64,000 bases of DNA from Moniliella sp. 'wahieum' (Eukaryota): contig RSEE01000032.1 of assembly GCA_003971905.1 (NCBI GenBank), positions 124,001 to 188,000 on the forward strand, given 5' to 3'. How positions within the stretch are numbered: the first letter of the stretch is position 1; every line of letters begins with the position of its first letter. Below are positions 1 through 64,000 of the stretch, piece after piece. The translations under genes and the position numbers were made by a program. A model generated the notes under the pieces. The model was not told the DNA's origin, did no database searches, and saw only the letters and a program-made list of their open reading frames with translations.

Positions 1-161
1 TTCTACAGCAGGCCTACTACGCAATTTAAGTTTTCCTGTTTCGTTGACAACACAGTCGGGCGCGAGTCGCGATGGTGCGCCCGACCGAGCAATGCAATGC
101 ATAGTATATGGGGAATAAACACAAGTCACTTAATGGGCAAAGCAGGTCCAGGCACATTTGC

Positions 162-1287
162 TTAGAAGTCGTTGCCGTACGAGTTGTTGTTGTTGTTCCC
201 GTACGAATTGTTGTTGTTCCCGTACGAGTTGCTGTTGTTCCCGTACGAGTCAGAGTTGGAGTTGCCGTACGAGCTGTTGTTGTTGCCGTATGAGTCGGAG
301 TTGGAGTTGCCGTACGAGTTGTTGTTCCCGTACGAGTCCGAGTTGGAGTTGCCGTACGAGTTGTTGTTGTTCCCGTACGAATCGGAGTTCTTGCTCCCGT
401 ACGAATCGGAGTTGTTGTTCCCGTACGAGTTGCTGTTGTTGTTGTTGCCGTACGAATCGGAGTTGGAGTTTCCGTACGAGCTCGAGTTGTTGTTGTTGCC
501 GTACGAGTCGTTGCCGTAGGACGAGTTGTTGTTGCCACCGTACGAGTTGTCATCGTCCTTCTTGTGGTGGTGTTTGCGGCCCGAGTCATCGTTGCCAGAG
601 GAGCCGTAGCTGTTGTGTTTTTGCCACCGAACGAGTCCGAGTTGGAGCCGTAGGAGTTGTTGTTGTTGTTGTTGCTGCTGCCGTACGAGTCAGAGTTGTT
701 GTTGCCGTTGCCGTACGAGTCAGAGTTATTGTTGCCGTAGGAGTTGTTGTTGCTGTTGCCGTACGAGTCAGAATTGTTGTTGCCGTACGAGTTGTCGTTG
801 TTGCCAAACGACGAGCTGTTGTTGTTACTGTTCCCGTAGGAGTTGTCGTTGCCGAAGGACGAGGAGTTGTTGTTGCCGTACGAGTTGTCATCGTCCTTCT
901 TGTGGTGCTTGCGACCAGAGTTGTCGTTGGAGGAGCCGTACGAGTTGTTGTTGTTACTGCCGTACGAGTCAGAGTTGTTGTTGCCGTACGAGTCAGAGTT
1001 GTTGTTGGTGCCGTACGAGTCAGAGTTGTTGTTGTTGTGCTGCCGTACGAGTCAGAGTTGTTGTTCCCGTAGGAGCTGGAGTTGTTGTTGCTGCTGCTGT
1101 TCCCGTAAGAGCCGTTGTTGCTGTTGCCACCAAAGGTGCTAGGGTCAACACCCAGCTTTTGGGCGGCCATGTTTTCAGCCTGGTTGAGAGCGAAGTCCTT
1201 AGCCTATTTGGGCCGGGGGTTAGGATTGGACACGAGCGCGCGGAGGAGAGGGGGGAGCAAGAAACGCACTTGGTCAAAGAGGCCCAT
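162..1287 (-). CDS. Asn/Ser/Gly/Tyr-rich low-complexity repeat protein (SYG repeats)
   Basis: ATG at 1287 (MGLFDQ), GTGCGT..TAG intron 1269-1204 with CTAAC branch point, then AKDFALNQAENMAAQKLGVDPSTFGGNSNNGSYG..., about 30 SYG(N/S)n units, ending YGNDF-TAA at 162. TATA-like element near 1378-1383. Frame interrupted by indels. Confidence 0.8.
175..1110. repeat. Degenerate coding tandem repeat (CCGTACGAG plus GTT runs)
   Basis: About 30 copies of CCGTA(C/G) separated by variable (GTT)n or GGAGTT spacers. Confidence 0.9.
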
Positions 1288-4200
1288 GATGAAGAAGCGG
1301 GTACTGGTCAGGCGGACAGGCGGTGAGGTGGGGGAGATGAGGTGAGTGAGGTGGAGGCAACTGTGTGGGAGGGGGCTATATATGCATCTCGTCCCGCCGG
1401 AGAAGAAGGCGGGTGAGAAAGAAGAACGGCGCACGCGCAGACATGGTCCGTGCCACAGGTGCTGTGCGCAGGGCGCTGCGCACTGCTGGGCACTCGGCAG
1501 CTTCGGCACCACCTGTCACACATGTCACAGGTCACAGGTCACAGGTCACATGTCACATGACACGCGTCACACACGTCCCGCGCCACCACCACCCAGTGTG
1601 CATTGCCACGCGTCTGCACCATGTACGTCATCGTCGGCATCGATCACTAATCAGAATCACCCGATCACCCGTCTCTACCACCATCCATCACGCAGGTGTG
1701 CTGCCAGGGGAGGCGGCGTGGTGGGCGCTGGGCCGCTGGGCTGGACTGGCCAGGAAAATCGGCAATCGATCATCATGCACCATACATCATGCATCAATCT
1801 AGGCTGTGTGTGGCTGTGAGGCAGTGCGGGGCGGCAGGATGCAGGAACGGCCAGGCGCTCGGCGCAATAGGGAGGCTGTGCTACGCGGCATGAGAGTTGA
1901 AAGACTGACCCCCTGGGCATAGTGCAGCTGGGGCGGAAAAGAGCCACGCTGCCGCACTTCGGCCCGAGTCTGACGGCCTGACATGTGACCGGTGACGCGT
2001 GACGCGTGACGTGGTGAATGGATTGATGACGTGGTGACCAGGTCACGCGGGTGGCGGGTGGCGGGATGGGCTTCTTTTCTCTGCGTCTTCGACGCGCTTC
2101 GACGGCATCGACCCCCACCAGCCCCCACCAACCCAAGCGAAGCCGGTTTCTGATCGAACACACGACCGATGCAACAGGCATGGATGCATCCGCCTTCGCT
2201 TCAGGGGCTCGGCGGACCGGAGGCGGCCATTAATCACCGGTCATTAATCATTTTTGAAGCGGTCCGGCCTGCTCCGGCTCAGCCTGAGCGCGCTCAGCGC
2301 CAGGGACTAGTAACTAGCTGGCAAGTTGTGCACGCGAGCACTGTGCTGTACTAGTCGCCAAGTCACGAGTCAGCCACTAGTCACTGTGACAAGTCACGTG
2401 CCACGAGTCGCGTGCGGCTGAGCGCGTGCTGAGTCCCTACTTGCTCCAGTGCTACTGGTTACTAGTTACTAGCTTTACTAGTGCTAGTTACTCTGGCGAA
2501 GCAAGTCGCAACCATGTATAACGTAACGCGTAAGGCGTAACGCGTAGCGCATGGAATCCAACTAACATGTGATGCATGTGACACAGGCCACGCGAGCGAC
2601 AAATGAGGCGTTACAAACACAACGACGTCATCCGTTGTATGCCATGGCTGCATGGCAGGCATGCCAGGTGTGACATGCTCATAGCCTCATCGGCATCGGC
2701 ATCCCCTCCCCGGTCCCCAGCAACCAGCAACCAGTCACAACTATCCAGGCATGCATGATTTGGGCGCCGACGACGCGACCTGGGGGCTATAGAGGGTAAC
2801 ACAATCGAACCAGTGGTGCAATGGGGAGATGGTGGTGGTCTTAAACCCAACCAAACATCTGCCGGGACATCGAGACGCTTCATCAGCATGCCATTATCCA
2901 GGCCGCGCAACCGTCGGGGTAGGATGGAACAAAAGGAAGGCAGACGGGAAAAGAACCCACATCGATATGCTCCTAGGCCTGAAGGGGTCTGAACAGGCCG
3001 TCTTGAAAGACCTTGGCCGGAGGCACGAGCCACCCGTGGCTCACAACAGCTGTGGATACCTGTCTAAGTAGCTCTATAAGCGTGTTGGTTGTTCCTCACG
3101 CCATCCTCGATGGAATGGGTAATAATTGCTCTCCTCGAGGGGGAGGTGGTGGCGACGGTGTGGCTGTCTGAACTGTCCCAGGCTGCGGATGATCGATGAA
3201 GGCCAAACAAATGGAAGAAGAGGGAAGAGGCTAATGATCGATGAGGTCTCCTCATCGAGGTACGACGGTGGCCCAAAGGTACTAACCGGGGTACAAAGGA
3301 CCAACAGTTTATCTCGTTCCCGCACCCGCAAAGGCATAAAAGCCGCGGTACATTTTTACATGGCAGAGGCCAAGAAGAAACCATGATAACTTCCTCTTGT
3401 GTTAAGGTGGGACCTTCCAATTGCAAACATAATATGCCAGCACGGGGTTTTGTATACCCTGTTTTGCCTTCTCTTTTGTTGGCGTTCGAAGTTCCGTGTA
3501 TATACCTTGGCCTGCTTTCGGAATCGTTGGCTCTCTTCCGTTAAGGGGTGTGTGGTATATGGGGCGTATAAACCTATACCACTGCCGTCCCCATTGCAGG
3601 TCTCTGCTCTATAGATGCCCTTCACACTATACGTTACATTGAGTTTTCCCGGCCTCATCCTTTTGTTCTTGCCTCTCACCACACATCGTGTAGGTTCAAC
3701 TGGCTTCTTCCTCATTGGGAATATGAGAAGATGCGACGCCCATTTTCGCCCCCGTCGGGATACTGCTTACGCTCAATGCAACGTTTTCATCCTGTATTGC
3801 GCTGTCGGACTTGGATGAAACACTACAATCCACGGTGCTAGTCGGACGAGTATATATAGTTCAGAAGTTCCTTCTCAGTCTTCCACCATTCCCTGTCTCT
3901 TCTCGCTGCAATAGCCACAAGCTCCACGGCACCTCCAGTTCAATCACTGCCGGCAGAGAACCCGCTCCGGCATCCTTTTGATATCACCCACCGCTTGTGA
4001 CCCTTTAATGCACACATGATCCTTCCCAAGGGCCAGGACTGTATCCATCTATATCTCTCGCATTCTCCCAAATCTACTTGACAAAATAGGAATTCCTATA
4101 GATGGGGATACGCCAAGAAAGGCAACTGTGCACAGTACGTTGAAGTCACCATGGCTCGCTGGTACTGGAGGAATCGGTCTGGGAAAAAAATCCTGGGACA

Positions 4201-5476
4201 GGACGAGCGTAGGTCGCATTGCTATCCTTCCTCATGCGAGCGGGGAGGCTCCCCCAAACAAGGTCATTGCCCATCCTTTGTGAACCCTGTTTATTAGAGC
4301 CTCTTCCTTATTGGGGCCTTCTCTCAACGTCTCTTGTGCAACGTCAGAGCTCACTTGTTGGTTCTCCGCACGACGACAATCCCTCCTGTTGCATTTTCAT
4401 ACCATTCACAGAGCGTTTACGCCTGACGAAACAGAGAAACGCTGCCCCTATATTAAACCTGCCTCTTCATCTGGCGTGTGCTGCTTGTTGGCGCCCAACC
4501 TAATTAGGAAACCAGTTGGGGGTCACCAGCAAGTCACGACCTGTAGTGCCCTCCAGACGCTTTGAACCCGAATGTCTCTATATAGCGCGCGTGGATACGA
4601 GAGTGAACGTGGTGAACGACATCTCCAATGAAATGCATCCGTTAATTCTTGCCAACGGTCATCCAGGCAAACATCTTTCTTGTGACGGGGTTGTTGGCAT
4701 CCCAGGCGGGGACCTTCCCTGCCCATCAGTACAAGATTCACGGAGGACTGAACGCGTTTCAGATCCAAAGTCCAAGGAGCACTGGTGTGAACGTTGGAGG
4801 GTCGTGAGTAGTGCTTTACTGTTTGTCGGGCAGAGCCAGGCGCATCCGCGGGGAGGTTGCACGTTTGGGGCCGGACGAAATAGCGGGAGAGTCCCGATGG
4901 GAGAGGGAGGACAAGCGAGCTGATTGGAATGGTGGCTCTTCCAGAGTGGAGTTTGCCTAGAAAAAGGATGAATAAGGGGAGAGGAAGGAATCAGAATGGT
5001 GGGCGGCTTGTGGGCCATCACAAAATTGGATCTAAGAACAGGCAGGTTTTATAGAAGAGAAAGAGAACAAAGGCAAGACCAACATGTCTACAGCAAAGAG
5101 GAAACGAGTCAAAGAGAAGAAGTGAGGACCAAGCGCAAGGGGCACGATGTGAGAGACGAGGCTAGGGTCAAGGGCAAAGTGGACCCGAGACGAGAATCGA
5201 GGCGAGAGAGCGAGTCGAAATCATGTGTAGTGTTTTGGATTTTAGACGAGCGCGAGTGGGGAAGAGACGATTTGTTATGAATTTGTAGATGTGCTGGGAA
5301 TCCGACTCACGAGAACGAAGAATAGCAAATGTGAGTAGTGATAATAGGAAGAGAAGCCGAGAAGCGAGAGCGACGATGAAGAAGAGGAAGTGGAGGTGGC
5401 GCGACTTAATCGTTGCCCCCCGTAACATTTCTCGTTGTGTTTTAGTGATGGCATATACCGTAGTATCGTCATCCCC

Positions 5477-5860
5477 TCATAACAAAGGGAAAGAAACGCT
5501 CTTAAGTGGGCCCCTGGCACTTTTTGGCGTTTCTTTTGCATCCCACTTGTTCCAACGAAGCAGCTCCTTCTTCGGCAAGTTCAACAGCCTTGCGATTCTC
5601 TCATATGTATCACCCTCCGGCATACGCAAACCGTGGTCTCTCGTGCCCCCGAGTCGCGCAACTTGTGGTCCACCTGCATCCCTGATCCTCAGATGCTGCA
5701 GATGCCACCACTTGCTTGTATACACGCTTTGCCTTCCTCCTACACTTTATCTCGTCCGCATCCATAGCCGTCAGCTCATTGGGGATGTGGGTATCGGGGA
5801 GATGGAGCATACGAGCTTGAGGATCATCTCCGTACAGCCTCTCGTGTGCAATACATTAAA
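5477..5860 (-). CDS. Possible small orphan gene or fragment with a LysM-like segment
   Basis: EGDTYERIARLLNLPKKELLRWNKW resembles the LysM core. Overlapping ORFs 5610-5810 and 5477-5725 could be joined by one indel. Confidence 0.3.
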
Positions 5861-6326
5861 CTTGGACTGTGCGGGTGCGGGTGCGGGTGGGGGTGCAAGA
5901 CCAATGAGTTATTAAACAAGGAACGGGACCACTTGCACTTGCTGCGCGAGGACCGGCACAGGGTATGGAGCGGGAGCCATGCATTCTGAACCAGTTTGCG
6001 GTGAGCTCTCTGCAGGGACTGTGTGTGGCAGTAGTTATATCCAGGATGTCATACCCAAGTTGTAACTGCCATCCACCCTCATGCTCCCTCCCAGTCCACT
6101 ACATCCTGTGATCGATGGGTGGGACTTGGGGTTGAGGGTCGACGGGTGGCCGTCCCCCCCCCTCCCCCCCAATATTTTGACCTGTGGTTGTGTGGCAGGG
6201 CGACGCCACATATACTCCAGAGGGAGGAAATTGAAATGTGAAATGGAAGCGGTGCGAAAGGTCGTAATTGCAAGCGCCCTTTTCGTTGTCGGACACATCT
6301 CACCACCACCTCCAGCGTTTGCCACG

Positions 6327-6726
6327 ATGCTCATCAAGATCAAGACCCTCACTGGCCGCAGTACGTTGTAGCCCCCCTGGATATCTCCCACGCGCTATAT
6401 TGACACACTGGGGGACTAGTGATCGAACTGGACATTGAGCCCACAGACAAGATCAGCCGCATCAAGGAGAAGGGGAGGAGAAGAAGGCATCCCGCCTGTG
6501 CAGCAACGCCTCATCTTTAGCGGCAAGCAAATGTATGTCCCACCTGCCTTCTTACACAGCAATCTGCTAAACCGTTTTCAGCCGGACGACAAAACGGCCA
6601 AGGAAATGAACGTTGAAGGAGGTACCACCCTCCACGTACGTCCCCCTTCCCCCACTCTGTTAGGCTCGCTCCCACTCACCTATTGTTGTCACGCAGTTGG
6701 TACTTGCGCTGCGTGGGGGCAACTAA
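6327..6726 (+). CDS. NEDD8: Ubiquitin-like modifier NEDD8/Rub1
   Basis: MLIKIKTLTGR..IELDIEPTDKISRIKE..EGIPPVQQRLIFSGKQM..LHLVLALRGG-N-stop, with three GT-AG introns. Confidence 0.95.
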
Positions 6727-6870
6727 GCGCTGTCACTTATTGGCTACGTTACCACGCATGCATCATCCCATTCTCTTCAGCCATTTTCATGATGAGTTTC
6801 AAGCTTCAGCCAAGCGCAATGGATCGGGACTACGAGCCGCAGTCCCCCCTTTCCTTTTGGACCCCATAGC

Positions 6871-8647
6871 TTATTGCACGCCTTCGCGCCATGTTTCGTC
6901 GCATTCCTCCCTTGGTGACCCAGGACTCGTACGACGTTTCCGTCCCGGACAGGTCGACGGTAAAATTTTGAACCGAGCCGTAGCCCTTGATGGCCTTACG
7001 CCAGTAACATGCCGCCGACGCGGGGGACACGTAGCGGTTGCGGAAAAATGTCCATTGGTTGGCAGCAATCCGCTTGGCCTGCTCATCGTTCTGCAACAGC
7101 CTTTCCATTGTTTCGGGCAAGCGTTGCCACAGACGGTTGTCATCTTCGATCAGGTACCCATCCTCGGTCGCCAGGGGCTTCGGTGGGTTCGGGAACGAGG
7201 ACAATGTTTTGCTCGTCCGAGGACCAGTCGCTGTTGTACAGATGGGTCCAGTGCTGCAACCAGCGCGGCCGGTGGGTGATAATGACCGTCTTGCAGTTTT
7301 GCAGGTACAAGAGTCGACCACTGCATCCAAACGGCGATTAGCAGCCTTTCCTAAGCCTTTCCTCTGCCCCTGAGTTTGCTTGAAGAACGACCGCCAACAC
7401 GACAGGGGAAGACAAGGGGCAAAGAAGACGAAATGGGGACGTACCTGTACGAGTTTCCATCGGCAAAGGCTTGGAACTTCCACTTGCAGTGGTCTTCCAT
7501 TTTAATTCCATTTCGGGTAGCCCAATCCACAGGCTCAATGTCGTTCCAAGGGTACCCCTGAGCTGCCTTGGCCATCGCTTCGCGATCGGCGGTACCAACG
7601 GCCATCGAGCCGCGCCACATCAATCGTGGCAGTTTTTTCTCCCACGGCATGGCCTGCTCCACTGCCTCGATGCGGTGTCGAATGTCGTGGTAGGTACCCA
7701 CGTGCTCAGGCCAGGTGAGAAACGCGTAATCCGGCATAAGCCACACATCTTCCATCTCCGGGGGTCGGTCCAGACTAAACTTGCCCTGCCCAGGCCAGTC
7801 TTGCACGCCAATGCAAAATTCCACGTTGGGAAGCGGCTCCCGGGCTGTGATGATGGACTGTTGCAGGAGCGCCAAGGTGGCTTGGGTGCGAGAAAAGTCC
7901 GATTGGGTGTAGGTCCGGATGTAAAGCCGGTTGCTGTAGATCTTGACGCGCATATGGGTCATGTCGGGGTCGTCGCACGAAATCTCAAGGTACTCTTTCG
8001 TCAACCTGTCCTTCACGTCAGAGCTTTGCCACCCACACACTCAACAAGCAAGATAAAACAGAAGGGAAGGAATTGGGAAGGAGGAGCACATACGGGTGCT
8101 TAGTGTAGTACGCCACACTCCGATCCACTTCTTTCCACAGGCCGGGGAAATAGGCATCGCACTCCTCTTCGGTCAAGGTGAGATCGTCGGGGTTGAAAGC
8201 GTCTTCGTACTGTGGTGCGGTGTGGGCAAGAATGCGAGCGTTGGGTGCGATAGTGTATCCCCACCCTTGCGCGGCACCCTTGAGCTTAGCACGCAGCTTC
8301 TCTGCCGACGAGCGCCCGAGGGCGACCACGACGAGGAGGAAGAGGAGTAGAACGAGCACAAGCAGTGCCCAGCGAGCCAGATGGGCCTGAAGGTGACGCG
8401 AAAAAGTTCGGTGCTGGCGCTGCTCCGCTGGGTCGACTCGGTCTGTGCTTGACTTGCCTTTGGCCAGATCAGGAGGCATCGACACGGTTATCCTCCCGCC
8501 CATCTCGCCCTCGTCGGGCGCGTGACGCAGACGGCCGCCTGCCCCGGCCCCGCTGTCGGCAGACTGGACCGACTGGGAGTGGGCTAGCACGTGTGTCTCG
8601 GGGAGCTCATACTCCTCCCCGGGCACCTCGGCGTATTTGCCCGGCAT
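6871..8647 (-). CDS. Glycosyltransferase family 90 (CAP10/POGLUT-like), type II membrane protein
   Basis: TM segment WALLVLVLLLFLLVVVAL; LTEEECDAYFPGLW; EPLPNVEF; WLMPDYAF; PWEKKLPRLMWRG; MEDHCKWKF; YVSPASAACYWR. Introns near 8030-8090 and 7330-7445. Confidence 0.85.
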
Positions 8648-9859
8648 GGTGGGGGAAGGATCCGAGGCGAGTGGTAACCAGTAAGGCCTCAAGGCCCAAG
8701 GCGTAAGGCGTGAGGCTTCATGGGGGGATAGCGGGCGCACTGGCAGGCTGGCCAAAGCTACAATTAGGTAAGCAATGTCGTGGCGCCAGTGGCGGTCTGA
8801 CAGCCCAGGTAGGGTGTGTGTGCTAAGGACGCGCTTGATCACCTCCATCACCCCTTTGTCCCTCCTCTTCCCTCTGAAGTCTACACGTATACATCCACCA
8901 CTGCACTGGTTTGCTTGAATCCCTGTCTTCCCAGTGCGGCATGCGCACGAAGCTGATCGACCTCAACGTTCAACGTCCTCAACGTTCCTAACGTTCTCAA
9001 CCCTCAACGGTCAACCACCACCATGAACGTTGGATTTTTTTCCTTCCCCAGCGAGTCTCTCCACCCGATTCCTTCTGTCTCCATTCAGACTTGCGGGATG
9101 CGGCACAGTAACTGACGAGGGGAATACGAGCCGAGGCTTCTCTGTTTCTGACAGTCTGGCTGAGAAGCAGCATGAAGCGTGGCACCAATATCTACCTGGT
9201 CTCACCGGTCACCAGTATCTGTGACCAGTGGCCCACTGAGCAAGGCACTAGTGGTTCTCCCTTCAAACTTTAAACTATTTATTCACTCACAAAGTAGGTA
9301 GGTGCCCGCTCTCGCTCGCGTTCCCAAACAGAGATCGTTCCGATCGCTAGCCTAAGAATGGACTCATCATCGTGCCAATGAAACAGGGCGCGGGCCAAAA
9401 CGGTGGAGAGCAATGTTAATGACAAGGGTGCGGCGGTGTGCCGTGTTGAAGGCGGTTGAACTTATGGGACGAGGGGAGCAATGGAGGATTCGCCGGGGCG
9501 AAGCTGGGGGGGGGGGCTTTCAATATAACACACATCCTTCCCAAAGCAGTGGCTTGGCCTTGGTGTCCTGGTCGAAGGGGCCGCACGATCACGGGGGACG
9601 CGGCAAGCACCGACTCGTGGTGGCGAGGGTTTGTGTGGTGTTCCGGGGGTTGCAGCGGCGGTGGGCGTGCCTGCGCGGCGGGGAGAGGGAGGGTGCAGGG
9701 GCGGTGGGAAGTGTACTTTACGCGGGGCGTTTGCACCGAAGCAGCGGAATGGGCGGAATGAGGCGGGTCTCAGCTGGCTGTCCGCGGCCCGAGTATTTTT
9801 TTTTAGGATGCTGTACTTGCAGGCGGCCTGTTGAGCTCCCCCACGAACACCCCCTCCCC

Positions 9860-12800
9860 ATGGTGCGCAAGCAGCTCGACGAGCGCATCCCCGCTCTCAT
9901 CCGCAGCGGCGTTGCCACCGGCCAGCGTTCCATCTTTGTCCTGGTCGGCGATCATGCGCGCGACCAGGTCGTCAACTTGCACTATTTCCTCTCTCAGACC
10001 CGTGTCTCCGCTCGGCCGTCGGTACTGTGGTGCTACCGCAAGGAGCTTGGCTTCAGCAGCCACCGCCAAAAGCGCGAGCGTGAGCTTAAGCGCGCACTCA
10101 AGAAAGGTTCCAAGAACAAAGAGAACTCGCTGCCGATCCCTTTGCTCTCTTTGTTGGCGTCACCGACATCTCCTACCGCTACTACAAGGACTCGGACAAA
10201 ATCCTCGGTAACACCTATGGCATGCTCGTCCTCCAGGATTTTGAGGCCTTGACCCCCAACCTCCTCGCCCGAACCATTGAGACGGTCGAAGGCGGCGGAG
10301 TAATCGTCTTCTTGCTCAAGACGATGAGCAGTCTGCGCCAGTTGTACAATCTCAGCATGGACGTCCACGCCAAGTACCGCTCTTCCGCGACGGACGACGA
10401 GCCGGTCGCACGCTTCAACGAGCGGTTCCTTTGTCCCTTGCCGCGTGCCCCAACGCCCTGGTATGCGACGACGAGCTCAATGTTCTCCCTGTGTCCCTTT
10501 CTGGCCGGGCCCTAAGCCCGAGCACGCCATGGACACCCCGCTCGAAGATGCTCAAAAGAACGCAAGGCTCAACTGGCCCAACTGCGCTCTGACGTGGCCG
10601 GGACCCAGGTAGTGTCTGACCTGCTCGCTCAGGCTGCTACACACGACCAGGGACTTGCCATGCTCACCATGCTTGACATTCTCTCTTCCGCCGCTAGTGG
10701 GGGCGACCTCAGCACCACCTTTGCCCTGACGGCCGCTCGTGGACGAGGCAAGTCGGCCGCCTTGGGCCTGGCTATCGCAGCCTCGATTGCATATGGGTAC
10801 GCAAACGTCTTTGTTACCTCGCCCAGTCCCCAGAACGTCCGTACGCTCTTCCAGTTCCTCGTCAAGGGACTTACTGCGCTCGGGTACAACGAAGGCGCGG
10901 ACTGGAGTCTGGTCAAGGGCGCTCCAGGGACCGAGCTGAAAGACACCATCTTGCGCGTCAACGTTCAACGTACCGCGGCGGGGCAAGGCCAGAACAAGCA
11001 AGTGGTTCAGTATATCTCTCCGGACGACGCTGCGCTCTTGGGCTACAATGCCGAGTTGGTCGTGATCGATGAAGCGGCCGCGATTCCCTTGCCGATTGTG
11101 CGTGAGTTGATGGGGCAGGGCCAGTACCTTGTTTTCCTTTCCTCTACGATCTCAGGGTACGAAGGAACGGGCCGCAGTCTCTCCCTCAAACTGTTGGAGC
11201 AACTGCGCCAGGCTGCTGGCAACGAGGGAGGGGAGACGGTCGCTGGCCTTGGTCTGGACCAGGAGAGTGGAACGCACCTCAAGCTTACCAAGGGCAAGCT
11301 TTCCACGGCCGTACACACACGCCAGCTCAAGGAGGTGCACATGACCGACCCGATTCGGTATGCGGCCGGGGACCCGGTCGAGCAATGGCTTACCCAGCTC
11401 CTCTGCCTCGACGCTAAAGTCAAGCGCAAGGGCAAGACGGCACCGCACCCGAGCCAGTGCCAGTTGTTCCAAGTTAATCGAGACGCTCTCTTCTCCTTCC
11501 ACCCCACTTCGGAGAAGTTTTTGCAAGACGTCATGGCGCTCTATGTGGGCGGGCACTACAAGAATTCGCCGAACGACATGCAGCTTCTTTCGGATGCACC
11601 GGGGCAACGACTGTTTGTCCTCCTTGACCCTTCAATGGGTAAGGGGGTCGAGGTGTTGTGTGTGGTACAGGTTGCACTCGAAGGCGCGCTGGCCCGTGAC
11701 GCCATCCTCTCTGGTTTGGCCCGTGGTACGCGAGAGGCGGGTGACTTGATCCCTTGGCTCATTTCCTCTTATTACCAGGACTCGGACTTTGCCCAGTTGT
11801 CAGGGGCGAGGGTGGTGCGGATTGCAACGCACCCCGACTACGCCCGGATGGGGTATGCAACACGCGCCATGCATCTGCTGCGGCAATTTTACCAAGGGAA
11901 TTTACTGGATGCGGATGCGTTGTTGGCCAAGGAAGCCCTGCCAGCCCCAACTCAGTCGGGAGACGAGGTGGCAGTGCGCACGGGTGACAAGCTGCCACCG
12001 CTGTTGCAGCACCTGCACGAGACGCGGCCTGAGGCGGTTGATTGGTTGGGTGTGTCCTATGGGTTGTCAGCCACGCTCTTCCGGTTCTGGAGGAAGTTGG
12101 GGCTGACGCCGTTGTATGTGCGCCAGACGCCCGCAGCCCAAACAGGGGAATTTACCTGTGTCCAAGTCGGCCCTGTGATGGAGGAAGGGTAGCTGGTTGC
12201 CCGCATATGCCGAGGACTTCCGTCGGCGCTTCTCCCAGTTACTTGGTTACCGTTTCCGTACCTTTGCTGCTACGCTGGCGTACCAAGTGTTGCAGGCGGC
12301 GGTTGCCTCCGGCAAGCCCTTGACTGCCGATGAGGTCACCCTGTTTTTCTCCCCTTTGACCTGAAACGGCTCGAGTCATACGCAGAGAACATGGCGGAGC
12401 CTTATCTTGTCACCGACTTGTTCCCCAAGGTGGCCGAGGTGTACTTTAGTGGACGTCTTCGCAATCCCTCGGAAGAAGGCAGACTCATCCTCTCGGCTGT
12501 CCAGAGCACAGCCCTGTTGGCCATTGGGCTGCAGAGGAAAGAGCTTCCTGAGGTTAGTGCCGAGCTTCTGCTCGACCGAGCCAGCTCACCTCCCTCCTCA
12601 CCCAGGGCATCCGCCAAATCGTCGCCTCTCTCCGCCTGGTGCAGCGGAACGTCATTCTTCAGTCGCTCGAGACTGGATTGGAGGTGAAAGAGAACGTTCC
12701 GTCGATCCAGGAGGAGCTGGGGATGAAGGCCCATGCTCCTGTTGCCGCGCGCCAGGGTACTTTGGAGGACGCGGAGGAAGAGGAGGAGAAAGAGGAGGAG

Positions 12801-13088
12801 GAAGAGGAGGAGGAAGAGGAGGAAGAGACCGCGGAAAAGGAAGAGAAGAGCAAGGAAACCCGTGAGCAGCAACGCCAGCTGCTCTCGCAGCTGCATCTCG
12901 ACCGCTACCGCATCGATCAAGAGGGCGATTGGAGCGAGGCGGAGGCGCGTGTGCGGTCCTCCAAGGGCGGGAACTCGACATTGAGTGTCAAGCGCTCTGC
13001 TCCGGTTGAGGAGGAGAGGGGGGCCAAGAAGCCCAAGGCGGCGCCCAAGGCGGAGAAGGGCAAGAAGGGTAAGAAGGCGCGGCGGTAA
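9860..13088 (+). CDS. KRE33: RNA cytidine acetyltransferase (18S rRNA/tRNA ac4C), NAT10/Kre33
   Basis: MVRKQLDERIPALI..VLWCYRKELGFSSHR; LQDFEALTPNLLARTIETVEGGG; TAARGRGKSAALG; AELVVIDEAAAIPLP; GYEGTGRSLSLKL; RVVRIATHPDY; Lys-rich C-terminus. Confidence 0.97.
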
Positions 13089-13398
13089 AAATCAATCGAG
13101 ATTGGGTTGAACATGGGCTGGACGCTGCGTTGATAGTGGCGAAGAGGGCCGTGTTGGTGTGCGATGGGGTACCATAGCGCTAATAATGGGAAGCACATGA
13201 CAGACATCCAAATCACTTTATCCGAGACGCAGCATGCGTAACATCTCCGAGCGCACGCCAGCACCAGGGGCACTGGGCTGTGCCAGCACCACCGCGCCCC
13301 GTTTCTGCCCCACCACCACCATCACCATCACCATCGTTACCACCACCCCCTCCTCGGCACGCTTCTACCGCCGATCGCAACTGACGCGCCAGCAGGGA

Positions 13399-15180
13399 AT
13401 GGCGCCTTCGACCACCCTCGAGCTACAGACTCTTGAGCCTGCCGTCTTTCTCCGGCATGCCCTTCCTTCGTCGGCTCCGTCCCCGTCCACTCAGGCCGGC
13501 AACCCTACGAGCGGAGCGCAAGTCCGCGCGCTCTTGACCTTGCACTGTGCGCGTTCAACCAAGATTCGCTCCATTAAGGTTGCCCTGACCGGCACCTCGC
13601 ACTCCATTTGGCCCGATACGACTGCACATGGCGCCCACCTGGACTTGACGCATGACCAACCCTTGTTGAACTTGACCATTACCTTGTTTTCTGCGCGGGA
13701 TGCCCAGCCGGTAGAGCGGTCACCCAAGATGAGTGGCGATCAGCTCGAGCGCAAAAACGAGAGGGAGGAGGAATCTCCTGTTGTGGGAAAGGGGCTACGC
13801 AACAGGATCTCCCGCCGCGCACAGTATGAGTGCCTCTCGTCGCATCTCACTTCCCCCTACATCCGGCACCTCCACGACAGCTTCTACGCCCCTGTTGGAA
13901 ACACCAGGGGAATTGGAGTACTTCCCCGCCCCGGCCCCCCTTCCTACTCGTACGACCCCCCCCCGAAGATGGCTCTCGCCCTGCCCGAATCGTCCCTCCT
14001 GATCGCATAGGGAGCATTCGACCAGAGTCTGCTACCTCCCCAGCCTCGCCAAAGACCACGACTAAGCCGTTGAGTGGGATATTGCGGCCGTGGGAGAAGG
14101 ACAAGGACAAGGACAAGGAGAAGGACAAAGACAAGGAGGTGGACAGTCGCATTTTCAATCCTGGTACGTTTCTTCCGTTCCTTCTCCTGACATGACCGAT
14201 GTATACCATCTGCTGTGCAATGGATCAAAGCTGACATGGACAGGCTCCTATAACTTCCCAATCAACCTATCTCTTCCTGGAGGGCTTCCGCCCACGCTCC
14301 ACACTGGTACGGGGTGGAACAAGTACGTGCTCAAGGCCACAGTGGAGCGTGTGGGCGCTCTCACACCCAATCTCACGTCAGAGCGGGAGGTAACGCTGGT
14401 CCAGGCTCACGACGACGAAACTCTGGATCCGATCGTGGTTCAAAGGACATGGGAAGACGCGTTGTCCTATATGGCTGTGGTCAGCGGACGCGCGTTTGCG
14501 ATCGGCTCCGGCTCCCGCTATGGATCAAGTTTGTGCCCCAGGCCAAGGTGGCTGTGATGCGGTTGAGTGTGGCAGTGGAAGAACGAACGTCGTATTACAA
14601 GCCGCAAGCGGTGCGACATGAGCCGCCTCGACGTTGGCCTTTGCTCAAGTTGGGTGGCGAAGGCACCCTTTTCCCCTCCTCCTGTCTCGATACTATCCAA
14701 CCTTACCTCTACCCAGAGGCGTCGGATGAAGTGATAGCGCACACGCTGGATCCGCTCGGTCCTGGGAGGCGGCTTTTTCCCTGACCATACCCAAGGGTGA
14801 AATCAACCTGTCCTCGACGCACAAGGCGTCCAGTTGAAGGTTACCCATTTCATCCGAATCGTGTTCCGTGTCAAGCGACTGGATACGCAGGGCAAGTTGT
14901 TTGACATTGTGCTTGAGACTCCCATTACACTTGGACACTCACTTACGGCCGAGGACTATGTGAGTCTGCCAACTATTCAATGACGGTAGGCTTGTCGTCA
15001 TCGCAGCGTAGTGCCGTGGACCGCTGGCTGGTTTTAAGTCAGAACCAGAACCAAGATCAGAACCAGGACCAGAACCTGGGCCTCAACCCGAACCCGAACC
15101 TGAACCATCCCCCCCCTCCCCCGTACCAGGCTGCTGTCTTCTCCCGCCCAGTCGTGGGGGATGAGGATCGATGGGATTAG
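13399..15180 (+). CDS. Alpha-arrestin (ART/Rod1-like) adaptor
   Basis: Arrestin-N features (TKIRSIKVALTG; YNFPINLSLPGGLPPT..YVLKATVER), arrestin-C features (VQRTWEDALSY), PPSY and C-terminal PPPPY motifs. Confidence 0.8.
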
Positions 15181-15783
15181 AGGGGGATGGCAGCTGCGAG
15201 ACCGAGGGCGCGACAAGGGCGTATCCTCTCACTTTGTGTACCAGGTCACATGGCCAAAAATGGCAGAGCCGGAGAAAAAGAGGATTGATGCATCTATGAC
15301 ACATCCCACTTCGAGGGGTGCAGTTGGTATCGCTCCCGCTCGTGCTCCGCTAGGAGACGGGACGCGCTGCTGGGTGCGGGTGCTCCTTTTTAGGGAATAG
15401 GAAGTTAACATCATGCGAATGCCTGGAAAGACTACCTTTGACCAACCCGTCGATAACCAGTTGGGACGCAATTAAGGGATCCCAGGGACTGTTCCATCTC
15501 AGTTATTCGAAGACCAACCAACGACCCTTCCCGCGTCAGCGGCTTAACTGCTTACGGAAAAGTAGTTCTACGGAACAAATACACTTCTCGGCATCGGCGC
15601 AGTGCCTTTGAAGCCATATCACCATCTGGTCGAGCACGTTAGAATGAAGATTAATGAGGGGAAGTGCCCACGTTACTAGGGCGGCGAAAGCCGGCGAGAG
15701 GGGGCACGAGGGGGAAAGGGGGCAAGTTGAAGCTTGAAAGGGAGGGGGAGGGGATATATGCAAAACGAATCGTCCGTCTCGGT

Positions 15784-17052
15784 TCAGTTACCAGTTCCAA
15801 CTGTCGTGGTCTGGGCTGGGAGGCTGCGCCGGTGCAACCCGAGTATGGACCGGGTGGACGGCTTCTTGACGGGATCGGTACCCCAGCTGCGCAACAGGGC
15901 ACGTTCTCGTTGGGCTTCTGAATGCCAAAAGTCATGACGGGTGGCAAGCGAGGGCGCAGGTTTGTTGGGGGAGGGTGAGTCCGGGGTGGTTGGGTCATCA
16001 ATGACAATGAGGCCTTCCAGGCCACGTTCCGCCTTTGCTAACAGCGCCGCGCCTGACTTTGCTTCTGTAGTCGTGTGCTCCAGTCCCATGCGGACGAAGA
16101 CAAAGCGAAGCGGGAGGTTCGTTTGGTTTCTTCCGTCTCTGGTTTCGGGAGTGAATGAAGCGTCTCACTGGACGGTGTGGGCTGCAAGCTGTCAGGAGCC
16201 GCGTTTCAGCTGGCGCGAATTCCTGTGCAGGCAAGGTGGGCGTTGGGTCACGAGACTGTTCCTGGGACGATCTTGAGAAAACGCGGGTGGGCCGGCGCCC
16301 GGTATCGGTATGCGGTGTGTCCACATCAAAGTTGGTGGTGGGGGTAGTAGGGGTGGCCGGCGCCGCCAAGGCATCGCCCAAAAACGAGTGCAGGCGGCCA
16401 GACCAATCCTTCAATGCGTGGGTCGCAGCTGCCTGCATCGCAGCCAGGTCCGGTGTTCCATCCTCCTCAGATTGTAGTGCACTCGACAGGGTTTGGGAGA
16501 ATGAGCGAGTGTGTGGTGGGTCCGTTCCTGGTGCTGTGCCCGTGGGGCTAGAGGAGGACTGATGCTGAGCCAGGGTTTGGGCCATGGCTTCTTTCCACTC
16601 GGCCGCAAACGGGCAACTTCAGCCTCGTGACGGGCAAGCTGCTCGCGCAATTCGAGGCATTTTTGCTCGTGCGATGCTATGGACGACAGCAAGTGGGCCG
16701 TTTGTCCATCGCCGTCTCGCTGGACGGGGGAAAAGGCAAGTCGTTCAGCGATGGGGGGGAGACTGCTGGTTGTGCTGGAGACGCTCAGTTGCGCACGTGG
16801 CGAGACGAGGGCGATGGGGAGGGGGAAACGAATGGCTCGGAGGCGGGCGTCGACACGCGGGAGGAGGTAGGGGTGGATACGTAGGCAATGCTACTTTTGC
16901 GGCGCGCGTGGCGGTCAGACAAGCGCCGGGCGAGGACAGCAGAGGGGGGGCCGAGGCGGAGGGTGAGGGGGAGAAGGAGGGGGACGGGGACGGAGCATCT
17001 GCAGGCGCCGGGGAGGGTGCTCCGGCGTCGGGGGCCCATCAAGGGCGGCCAT
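15784..17052 (-). CDS. Hypothetical coiled-coil protein (fungal DUF4048-like)
   Basis: LSSIASHEQKCLELREQLARHEAEVARL coiled coil within Ser/Pro-rich ORFs that chain by indels. Shares a divergent promoter with the next gene. Confidence 0.5.
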
Positions 17053-17320
17053 GCTGGAGGAGGAGATGGAGATGGAGGTGAGGTGGAGGTGGAGGTGGCG
17101 GTGGAGGTGGATGGTGGAGGTGGAGGTGGCGGTGAGCGGTGGAGGTGGATGGGAGGTGGTGGAGACGGAGGTGGAGCCCCAGAAGCTCGCTTGCCAGCTC
17201 GCCGCGGCGCGCCGCGCCACGGTGCAACATTTCAGAATTGCATCTCGCGTGTTGTTTGGTCGGCGGCCATCCTCGTCGCCCACCACCTACACCTCGTCGC
17301 GCCTCCGCCCGCTCTGTGCC

Positions 17321-20055
17321 ATGGCGTCTGCTCCGGCGGCGGCCACGCCCGTCTCGTACCGCAAGCGCCTCCCATGTCATGAGCGCACGCCAGCTCCGCG
17401 CTACCAGCGCACCATCGACCGCTCAACCCGCGCCCCCAGCCTCCCTGGCGACGAGGCGACCCCGACACCGCGCCAGCGCCAACGACGGGACGTCGAGTAT
17501 TGGATCAGTCGCCGCATCGATGCTCCCTACGGGCAACCCCAGCTCCCATCGGGCCCCGCGGTGCCCTCGTCTTTTGTCGCCGAAAAGTCTTTCGTGCACC
17601 CGCTCACTCGCGCCTGGCGCCCGTCACGCCTCGGGCCAAGGAGCGCGCCGCCAAGGAGCGTGCCGCGTCGACGCGCAACGGCGGCTCGCGCACCAACCCA
17701 CCTTCCTCCTCGCCTACGCGCCCCTCTCTTTCCCAATGCTTCTGCTGCAGTGGGTACGGCACCTGCCTCTCTTGCGGTGCCGGTGGGCGACCTGGACACC
17801 CAGGGCGCCCTTTTGATCCAAGACCTTCTTTTTGTTCTCCAAGGCATTGAGGGCGAGTTTTCACCTTTGCGCCCTCGTAAACCCTGCCAAGCGAGAACAT
17901 ATAGTAGTTGGCCCTGAGTTTGTGGTGGACCAGGCGTTTGACGCGTCGCTGCGCGACTTGGTCCAGCGCATCCTCCCGCTCGCCAAATACTATGTCTCCA
18001 TCAAGCTTTTGTCGAGCTGGAATCAGACTTGAACTTTGGTACGGTCGTTCACGCGCTGTGCGCATCGATCCGCAAAGTTATCCACGTACGTTATTTCGTT
18101 TTTGGTCTTGCGGGGTGGGGGTATGGGCAGTGATGGTTAACAACTAACACGGTATTTGTTGTGCAGAATTACACCATCCTCCTTGCCCAGTTGGAACACG
18201 AATGGTCCACCTCGCCTACGTTTACGCTGCACAAACTATGGCTGTGCGTACACAAGACGCTGGCACATTACTGTCCTGCATGCCTTTACTGCAGAGGTGG
18301 CAACGATATCCCACGCCGACATTCTGGAGAAGGATGACGATGAGAGGAGGGGATGATGATGATGATGATGATGAAAATGAGGAGTACGCCGAGCTGGCAC
18401 GGCAGCGCCGCGAGCTTCTTGGGTACAAGGATGACGAGGAGGAACCGACGGGATCATTGGGGCCTGGTCAAAGGGGGGGAGATCCTTGCAATGCTATGGA
18501 ACGGGTGGCGAAAACGTCGGGTGATCCTGCAGCTCACCAACTTTTTGTGACCTTGTTTGCTGATGCCTCGCACCCTTACCGTACCATTCCTCCTCCGTTG
18601 GATCACCACCGCCACCTTTCGGACCCCTACGACGAGTTCATTATTCTGGAGGACACTTCGGTCACCCAAGCTTCTCTTCTGAGCGCCCGACCGACGAGTA
18701 CTGGGAGCTGCGCTACACACTTCGGGACGAGCGACTGCTGGCCGAACGGGAACAGTTTGCGCCAGCGCGGTATCGACCCGGACGAATCGGACGGCCCAAC
18801 ACCGCGTGGGATTTTTACAGGGGGCGCGCGAGTTCCTGCGTTCCTCGAGGCGTGGAAGCACAAGATCCTCTTGGCGGCAAATACTTGAATGTGCTGCGCG
18901 TGTGGGATGGACTTGCCGCCACTGTCAACAGAGGAAGTGAGGAACCGGACCTGCACGACCCACGCTTCTTTGCCTTGATTGATCGAGCGTACAATCGTGC
19001 AAATGAGCGGTTGTTGAAGGTGCTACTGGTGGAGCAGGACATTGTGGGACGTTTGCGCAGCGCAAACACTACTTCGTTATGGACCAAGCCGATTTTTTCC
19101 TCTCCTTTTACGAGCAAGGTCTTCCGGATCTTCGCAGCTCGTTCTTTCGGTCGCGCGGGGCATGCGCCGATGCGCCTGAGCCAACAATTGGGTATGGTTC
19201 TTGGCTCCTCTACCACTGTCGGCTGGTCCGATCCGTACAAGGAGGACGTGGTGGTGGAGTGCCACCGGGAGAAAGTGTACACCTATCTGATCCGTGTCGG
19301 AGAGACGAAGGGAACGCTGGGCAAGCGCCCTGCGTTGCCTAAGGCGGACGAACAACTGCGGGTGTTGGATGTGTTCCAATTTGACCTCAACGTTCAGTTC
19401 CCCGTCTCCCTAGTGCTGAGCAAGAGCTCGATCGTGCGGTGGCAGGATCTGCAGCGTATTGTGGTCCACCTCAAGGTGCTGGAGCACCAACTTTCGCGCA
19501 TGTGGGCCGAGCATGGCGAGCGGCTTTGGACGCGACGGGTGCGCCGGTTCCCCGCATTGGAGCAGTGGAAGCGGCGTATCTTCTTTCTGCGACACAGTAT
19601 GCTTTTCTGGGTCAGTCCACCCTCCACTTTGCCACGTGCGAGGTGCTGGAACCAACCTGGAACGAGATGTTGGTGCGGATCGATGCGGTGCAGACGGTGG
19701 ACCAACTGATGCGGCACCACTTTTGGTTCCTCAACACGGCGCGGCGAGCGCTGATGCTGACCAACCCAGAGTGTGAAGCGGCATGCGCGGCAGACGCAGG
19801 TGGTGGAGTACATGTTGACGTGCTCCACCCAGCTGCGTGACCAACTGATGCAGGAGCAAGACAAGGCCGATGGCGGCAACGGACGCGGACGAGCTGGAGC
19901 TGGACCCATCTGTCGAACCCTTCCTGGGCCAGGTGGCCAGCGCCTGGACCAAGCACTCGCGCACCTACCTCCACGTGCTGGACCAGCTGGCAACGTCCGA
20001 CAACCCGGCCGCGACGCCGCTGGCCAACAAGCTGGAGGCGACGAAGTGGTTCTGA
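17321..20055 (+). CDS. SPC97: Gamma-tubulin complex component 2 (Spc97/Alp4)
   Basis: LIQDLLFVLQGIEG; DASLRDLVQRILPLAKYY; DPYDEFII; KILLGGKYLNVLR; VQFPVSLVLSK; EVLEPTW..VQTVDQLMRHH. Confidence 0.88.
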
Positions 20056-20262
20056 CTGATGTGGATGACTTGATGGCGGATGTGTATACTTGTTGGTGTT
20101 GTGTGCAACGTGATGAGCTCGACTAGCGTGGCCAGCAGCCGTAGTAGTGTAGTGGTTTTAAATTTGCTACAGCCGCTTTGGTTCCTCCGTCAGAGGGCCA
20201 TTTTTTTTTCTTTTCAGCCGTCCTGCTCCCTCCACCGACTTGCCCCCACTTGATTGGCCGCC

Positions 20263-21340
20263 ATGGCGCTCATCCTTGTTTCCGGCCTGCCCTGCTCCGG
20301 CCGCACCACGCGCGCTGAGGAACTGCGCGCGCAGCTGGAGCGCCGCCTTGCCGACTCGCCTCTGCGCTCGGTCGTGCTCGTGTCGGACGCAACGGCGCAC
20401 AACCCGCTCCTGCTATGCCACCCAGCGCACCGAAAAGCCCGCCCGCGCTGCCTACCTCTCGGCAGTGACGCGTCACCTCGCCCCAGACACGATTGTCATT
20501 GCCGATGGTGGGGCCGGGCTGAACATCAAGGGGTTCCGCTACCAGCTGTGGTGTGCGGCGCGGGAAGAGCAGGTGCGCTGTGTGTCGGTGCAGGTGCATG
20601 CGCCGCCGGAAACGTGTCGGGAGTGGAACGAGGCGCGAAAGGCGGCAGGTGCGGATGGATACGATGCTGATACGTGCGTTGCTGTGCTCCTTGGGTCCCC
20701 CACCAGAGAGGGAGGCTGTGTGGGCAGACAGACAAACACAACAGTGTACTAACACCGACGCGCAGCCTGGACGAACTACTGCAGCGGTACGAGGAGCCGA
20801 ACAATATGACGCGCTGGGATCAGCCCTTGTTTATCGTCCCCTCCGTTCCCGCGCGGATGCCGGGCGACGAAGAAGGCGGCAGTGACGGACCCCAGGCGCC
20901 CGAGCCCCTACCGATCGAGGAGATCTGGCAAGCGGTCACAAAGGGCGCCGCGGTACGAGCACCGGGGGTGGTCGCGCGGCAGCAACCAACAGCAGGAAAT
21001 TACCTTACGCTCCTCGAGACGGCGACGCAGGCCGTGGTGGGGGCGCTTCTGGAGCGCGCGCAGCCTGGGTCTGCCCGAGGCGGGGGGGCCGGTGCAGCTG
21101 CGGGTGGAGCTGGGGGAGGGGGCGGTGGCGGTGGTGGTGGTGGAGCTGCCGGCGCTGGGACGGCCGCTGGGGCGGCCGCTGCTGGAGCGGCACCGGCGTG
21201 GGTTCGTGCGCATGCACAGCACGGGCATGGCCTCCGTCAACGCGGTGGGCGAGGCGGCGCGCGGAGGCGCGCAGGCCGGCGGCGAGCAGGAGATCGCGCG
21301 TCGGTTTGCGAGTTGGCTAAGCGAGGTGTTGTCGGTGTAA
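20263..21340 (+). CDS. KTI12: Elongator-associated Kti12
   Basis: MALILVSGLPCSGRTTRA P-loop; NIKGFRYQLWCAARE; RYEEPNNMTRWDQPLF. Intron near 20672-20765. Confidence 0.93.
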
Positions 21341-21472
21341 ATCCTAGCGGTGGCTTAATTAATGCGTCTCCAATTCCTCCGTGCCCATAGCCGATTCCAT
21401 CGCACACAGACCGACGTAAAACACGCCCACACACCAACACCACCGCCGCCTCGTCCGCCGCCGCCCGCGCCC

Positions 21473-22950
21473 ATGGCCTCCCGCCCGCCCGCGCCCCCCC
21501 CCCCCCATCGGCCGCGTCGACACCGTCGGCCTCCGCGCCGCGCTCGAGACCGCCCTCCCTGCCGCTGACGCCCCCCTACTGGGCCGCCTTCGTCGACTTT
21601 GTCTCCGGCCGCATTTCCCGCACCGAGTTTGCCCACCTCGCCCAGCCGCTTCTCTGCCTACGCGCGACCTCGTTGCCCTGCACAATGCCCTCGTCGTCGG
21701 CCTCCTCTACAACGCCAGCCCCGGCGTGCCTGGCCCCACGCTTGCGCACCGCTTCGCCTCCGCGCGCACCTTTGCTGATGCCGATGCCGATGCCGGACCA
21801 CACCACCCCCCCCCCCCCATAAGCGCCTCCGCACCATGGTCGCCGCTCTGACGAACCGCGAACGCTCGGCGCTGAAGGCTGTTGGCGTCCGTCGCACTGC
21901 ACCCGATGGCTCCCGACTCGTCAGCCTCGACTGGGCCGGTATGGCCGCTGGCCTGCTCGAGCGCAAGCGTCGCGACGACGACCGTCGCCGGCAGGTCGAG
22001 GAGAAAAAACGGTTCCGCCAAACGCGTCGACCGCGATCGGTGCGCGCGACTGGCACACTGATGCTGTAGCTGGCCACGAATTCGTTGAGGCGACCCACAA
22101 CCGCCTGCCGGCCAGTACGTGAATGAGCAATGCGCGTCTCGGTGCGCGTACTAACTCTCCCTCCTCCTCTTCTCCCCTCCCCCCCTGTTTGATTTTGCAT
22201 TTGCACAGGTGTCCAGCAATCGCTTCAGCGCGCTACCGTTGCACCACTCTGCCTCACCGCCAAAGAGCTGCCCGATACGGAGACACTACGCGACCGCATG
22301 ACCCTCGTCGCGGTCAAGCACGGCTTGACGCAAGGTGTGCACCCCCAAGCGGCGTCCATCCTGCTCCTTGCTCTCCAGGTACGTTCATATCCTTTTCCTT
22401 TGCTCTCACGACCACTCCAAGGCTCAACGTTCCCTTCTTTTCTCCCTTTCTCTCTCTCACTCTCCTTCTGCCGTACCTAGGACCACCTGCAAACACTCGC
22501 GAGCCTGACGCTGCGCAAGCTACGGCCCCGCACCACCGATGGCGCGCCGTCGGAGCGTGCCCGGCGAGGAATCACCCTACCCGACCTGGACTTTACGCTG
22601 GACGCTACTCCATCGAGTGTGGTGGAGCCGCTGGGGCTGGGTCCGGCCGAACGACGCGTGATGCCCGACTGGGCGGAAAAGAACAGGTGGAACGGGAAAC
22701 CTTGTCGGTTCATGCCAAGGAAGCGTATGCGGGTGCGCGTCAAACTGCTGTGGCCAAACTGTCGCTGCCCAGCCCGGCGCGCGCGCGCTTTGCCATTGAT
22801 ACCCTGGCGCCGGCGCGGTTGTTCGTGCCTGACCTGCCGCCAGGCAAGGAGGAGCAGCCCGCGCCGCTCTCGCCGCCCCCGCACGGGCCGGTACCATCTA
22901 TGGGAAGTGGTGGATCCCGTGGCGCTATTGGACGGGGTCTAGGGATCTAG
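21473..22950 (+). CDS. ADA1: SAGA subunit Ada1/Hfi1 (SAGA-Tad1 domain)
   Basis: RVDTVGLRAALE..YWAAFVDFVSGRISRTEF..HNALVVGLLYNA; ELPDTETLRDRMTLVAVKHGLTQGV histone-fold region. Two introns. Confidence 0.75.
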
Positions 22951-23013
22951 GTTTCTAGCACGAGCGAATACATACATGTACAGGATTCCATACATTAGTC
23001 CATACCTCCCTTG

Positions 23014-26000
23014 TTAGTCTGGGTAGCGCATCATCGGGTCCAGCCGGTGACGAGGAGGGCAGCCCATTCGGCTTCGCTCTGGGATCGGGTGCGAGCTTCG
23101 ACCTGAAGCAGGCGAAGGTCTTGCTCCGCTTCGTCGAGTTGCGCTGCAGTTCGTCGCGTGACTCTTTGTCCAAGCCAGCTGGAACGGCGGGCTTCTGAGC
23201 CGGCTCGGCCGACCGCGAGCCGCGCCCCGACCGCTCCACAATACGCAGGGCCCGAACCAAAGTGGCAAAGCGGGTATCAAACTGACACAACAGGGTGTGG
23301 GCCTTGGTTTCGGTTTCGGTTTCGGTGTGTGAGGGGTCGTCGTCGGCTGCGACCAACTTGGCAAAATTGAGAATCAGCTGGAACAGCTCGTCCATCATCT
23401 TGCCCACATTGGCCTGGGCCGACTTTTGGAACAGACACCCCATCCGTCCAGGACCTGTTCATGGTACCGCAGGGCAGAAGATATCGAGCTCTGCACTCCC
23501 CTTGGACTGCGTCCCCCTGGTAGACACGGCGCGACTGCGAAAGGAAGGTGCGGCGGAACCTTCGTCGCTTTCCTCAGCCTCCTCGTCTTCTTCCTCGTCC
23601 ACGAGAAGGAACTGATCCTGTCGTTCCACGTGGGCTTGCAGCTGAGCTAGGCGCGATTGGAACGTATCCCACATATCCTTGATTGCCACTTGCTCCACGT
23701 GGGCGCCAAGGTGGGTGACAAAGTGTTGGGCTCGGGTAAAAGAGAAAAAATACATCGCTGCGCGCAGCTCGTAACTTGAAGAGGGTGGTGTACAAGCCGC
23801 GTAGAACCACTTGTAGACGCATGACACGCAACAGAACGTTGAGCACTCGTTGGTAGCTCAGCTGCGCCTGGGCTGTCAGCAACGGCGCAATCAACGCCGG
23901 CGGCGTAAAACTCAGGGTAAGCCAATCCAGGGCATCAATGGCTAAAAACATCACATGGTCAGCTTGCATACAGACAAAAGGGTAGGAGAGGAGGAAGAGG
24001 AGGAAAAGGGGAACGGGAGGACCTACATTCGGGATGTTGCCAATGGGACCGTTTCCGGCCTCGGATTTTGGTCAGGTGCGGATCGATAATGGCAAACGAA
24101 AGCCGCTCATCCAGATCCAGCAACACGTCCCGCTTCTGGCCCCGCGCGCTGGCTTCTTGGCGTGCCCAAGCGGTGCGCCAGCCAGCCACGGCCTCCAGCA
24201 CCGCCGCATTGAACCGGGGTGCAATCGTCCCCCGAGGGCGGCCATAGGGGACCTAAGGCAGGGTTGAGTCCCTGTGCCAAAGGACGAACATTGATGCCGT
24301 CGGAAAAGAGGAGCTGCTGCATTTGGTCGCAAAGGGGCACTGCCCAGCAAGAGAAAGTGTCGGCACGTGTCGAGGTACGTGGGCAGTTCCACATCGCGGA
24401 AGAAAACGCTAATCAAGCGCCCGAGATCAATTGGGACCAAGAGGAGGGTAGTTCGAGCAACCGATGCGCCGCTTTTCCCCAGCGACAGTGGGCGAGGTGA
24501 TCCACCGAGCAAACTGCTGAAATTCATCATCACTTTTATCCTCCTCGTCATCGTCAAGCGGTGGCAAGTCGCACATGGCAAAAAGAGCGAATGGGTCTTC
24601 TTTGTCTTGACGGGAGGACACAACAGAATGATGATCAACCTCGGTGTGCATCATGCGGGGGTGGTCTCGCCTGCAATACCAGTAACATCAGAATGGGCAG
24701 TACGGCTGTGCCGCCAGACCGCTACGCGATGCTGGAGCTCACGGATACGGCTTGGGCTTGGGCTCGACGCTGGGCATGTTCTTCTTCAGAGCAAAGCCAG
24801 AGGGAGGGGGAGAGAGCCTCTTCCTCCTTCTTGCCGAGGAGTTGGACGAGCGGATGATCGGGCCGGCCGCCTTGCGCAACAAACGAACCGCACGTCCTGC
24901 CTCCAACACAGAACGCGCCTTGGCAACCGAGACAACGACATGGTAATTTGGACGGCAGCAATCGGTACCACCCATCCTCCTCCCGCGCGAATCCACTGTC
25001 CTCTACTCGTGCCCCGGCCCATGGATCAGAGGTGCGGACGGGGCGTCGCGACTTTCTGCGTGAGGGTGACGACCGCCTCATCGCCGACTTGGTGGGATGG
25101 TGGGGTTCGGCTCCGGGCCAGCCTACCCAAGCGGCAACTTGGGAGCGCCAGTCGTACGTGACCTTTTCCAGGACCCAGAGGAGGGTACGCTGCACCATTG
25201 GGACGCTTCCCTGGAGGGAGGAGACGTAGTGGGCAATAGACATGGTTCAGTACCTTGGCTGGCACAGCAGGATCAAAAGACATCTTGAAAGGTGGGAACG
25301 GTGGGGCGAGCAGTCGAGCAAACGGCACAAAGCCAGAATCGCCTTGGTCTCTTCCAGCTCGTTGGAGAGAGTCAGTGCGCCGCCCCGGGGAAGCCAGCGC
25401 CGCAAACGCTGCACCACCCATGCCAACACCACCTCACGGCCCGCACTAGGGCCCGAAGCTCCTGTCCTGGGGGATCGGCGTGAATAAGATCGATGCCTTG
25501 CTGCTGCAGGCGGCGAAGCATGGTGCCCACATCGAGAAAAGGGCGGAGAAGGGATTGGGTGGCGGGGGCGCTCATGCCCTCGATCCGCTCGGAGCCCTTC
25601 CAGTCGGGAAAAGGTGGTACGGTGGAGTGGGAGTGAGGCCGTTCCGCAAGGATGGTCTTGACAACGTCGAGGTATTGCTTGGTGCGCTGTTGCTGGGCCA
25701 GCGTGCCGGCCCAGCGGTACTGGGCACGAGACGCGTCCCACTGGAACAGATCGTTCCCCACTCCTCTCGTCGCGACGGCCACAAGCGATGCAAGTACGGC
25801 GGTGATGTCGTGCACGGGCGCAGGACGCGGGACGGAAAATCGGCCTCCGCTGGGGCGCATGACGTGCTTCTCGACACTGCAGGGAGAAGAGGAAGGGTGG
25901 TCGGGTCAGCGTGCTCCGGGATGCGGGCGCGGGGGCTCACCTGTGCATCAGGCCTCGAGCCGCGTGGCCTGGGAAGACGCGGAGGCAGACGCAGACACAG

Positions 26001-26284
26001 GGGATCTGGATCGGTTATGCGTTGGGTGCGCAGCATCTCCCGCCGAGGAGGGGCGTGCTGGAGCTCGTGCCACTGCGTCCAGGTGGGGCACGCGCAGAGG
26101 GGCGCTGCTGGCGGCGGGGCTGTCGTCCTGCTCATGGGCGGCGCGGGTGGGGGCGGTGGGCGACGCGGGCGGCGGCGATGGCGGGGGCGGCGGGCGCGTC
26201 GGCGGGCGGGAGGAGCGGGAGGCGAAGGGCGGGAGCGCGTCGGCGGCGGCCGCGGCGGGCAGCGGCGGGAGCGCACGCGTCCAT
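23014..26284 (-). CDS. Gamma-tubulin complex component, GCP6-like (Spc97/98 family)
   Basis: VATRGVGNDLFQWD; LDERLSFAI; DALDWLTLSFTPPALIAPLLT..YQRVLNVLLRVMRL. Start uncertain (26135 or 26284). Confidence 0.72.
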
Positions 26285-26317
26285 GGCGGAGAACAAACGC
26301 AGCCCAGGCGAACAGAC

Positions 26318-26349
26318 ACATACAAATACAAATACAAATACAAATACAA
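26318..26349. repeat. (ATACAA)n microsatellite
   Basis: About 5 tandem copies. Confidence 0.85.
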
Positions 26350-26431
26350 CCCAACCAAACGCCCCCCGCAGCACATCACGTGCCATGACGTACCCTTCCT
26401 TTCCCGGCCCTGTCCCGACTGACAAGCACCA

Positions 26432-26451
26432 CTAGGGTTGCCCAACCCTAG
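26432..26451. promoter_or_regulatory. Perfect 9-bp inverted repeat containing AACCCTA (telobox-like)
   Basis: CTAGGGTTG-CC-CAACCCTAG between the divergent GCP6-like and GUS1 starts. Confidence 0.45.
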
Positions 26452-26545
26452 CGTGTGATCGTCCTCTTTTTCGTTCCGAGCTGTTAAGAAACAGCCCACG
26501 CCGCCGCTTCCGCCCCCGCCCACCACCCCCCTCTGCGTCGTCGCC

Positions 26546-28886
26546 ATGGCTGCCACTCTGGCCGCGATTCGCCTACAAGGACAGCGCAAGGCGCCCCTCC
26601 TCCCCTCATCGCAGCCAACCTCGCGAATGCGCAGCACAGCGCCGCCCCCCCGTCGCCATTGCCGACGCCCAGCCCGATGCCGAGCCCAGCCTTACCGGCC
26701 CCCACCCGCCACCGGCATTGTCCCTGTCCTCCGCGCCCTCAGCCAGCTCGTCCCTGCTGCCCACCTCTTCGGCACATCCTCTGCCGAGGAGGCCGAGGTC
26801 GCCAAGTACATTGACCAGGCCGCCGTTGTGGTGGGCATGAAGTTTGTCGACGTTGCGGCGACGGCGGATGCACTGGACAACCACCTTGCTCTGCGTACCT
26901 TCCTCGTCGGCTCCACCGTGTCCGCTGCCGATGCGGCGCTTTGGTCTGCGTTCCGTCTGAACCTGCCGGCGTTGGGTGTGATCAAGAAGAACTCGTACAA
27001 GCATGTGACTCGCTGGTACAAGTTCCTCGAGTCCCTCCCTGCCTTTGCCCAGGCCCTCCAGGCCGTGCAGGCCGCCAAGAGCAACAAGGACCGCACCAAG
27101 AAGGCCGCCTCGTCCTTTGACCTCTTCCTGGGCGACCTTCCTCCCGGCTCGCAGGTCGTCACCCGGTTCCCGCCCGAGCCCTCGGGCTACCTTCACATTG
27201 GGCACGCCAAAGCTGCCATTCTCAACCAGTACTTTGCCGAAAAGTACAATGGCAAACTTCTCATCCGCTTTGACGACACCAACCCGCGTAAGGAGAAGGA
27301 GGAGTACGAGAATGCGATCATTGAGGACCTGACCTTGCTCGGCATCAATGCCGATGGCGTGCCCATCTCCCACACCTCGGACTACTTTGAGCAGATTGAG
27401 CAGGAACTGCACAAACTTGTCTTCCAAGGCGATGCGTACGCGATGACCCCGCTGGCATGGCGCTACGAGGGCATTGCGTCCAAAACCGTGACATGACGCC
27501 CGAACGGACGTGGGAGGTGTTCCAGGAGATGAAGACGGGCTCGACCGAGGGACGCAGGTGGTGTGCGAGCCAAGATGAGCGTTGACAATCCAACAAGGCG
27601 ATGCGCGACCCCGTCCTGTACCGCTGCAACGTTGACTTCCCCCACACCGTACGGGAACCAAGTACAAGGCCTACCTACGTACGACTTTGCCAACCCCATC
27701 GTTGACTCGCTTGAGGGTGTGACCCACTCGCTTCGATCCAACGAGTACCGTGACCGTAACCCACAGTACTACTGGTTCATCCAGCACCTTCACCTGCGTG
27801 ACGTGCGTATTTGGGACTATGCCCGCTTGAACTTTGTCTACACCCTGCTGTCCAAGCGTAAACTGCAATGGTTTGTGGACAATGGCTACGTTTCCGGCTG
27901 GGACGACCCGCGTTTCCCTACGGTCCGTGGGATCCGTCGTCGCGGTATGACGATCGAGTGCATTCGCCAGTTCATCCTTGCTACCGGTCCGAGTCAGCAA
28001 GTGATCAACATGGAGTGGGATGGCATTTGGTCGTTGAACAAGCGCATCATTGATCCCATTGTGCCCCGCTTTGTGGCTGTGGAGGAGAAGGGGATGGTCA
28101 AGGCCACTTGGCTGGCGTAGCGGACAAGGCGTACGAAAAGGAGATGCCGCGGCACAAGAAGAATCCCGACGTGGGCACCAAGCTCACGGTCTTTGGCCCG
28201 CACATCATCCTGGACCAGGCCGATGCCCAGGCTCTGCAGGAAGGCGAGGAGTTCACCCTGATGGATGGGGCAACGCGGTGGTTACCAAGAAACACCTTGC
28301 TTCCGATGGCTCCGTTGTTTCCCTCGACCTCCAAGCCAAGTTGGACGGTGACTTTACCAAGACGGACAAGAAGATCACCTGGCTTTCTACCGACCAGGTC
28401 TCTGCCTCTCGCCCGCTGTCCCGGTCTGCTGCAGGAATTTGACTACCTTATCACCAAGAAGAAGCTCGACGAGGACGATGCGTTTGGTGACTACCTCACT
28501 CCCCAGACTGAGTTTGACTCGACTGCCCTGGCCGCCGCCGACGTGGCGACGCTCAAGCAAGGTGACCATGTGCAATTTGAGCGCAAGGGCTACTACATTC
28601 TGGACCAGGTTCAAGGTCCGGGGGGCAAACGCGTGTTCATCAAGGTGCCCGATGGCAAGGCGGGCTGCCGTCGCCTCGAAGCATGCGCCGGCACCTACCG
28701 TGTCCAAGGCGGCCATCAAGAAGGACAAGGCGGCGCAGAAGCAGGTTGGGCCGCAACCAGCCAGGGTACCCACGCTGCTGCCCAGTCGGCCGCTACGGTG
28801 GACTGCATGTACAAGTGCCCGTCCTAACCGACAACATGAACACCGACGTTCAGACCGACATGTACCCGCTCAAGCCCATTGTCTAA
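26546..28886 (+). CDS. GUS1: Cytosolic glutamyl-tRNA synthetase with N-terminal GST-like domain
   Basis: [71 protein letters not shown]. Confidence 0.97.
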
Positions 28887-28994
28887 CCGGGTCGCCAAGG
28901 GGGCACAGGAGGATTGATTGAATGGTACTTGGGCCTTGTTTTTCTTTCGATTTCGGATCGTAGTTGGTTGGGTTCTTTACAGTTACAATTACAG

Positions 28995-30560
28995 TTACAG
29001 TTTGGTCTCGTCGGGGTATGGGAAGGCGGCTTGGCGGTCGGTGCGGATGTGGAGGGAGCAGCCCAAGGCGCTGGGTGCCAACCCCGGGGCGAGGCGCGGG
29101 CGCGGCCGAGCCAAACAAACGTAGCTGAAGCAGGTGGCAGACGCGAGGGGACGGCCGAACGGCCCTGAGGACCGGAACGAGTAGAGGAATTGAGTGCCCA
29201 AGGGGCCGCAGTCCCGGCGAAGGCCTAGTAGCTGCCAACAGCGGTGGTCCCCCATGTTGTCGGCCGGGGCGACAAGGGATGCGATTGCGCATGGGGTCGT
29301 CGCGCCTCGTGTGCTGCTCCGGCCGCTGGGGCGGTTAGGTCCAGGCCAAGGGAAGGCATGCTGACCAAAGAGAAAGTGTTGGACAACGGGGCTTACCCAG
29401 CACTTCGGCCGTCCACATCTTGCGCATCCCCATGTACATCTTGTTCCACGAGTGGACTGTGCCGGATAAGTCCCACAGCAGGGGGCTGTGCTCGTTAAGG
29501 CCCGCTCTTCAGGACATGGATCCTGGCCCCAGCATTTTGGCCCAAGGTGGACCGGACGTTGGGTCGGTCAGGTTCAGCGCGGAGCTGGGCACAAACGACG
29601 GAGCTGTTCGGGTGGCACGGTGGACCTAGGTCGCTTGTGCTTCTCTGGCCTGCCACTGCCGGTGGCTGGTGCATCGCCAGGGGGATATGGGGGCTCGTAC
29701 CCGCTCTCCTGCCCAGTCAACGGGCGGCGCCCAGAATGTAAGGAACAAAACAAAATCGTCCAGTCCCCAAGCGCCATGCGAACCGGCTGGTTCGAGACGG
29801 TACACGTCTTGTAACGTCCACACCAGGCGGAGGTAGAGCGGGGAACAAGTAGAGCCCCACCAGCCGGTCCATCTCACCTACGGCCACGGGAACATCGTTC
29901 GCCTTCCCCTCTGGTTGTGCCATCTCGCCCCAGAGGCCCAAACGAGCAAGGAAGGTGAGGTAGGCAACGAACGCAAGCTCATGGCCCGTTCCATAGTCCA
30001 GACGCACAAACGAACCCAGGCTCGCGACCAGATACGGCGCCAGTTCAGGCACAAACCCATGGAGCGAGTAGGAAGCAGGTTGCGGTGCAGCTGGGCCGTA
30101 TGCTGCTCCGCGTACCGCCCATAGTCGCGGAAAGCCAAGTTACCGAACCGCTGGGCGTCCGTGCGCGGCGGGAAGTCATCAATCCAGCCGCGCAAGGTGT
30201 GGAGGATGGTGGCCACGGCTTGTACCGACGCAGGCAGCTGCTGCTCCTGCGCAGGGGTCAGAAAAGCGTGGGGTTGCCCCACTGCAGCGGCACTGATGCG
30301 CGAAAGGAAGCGCTGGAGTTGGGCGATGCCAGGAGAGTGGAGGAAGAGGGGCAGATCGGCCTCGTCCCAGACCCGGGTGGTGGGGGGGACGCCAGGGGCG
30401 CAGAAGGCGGCAGGGGCGCAATGAGTGCAACAGGCAGCTCTGTGGCGGACAGGGGCGAGTGCGCGGAGCCATGGTGGCGAGCGGAGGCGGGAGAGGCGGG
30501 AGCGGTGGTGGCGGTGGCGGTGCTGAGGGATGTGCTGAGGATGGGCGTCGTGGACGCCAT
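28995..30560 (-). CDS. PP2A phosphatase activator (PTPA, Rrd1/Rrd2 family)
   Basis: QRFGNLAFR; SFVRLDYGTGHELAF; YRLEPAGSHGAWGLDDF. Confidence 0.92.
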
Positions 30561-30723
30561 GCCATGATGCGTGCTGCCCATGCTGGGCGTGGGCAGTGCG
30601 GGGTCGGCCGGGCAGCGCGCCACCCAGGCGAAAAAACAAATGGAAAAGAAATTAAATCCCCCTGGCTGGCTGGCGTTCCGCGTCGGCGGCGGCCTTCTGC
30701 ACCCAGCAACCGACCACCACACC

Positions 30724-31178
30724 ATGGCTCCCGACGTAGCCTCTGCCCTGGCCAGCACCACCGCTGCGCACGGCGTCACCGAGCCATTCGGGCTGATCCG
30801 TCTGGCACTGAGCGAGCGCGTGTTCATCAAGCTACGCGGCGACCGCGAGCTGACGGGCCTGCTGCACGCCTACGACGGGCACATGAACATGATCCTCGGC
30901 GACGTGCGCGAAACGATCTACACGGTCAACCCGACCGACGGATCGGTGCAGGTGCGTGCCATGCATCCTCTGCCCTCACCTTCTTCCCCCTCCTTCCTGC
31001 CCACTGACCCTTTTGCTTGCGCCTAGACTGTATCGCGTGCTAGCCCAATGCTTTGTTCGCGGCGACGCGTAATTATGGTACGCTCTCTTCCCGTTCCTCT
31101 GCCCAGCAGTCCCTCCACAGAGCATGGCAGCATACTACACTACCGTTTTCTTCTAGGTCGCCTCAGTCGAGGGTTTAG
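30724..31178 (+). CDS. LSM3: U6 snRNA-associated Sm-like protein LSm3
   Basis: [52 protein letters not shown]. Two introns. Confidence 0.93.
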
Positions 31179-31187
31179 GCAGTCGCG

Positions 31188-32336
31188 TCACGTATCAATT
31201 TCCCTATCGGACCCCAGACGCGTACAAGTAGACTGGGCTAGGTGGTTAAAACAGATCGGCCCCCTTGCCACTGCCAGATGGTACCGAGGGAAGTGCCACA
31301 GCTGCATGTCAGGTGGCCTGGTGGAACTGACGCTCCCGTTCGTCAGCCTCGTCCTTGGGAAGGGAGAGACCGTCATCGAGGCTGTCTGCTTCAGAGGCCA
31401 GTTGGCCCCCAGCGTCCCGTGCCGCATCGAGAATCAGGCGTGTGAGGCTTGGCAAGAAAAGGCACGCAGTCAGTTGACAGAGGGTTGCAACGCGAGGGAG
31501 AGGAAAGGAAAGACGCACTCCGTTCGGCTTGTCGGCGTGCCAGCCATTTCGTGCGCAGAACTGAAGCGAGGGGCCTAGGTCGTTGGCCTGCTCGGGGGTC
31601 AAGCTTGGCAGGTGGTCGAGGTGAGCTTGCTTTTGGGTCAACTGGGCGCGCAAAGCGTCACGCTGCAGAGATAGATCAGTACGTTGGGATCTTTGTTGCA
31701 GTCCACAAGAAGGGAAAGACAAACTTTGCTTTCCGCCAAGGCAATCTGGGTCGGCATGTCTTCACTGGTGGGGGGGCCAGTAGGGCACTCGTCTCTGCTC
31801 CTCGCCAGTGAACCAGTCAGCTTCGTCCTCCGGACGCAAGGCAAGACGGGGGCGAGAGAGCAGAGGAAGCGCACCAGCCTGGATTGTGCGGATTTGGCGT
31901 TGAACCTGTTCCAAATCAGCCTTGTGGGCTTTGGTGGCTGTCTTGAGTTGGGCCATCTGTGCCTCGTCCAAAACGGGGAGGGAGGTTTGGGTAGGAACAA
32001 AGAGAATGCTCTTGCCTGAATGCCCGGTCAGCGTGGTAGCCCCGCAGGCCTGGACAAACGCCCCAGCGCAGAGAGGTTCAGCGGCACGGATAACACACCA
32101 TACTCCTTCTTGCTCAGACAGCCGTTGTCTGCCAGGGTGATGAGGGCGCGCATGACGGCTGTCTTGGCCACGGTGCCATGGAGGTTGAGATGCACATCGT
32201 TGGCGGTGTAAGGCCGGTTCTGGGCGCGCATGTATGCCAGCACAGTCTCCTCGGCTGGACCTGGTCAGCAAGAGGCGGCGTGCATGTGAATGAGCGTACC
32301 GGCGGCAGGGGTGGCCTCGGGCATTGCTTTGGGCAT
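31188..32336 (-). CDS. HOP2: Meiotic pairing protein Hop2/TBPIP
   Basis: VLAYMRAQNRPYTANDVHLNLHGTVAKTAVMRAL..KKEYG|KSILFV winged-helix N-terminus, followed by a coiled coil. Several introns. Confidence 0.82.
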
Positions 32337-32588
32337 GGTGGTGGGGTGGGGGCGGCGGGTGGGAGCGCGGGGTGCATATAACCATGTACAGCGTAGCCCA
32401 GCACACGTGACCGGAGTGGATGTGTTTTGAAACGGGCAGCACCCACCAGCCCCACTCTGCTGGACGCACCGCGCCGCTGAGGCGACGCAGCGAGCAGCCG
32501 AGGCTGCGCCCATCGCCCGCTCGCCCGCCCTTCCCGCGCCCTTCACTCGGCATCCCATCCTGTCTGGCGGCCATCCCGCCGAGCTTCC

Positions 32589-34942
32589 ATGTCGTCTCCC
32601 CTCGCGCCCCGCACCACCTCCTCCTCCTGGGCCGCGACCCGCCCGCCCGCCGCCGACTCCACGAGCACGCCTCCATCGATGTCCTCCGCACCGCCAGCAC
32701 CCCCCGCCGCGACTTGTCCAGCCTGTCGCCCCACCTCCGCTCCCAGCAGACGCTCCCACGCCTCCCCTCCGCTGCCGGCGTCGACAATGCGCCTGCCACC
32801 CCACCATGCCTTCCCACTCCCACCGCCTCGCCTCTGCCACCCGCCCCCGACGCTCCGCGAGCCTGGCCAGTCTCTCGGCCCTGACCTCGACCCCGCCGCC
32901 GCCGGCACGCCGCCTCTTGTCCTCACCCCTGCCAAGGCACGCAAGCCTGTGCGCGCCAGACATCGGCTGCGCGTTCCCTGGCTCGAAAGCCCCGAGGGCG
33001 CGATCATGTTTGTCGCACTTGGTCTGCGTCTGCTGCTCCTGCCCTCGTACCATTCGACCGACATGGAAGTGCATCGCAACTGGCTTGCCATTACCCACAC
33101 CTTGCCCCTCAGCGAATGGTATTTCGACCAAGGCTCGGAATGGACGTTGGACTACCCTCCCTTTTTCGCCTGGTTTCAATGGCTCCTGGCCCAACCCGCG
33201 CGCCTCCTCTGCCCTGAGCTGCTGCGACTGGACAACCTCAACTATGCAGCGTGGCCTGCCAAAGTCTACCTTCGCTCCACCGTCATCGTATCGGAGCTGG
33301 TGTACGTGGCAGCGGTGTGGGCCTTGGCTCGACCTCCTTCCCCTTCCGCTGAACCAGATGGACTGGACGACCCCGACCCTGTCCCCGCGGCCGCGGGCAG
33401 CAACGGCAGCGGTACCGGTATTTTGATCCAGAACCAGATCGTGCAAGAAACGCGATGGACCGCCGAGGAGCAACGGGGCATTCGTCTCGTTCTCTTTGCC
33501 AGTTTGCTTCTTCATCCAGGATTGTTGTTTGTCGATCACATTCATTTCCAGTACAATGGGTTCCTGTTTGGCATTCTCTTCTGGTCCTTTTGGGCTGCGC
33601 GCCAGGTACGTGGTTGTGAGTCCCCTATGTGGGTGTTGACTTGCTCGCTGACCTTGTGTTGAAAACTTCTCCACAGCGCCGCCCCCTTCTGTGCGCCTTT
33701 CTGTTTTCGAGTCTGCTTAACTTTAAACACATTTACCTCTACATGGCCCCTGCGTACTTTATTCTTGCTGCGGTCTTACGTCGTGCCCGTCGGGTCGAGC
33801 CTGCGCTCCTTTGCCGGTGTAGCCGAACGGTTGGTGATCGTGGCCTTTTTTACCTTGCTCCCTGTCGTGCTCTCCTTGGTGCCTTTGGCACTCAGTGGGA
33901 TGACCAAGGATGGTAACCCGTACCCCTATCACAGTCCGGTGGAGGAAATCCAACAACTGCTTTCTCGCATGTTTCCCTTTGGACGCGGTCTGACCCATGC
34001 GTACTGGGCTCCCAACGTGTGGGCATGGTACACTGCCCTGGACCGGGTACTGCTCACGCTCTTCCGAACGGTGCCTTCCTTGGCCGAGGTTGCGATCGCC
34101 AGAGTACCACTTCTAGGCGCGCACGTAGCCAGCGCCAAGGAACGCGGGTTCATCCTCCCTGCCGCCAGTCGTGGGCTCGTGGGCGATGTGGCGTTCGGCG
34201 TGTTGCCCAACGTGACTCCGCGAGCATGTGTGCTCCTGACGCTGGCCGTGTCCTTACCTGCGCTGGGGATGCTCGCGCGGCGGCCGACATACCTCTCCTT
34301 TATCCATACTGTCGTTCTTTGTGCTGGCGCCTCGTTCGCCCTGGGCTGGCATGTGCACGAAAAGGCGGTTCTGCTACTTACCTTGCCGGCTACCTACCTT
34401 GCCCCCCTGAGCAGCGAGCATGCCGCTGTCTTCACCACCTTGGCTACCGCAGGTACAGTAAGCCTGCTCCCGCTTCTGATCCGCGGTACCGAGGCCGGCG
34501 CCGCGCTGGCCTTGGCTTCGCTCTGGTTGCTGTTGGAAGGGGTAGCCTTGCGTCGGTACACCGCCACCAACTTGCTCGTGTCCAATGTACGCATGGTCCT
34601 CGTCGCTGTCAGGCGCACTTATTTGATCGGCTTGATTCCTGTCGCGCTCTATGGCCAGCTGCTCCACTCGTTTGTGTGGGGGATCGTCTTCCTTTTTTGC
34701 CCTTGCTGCTCATCTCGATTTACACGGCCATCGGCGTCTTGGGCTCCTATCTCACTCTCTATTGGCTCTTTCTCACTGGCGTCGGCGAACCAGTGAGGAG
34801 TACGCCAGACAAGGGGACTACTGCAACCACTGTCACTGGTCCAATTCCTTTTCCCACTCCCTCTTCTTCTTCCCCCCACGTTGCTTCCAACCCTTCCCCC
34901 TTAGCCTCCCCGGCCAAGCCGTCGCTCTCCCCGGCTTCCTAA
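32589..34942 (+). CDS. ALG8: Dolichyl-P-Glc alpha-1,3-glucosyltransferase Alg8
   Basis: YHSTDMEVHRNWLAITH; SEWTLDYPPFFAWF; DHIHFQYNGFLFG; RMFPFGRGLTHAYWAPNVW; GWHVHEKA. Confidence 0.94.
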
Positions 34943-35465
34943 GCTACTTTGCGCGTCCCATCCCATGCATCACACATGATCCATGCCATGGCAAAGTGTC
35001 TAGCTGGGCAAGCCTGGTACATACAGTCTGTATGCAGCAGTAGCCCCGCCTCACTGTGGGCCATGCTCGGTGGGTCGAGCCGCGTGCGCTAGGGAAACTT
35101 GCATCGGGTAGCAGCGATCGGTAGCAGAACATGATTTCCCTGGCGAATGGATTCGCTACCTGCTAATCCAATCGCCAATCTAATCGCGAGTCATGGACCA
35201 CGAATCCCTTGGGTCTAGGCCTCAGTACTGAGTAACAGCCGCTAAGTACTGATGCATGCCAGTGGGGTGCCGAACTCCATACGAAGATACATTACGCGAG
35301 AGGGATTCCCCCAGACAACTCTACTGGTAGACAGTACGATGGGCTGCAGGAGGCGCGGGAGGTGGGAGAAGGGAGATGGGAGACGGGGGATGGGAGATGG
35401 GAGACGGGGGATGGGAAAGAACCAAGGAGAAGATTCGGGTGCTGTTTCCGGGAAAGCGCGGCAGC

Positions 35466-36815
35466 CTACAGGTTGGCCTTTTGATTGTCCGCGTCGATAA
35501 AGGCAAGGGTAGCTGAAGCCGACTGGAGTGAGAAAAGGGGGCGGGGGAGAATCAAAACGTTAGCCTGATGTGCGGGGCCGGAAAACAAACAACAAACAAA
35601 CAAGAAGGATTACGGAGGAAGAGGGCGAGGAATCAACTAAACCTACCTCTTTCGGCTTCACGCCTACGCTCTGCAGCGCCAGTTTACCCTCGGTGTCCAC
35701 CACAAAATGCGAGCGTAACGTCTTGCTGCGTTCGCCAGTCAAGGGACCAATCAGGACCCGCTTCGGGTCCGAGATGAGTGGGTAGGGGAACGCTTGCTTG
35801 GCCTTCCAATTGGCCAGGGCATTGGGCGAATCGGCCGACAAGCCAAACACTTTCCACCCAGCCTGCGCAAATTGAGCATACGAGTCACGGTAGCATTGAC
35901 CTTGGGTGGTGCAGCCAGGCGTGTTGGCCTTGGGGTAGGTAAACACGACGGACCGTTTCAGGTCGGATGGCACCGCCACCTCGGTGCCGGCATCGGTCGT
36001 GAGGGTCAGTTCGGGCAACGTGTCGCCCACACTGAGAAGCGAGGGAACCGAAGACGGTGGTGCAGGTGAGACGCTCTTCGTGTCTGCAGTAGGCTGGTGG
36101 TTCGGCGGTAGAGTCTGCAGTAGGCTCGGTGGTAGGCTCGGTCGCTGGCGCTGCTTTCTCTTCCTTATTTTCACTCGCCGAGTGAATGAAGGCCAGTGTG
36201 GCTTCAGCACTCTGCCAAGAATCCCCCGGTCAGCTCCTCTCGTTCGCCTCCCTCCTCTTCTCTCTCCTTGGTACGAAATCAAAAACGTACCTCCTTCGGC
36301 TTGACTCCTACGCTGCTCAGCGCCAACTTGCCCTCCCCATCCACGACAAAATGCGAGCGGAGCGTCTTGCTCTTCTCGCCCGTCAAGGCCGCAATTAGGG
36401 TGCGATCCGGGTCCGAGATAAGCGGGTAAGGGAACGCTTGCTTGACCTTCCAATTGGTCAGGGCCGTGGGCGAATCGGCCGACAAGCCAAACACTTTCCA
36501 CCCAGCCTGCTCAAATTGAGCATACGAGTCACGGTAGCATTGGCCTTGGGTGGTGCAGCCGGGCGTGTTGGCTTTGGGATAGGTAAAGAGCACCGCCTTG
36601 CTCACGTCGGTGGGGATGTGGATGGGCTCGTTGGCATCCGAGGTGAGGGTGAGGGCAGGCAGGACGGCGCCAAGCGCAAGAGGTGCAGGGGGAGGCCGAT
36701 TCGGCGCGCGGTTTCTTGGGGGCGGCGGGGTTGTGGTGGCCGGGGCGGGGGCTTCGGGCGGGGCAGGCCGCTTGGCCTGGGAAGCAATGCGGGCGGAGGT
36801 GCGGCGTTCAGACAT
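35466..36815 (-). CDS. BCP/PrxQ (Dot5-like) peroxiredoxin with two tandem Prx domains
   Basis: Basic N-terminus MSERRTSARIASQAKR. Two copies of FTYPKANTPGCTTQGQCYRD..FGLSADSP..PYPLISDP..RSHFVVD, each followed by an intron after VKPKE. Ends SASATLAFIDADNQKANL-TAG. Confidence 0.88.
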
Positions 36816-37488
36816 GGCCGTGGGTGGTGGGGGGGCAAGCAAGAAGGGTGGGCTGCCGGAGGCTGGGGGGGCGAAGGTTTATACCATCTATGCCGGCCCA
36901 ACGTCCAACACCCGTCGACGGCGTGATACAACTGGGCGACAAACCCATTGTTGCAACCCTATCCCTCCCGCCCCGCCGCCGCACGTGCCAGCCAGACTAT
37001 GGGGCCTAGGAATATGACGTGCATATGACGCCGTCGCGTCAACACCCCCAGGGTTGTGTCCCAAGCGGCCCGGGCCAGCCTCTGCTCCATCTAAGCCTCT
37101 CTTTCTCTTGAAGCACACCTACCACCATGCCACCCCACCCCACCCTGATCAGAACGCGAGGTTTGCCCTTGCGCGCGCGACGTCTCGCCGCCTCTCTTCA
37201 TATTTTTCCCCTTTCCTCCATTGGCCGTCAGCGTGTGTGAACACGCCGATGTCATCCTTTCAGCCTGAGACGCAGGGTATTTGTACTGCAACACAAACCT
37301 CTTTCTACAGTCCACTCATGCACTCACGACTCGTGGATACGGATTTCAGCAGTAGGTGCGTCTTGGTATAGATTTTTCCTGGGGAGCTGTTTTGGGTGAT
37401 GGCCTTGAAGGAGGCGGTCGTCGAGGCAAAAGTGCTTTTTGGGGGGGAGGGCAAGGGAAATAAAGCCGACGTAATGGGGCATGCATCC

Positions 37489-38519
37489 TTACCAGGTGCT
37501 CATCTGCCGCGCTGCCCACTCAACCGTGGCAAACGAGGCGGCATTGACAAAGGGGGCACGAATCATAGTGGGCACCAATCCACGAACAAAGCCTTTGGGA
37601 CCGGCTTCACGCCAAATGGCGCGAGCGCAGTCCAGCATGCCATGATACTTACGTTCGCTGGACTTGACCGCATCGGTTTGCATTCGGCTCTTGATAACGC
37701 TGACAGAAGAGGGGAAAAAAGAGGTGAGTATCATGCGCAGGGTAAGTCAAACGTTGCAAGTCGAGCCACGTACTCCAATGGGTATACACTCAACCAGAGG
37801 GTCGCACCCGCCGCACCGCCGTACAGCATGGCGGAGGCAGAAGACAACTGGGAGCGGGGGCGGGAGCCCAGTTCGTTGCGGACCAACACTTCGTACGTCC
37901 AAAAGTAGACACCGAGGCCATGCGCTTCACGCAGCACGCTAGGAACAAATCCATGCATCACCCCGCGCAAGCCCCCGGCTGCCCAAATTTGCCGCAAGGC
38001 ATCCCACGGGCCCGCATAGGACTTGTGCAGGGAGCCTTGCGCCTGCAAGCGAATGCGCACATGTTCCATCGGCGAGGCCACCACCGAATTCGCTACCCCA
38101 GCCACCAACCCCGAAAGGTAGAGTTGTCCGCCTGTAAGAGCCTTCGCGTCATGAGCATTGACCGGCGTCTTGCCGCCCAGGTCTAGGCGAGTAAATAGAC
38201 GCTTCATCTCTTCCACGACCCCGAACTGGATCGACACGCACACACCGGCACCCAAAAGTGGGGTGAGGGAGCCTTTGTAGAACGCCAAAGGGCCTTCCTT
38301 GATGAGGATTTGTTTGGCACAATCCAGGACGCCTGGGGACGAGGGTTAATAGGGAATGAGATAATCGAAAGAGGCGGGGGGGGGCGTACCTTTGTAAGTG
38401 CCTTCGGGCGCAGTTTGGAGACGGACCTTGACAATGTCAAAAGGCTGGCCAACAAACACTTGAGAGATGCCACCGGCGGTGCCGGAAAGCACATCTTTGA
38501 CTGGCTGCGAGACTCCCAT
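37489..38519 (-). CDS. Mitochondrial carrier family protein (Ymc1/carnitine carrier-like)
   Basis: Three PxDxxKxR-type motifs: QPFDIVKVRLQ, SPMEHVRIRLQ, YPL..VIKSRMQ. Also FYKGSLTPLLG. Confidence 0.93.
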
Positions 38520-38841
38520 GGCCTAGGTTCTGGTCGTCAAGAGGGAAGAAGAGAGCGGAGGGGAGGGAAGTCGTGTCTGGAGGTGGGCTGGATGGAGGAA
38601 GGAGGCGGATATAAGTGTTTGCTCCAGCCGGCACGATAAGAAGAACGCGGGATTTTACGATGACTCAACCAACCACAAAGGGAAGGCAAAACCACAAAAT
38701 ACTTTGAACATTTTATTCCTGCCGCGGCGGAATGAGGCCATGCGGAATGAACAACCTGGCCGCTTGCAGCTGGGTTGTCCGCTCCTTACTGCCGCAAGTG
38801 GGCAAAAAATTCGCTTTGACACCCTCTCTGCCACCGCCATC

Positions 38842-39836
38842 ATGACCACCGTCTTACCCGGCGATGTTGTCCACGTCTTCACCTCCCAAGACGACCACGC
38901 AGCGTCTTCGGCACTCCCATCTGCCGTCAAGCTTGGAGCTGGTATTGCCCAGGCAACATTTGCCTCCTCTTCCTCCGCGGCGCAGGCCGCAATTGAAGCC
39001 ACCCCGGCCCCCGAGGGCTCAGTGCGATCCAGTCTCCTTGCCACCGTCCCCGGTCCATTGGGCGCGGTAGTTCAGAAGAAGCGAGGAGCAAAGGGGTCAA
39101 GGAGGTACCTCGCGGCCCGATGGGTGGAGGGAGAATCGAACAGGGTAAGTGACCCGCCACGACTGAATCGCAGAGCAAGCAGCTAACCTTCTTTTTCATA
39201 AGTACACCCCAGCCGTTGGCGACAACGTAGTGGGACAAATCACCAACCGGCACAGCGAGGGCTACGTGGTGACCCTGCTTACGTCGCATGTGCAATGTGT
39301 TCTTCCTGCGCTGGCGTTTGAGGGCGCAACCAAACGGACCAAGCCCACGCTCCGGCCCGGCGCGATCGTCTATGCGCGTGTACTCTCGTGCGACGTGCAT
39401 GCAGAACCTGAACTCTCTTGTGTTGATCCCTCCTCTGGAAAATCCGATGGGTTGGGAGAGCTTAAGGTTGCGGAGCGGGATACGGGCTTTGCCACACTTG
39501 CCCATGTCCATCCCCTCCTTGCCGCTGCGCTCTTGCGGCCGGCCCCGCCTCCTTCCGAATCAACTGACCCGTCTCAGAGCAGCGGGCACACCTTGTTGGG
39601 ACTTGTTCCTCCTTTCCTTTTGAGGCGGCCGTAGGGGCGAATGGAATGATTTGGTTGCGGGCCGAAAAGGCTGGGCAACTGATTGCACTGCGCAAAGTGC
39701 TGCCGCCGCCGACGCGCGCATGCCCACCACCCAGGGCGACGGAACAAAACTATCGGCGCAGCAGTATGCCCGGCGCCGGGGACGGCTCTCACACCAGGAA
39801 GTGGAAACGATTGTGGCGCCGTTTTGGGGGGCTTAA
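38842..39836 (+). CDS. RRP40: Exosome subunit Rrp40
   Basis: MTTVLPGD; Y.PAVGDNVVGQI; LPALAFEGATKRTKPTLRPGAIVYARV; EPELSC; AVGANGMIW. Confidence 0.9.
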
Positions 39837-41787
39837 GTTGGATACAATCATATGCCAATGTATACCTATCGTCGTTGTGCTCATGAGCGCAACATAGTGC
39901 ATTCTCCCCTCTATTGTGTTCATAGCATCTGTAGAGCTTTAAGGCTGGGCCAAAGAGCACTGCGTTTGACTGGTCTCGCTCATCCCGCCATGTGTACTGC
40001 TTGTTGGACCAAATCCTCCCAAATAAGAGAGTGGAAAAAGTAGTATTATGAGAGCCTGTTGCGCAGCGACAGCCGCTAGCGATATAGGAGGGTGAATACG
40101 GGCAAAATGGTAGGCTCCCGGCGCCCCACACTTTATCGCCATCTTGGACTTGTGCATGTCCCCGAGACGGGTGTGTCCATCAGTCACTCTGACCCGGCAG
40201 CCCACAGCTTCCATGGGCACCATGACATGTGACACAAGAGCGTCATCAGTGCATCAGCAACATTTTATCATGCTCCTCTCTGCTTCCAACTCCGCCCTCG
40301 GCTGGATGGTACTCACATTCTGTTCTCTGGTACTATGCTTTTGCGACTGACGGCGTCACACCAACTGATAAATCGCCCCCGCCTGCAGCATGTCAGTTTT
40401 CAAGATCGAATGATTAATGATCCTGTTCATCTCCGGAGTTGGATGATTTTGATTTTCTACATCATCAGCATCATCTCCTATCGAATCTCCTATCAATATC
40501 ACCTTGGCGACAGGTGTATTTTCCGTTGCATTCCCCCGTCGACTGGGCGGGGCTATAGCAGGCTCGCAGGCTCTTCCAAAACATAATATCGGGTGTGAAT
40601 ATTGTGAATCTGGATGTTTTCTCTCTGGATCAACTTGCTGATGCCTTTGATGGTATACAAAAAACATAAACGACGTTCAACACATTCCCCGCTCTCGCCT
40701 GCCATAGTCAATATCCGTTCACATGGCTCACATGTAAAGGAGCGTGACATGCATATGCAGGCGCATATCAATTCCCCTAGATCCTAGATCTCCCTTTCCT
40801 TTCTCCTTATTCATTCTTTGATCCATATTTCTGCCCTGTTTTTCACATTGGAAACGATAAAAGCCATATCTCCTTTCGGCTCTTATTCAGTTGCTGTATA
40901 GCCGTGTTCAGGCCAACGCCTCGCCATACGACGCAACACCGCAGCTGCGAGAGCTGCAAAAAGAAACGAAGAAAACGGCGCCCCGGAAACGGCGTTTGGA
41001 CCGAGAGACCGATCATCGATCAATCGATCAGGTGGATGAGGACGATAATCGATAAGTGCGTGTTGATGCATGATGATCGATGACAGCCGCATGATCATAC
41101 CGGTCACACGTCTGTCTTTCACGGCGAGTGTGCGAGCCCGGTTGTGTGGCAACCATAGCAAAAGAGGACGGTGGCGCTGCACAAGGCAAGCATAAGGCCA
41201 TTAGATCTTAGACACATTAGATCTAGACCACAACAGCTAGATCACAACAGCTTAAGGACAAAGGCCCAAAGGCCTAAGGCCTAAGGCCTAATCATCAATC
41301 AAGGCTAAGGCCAAGGGCGGTTCCCGGTATCCAGGAACCGGATCCTCGGGAAGGATATAAGGCCAAAGGCCCTGCGGCAAAAAGGCCAAATATAAGGGTA
41401 CTTACTATCCCATCCTATACAAGCCGTTTATCCGAAACGCAATCTATCCGCCTCTTCGCGCTCTTTCTTCTCCCGGCCGGCACTGCGGCAGTATGGGAAT
41501 AAAGTCCTTCGGCCGCCGAGCCACTCTGATTGTCTCATAGATATCCAGCCACTTCCCCTGTGGCTCGTCCAGGAACAGCCAAACCGTCCAAAAGGTGCAA
41601 CCGTCGATCATACTGGCTCCCTGCTGCACCAATACGAGCACGACATTTACTTGCACGCATAGCGGCCCGGTATTCAAAAAGGCGTATCTCCTTCTGTAGT
41701 CCCCTTCTGTTGCCCCCTTCTGTTGTCGTCACCTCTTCCACCAACCGCTTCCTCGTCGTTCCTCCTCCTATTCTCATTGCGTTCGCT

Positions 41788-44488
41788 ATGCGACTGGGAT
41801 TCTTTCGTCGACCCAGCGGGGCGTCGACGCCCGAAACCACTTCTCCCATATCCGAAGGCGTCGACAAGGACGACAAAAAGGCTGATGTTGATCTGCTTGC
41901 TGTTGGTGCAGAGGAGAAGGCTGCGGTGGATAACCTTAACTACGAGGGCGAGCTGCCCATGTCTAAGGACACCTCCGTCGCAACGGACTACAATTCGGAT
42001 GATGGTGAATCGGGGCTTGATGCCCACCCCGAAGTGCGCGCTGTTGTCCCTGAGACCGACGATCCCGACATGCCCATCAACACTTTCCGAATGTGGTTCC
42101 TCTCCATCATTTTCGTCTTGATCGGGAGCGGAGTCAACCAACTCTTCAGCCTCCGCTATCCAGGTGTCCACCTTGTCTCCCTCGTCTCTGAACTCATCGC
42201 TTTCCCATTTGGCATCTTTCTCGCTCGTGTTCTGCCCATTTGCCGGCTCAACCCTGACCGCAATTTCAACATCAAAGAGCACGGCTTGATTGTCATTGCT
42301 AGCAACGTCAGTTTTGGTCTCGGTACTAGCGCAGACAGTACCAACTTGATTCAGGCGGCACGCATGTACGGGATCAAGTTTCCAGCAGGAGAAGCGGTGT
42401 TGGCTGTGTTGTGTTGCCAGATGCTCGGGTACGGCATCGCTGGGCTGGGCGTGCCCTTTTTGGTCAAGCCGTCGTATGTCGTTTGGCCAGCCAATCTGTC
42501 CAATATTGCTCTTCTCTCCTCCATGCATGCCCGCATCCAAGAACCCGCGCCCTTTGGACTCCGTATGACCCGTCTTCGCTTCTTTTGGATCGTGTTTGGA
42601 ATTGCCTGGACGTGGTACTGGTTCCCTGGGTTGATCTTTACCGGGCTTAGCTATTTCACTTTCTTTTGCTGGATCTGGCCTAAGCACAAAGGTGCGTTCC
42701 TTTCCTGATCACTCCCCTCTTCTCAGGGCCCTCGTGTTACTTACCTTTGCTTCATTGCGACTGTATTTCAGCGGTCAATCTCGTATTTGGTGAGGTGACG
42801 GGCATGGGTCTCGTCCCATCAACTCTCGATTGGAGCATGATCGCCTACAACAGCAACCCGCTCCTCTCCTCTCTCGGCATGCACCAACGTATTTATCGGG
42901 TTTGCGGTTATCTTTTGGATTGTGGCACCCATCTTATATGTGAAAAACTACCGTTTCACATCCTATCTGCCCTTCTGCTCTGACCAAGTGTACGATCGAA
43001 CGGGTGCCATCTACGATGTATCTGCTGTCATGTCAAACGGAACGCTGGATGTGGAGAAATACCGTCAATACTCCCAGCCGTACCTCCCCATCACCTTCCT
43101 CATTGTCTATGGCCTGTCATTTGCCAGTTTGACGTGCGTCTTGGTTCATGTTGCACTGTGGAACTACCGCGACCTGGTCCATGCCTTCAAAGGAACAGGC
43201 CGAAAGAACATCCACACCCGCCTCAATGAGCAGTACCAGAAAGTACCGTGGTGGTGGTGGACAACCTGCATCGCCATCTTTGGTGCTCTATCTATCGGTA
43301 CGTTCCTTCCTTTCATCCATTCATCCATTCATCCATTCATCCATCCATCCTTCCTTCTTTCCTTCTATCTATCCAATCTTCCTCTCCATTTTGTGAACTC
43401 ACTGATCTAACCACCCCATATTTTTCTTCTTCAAGTCCTCATCGAATATTACCACACAGATCTTCCGGTGTATGGCTTGTTCCTAGGATGGATCATCCCC
43501 TGCATCTTCTTTATCCCTTGTGGTATCATTTTGGGCGTGACCAACGTGAACCCCAACCAACTCAATGTGGTATGTGACGGTCTCGTTTACCTTCAGTCCT
43601 TTTTTTCTTTTCTCATGTACTGACTCTCTTCTTTCACTTCCGCCTCTAGTTAAGCGAGTTTATCGGTGGTTACTTGTTTGAAGGCAAGCCGGTCGCTAAC
43701 ATGCTGTTCAAGATGCTTCCACCGACACGGTGGGGCAAGCGCAGTATTTTGCCCAAGACATGAAGTTGGCGCATTACCTTCACATTGCCCCTCGTCTTCT
43801 CTTTTGGGTGCAAGGTTCGGCCACAATATTAGGTGCCCTCACCCAGGCAGGCGTCACCATCTGGATGCTGGGCCATGTGAAGGATATTTGCAACCCCGAT
43901 CAAAGCAATGGGTTCGTCTGCCCCAATGGTCAAACGGTCATGAGCAGTTCTGTTGTCTGGGGCCTTGTTGGAACGAGGAGGACATTCGGGGCTGGCCAGA
44001 TGTACTCCCCAATGCTCCATTTCTTTTGGATTGGCGCCATCACACCTGTCATCACTTGGGTGCTGTACAAAAAGACCGGGTGGAAGTGGCTGAAGTTGAT
44101 CAACTGGCCTCTGTTTTGGGTTGGCACCTATAACGTCCCGCCCGCCACGGGTGTGAACTATTCGAGTTGGTTTGTGGTTAACTTGATCTGCACCAAATTC
44201 ATCTTCAAAGGGTTCTTCAGCTGGATGTATGCCTTTGCCGCTGCCCTCGACTCAGGCCTGGCCATCTCAGGTTCGTTGCATCCCATACTGCCCACCTTCG
44301 ACGCTGGACTGACCGTTTCCCTCTACAGGCATTGTAATCTTCTTCTGTGTCACCTATGGTCCAGGCGTCAACTTTCCTTCTTGGTGGGGAAATACCGTAT
44401 GGAAAAACACTACGACAACAACGGGACTTCCTGGAACCACCTGCCTGCCGCAGGTTACTTTGGTGGGCCCATGGGTTCTTGGAAGTAA
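41788..44488 (+). CDS. Oligopeptide transporter (OPT family)
   Basis: PEVRAVVPETDDPDMPINTFRMW; FNIKEH; WYWFPG; DMKLAHYLHIAPR; AAALDSG. Several introns. Confidence 0.95.
43312..43350. repeat. Intronic (CATT/CATC)n microsatellite
   Basis: TTCATCCATTCATCCATTCATCCATTCATCCATCCATCC inside an OPT intron. Confidence 0.8.
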
Positions 44489-45271
44489 GTGATGAACAGA
44501 AACCACAACTAAACACCCCATTCTTCCTCCGCTTTATCCTCTTCAAGGCGATGTGAAGACCAGAATGGGTCCGGAAAGGCCGCCATGCTCTGCGCCTTTC
44601 TGGTCCCTACCTCATTGTCTTGACTTCTTTTGCTGTTCCTCCCACCCCCTTTTGTGTATGAATATTGGGTGTGAACTCTTGTTGTCGCACCGTTAGAGAC
44701 TGAGAACAGGTACTGGGAGTCCGTAGTGTGGTCAGTACACTTGTGGTCAGTACATTCCCGTACTGCGGGCTGCTGCTACTGTAGACAATGATGCCCTCTC
44801 AGTATTATGATGCCAAGTCTCTTCTATATGGCGCAGGACGCAAAATCGTTGCAGCAGCACCCCCTCTACTACTGGGGCATAATGCAGTAGCGACGCGCGG
44901 CGCCAGACGCATTTTTGATCAACCCGAGAGATGATATGACAGGGAGAAAGGGCCCTGTGACGTCTGTTCGTCAGACGGCGACTGGAGAGTTGGGCCACAG
45001 AGAACTACTAAAGAAAAAGGAGAATCAGAGGGCATGGGAATAAGGAAAGAGGGCCCACCATACAGCACCTGTGCCGTTCCTTCAGGCTTCAAGCGCGTTC
45101 AGGTTGATCGAACTCTGGCCCGAGATCAGCTAGCTGCTCGCAGCTGTGAGACCAGGCACAGGAATTGTGGACCAGACAAGAATTGCCGTCGCAGTTTTGC
45201 TACCGGGACACTTGTTGCCGGCCAAGCATACTTACTGCTCTCGTACTCTGGTGTAGTGCCGCCGGCCTAAA

Positions 45272-46154
45272 ATGGATTTCACTTGTTGATTTCTGGTGGG
45301 GAATTTCCCTCCCCCCTTCTGCGATCTTCACCCCCACCATCCCCCGTCACCCATCGACCCATCGACCATGCACCCGGCTCAGGCCGAGGGGCTGGGACTG
45401 GTCACATCCACACCGGCTCCGCACCCGTTGCGGACGACGCTCTGGCGCCCTTTGCTTGGCCCGCGGCAGCTGTTGTGCTGCTGGTTTGGCACGCCTACTC
45501 TCTTGTTGCTGCTTTCGTCCGCGCGGGTGGTCACACGCCCTCTCTTCCAGCTCGCCAGTCTGCTCCCTGCTCAACGCCGACGAAACAGCGGAGGAGGTGC
45601 TACTGAATCTAGGCGCTGCCTCTGAAACGGTCGCTGTCCAGCAGGGCGAGCGGGCGGTGGAGCTGGATGGCCGCGCGTTCAAGGTCCCGCTCCACTTGGC
45701 GCTTGTCGTCCTTCGGCCGGACGACACGGACCCGCCGAGCAAGTCAAGGCGATGCAGGCCTATGCCCAAGCGGCCGCACTGGCCGGCGTAACGCAGTTCA
45801 GCTGGTTCGATTCGGGCCGTGGTGGCGCGGGCGTTCCCTACGCCTACCCAGCTCACCTGGCCCACGGCGTACGTGCCTCGGTGGCTTCGCACCGCTTTGT
45901 GCCTTTGCTGCGGGCGAGGGCAGCGGGAGGAGGATACAAGTCGCTCTGCTTTCTCCTCCCAAGATGGCAAGGCGACCTTGGCCTCAATGGCTAATACCCT
46001 TTCTCATCCTATTACTACCGAACAAGTCCGGGCTGCCTACAACCAACGTCTCCCCCCCCCCCCAGGTGCTGCTCTCAAGGCGGCACAGCAGGACGCTGCG
46101 GCACCCGTCACTCTGGCCAGCTGCCAGACTATCCCCCCTGGAGCATTGGCTTGA
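45272..46154 (+). CDS. Hypothetical protein
   Basis: Chain of overlapping plus-strand ORFs with protein-like composition (SLLNADETAEEVLLNLG..; MQAYAQAAALAGVTQF..; TLSHPITTEQVRAAY). No family recognised. Confidence 0.35.
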
Positions 46155-46380
46155 GTGAACTCGTGCCCCTGCCCGCACAGACCGATGCAGCAACCGATGT
46201 TCTGGTGGCCTGCACCAACTTTCGGGGGCTGGCCAACGCTATGGCCGTAACTCAATCGCTATGCCTACTGGTACTGCCACTGCTTCTTTTCACTATGAGA
46301 TCGGGCGGGGACGTGGGAAAAATGCAGGGGGAAAAAGTCGTGTATGTAATGTAACGCAGCCTAGGGAGAGTTCCTGTAGG

Positions 46381-49205
46381 TTACAGCTTGAGTTGCCCGC
46401 CCTGCGCTGGTGGGGGAGCTTTGGCCCGCTCCAAAGCTCCACGCTTCTTGACCATAGTGTTCCGCTGACCATCGGCTCCGACCAGCGACACCCCGGGCTG
46501 CGTCGCCACACGCCTGCACGCCGCCTGCTTTTCTGCGCGTGCCCCTCCCGCTTTGGGCTTGATCGTCGGCGTCGGGCCGGAAGAAGGACCATGGTTGCGA
46601 GCGCGCTTGAGCCGGCGGAGCCGTGTGTGGTCCTGCTTCTTTTCGTGGGACGTGAGTTCGTCCCGGGGCTCCCGCAAAGGAACGTGACAGCGTGCGCCCT
46701 GCGACCCGGACCCGTCGCAACCCCAGTCCGGGAAGAAGGATCGTACACTTCACGCGGAGCTTGTTGTGTGGCCTGGCTGGACGTAGCGAGCATAGCACGC
46801 TTGTTCGGATGCCATTGCCGCCACGCCTCCCGCGGGCGCAGCAGCCGTAATTTGCCCTGCGTGCACGTCGGCAGGACGAGGAGTGTAGTGGGCATTGGAG
46901 AGGCGGTCGAGTTGGTGGAACACATTCTCCACCAGCGCCGTTAGCTGAGCATGCTCTGCGGCCAACTTAGTGTCTGCCTCGGAAGTAGGCGCCCCGCCCG
47001 TCTGCGCTTGAGTGTACTCTTGCTCATACAGCTCAGCAAGGGACTGCTGGGATTTTTGGTCACTGAGCGAGGCGAGTTTGGAAGCAAAAACTCTTTCTCG
47101 CTTAGCGCCAAGCGCGCGGCACATCGTCAATTCCCCGGCAAGGATGCGGCGCTTGATCAATCTTCCACTTCCTCGTTCTCTTCTGCCGTCGCCAAAGGGG
47201 CCGACTTGAGCGCATGAACAAAGTCCATGTCCATGTCCAAGGCAGCATCCTTGGCCCGCGACGAGCCCGATGCCTCACCTTTCAATTCCCACTCTTTTGT
47301 CCCCACATTTTCGGCCTCCAGTGCAGCAATCTCGGCTTCAAGCGCCGCTTGCCGCTTTTCGTGTGTGGACAGTCCATCCGCCACATCATCCCCCTCATCT
47401 TGGTCGGCAAACAAATCTTGTGCCACGCGACGCGCCGTGCCCTCTATAGAGCCTTCATCGTCATCGTCCTCTTCTTCTTCTCCGTCGTCCGCATCCTCTC
47501 TCCTCTTCTTCTTCATCGTCGTCCTCCGACGCGTCCAGACTCATCTTTTCTTCGCCCAAATTGGAAGGGCCTAGAGAATGAGAGCTGGCCTTTTCTTGTT
47601 CTTGGTCACTGTCCCCATCCTCCTCGTCATCTTCGTCCTCCTCGTCTTCCTTCTCCGCCTCATCATCTCCGTCCGAATCAAGATCCACGTCAAAGGGATG
47701 CAATGAAGCAGGAGGAAACGAAAAGTCTTGAGGTTCGCGCATACCAGGCGCTCGCTTGATCCGACGCACTTGAACTTGGTCCGAAAAGCGAATTTTCCCG
47801 CGACCGGCACTGGTTGATGGGGCGCTACTGGGTGCGGTAAGGCTGGTTTTGCCTTCACCAACCGAATCAGACTTACGACCGGTCGATCGTCCAGCCGCGG
47901 CCGGAGGAGCAAAGAATTGATCGTACATGAGATCGGTACCCTCCTCCTCCTCTTCGTCCGAAGCCCAGGTAGACGGGTGCAAACATGTCCACGTCCACCT
48001 CAGGCTCCTTGGCCTCAGCCGCGATTGTGTCCCGCTGGAATGCAGAGAGGTTGAAAAATCCATCATCGAGGCTGGACGAGGGGGCTGGTGCGGAAACCTC
48101 AGTGTCTTGTATGTCCTCTTGCTCCAACTCATTTCCGAGTCGGATTCCGAGTCGGATTCGGACACAAACGCCAAACATGTCCTTCTCAGCTGCTCCTCTT
48201 CGTCTTGAAGTGGCTCCATAGTTACCCGGCTCGCCTCCTCGTCATCCGACAAGTCCGATGCACCTGGGAATCCTTCGTCTGCCTCTTCCGGTCCATAAAG
48301 CTCGTCGTCAGACATATCCTCCAACTCGGCGTCCTCGAGTTCAGCCTCTTCCGCATTGTGGGGTGCGCCTGAAGACTCGAAGGTAAACCCACGCTTGCGC
48401 AACTCGGCGCGCACCTTGAGAATCTCGCGCGGCGCAAACCCGATTGCCTTCAGTTGGGCATCCGTCATAGCTGCTAGGCGAGCCAAGTCTTCGTCCGATG
48501 CATCCTCATCGGTGTCATCATCGTCTTCGTCGGACACATCCTCCTCATCCTCCTCGGACTCGGCTTCGGCAGTGGCCAGGCGCTCCTCGGCTTCCTCGTC
48601 ATCATCTTCTGTTTGGTCCATTTGCACGGCTTGCTCGCACACCCCATCCAGGCCAGCATGACGAAGCTCGAGCTGGGTCCACAGTTGCGCGGCCTCGACT
48701 GCATCGGCCGTATCAGTCGACTCGGCAGGAGGGGGCGGGGGGACATAGAGTTCCGCCAGTGGCGTTGGCGGTAGGAGGTAATAGATCCGGCTCTGCCTCC
48801 GCGTCGGACTCGGAGTCGGACCCGGGGTGAAGGGGCCGTTTGCGCTTGGCAGAGGTGGAACGGGTGGTGTGATACGGTGCGGCGTGGCCAGCAGCGGTGA
48901 GAAGGTAGGCCTGGATGGCAGGGCGGGCCTCGGACTCGCCGGCTACGCCGGCATCAACAGAGCCTTGACGGCGTCGCGGGTTTGAGAATGGAGCCAGCGC
49001 TGGTGCTCGGACCACGACGCGGTTGGCCCCGGTGCGGATGGGGCTGCGTCCTGTGCGGCAGGCGCGGGCGTAGATGAGTCGGAGGGACAGGGGGCAAAGG
49101 GCAGGTCGGCCAAGGTGGGGGGGAGGCTGGCGAGGAGCTGCGGATGGGCAGCGACGCGGTCGCCCAGCTCAGCGAGCCAGGCGGGCGGAAAGGGGGCTGG
49201 GCCAT
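46381..49205 (-). CDS. MPP10: U3 snoRNP protein Mpp10
   Basis: Acidic protein; LDDGFFNLSAF; STHEKRQAALEAEIAALEAENVGTKEWELKGEA; SQQSLAELYEQEY; LDRLSNAHYTP; ends QLKL-stop. Confidence 0.9.
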
Positions 49206-49862
49206 GTGGGAGGGTGCGCGGGGGGTGCGCGGTGGGGTGGGACGGGTGGGGACGGCGGGGACGGGTGTTCGCTGCTCCTTGACGCCGTCGCAGCCGCTTG
49301 CGGCGATGATGATGATGGCGGAGGTTGCTGAACAAAAATCGGCAAAAAATTACCGCCCCGCGCGCCGCACAACGTGCGCCACACTGCCCCCGAGCGGGCG
49401 GGGCGGAACGCGCATTCCGCCCGCCACCGCGCCGCTGGCACTGCCCGCGGGCTGCAGCTGCCGGGGGAGGGGGGCGGTGTCTGGACGCGGCCTTGGCGCT
49501 GGCATGGGCTGGACGCTCGTCGACGTGGGTGGTGGTTGAGGAGAGAGCGAGGCGGTGGTGGTGGTGGTGGGGGTGCCGGCGGTGGACGTGAACGGGCGAG
49601 GGGGTGGGGACGGCGGACATGGGCATGGGTGTGGCGCGTGCATGCCCTCCACGCGTCGCCCACGCCGTGCGCATTGGGTACGGTGATCCGATCGGTGAGC
49701 GAGAGCCGCAGCGGGTGGCGCCGCGAGTCGGTGCAACGTGGGCGGCATTTGAACATTGCAGGGGCGGTGTGGTGCCCAGGCGGCGGCCAGGCAGTCGTGA
49801 GTCTGAGTCGGAGTGGCCGGCTGGCTGCCAGCCGCGCGCCCCCACCACCGCCTCCTGCGCCC

Positions 49863-52800
49863 ATGGATGCCGCCCCTGGGCCCGTCGTTGTCCTCGGCGC
49901 ATCCGGCCTTCTGGGCCGCCGTCCATGCGTCCTCCTCCAGGGGCGCCGTCGTCGGCACTGCCCATGCCCGACCTGCCCCACCCTGCGAGGCCGTCGACTT
50001 GCCGCCGATGCGATCCCCGCCCTGTCCAGAGGACGGCTCCGATCCGCGCCCGCAGCCTGGACCTTCCGCATCTGGATGCGCTGCTAACCGGCTCGCCCGC
50101 GCGATTGTCAACTGTGCTGCCGAGCGTCGCCCCGACCGCGTCCAAGCGGATCCTGCGGCTGCCGACGCGCTCAACGTCCATCTCCGCACGCCATTGCCCG
50201 CTGGTGCACCAGCCGGAGCGGCCGCCCATTCACTTTCACATGTCGACCGACTATGTTTTTGACGGCACTAGTCCGCCCTATCTTCCCTCCGCCCCCACCC
50301 ACCCCCTCAACGCCTATGGTCACAGCAAGGCACGTGCCGAGCAAGCCGTCACATCGGCTGGGCCTGAAGGGCGGACCGTTGTGGTGCGAGTGCCCATCCT
50401 GTATGTCTCCCCTCCCCTCCCCTCCACCTATCTAGTTCTCGCTGAAAGCTAACTCTTTTGATTACGGCAGCTATGGAAAGGTCGAGACGCCCGAGGAGAG
50501 TGCGGTAAGCATCCTCCTCGATGCCATCCGCCTCCCCCGTCCCGAAGGAGAGGTTTCCAAGGCGATGGACGCCAACCAGACCCGATACCCGACCTGCGTT
50601 GAGGACGTGGCCAAAGCCATCGTCCAGCTTCTTACTCTGCCCACTCTGCCAGCCATTGTACACGTTAGTGCCCAAGAAGCCATGACGAAGTACATCATGT
50701 CCATCGTGTTGGCTCGTGTGTGGAACGGGGCTCGCGCGCGGGCCTGGCGCGAACTCCCCCCCACCCCTATTTCTACGTCTGCTCTCGAATCCGACCCGGA
50801 CCACCCCAATCGTGAGGAACAAGGCGAGGAAGGGACGGAGGAAAAAGAAGAAGAGGAAGAGGAAGGACCTGCAGCCTCCACGGCGCACCTCGAACCCCTG
50901 TACGACGCCGACCCCTTAGCTGCGACCGCTAGGCCATTGAATGCTCGCCTTGATGTTACCGAGACTTCCCGCCTGGGTGTGGCGAGCGACTATGTCGAAT
51001 TTGAAACGTGGTGGGCCGATTACTTGTACGAGGTTCGTATCCTTCTGGTTCGAATCAGCCTCCTTTGTCTAACCCCTGTTTCCGTTTTGTGGTGGCGCAG
51101 CATGAAAAACATGTAGCCCAAGTCGTCGAGGAGCGCAGGCAGGCTGCCGAAGCACGCCGCCAAGCACGGGCAGAAGAAGCAGAGCGTCAAAAACGCTTGG
51201 AAGAAGAGCGAGTTGCGCGGGAAGCTGCCGAGGCTGCTGCTGCCGAGGAGCGCCGAAAACAGGAAGAGGCTGAAGCTGAGGAGCGCCGAAAACAGGAAGC
51301 AGCTGAAGCTGAGGAGCGGCGCAAGCAGGAAGAGGCCGAGGCGGAAAAGCGGAGCAAACAGGAGGAAGCCGAGGCTGAGGAGCGCCGCAAGCAGGAAGAA
51401 GCCGAGGTAGAGGAGCGGCGCAAGCAAGAAGAGGCAGAGGCCGAAGAGCGCCAGAAGAGGGAAGCGATCGAGGCTGAAGAGATGCGCCAAAAGGAAATGG
51501 CCGCGGTGGAGAGCAAGGAGAAGAGAAGAGGAACAGGCAGGCATTGAGAATGAGGTCGTCGATGTGGAGAATGGGGAACAGAAGGTAACCCCCCTCCAGT
51601 CAATGTCCCCAACCTGCCTGAAGCGAACGCTCAGGCAGATGGTGAGTCCGGCCAGGTACTCGACCAAGAGCGACGAGAGAACAAGGCTTCGGATACGTCT
51701 CTTGGCTCGCCGTCTGCGGATGATGAAACCAAGCAAAAGACTGATGCTTCTGACACGGGCGACACAATTACCGGCACTCGTTCAGCACAAGGGCCTGCTT
51801 CTGAGGACCAGTCAGTTTCCCTTCATGTATCAACATTGGCACGTTCCGGCCCTGAAGCCGCACCTCCCTCCCCACTCGAAGAGCCCGAGGGCCCAGTTCA
51901 CCCTGATTTGCAGGCCCCTGCCCTTTCGCCCGACCCATCCTTCAACTCTCTCGCTGCCCATCCCACTCCTCCGGAAATATCGCCCTTGGCTGAGCCTCAT
52001 ATCAACGATGAAGAGGACGACCCGAAGGACGATGCGCCTCTGGGAAGTCTGTTAGCTGCGCGGAGATCCACTGGTAAGCGTACAGGTGGGGGGGACAGTG
52101 ATTCAGAACGGTATGGCGCTCCTTCTCCCACGTCCTCTGCAGCACGTGCTGTGCCTGGACCCAAGCCGGCGCTGGTGGAGCATTCGGCGGAAGCTGTGGC
52201 ACCTGGAAAAGTGCATGTTGCGCAATCGCTCACCCTTGGTGTCAATGGCCATCCTCCCAAGGCATGGTTTGAGATCAAGGTTGGCGATCCTCAGACAGTC
52301 GGAGCGCCCATGTCGGCTCACACCGTCTACACGATGCGTACACGGACCACCTCGGAGCGGTTCCGTTCCCTGCACTTCTCCGTCCTGCGACGGTACAGTG
52401 ATTTCCGTTGGCTCCACGCTGCGCTTGTCCACAACCACCCGGGCGTGATTGTTCCACCTGTTCCAGAGAAGGTCAAGCTGGGGTTTCAACCCCGGAGTTG
52501 GTGGAAGCTCGTCGGGTCGGGTTGGAACTGTGCATCAATAAAATTGCCAATCACGCAGAGTTGCAAACGGACGATGACTTTGCCCTTTTTCTCTCCAGCG
52601 ACAACTTTGCCGCGGATGTACGAGCCCGCGATATGGTCAAGGGTCCCGTGCCCACGCCAGAACAACGGACCTATCTCGGCTGGGGATCGAGCTTAGTGAG
52701 TGTTACGGGGGCGGGCGGCCCCCGCTTTGTCGAGACGGATGAGTGGTTCGACAAGCAACGTGTGTACCTCGACAGTCTCGAGACCCACTTACGTACCCTC

Positions 52801-53962
52801 TTCAAGGCAGTCCAAACATTGAGCGAGGAGCGCCGGCACCGGGCCAAGGCCGAGCAGGAGCTCGCCAAGCAATTTTCCGCTCTCTCAACCAGCTCGTTAT
52901 CGAGGGCAACCTGTACCTGCTTTGCAGGTGTGGGGCAGACCACAGCCCTGGCCGCGCGATGTGGGGAGGTGCAAGCTGAGCGGATGTCCATGACCTTGGC
53001 TCGATCGTATACGAGTACGAGCGGATGGTGGGCAGTGTGCGGAAAGCATTCCAGACGCGCGAGGATGCGTGGATCGCGTGGCGCAGGGCCGCTGACGAGC
53101 TGAGCAAGGTGGTGGCCAAGCACGATCGTCTGCGGGACGAAGGGGCGCATGCGGATCGTCGGGACTTGGTTGAGCGCGAGGCTGAGGTCATGCGCCGCCA
53201 CAACCGATTTGATGCCATCTCCCGCACTTGCAAACGCGAGGTGGCCAATTTGACCACGAGCGCATCAAGGACATTCGTTCTGCGTTGGCGGCTTGGGTTC
53301 AGGGCATGATCCACCGACAACAGGAAATGGTCCACGAATGGGAAGAGTACGCTGCCCTTGTCGCTCGACAGACCAACCACCTTCATAAGCCTACACCAGC
53401 CACCGTGGCTGCTACCCCAGCCACGCCGACCCCTGCTCCTACAGCCACTGCGCCTCCTGCATCGAACCAGCTCGCTCAGGCACCTGTAATTGTCCCGGAC
53501 ACAAAGGATGCCCCGCACGCTCCATCTCAAGAGTCGGGAGAGGCAAAAGATGTGTCTCCTTCTGTGACGGAGGGCCCCGAGCCGGCCACTGGACCTACCT
53601 CTGAAGCTTCCGCCACAGCAACGCCTTCAGCTACGGAGACGGCCGTGGAGCCCTCTGGGTCGCCCCCTCCCCCGGCCGAGCAGCGAGAGGCGCCCAAGAT
53701 GGAGGAGGAAGCCCAGCTACCGGCCGAGCCCGTAGAGGCACCCAAGAAGGAAGAGGAAGCCCAGCCGTTGGCCGAGCCAGGCGAAGCGCCTAAAACTCAA
53801 GTGGAAGCCCAACTGCCGGCGGAATCCGTGGAGGCGCCCAAGAATGATGAGGATGCCCATCCGTTGACCGTGCCAGGCGATGCGCCCCAGATTCAAGAGG
53901 ATATTCGTGCTCAGCTGCCTTCCGAATCCTCGCCACCGCTCCCAACTGCTGAAGGTCTGTAG
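49863..53962 (+). CDS. Putative fusion: RmlD/MAT2B-like SDR + E/R/K helix + Vps5-like PX-BAR sorting nexin
   Basis: VLGASGLLG, IVNCAAERRPD, STDYVFDG, YGHSK, RYPTCVEDVA. In-frame intron 51033-51100. EERRKQEEAEA repeats. IKVGDP..HTVY..VLRRYSDFRWLH..HPGVIVPPVPEK (PX). FVETDEWF..YLDSLE (Vps5 BAR). Confidence 0.75.
51240..51490 (+). repeat. About 33-nt coding tandem repeat (EAEERRKQEEA), about 7 copies
   Basis: Repeated GAGGAGCGCCG(A/C)AA(A/G)CAGGAAGA. Confidence 0.85.
53686..53920 (+). repeat. 48-nt coding tandem repeat (EAPKxEEEAQLPAEPx), about 5 copies
   Basis: EAPKMEEEAQLPAEPV / EAPKKEEEAQPLAEPG / EAPKTQVEAQLPAESV / EAPKNDEDAHPLTVPG. Confidence 0.8.
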
Positions 53963-54424
53963 TAGAACCCCGGCGGTGACATGGGAGGGAGGGCGATGGA
54001 AGCACTCATGTTAAGCCCCAGTGGACTGATCTTGTTGATGTGCTACGTTGATGGCATGGGGATAGCATAGGCAGGGTGAGCTGTCCAGTGGGTGCGAATT
54101 GAATGGTACATGACCATCTGCACTCACCACGCTCATGTATGTTTTGGGCTCGCTCTGGACAGCGCAGAACGATCTACGGTAAGCGGTAAGGAGTAAAGCA
54201 GGGATGGCAGGCGACACAATTGCATCCTTTCTCGGAGCGCAATTCAACATCCATCCAAGTAAAACTATCGAAACCAGAAGTGAGAAGAGTGGAGAGGATA
54301 GACATGACCAAAAAGACGAGGAGAGGAGGAGGATTGGGGTGGGGGTGGGGGGGAGGATCCATGCCAGGCGATTTGGGGCACCATCGTGCCATTGGTACCG
54401 GCCCTTGGTGCGTTTGTTAGGCGT

Positions 54425-57400
54425 TTATTGGGCATTGTGCATAACAAGGGCCAAGAGTGCACAGCGGACCCAGACTCCGTTTTTGACCTGGCGCCAGTAG
54501 GCTGCGTGTTCCGACAAGTCCCCTCCTCGGCCAACTCGTTGACGCGGGGGAGCGGGTGCAGAACAATCATGTGGGGCTTGGCACGGGTCAGAACATCGTT
54601 GTTGACCACGTAGGCGTCCTTGACCGCCTCGTACTCGGACGGGTTGCTGAAGCGCTCCTTCTGCACCCGCGTGACATACAGCACGTCTGTCGTCGGCAGC
54701 ACCTCCTGCAGATCCGTCGTCTCGTACTGAGCCACCCCACGTCGCGCCGCCTCCGCCTTGACCTCTCGCGGCATGGCCAGCGCCGCAGGCGAAACGTAGT
54801 TGAGCGTCACACCCGTACAGCGCCAAAAGGCGCACCAAGCTGTGCGTTGTGCGACCATTCTTGAGGTCACCCAGCAACGTGACCGTCAGTCCGCTGACCG
54901 TACCCAGCTCCTCGCGGATGGTAAAGACGTCGAGCAATGCCTGGGTTGGGTGCTCTCCAATGCCGTCGCCGGCATTAATGATGGGCACCGGCGAGGCCCG
55001 CGCTGCCTTCTGAGCCGAACCCACCGCAGGGTGGCGCATGACAATCGCGTCCGCGTAGGAACCAAGCGTGCGCACCGTGTCCTCCAACGTCTCGCCCTTG
55101 GCCACCGACGAGGTTTGACTCTTGACCGGGCACTTGACCACCGAGACGGTACATGGCCGCCTCAAAGGAAGAGGATGCGAGTGGATTCCTCGTAGAAAAG
55201 AGTGCAGAGCACGCGGTTGCGCAGAATCTTGAGCATCCCATTCCGCTCCACACCCATGCGAATCTCCTGGGCAACCGAGAAGAGGGCGTGGAGATCATCA
55301 CGGGTAAACTGCTTCACCGAGAGCATGTGGCGACGGTTGAAGGAGGCGTGCGCCAGCTGCAAGGCCGAAGATGGGCTCAGCTCGCGGGCCGGAGTCGGAG
55401 CACTCACCCGCACCAACTCGCTTGTCGTATCCATCACAGGCGACATTGGCATCTCGCTCTCGGCCACAGACACCCGACGAAGGTGGCGCGTAGCCTTGGA
55501 CACCCCAAACGAGGTCGACACATTTTGGCCCCAGGGCCACGCGACACGCTCTCGCCATCAACAAAGACGGCCTTGCCTTTGCTCACCACACGCGAAACGG
55601 CGCCAACAGTCGTGCGCTCGCCAGCGGCGACCAAATCGTGCCAGTGGGACGCGGGGCGGCGCGGTCGACATCCACCTGCACTTCCGCATCGGGCGGGGCG
55701 ATGAAGCCAAAGATCTCACGCCCTTGAAGAGCTTGTCGTAAATGTCCTCCAGTTGCAGGCGCTTCTCGTTGACTGCATCGAGAAGGAGATGCATACTCTC
55801 CACGATACCAGAAGCAGCCGAGACAGAGTGGCCAAGCTGAACACCCATCATGTAAGCATTCCCACCGTGAGCACGTCAATGTTCGCCAGGTTCTCCCAAG
55901 TGTGCAGCTTGATCCGCCTCGGTCGGAAGGACGGTCGCCTCAGGGTAGGTACCACGGTTGAAGAACAAAGCGTAGATCGGCACATCCACCGAGACCTTGA
56001 GCCCCTTAGCCTTGGCAAGGGTGATGAGCTCAGGTCGGCCGCATCAGTCAGACCAGTGACGTGAATGGCACGCTGCTGCAGGCTGGCCAAGAAGAACGGA
56101 GGCCAGGTCGTTGCCCTTGGTGCTTGTCACCAGCAGGCGGTCCGCAGGCCACTCAGAGGCATTGGCTGCCGCCGTAGCAAGAGGAACGGTCTCCCCGTTC
56201 GGGTAGGAGGTCTACGCAGAGAGTGCGGCTACGCTCCGACAGGGCAGCCACTTCGTCCGGCTGAGTCGTCGGGGGCACGGCAAGCGCCAACGACACATCG
56301 CAATAAGCCGCTCCGGCCAACTTGCCCTCGACGATCGAGAGCGTGTGTTCGTCTCGGACCACGCTGGTAGTCCCCAGAGGCGAGAGGTGGACGGTGGTGA
56401 ACCCAGCGGCAAGCGAAGCCTTGGTCAACTCAGCCAGGTCGCGAGCGCCCACTGTCGGGTCGGCAATGTTAGGCAGGAAGGCGCCAACGTTGAACAGACC
56501 GGGGAAGGTGTGGGTCTGGTGCGAGGTCTTAAAGTCGATGCTCGAGATGGAGAAGTCAGAGCCAGCACGGCGGTAGCGCGCCAGAGCTTCAATGTAGAGC
56601 TTGGCGTTCTTGACATTAGTGATGAGCGGAATAGAGCGGTCAATCGCCAGACGACGGGCCTTGTAACCAATCGAAGTGAACGTAGGGGGACGGCGGTACT
56701 TGTTCTTACTCGGGAGCGAAATGAAGAGAGACGAGACACCTTGCGACAAGTGCGAGAGCAACGAGTAGCTGGACATCTTGTTGTCGTCTCCCTTCCAGTC
56801 CTCATCCTCAGGCAGGGCCTCCAGCTGAATGATTGGGATGCCTTGCTCAGAATAGAAGTCTGCAGTACCGCTCGAGCCGTAGAGAGTGTAGCCCAACTGG
56901 TGCAGCGTCCGTACAGATTGAACCAGCTCCTGCTTCTCGCTGAACGACCCAACCGACAGGAGGACATTCTTCGTTGGCAGCTTAAGGCCAGATGCGACCA
57001 TGCCCTTCAGGTACGCCTCGTACTTGTCGTGACCGAAGCAGGCCACTTCACCCGTCGAGGCCATCTCCACACCCAGAATCGGATCAGCGCCAGCCAGCCG
57101 ACTGAACGAAAACTGCGGAACCTTGACACCAACGTAGTCTTTCGGCAACGTCATCTTGGGGTACGGCTCAATGGGCAGGCCCAGCATCACCTCGGTGGCC
57201 ATCTCAATCGCGTCCACGCCCGTTACCTTCGAGACGAAGGGGAAGGAGCGAGCAGCACGGACGTTGCACTCGATCACCTTGATCTCGTTGTTCTTGGCAA
57301 TGAACTGGATGTTGAACGGACCCGTAACATGGAGCGATTCGGCGATCTTGGCCGTCGCGGCGGTGATCCGGCGCACCGTCTCAGGGTCCAGATCCTGCGG

Positions 57401-60400
57401 AGGGAGGATGAGGGTAGCGTCGCCAGAGTGCACACCGGCATTCTCGACGTGCTCCGAAATGTAGTGCATCACCAGCTTGCCATCGCGGGCGACAGCGTCC
57501 ATCTCAATCTCTTGGCGCCCTCAAGGTACTTGGAAATGACAACCGGGTGTTCACGGTTAACGGCAGCGGCCTGGGAGAGGTAGGAGGAAAGGTCATCCGA
57601 AGAGTAAACCACGTTCATCGCGCCCCCGACAGGACATACGACGGGCGCACCAAAACGGGGTAGCCAAAGCGCTCACAAGCCGAATAGGCGTCATCGTACG
57701 ACGTGAGTTCCTTCCACATGGGCTGGTCCACACCAATTTTGTCAAGCATCCGGGAGAATTTGTACCGGTTCTCGGCCATGTCAATGTTCTCCGGCGACGT
57801 ACCGAGCACCTTGACGTCTTGGCGGTGCAGGGGAAGAGCAATGTTGTTGGGTACCTGGCCACCCATCGAGATGATCACGCCGCTTGACTGCTCAAGGTCA
57901 TAGATGTCCAAAACCGTCTCCAGACTGATCTCGTCAAAGTACAAGCGGTCCGCCTCGTCATAGTCCGTTGACACCGTTTCAGGGTTGTAGTTGATCATGA
58001 CCGTCTTGTAGCCCCGAGAGCGAAGGGTACGCACAGCACGCACAGCACACCAGTCAAACTCGACACTCGAACCGATACGGTACACGCCCGAGCCAAGCAC
58101 AATGACACCCTTGTCGTTGAAGTCCACATCATGCTCAGTGGCGTGGTAGGTGGTGTAAAGGTAGTTGGTGTAGGCTGGGAACTCGGCGGCAACCGTATCA
58201 ATCTGTTTGACGAAAGGCATGATCCCCGTCTCCTTACGAACGCGACGGACAGCAAGTTCAGTGCTGCCCATGCACTTGGCCAGCAGTTTGTCAGAAGCCG
58301 AGCTGTTTACCGGCCCGCAGCTGATCGGCGCTCAACTGCGACAGCGTCTGCTTCGAGAACCAATTGGCAGCCTTGGTAATGCGCTCGAGCTTGCGGAGGA
58401 ACCAACGGTCAATCGAGGTTGCGTCGTGGATCTTGTCGACCGAGTAGCCCTTGCCAAGAGCATTGGCAATAGCAAAGATGCGGCGGTCCGTCGGCACGGC
58501 AAGCTCTTGATCAATCTCATCATCCTTGACAAAGTCGTTCTGGGTATAGGGTAGGGAATGTCAGTAATTGAGCCTACAATAATAACATGAAGCAAAAGGG
58601 TGTTAGTCTCAGGAAACGTACGGTAGCAAAGCCAGGGAAGGACGGGTCGATCGAGCGAATGGCCCGCTGGATTGCCTCTTCGAAAGTACGGCCAATGGAC
58701 ATGACCTCACCAACAGACTTCATTGAAGAGCCCAGAGTGGACGAGACGCGAACAAATTTCCGCAGATCCCAGCGAGGGAACTTGCAGACAACATAGTCGA
58801 GTGACGGCTCAAAGCACGCCGATGTTTCTTGGGTGACTGAATTGCGAATCTCGTTAAGAGGAATGTTGAGACCCAACTTGGCAGCGATAAAGGCAAGCGG
58901 GTACCCGTAGCCTTGGACGCCAGTGCCGACGAACGCGACAGACGGGCGTTAACCTCGATAATGCAGTACTCCTTGCTGTGCGGGTTGAGCGCGTACTGGA
59001 TGTTGCACTCACCCACCACACCCAAGTGGCGAATGACATTGACAGCGGTGGTGCGGAGCATGTTGTAATCCTCATCAGACAGCGTCTGACTGGGGGCAAT
59101 AACGATCGAGTCACCAGTGTGGATGCCGAGCGGGTCAAAGTTTTCCATGTTACAAACGGTGATGCAGTTGTCCTGCGCATCGCGAACCACTTCGTACTCG
59201 ACCTCTTTCCACCCGCGCATAGACTTCTCCACCAGCACTTGCGGGGAGTTGGCAAAAGCGGCCGTGCAGAGCTTCTGAAGTTCATCCACGTTCGAAGCAA
59301 ATCCACTGCCCAACCCACCAAGGGCAAAGGCCGCACGGACAATCACCGGGAAGCCAATCTGCTTGGAAGCCGCCAGTGCTTCTTCCCACGTCGTAGCCGA
59401 GGCCGAGGGTGCGACCTTTTCGTTGATTTCGGCCAGGGCCTTGGCGAACAGGTCCCGGTCTTCCGTAGTGATGATAGTGTCGATCGGAGTACCAAGAATT
59501 GTGACACCCAAAGCAGTAAGCTCCTCCTTAATGGCAATACCGACATTGAGCGCCGTCTGGCCACCAAACGTGACAGCAATGCCGTCGGGCCGTTCGTGCT
59601 TGATGACCTTCAGGACAAACTCGGGGGTGACAGGAACGAAGTAAGACCTTATCCGCCAAGCCGGCGCTCGTTTGGATGGTGGCAATGTTGGGGTTGATGA
59701 GCACAGTGTAGATGCCTTCCTCCTTGAACGCCTTGATCGCCTGACTGCCCGAGTAGTCAAATTCGCCAGCCTGACCAATCGACAGACCACCCGACCCAAG
59801 CACAAGGACCTTGCGCACATTCACCCGCGGGTGCGCCGCCTCGTTGTCTGCCTTCTTGCCCCCAACGAATTGGACTGGAGGCAAGGCCGGAGCAGGGGAG
59901 GTGGCAGCTGCCTTGACCGCGGCACAGTCCACCACCGAACGGATGAACACGTCAAACAGGAACTCCGTGTCGCGCGGGCCAGGCGCCGATTCCGGGTGGA
60001 ACTGGACCGAGAAGAAGGGGCCCTGCGACGAGTAGATACCCTCGTTGGAACCATCATTGGCGTTTTGGAAGAGCTCGTGCCAGCCATGAGGGAGCGAGTC
60101 GACGTTAACGGCGTAACCGTGGTTTTGGGAAGTAATGTAGCAGCGGCCGCTCAGCACGTCCGTGCATGGGATGTTGGCGCCACGGTTACCAAACTTCATC
60201 TTCTCCGTCTTAGCACCGGCAGCAAGCGAAAGAAGCTGGTGGCCAAGGCAGATACCAAAGATGGGCACCACCGCATCGCCTTGCCGGGCGAGTAGCTTTT
60301 CAATCGTCTTGATCGTCGGACCACACATGGTGGGATCACCAGGACCATTCGAGATAAAGACGCCATCAAAGGGCTCAGTCTCCTCTGTCGTCACATCATA

Positions 60401-61461
60401 GTCCCACGGCACCACCTTGAGCTCAACCCGCGAGAGGTGAAGCAGCGGATCTGGTTGCGCTTCATGCCCACGTCAATAGCAATAATCCGAAGCGGGCGAC
60501 CAGAGGGGTGCAACAGCTGGCTGGTAGCGGTCCCTTTGGCGTCATTCGTCGCAGTGGTAGCCAAGGTGAAAACTTCTGGCTTGGTGAGCGACACCTTGGC
60601 GACCAGATTGGTGGCGTTGTTGTCAGCAAAGGGGATTTGCTCAAACTCGACGCGCCAAAGAGCATCAGCGTCACCAGCGAGGCCAGTCACAGGCTTGGTA
60701 GCAGGCGTCAACGCAGGCGAGTCGGCGGCGGCGGCAGCCTTGAGGGCACGCAGCGGATCCTTGGGAGAGGACGAAAAGTTCTGCCGAGCCAACAACTTGC
60801 CCAACATCGACCCCCGTTCACGAATCTTTTTGGTCATGGCACGCGTGTCAATGCCGTAAATGGCAGGCACACCGTTCTCAGCAAGCCACTGGCCCAGGCT
60901 CGACTCGGCCAAAAAGTGAGAAAGTCTTCGCTGTAATACGCCACGACAAGTCCGCAATGTGAATGCGGGACGACTCAAACGGCAGCGCAAGCAGCTTTTG
61001 CGTCGCTGCATCGACCTCTTTGCGCGAGGGGCACCATAGTTCCCCACGAGGGGGAAGGTAAGCACGAGGATCTGACCTTCGTACGACGGGTCGGTGAGGG
61101 ACTCGACGTAGCCAACCATGCCTGACGGAGCAGCAAGCGTTAGCAGGGTGGATCACGAAGCGGCCGAGACCGAAAGAGCAGGTGAGGTACATACCCGTCT
61201 GGAAGACACACTCTCCACTGACGCTCTTGGAGGGTGCACCGAAGCTGAAGCCGCGGAAGGCAGTGCCGTCGGCAAGCTCCAGGACCATATCGCCCGCATC
61301 GGTCGCATGGGCGGCGTAGGGGGCGGGCGCGTGGCAGGCGGGGCAGGGCCCGCGCTGACGGGCGCCGGTGCCAGAACGGTTGCCGTTGCAGTTGCTGGCG
61401 CCGGCGCCGTGGCAGGGGCCGGGGCGGCAGCAGCGGCAGCGGCAGGAGTGGCGGTGCTCAT
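54425..61461 (-). CDS. URA2: Multifunctional pyrimidine enzyme: GATase-CPSase, DHO-like linker, ATCase
   Basis: [95 protein letters not shown]. Confidence 0.98.
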
Positions 61462-61909
61462 GGCAGAAGAGGAGTAAGGGTGGTGGTGGGGACGAAGGGG
61501 AGTTTGGTGGGGGCGGCAGCAACCTTCCTGGCAGGCCAAGTGTCCTACCAGGAAAGAGAGGAAAGGACGCACGCCTCGGCCGCACATCGGCCGCTCTTTT
61601 ATTACACGAAAAAAAATCCGACGCATCGGCCAGGGCCGGGCGGAATTGACCGGGGCCGGCACGGCGCCAGTGTGCGCCCCCAGCCGCATGTATCGCCGCT
61701 GCGTGACGGAGACTCGGCCCAAAAAAAAATGGAGCAGTGCGCGGGGGCAGTGTCCGAGCGTGTCGGCCCGTGCACCGCACAGCGCCAGTGTCGCCCGTTG
61801 CCACCTCTTCAACTTAAATGATGCCCGAGCGAGAAAAGAAAATGGGGCTCTACACACGCCAACTTTAGGGTCGAAACAGGATTGGATTCAATTTGTGATG
61901 CTACGGAAC

Positions 61910-63349
61910 TCACAACCCCCTAACCCCTATCGGTGTCACCGGCCAGCCAGCCACGCCTCCACCGCTCCGCGCCAGCGCCCCATATACGCCCAGTCGTCCC
62001 TCCACCCGCCGCCGCCACGTCCACGCCCGCTGCGCATCGGTCAAAACAGACGTGGCGTGCTCCAACCCAATCGCGTAGTCGTGCAGATCCAGCACCCCGC
62101 ATTGGACCGAGGCACCAGTCCCACTTCAGCAGCCGTCTCCGCCACCTCGTCGCCCCGCCAGTCAACTGACCGGTAATCCTCTGCCACCTGCAACTCAGCC
62201 ACCCCTTCTTCGGCCGAGGTGCCGGCGATCAGCCCCATCTCCACCTCCGCCCCAGTACTTGGCAGGCCAGCTGCCCCGCCCACCAGTACTGCCCCTGGTA
62301 TATGCAGTCGTTCCACCGCTTTGCCCACCGCATACGCACCTGGGCTGATGAAACCAGTTCCGCCCCCTTCAAAACGGTTGAAAGAGAGGATGCCGCGTCA
62401 GCTGGGTCAGGGCTTGTTCGCCCATAGCCGCGCTCACTAGCCGCACCGACACGAGTCGGTCGGGACCCTGGCCACCGAGGTGAAGTAAGGAGGCCAATGA
62501 CCAAGTACGGTAGTTCCCTGGCCAGCCGATTGTATGGAACACACTCCCTGGTGTATGGTGCTCCGGACCGACACGCCAAATTTGCTCGTAGAAAGAAGCG
62601 TTGGAACGTATCCCCTTGGTGGCGGGAAAAAGAGTCGCGTCAGCAACCACCGCCGCACTCGTCGTACCTTCCAGCCCATCAGCCAGGAGCGTCACCGGCG
62701 CTGCCCATTCCTTCTTGTCCCGCCAGCACCCCTGCCACCCCAATCTTGTGTGCCGATTCGGGGTGTCGATCCCATATCACGTCCGTCTGCTGGGCCGGCA
62801 CAATGTTCACCCCCATGCGCGTTGCCTTTTAGCCAGAGCCGCGATGAGCGCCGTCGTAGAGACGATCTGTCGGTCCCGCAGGCCCGTCGATGTCAACCCC
62901 CGAAACTTCTTCAGTGAAAGGGGATAGTGGCGGGAAGGAGTGAGAAAGTAGGCGCGCTCATCCGTAGTGGTGTGCAGCTCAACTGGGCCTGCGAAGTGCC
63001 ACGACGGCAATAGACTTTGCAGTGCACTGGTATTGACCACATCGTGCGTTCCGCCCACGCAACGGGCGAGAAAGGAACGTCAAGCACGCTGATCCGCACT
63101 GTGTCCTTTTCCTCCTGAGCCAGTTGGGCAGCCTTGACTGCTGCGCTGAGTCCGGCTGGACCGGCGCCAAGAATTAAGACATCGCACGTGTCCTGGGACC
63201 CCCTTTCCGGATCCCAACTTCCATGTCGGGGGGGTAGGAAGTGGCGATTCGTCGAAGATGAGGGAGAAAAAAGTAGAGTGTCGTAGGAGGGGAACAGAAC
63301 GGGTGGTGGATGGAAGAGTCGAGGCGGAGAGGGCACGGACTAGGGCCAT
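61910..63349 (-). CDS. Diverged ETF-ubiquinone oxidoreductase-like flavoprotein
   Basis: Presequence-like N-terminus; DVLILGAGPAGLSAA..AQL; TLLADG; EQIWRV..PGSVFHTIGWP; HPLF; IPGAVLVGGAAG. Confidence 0.65.
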
Positions 63350-64000
63350 CGTGGCAAGACACGAATACCGTCGCCATCCTAGCACCATTGCTTCGGCCTC
63401 TCAGATCTCAGGCGAGAAGGACGGCGCGAGGAAGATTACCTAATGCAGCGTAAAAAAAGCCACGAAACACTGCGCAAAATGGGACAGTATCATGCATCAG
63501 ATCGATCATCGATTTTCGGCTGATTCATCAGGCCTTCGGCCTTGGTTACATCACTCCTCCCTCTTCGCCTACGATCGCCTACGAGGATCAGGCCAGCAGG
63601 GTGGCGATCACCGACGTCCCGCTCGCTCGCCCGGCACATTTGCAGACCCCTCGCGCTCCCCCTAGTAGGAGACCAATGGTGTTGCCAGTAAGTCAGGAAC
63701 CCCTCTGCCGCCATTAAATTCATCTCCAAATTGATCTAGCCCTAGGGGGTACGGATGAAGCTGATGAGAATAAGCGCCATACAGGGCATTGTTTGTCATC
63801 GTCTCTCCCTTGCTGTTCCGTCCTCTACCCTGGCCTCACCGGTCACCCCGCAAGCAGCCCCGACCCCGTCATCGATAGCACTCACTATCTGTGGCGATTC
63901 CTCCTCTATCTCTCCGCTAGTGTCGATAGCCCCAAGGGATCGGGAGGTCTCGCCAACTCGTCCCTGTGGTTTGTGTTTTTTTGGCGAATGCCAGTATGGA

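Follow-up and report, generated by a model that had tools for sequence, protein, structure and literature searches.

The interval 49863-53962 on the forward strand of the window (the whole stretch of 64,000 nucleotides that was analysed) reads as one protein-coding gene of ~1320 codons in three exons, orthologous to the "Vps5" of Ustilaginomycotina, and we assign this reading a probability of about 0.87. The predicted protein would join a MAT2B-like SDR to the PX and BAR domains of Vps5 through a segment rich in Glu, Arg and Lys (E/R/K) and an acidic linker (Table 1). Its single open reading frame is a reconstruction, for which two introns have to be predicted and the frame corrected in no fewer than seven places. 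The architecture is already common and is annotated as Vps5, and the copy described here is an ordinary ortholog.

Gene Structure

Table 1. Features of the reconstructed fusion gene (window coordinates)
Feature	Position	Strand	Description
MAT2B-like SDR–Vps5 fusion gene	49863-53962	+	SDR, intron, E/R/K helix, acidic linker, PX, Vps5-BAR and Pro/Glu-rich tail, colinear
Exon 1	49863..50400	+	N-terminal two thirds of the MAT2B/RmlD-like SDR; start ATG at 49863
Intron 1 (predicted)	50401..50470	+	70 nt, GTATGT..GCTAAC..CAG, phase 2; by sequence inspection
Exon 2	50471..51032	+	C-terminal third of the SDR, ending ...FETWWADYLYE; profile positions 163-312
Intron 2 (predicted)	51033..51100	+	68 nt, GTTCGT..CTAAC..CAG, phase 0
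E/R/K-rich helix segment (predicted)	51101..51505	+	
Frame excursion	51506..51634	+	
Disordered acidic Pro/Ser-rich linker	51635..52267	+	
PX domain	about 52268-52602	+	Pfam
Vps5-type BAR domain	52696-53353	+	Pfam
C-terminal Pro/Glu/Ala-rich tail	53354..53962	+	

Exon 1 carries the SDR motifs GASGLLG (49896-49916), AAERRPD, STDYVFDG and YGHSK (50315-50329), and its reading frame passes from 0 to 1 to 2 with changes near 49917 and 50197; positions 4-15, 61-94 and 97-163 of the fused-family profile fall on it. Removal of intron 1 restores the string ...VPILYGKVE..., corresponding to VPVLYG in homologs, and profile position 163 is common to the two pieces that border the intron. This intron inside the SDR was missed by an earlier sequence-only reading of the DNA, which had otherwise placed the initiator ATG, GASGLLG, YGHSK, the intron at 51033-51100 and the PX and BAR domains where we find them.

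Exon 2 holds an acidic insert of ~50 residues (about 50727-50879). Splicing of intron 2 joins ...WWADYLYE to HEKHVAQVVEERRQ..., and its retention would bring a stop into frame at 51114-51116. When the contig protein P0001, the nearest relative of the PX-BAR piece (76% identity), was compared with the DNA by tblastn, its residues 1-136 ended at 51032 and its residues 134-561 resumed at 51122, with zero query residues unaligned between them. At the other end of the gene, the acidic, repetitive tail contains a 48-nt (16-residue) unit in four copies (53672-53863), and the frame closes with TAG at 53960-53962 followed by a second TAG. A scan for bacterial-type promoters and terminators was set aside, the gene being fungal.

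Domain Assignments

The Pfam profile RmlD_sub_bind matches the piece 50180-50404 with 56.2 bits (cut-off 27), and pieces in other frames contribute 23.0 and 13.9 bits over adjoining parts of the profile. The sequence-only reading had left the choice between an RmlD-like and a MAT2B-like SDR. Residues 2-294 of the fused relative P0007 match human MAT2B with an E value of 2.2e-55, whereas the dTDP-4-dehydrorhamnose reductases among the matches listed lie between 7e-19 and 5e-11. The exon 1 and exon 2 pieces of the present gene match human MAT2B with E values of 2.5e-8 and 3.2e-10, respectively, the latter in two stretches with the acidic insert between them, and the solved structures matched by the piece 50472-51032 are MAT2B chains only. 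Judged by these comparisons, the SDR of the fusion is MAT2B-like rather than bacterial RmlD-like.

Word-index searches with the piece 50472-51032 in two length classes returned no match (of 2145 and 304 candidates, respectively, none scored). The piece is divergent and contains a low-complexity insert; the fusion family was reached by searching with the PX-BAR piece rather than with the SDR piece. A single-sequence AlphaFold2 model of the same SDR piece was poor (mean pLDDT 44.6), and an Atlas look-up of the SDR part gave generic RmlD/epimerase clusters only.

The PX domain is matched by Pfam with 40.7 and 26.6 bits (cut-off 21.6), covering profile positions 4-44 and 30-84 in two frames, and it displays LRRYSDF (52385-52405) followed by PPVPEK and EARR. 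The RRYxxF, PPxPxK and ARR motifs of PX domains have a role in PI3P binding. The Vps5 profile matches with 60.7, 57.2 and 27.2 bits (cut-off 27) over positions 9-110, 105-205 and 199-234 of 236 in three frames, and the best solved match to the BAR domain is Vps5 of Chaetomium thermophilum (6h7w, E 6.9e-23).

Between the two halves, the E/R/K segment contains a 33-nt (11-residue) unit repeated 6.3 times at 51245-51452 with 81% matches and no indels. Glu, Arg and Lys make up 60% of the segment and, together with Ala and Gln, 90%; Pro and Gly are absent and hydrophobic residues amount to 7%. Hydrophobic occupancy of heptad positions a and d is at most 0.12 in all registers, and opposite charges at i/i+4 are dense. 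To judge from this composition, the segment is probably a single alpha-helix spacer, and its ~135 residues would span roughly 20 nm. The stretch between the helix and PX comprises ~250 disordered residues and includes the short motifs SPDPSFNSLAAHPTPP (51926-51973) and DSDSERYGAPSP (52094-52129). The linker motifs YGxPSP and PDPSFxS are present in this gene; they are confined to the fusion clade among 150 representatives, and linker residues Y601, G602 and P606 show no variation across 37 fused proteins.

Occurrence of the Fusion in Relatives

When 1.84 billion representatives were searched by phmmer with the PX-BAR piece, 17 matched at E<=1e-30, and nine of these carry SDR sequence in the same polypeptide. 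A full RmlD_sub_bind domain is found in six of these nine (P0007, P0008, P0011, P0013, P0016 and P0017), and the other three (P0001, P0014 and P0015) begin within the SDR C-terminus and continue through to PX-BAR. Below rank 17 the SDR motif was absent from all 133 representatives, and RmlD_sub_bind was absent from all 30 representatives below rank 19 that were scanned with Pfam. On an independent metagenome contig (locus L002), a single ORF of 810 codons runs from ATG to stop without a break and encodes the whole fusion, with matches to RmlD_sub_bind (177 bits), PX and Vps5. The proposal of the sequence-only reading that the SDR and PX-BAR parts are fused is borne out by these relatives, in which SDR, E/R/K segment and PX-BAR lie in one polypeptide.

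The novelty that was implied for this architecture falls away. Among the matches listed, 76 of 120 long proteins with a MAT2B-like domain combine PF04321, PF00787 and PF09325, under annotations such as "Vacuolar protein sorting-associated protein vps5"; that the architecture is common and annotated is the very finding that the sequence-only reading had named beforehand as telling against it. Those fused proteins among these 120 matches that carry a species name come from 28 Ustilaginomycotina species, apart from one labelled as a plant, and the five fused-protein species checked in the taxonomy fall into three classes. Most database members of the fusion family are computational gene models. 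A table in a 2010 survey (PMC2837644) already has RmlD_sub_bind as one of the domains that accompany PX; apart from that entry, a literature search confined to sources outside the subscription journals found no paper discussing an SDR–Vps5 fusion in the text available to it.

The fused proteins retain STDYVFDG in 53 of 53 cases, YxxSK and FxxWW in 52 of 53 each and GxxGxxG in 46 of 53, the rest being N-terminally truncated, and the Rossmann and Tyr/Lys columns are invariant in 37 of 37. At the sequence level, then, the SDR motifs are strictly conserved within the fusion.

Frame Breaks and Alternative Readings

The corrections required by the reconstruction, at least seven, lie near 49917, 50197, 52486 (in PX), 52981 and 53250 (both in BAR), with two more around 51506-51634. 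Within this last interval the gene frame meets TGA stops at 51545 and 51551, the same gene frame is read on either side of them, and another frame reads EEEQAGIENEVVDVENGEQK. Two compensating 1-nt assembly indels are the likeliest account of the excursion. An intron of 129 nt (GTGGAG..CAG) makes a weak alternative: the only GT..AG pairs that would excise the two stops and keep the frame start from poor donors (GTGGAG, GTAGAG) and lack a CTAAC branch site. The "about two indel corrections" anticipated by the sequence-only reading suit the excursion around the two stops and fall short of the number needed in all. Third-position GC is 0.54-0.75 in the true frames and similar in the wrong ones, and frames within the fusion gene are not separable by it; it favors neither the indel pair nor the 129-nt intron at 51506-51634. 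A profile of 37 fused proteins maps colinearly over positions 4-846 and abuts at the frame changes (94|97, 163|163, 543|546, 704|704 and 795|793), indicating that nothing is missing.

A shorter, Vps5-only product made alongside the fusion protein, from an internal promoter or by retention of intron 2, would place the SDR on only part of the Vps5 pool; we regard this as unlikely. With intron 2 retained, the SDR would gain 27 residues and terminate at 51116; in-frame ATGs occur at 51482 and 51497, and P0003-P0006, four of the 17 closest representatives, have their first residues within the E/R/K segment. Such starts are compatible with internal initiation or with an isoform of Vps5 alone, but they are equally expected from unspliced ORF calling that is cut by an intron like intron 2, and the ORF of the Malassezia type is uninterrupted.

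It is more improbable still that the fusion gene is a decaying pseudogene, with frame breaks that arose by mutation. Seven or more frame changes, together with two stops, in ~4 kb amount to a rate at or above the lower bound of 5-7 breaks in ~7.5 kb for the neighboring URA2/CAD-like gene on the minus strand. That neighbor, however, itself has Pfam domains divided between frames that overlap and leave no space for an intron (OTCace 36|22, CPSase_L_D1 63|58, OTCace_N 52|75 and the second CPSase_L_D2 51|93), and its CPSase_L_D3 is cut off at position 71. Since this gene, which should be needed by a free-living fungus for pyrimidine synthesis, is likewise broken mid-domain, the frame breaks of the fusion gene look like indel errors of an assembly that is noisy in general. 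ORFs are short throughout the 64,000-nt window, the profile continues across each break without loss of residues, and the diagnostic motifs are intact at the protein level, a pattern that fits single-base indel errors without substitutions. The breaks would on this evidence be assembly indel errors and not gene decay, although some real decay could accompany them. On the minus strand, ORFs lie over the fusion gene at 48943-50229, 49169-50083, 49350-50267, 51020-51781, 52671-53264 and 52802-53626; considered as genes, they were rejected with no Pfam match and are taken as high-GC by-products.

A pair of adjacent genes, one encoding the SDR with a coiled-coil tail ending at TGA 51545 and the other a separate Vps5, merged by gene predictors in the relatives and by the indel corrections of the sequence-only reading here, is the least probable reading: it can draw on the in-frame stops at 51545 and 51551, on the ORF calls of P0003-P0006 and on fungal MAT2B-like records with unrelated domains (P0221-P0236) that look like merged models, but the frame is identical on both sides of the stops, the 810-codon ORF of L002 spans both halves, and the halves stay in frame in at least 76 database clusters, drawn from three fungal classes. 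The intergenic-like gap that the sequence-only reading could not see is indeed missing, the end of the SDR and the start of the E/R/K segment being 68 nt apart with canonical intron signals between them. Moreover, no separate Vps5 ORF is possible, because the gene frame has no ATG from 51554 to PX and the linker motifs encoded there are conserved; a start could therefore be located only further upstream, in the frame that runs on from the E/R/K repeat, and this frame has no ATG between 51005 and 51482.

Proposed Function

For the single fusion protein, analogy suggests that the PX-BAR half would perform the ordinary tasks of Vps5, namely PI3P binding on endosomes, dimerization and membrane tubulation, and that the Vps5 half would recruit the Vps26-Vps29-Vps35 trimer through its N-terminal linker. 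By the same reasoning, the SDR may be kept away from the coat and serve, like MAT2B, as a regulatory or docking module that binds NADP(H), and not as a nucleotide-sugar reductase.

From a fusion so conserved, one would expect MAT2B-type regulation and retromer to be functionally linked. We offer as a speculative and rather doubtful proposal that, across the Ustilaginomycotina (smuts, bunts, Exobasidium and Malassezia), a Vps5 permanently carrying a MAT2B-type NADP(H)-binding module constitutes an unstudied, lineage-wide coupling of redox/one-carbon (SAM) metabolism to endosomal sorting, in which the SDR could adjust how the retromer coat assembles to the state of NADP(H), or could recruit to endosomes either SAM synthetase or a different partner of MAT2B, the smut-type members doing so with a rigid ER/K spacer of ~20 nm. 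The copy at 49863-53962 matters little in itself, its odd look coming largely from assembly indel errors, and the Vps5 of smuts and Malassezia with its conserved MAT2B-like domain poses a question about the lineage rather than about this copy.

Comparison with Known Systems

Human MAT2B (PDB 2ydx, 4ndn and 4ktt) is the best solved-structure match to the SDR half. Its GATGLLG and the GASGLLG of the fusion are both of the form GxxGxxG, and its SSDYVFDG and YGKTK align to STDYVFDG and YGHSK. In PMC4107924, the GxxGxxG element (GATGLLG) of MAT2B is described as binding NADP, and MAT2B is described as inserting a free C-terminal tail to bind MAT-alpha2, deletion of the last 15 residues abolishing the complex. 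MAT2B is a free-standing protein of ~330 residues, whereas the SDR of the fusion differs from it by the acidic insert and lacks a free C-terminal tail of the MAT2B type, its ...WWADYLYE being followed, across intron 2, by the E/R/K helix and then Vps5. Human-style docking of the SDR to SAM synthetase is therefore doubtful.

Single alpha-helix (SAH) spacers of the ER/K type occur in myosin VI, myosin X and caldesmon. The segment described here shares their composition. The 11-residue repeat EERRKQEEAEA, compared with the known spacers, is lineage-specific.

The retromer SNX-BAR proteins Vps5 and SNX1 (6h7w; human SNX1 7d6d and 8afz) have PX and BAR domains colinear with those of the fusion, and representatives with less than ~45% identity to its PX-BAR piece show no SDR. 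The closest counterparts are the Ustilaginomycotina proteins annotated as Vps5 or "PX domain-containing protein", among them SPO29314.1 (Ustilago trichophora), KAK0558144.1 (Tilletia horrida), WFD01518.1 (Malassezia obtusa) and UniRef100_V5EPV7 (Kalmanozyma brasiliensis). The named members are 45-58% identical to the PX-BAR piece of the present gene and share its domain order, its conserved SDR motifs and its linker motifs; unlike them, the present copy is frame-broken. A long E/R/K-rich linker is common to the smut, Tilletia and Exobasidium members, whereas those from Malassezia have a short linker of 93-196 residues without an E/R/K helix.

Gene Layout

Sequence and Pfam analysis bore out the SDR-PX-BAR layout proposed for window positions 49863-53962 by the sequence-only reading, with all domains in order on the plus strand, and the phase-0 intron described there at 51033-51100 was found exactly as stated. 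The gene has fungal-type introns, and the 70-nt intron at 50401-50470 was absent from that reading. The window is GC-rich (~0.51-0.68 in 2-kb windows), with short ORFs throughout.

Features of the window and mapping of the fused-family profile (coordinates are window positions)
Feature	Position	Strand	Evidence or detail
OPT oligopeptide transporter gene	41530-44488	+	at least 2 ORFs; Pfam OPT positions 2-199 and 442-616 matched
493-codon open frame	47461-48942	-	very acidic, Ser/Asp/Glu-rich protein; no Pfam match
G-rich stretch, ~900 bp	49000-49860		between the 493-codon frame and the SDR-Vps5 gene, which are divergent
Start ATG	49863	+	sequence
GASGLLG	49896-49916	+	sequence; 3' of start ATG
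RmlD_sub_bind pieces		+	Pfam, best 56.2 bits vs cut-off 27; contain STDYVFDG and YGHSK (50315-50329)
Intron 1, 70 nt	50401-50470	+	sequence; GTATGT..GCTAAC..CAG
SDR remainder	up to 51032	+	sequence; C-terminal ...FETWWADYLYE
Intron 2, 68 nt, phase 0	51033-51100	+	sequence; GTTCGT..CTAAC..CAG
E/R/K-rich core	51245-51452	+	repeat analysis; 33-nt unit x 6.3, 81% matches, no indels
Acidic, Pro/Ser-rich linker	between E/R/K stretch and PX	+	sequence
Linker motif SPDPSFNSLAAHPTPP	51926-51973	+	pattern P(N/D)PSFxS...RPTPP
Linker motif DSDSERYGAPSP	52094-52129	+	pattern DxDxxYGxPSP
PX domain		+	Pfam, 40.7 and 26.6 bits vs cut-off 21.6
Vps5-type BAR domain		+	Pfam, three pieces = profile positions 9-234 of 236
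Pro/Glu-rich C-terminal tail after BAR	repeat 53672-53863	+	sequence; 48-nt (16-residue) tandem repeat, 4 copies
Stop TAG	53960	+	sequence
URA2/CAD-like multifunctional pyrimidine-synthesis gene	54268-61813	-	Pfam domains
OTCace split	in URA2/CAD-like gene	-	profile positions 2-36 and 22-129
CPSase_L_D1 split	in URA2/CAD-like gene	-	profile positions 2-63 and 58-116
OTCace_N split	in URA2/CAD-like gene	-	profile positions 1-52 and 75-148
Second CPSase_L_D2 split	in URA2/CAD-like gene	-	profile positions 2-51 and 93-208
CPSase_L_D3	in URA2/CAD-like gene	-	ends abruptly at profile position 71
ETF-QO ubiquinone-binding domain, weak match	62369-62776	-	24.2 bits, under cut-off 27.7
Fused-family profile, frame 0	49884-49919		profile positions 4-15
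Fused-family profile, frame 1	50098-50199		profile positions 61-94
Fused-family profile, frame 2	50195-50404		profile positions 97-163
Fused-family profile, frame 0	50472-51035		profile positions 163-312
Fused-family profile, frame 2	51665-52483		profile positions 349-543
Fused-family profile, frame 1	52489-52983		profile positions 546-704
Fused-family profile, frame 0	52980-53255		profile positions 704-795
Fused-family profile, frame 2	53246-53488		profile positions 793-846

One Gene or Two

A phmmer search of 1.84 billion representatives with the PX-BAR piece of the window returned 281 matches, 17 of them at E<=1e-30 (P0001-P0017). A full RmlD_sub_bind domain lies N-terminal to PX and Vps5 in six of the 17 (P0007, P0008, P0011, P0013, P0016 and P0017), and three more (P0014, P0015 and P0001, the closest relative at 76% identity) start within the SDR C-terminus and continue via an E/R/K stretch into PX-BAR. 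The remaining eight, starting in the E/R/K segment (P0003-P0006) or later (P0002, P0009, P0010, P0012), begin too far downstream to inform on the fusion either way. Lower-ranked representatives lack the SDR: RmlD_sub_bind was found in 0 of 30 representatives from below rank 19 by Pfam scan, and the SDR motif in 0 of 133 below rank 17.

The search from the SDR side, restricted to proteins of 678-2158 residues, gave 128 matches; among the 120 listed, PF04321, PF00787 and PF09325 occur together in at least 76 proteins, and the named fused proteins come from 28 species. The genera represented are Ustilago, Sporisorium, Pseudozyma, Kalmanozyma, Melanopsichium, Testicularia, Tilletia, Exobasidium, Sympodiomycopsis, Parajaminaea, Tilletiaria, Ceraceosorus and Malassezia. 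Five species were verified in the taxonomy as Ustilaginomycetes, Exobasidiomycetes or Malasseziomycetes, and the other genera likewise belong to Ustilaginomycotina. In DNA, metagenome locus L002 carries a single uninterrupted ATG-to-stop ORF of 810 codons with RmlD_sub_bind (177 bits), PX and Vps5, and the ORF of locus L004, 661 codons long, extends from the middle of the SDR to include BAR. On whether the SDR and PX-BAR parts form one gene or two, this comparative evidence speaks for a single gene.

Within the window, no independent ORF can be delineated for Vps5. The two linker motifs are conserved across the fused family, their invariant Y, G and P being present in 37 of 37 fused proteins, yet between 51554 and the PX domain the gene's frame lacks any ATG, so translation of the linker has to begin upstream, in the E/R/K frame. 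The frame continuing the E/R/K repeat is likewise devoid of ATG over 51005-51482. A Vps5-only isoform may be produced through an internal start or intron retention.

Other long records surfaced in the SDR-side search. P0164, labelled as the plant Cichorium endivia, has the complete fungal SDR-PX-Vps5 architecture, with an SDR sharing 74% identity with the Ustilago trichophora SDR; the plant assembly was probably contaminated with fungal DNA. Records P0221-P0236, from other fungi, join a MAT2B-like domain to unrelated domains, such as CN hydrolase plus ankyrin (Rhizopus) or glutathione peroxidase (Wallemia), and may comprise merged gene models or additional fusions.

Frame Breaks and Assembly Quality

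The window gene is unreadable in any single frame, and the sequence-only reading's estimate of about two indel corrections was too low: reading through the gene takes at least seven frame corrections, near 49917, 50197, 51520, 51590, 52486, 52981 and 53250. Alignment A1, made up of 37 full-length relatives with the fusion, supplied a profile that was mapped onto the window (see table); because the profile positions abut at each frame switch, no residues are lost. The frame picture obtained by tblastn with the closest relatives agrees with this mapping.

The convergent URA2/CAD-like neighbor (in order, CPSase small chain, GATase, two CPSase large-chain halves, MGS, OTCace_N, OTCace) has its Pfam domains divided among overlapping frames with no space for an intron, and has many mid-domain breaks. 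The CPSase_sm_chain split (1-30 and 28-125) was left uncounted because its 64-nt gap may be an intron. These mid-domain breaks are the strongest local evidence of assembly indel errors, and since this gene is broken in the same manner, the frame breaks of the fusion gene are ascribed to assembly error. At 51506-51634 the gene's frame, which is identical on either side of this stretch, is interrupted by TGA at 51545 and 51551, and another frame reads EEEQAGIENEVVDVENGEQK in between. This is the pattern expected from a pair of one-base indels that compensate each other; an intron in frame at 51506-51634 is a possible alternative, with weak signals.

The Two Halves and Their Connection

Residues 2-294 of P0007, a fused relative, match human MAT2B at E 2.2e-55 and, among the matches listed, dTDP-4-dehydrorhamnose reductases at 7e-19 to 5e-11. 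The window SDR pieces match MAT2B at E 3.2e-10 and 2.5e-8, the match being split by an acidic insert of ~50 residues. By sequence similarity, the SDR half is MAT2B-like. Its motifs are tightly conserved in the fusion (STDYVFDG in 53/53, YxxSK in 52/53 and GxxGxxG in 46/53 fused proteins), those without GxxGxxG being N-terminally truncated. The best matches of the PX-BAR half are Chaetomium thermophilum Vps5 (6h7w) and human SNX1.

The E/R/K segment is 60% E+R+K with no Pro or Gly and 7% hydrophobic residues, and in any register hydrophobic residues fill a fraction of <=0.12 of the heptad a/d positions. These properties suggest that the segment forms a spacer of the ER/K single alpha-helix type and not a coiled coil. 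The fused family has two linker forms: a long form of 330-490 residues in the smut, Tilletia and Exobasidium types, whose first 120 residues have an E/R/K fraction of ~0.2-0.7 (mostly >=0.4), and a short form of 93-196 residues in the Malassezia types. The window gene has the long form; P0011, with a linker of 166 residues, was assigned to neither. Neither linker motif pattern occurs in the other examined Vps5 representatives, and the motifs may serve to dock the retromer trimer or some other partner.

Prior Record and Proposed Function

The sequence-only reading could not confirm that the architecture is novel, and any novelty falls away: public databases already contain the fusion, named Vps5, from many species, and RmlD_sub_bind figures among the PX-associated domains, with one protein, in a PX protein survey of 2010, where it is confined to a table and supplement rows (PMC2837644). 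No paper discussing or testing the SDR-Vps5 fusion was found in the literature searched. The window gene is a further member of a catalogued, functionally unstudied family.

The functions proposed for the PX-BAR half derive from the established roles of Vps5/SNX1. By analogy, the C-terminal half would act as an ordinary Vps5, its PX domain binding PI3P, its BAR domain mediating dimerization and membrane tubulation, and a disordered N-terminal region recruiting the retromer trimer. The SDR, placed at the distal end of the helix and linker, most likely works as a MAT2B-type module that binds NADP(H) and has a regulatory or docking role. According to PMC4107924, human MAT2B binds NADP by its GxxGxxG motif and inserts a free C-terminal tail into the MAT-alpha2 dimer, and removal of its last 15 residues abolishes the MAT-alpha2 complex. 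Whether the fused SDR would still contact SAM synthetase is doubtful because the helix replaces the tail used by human MAT2B: the C-terminal end of the SDR, free in the human protein as described there, is not free in the window fusion.
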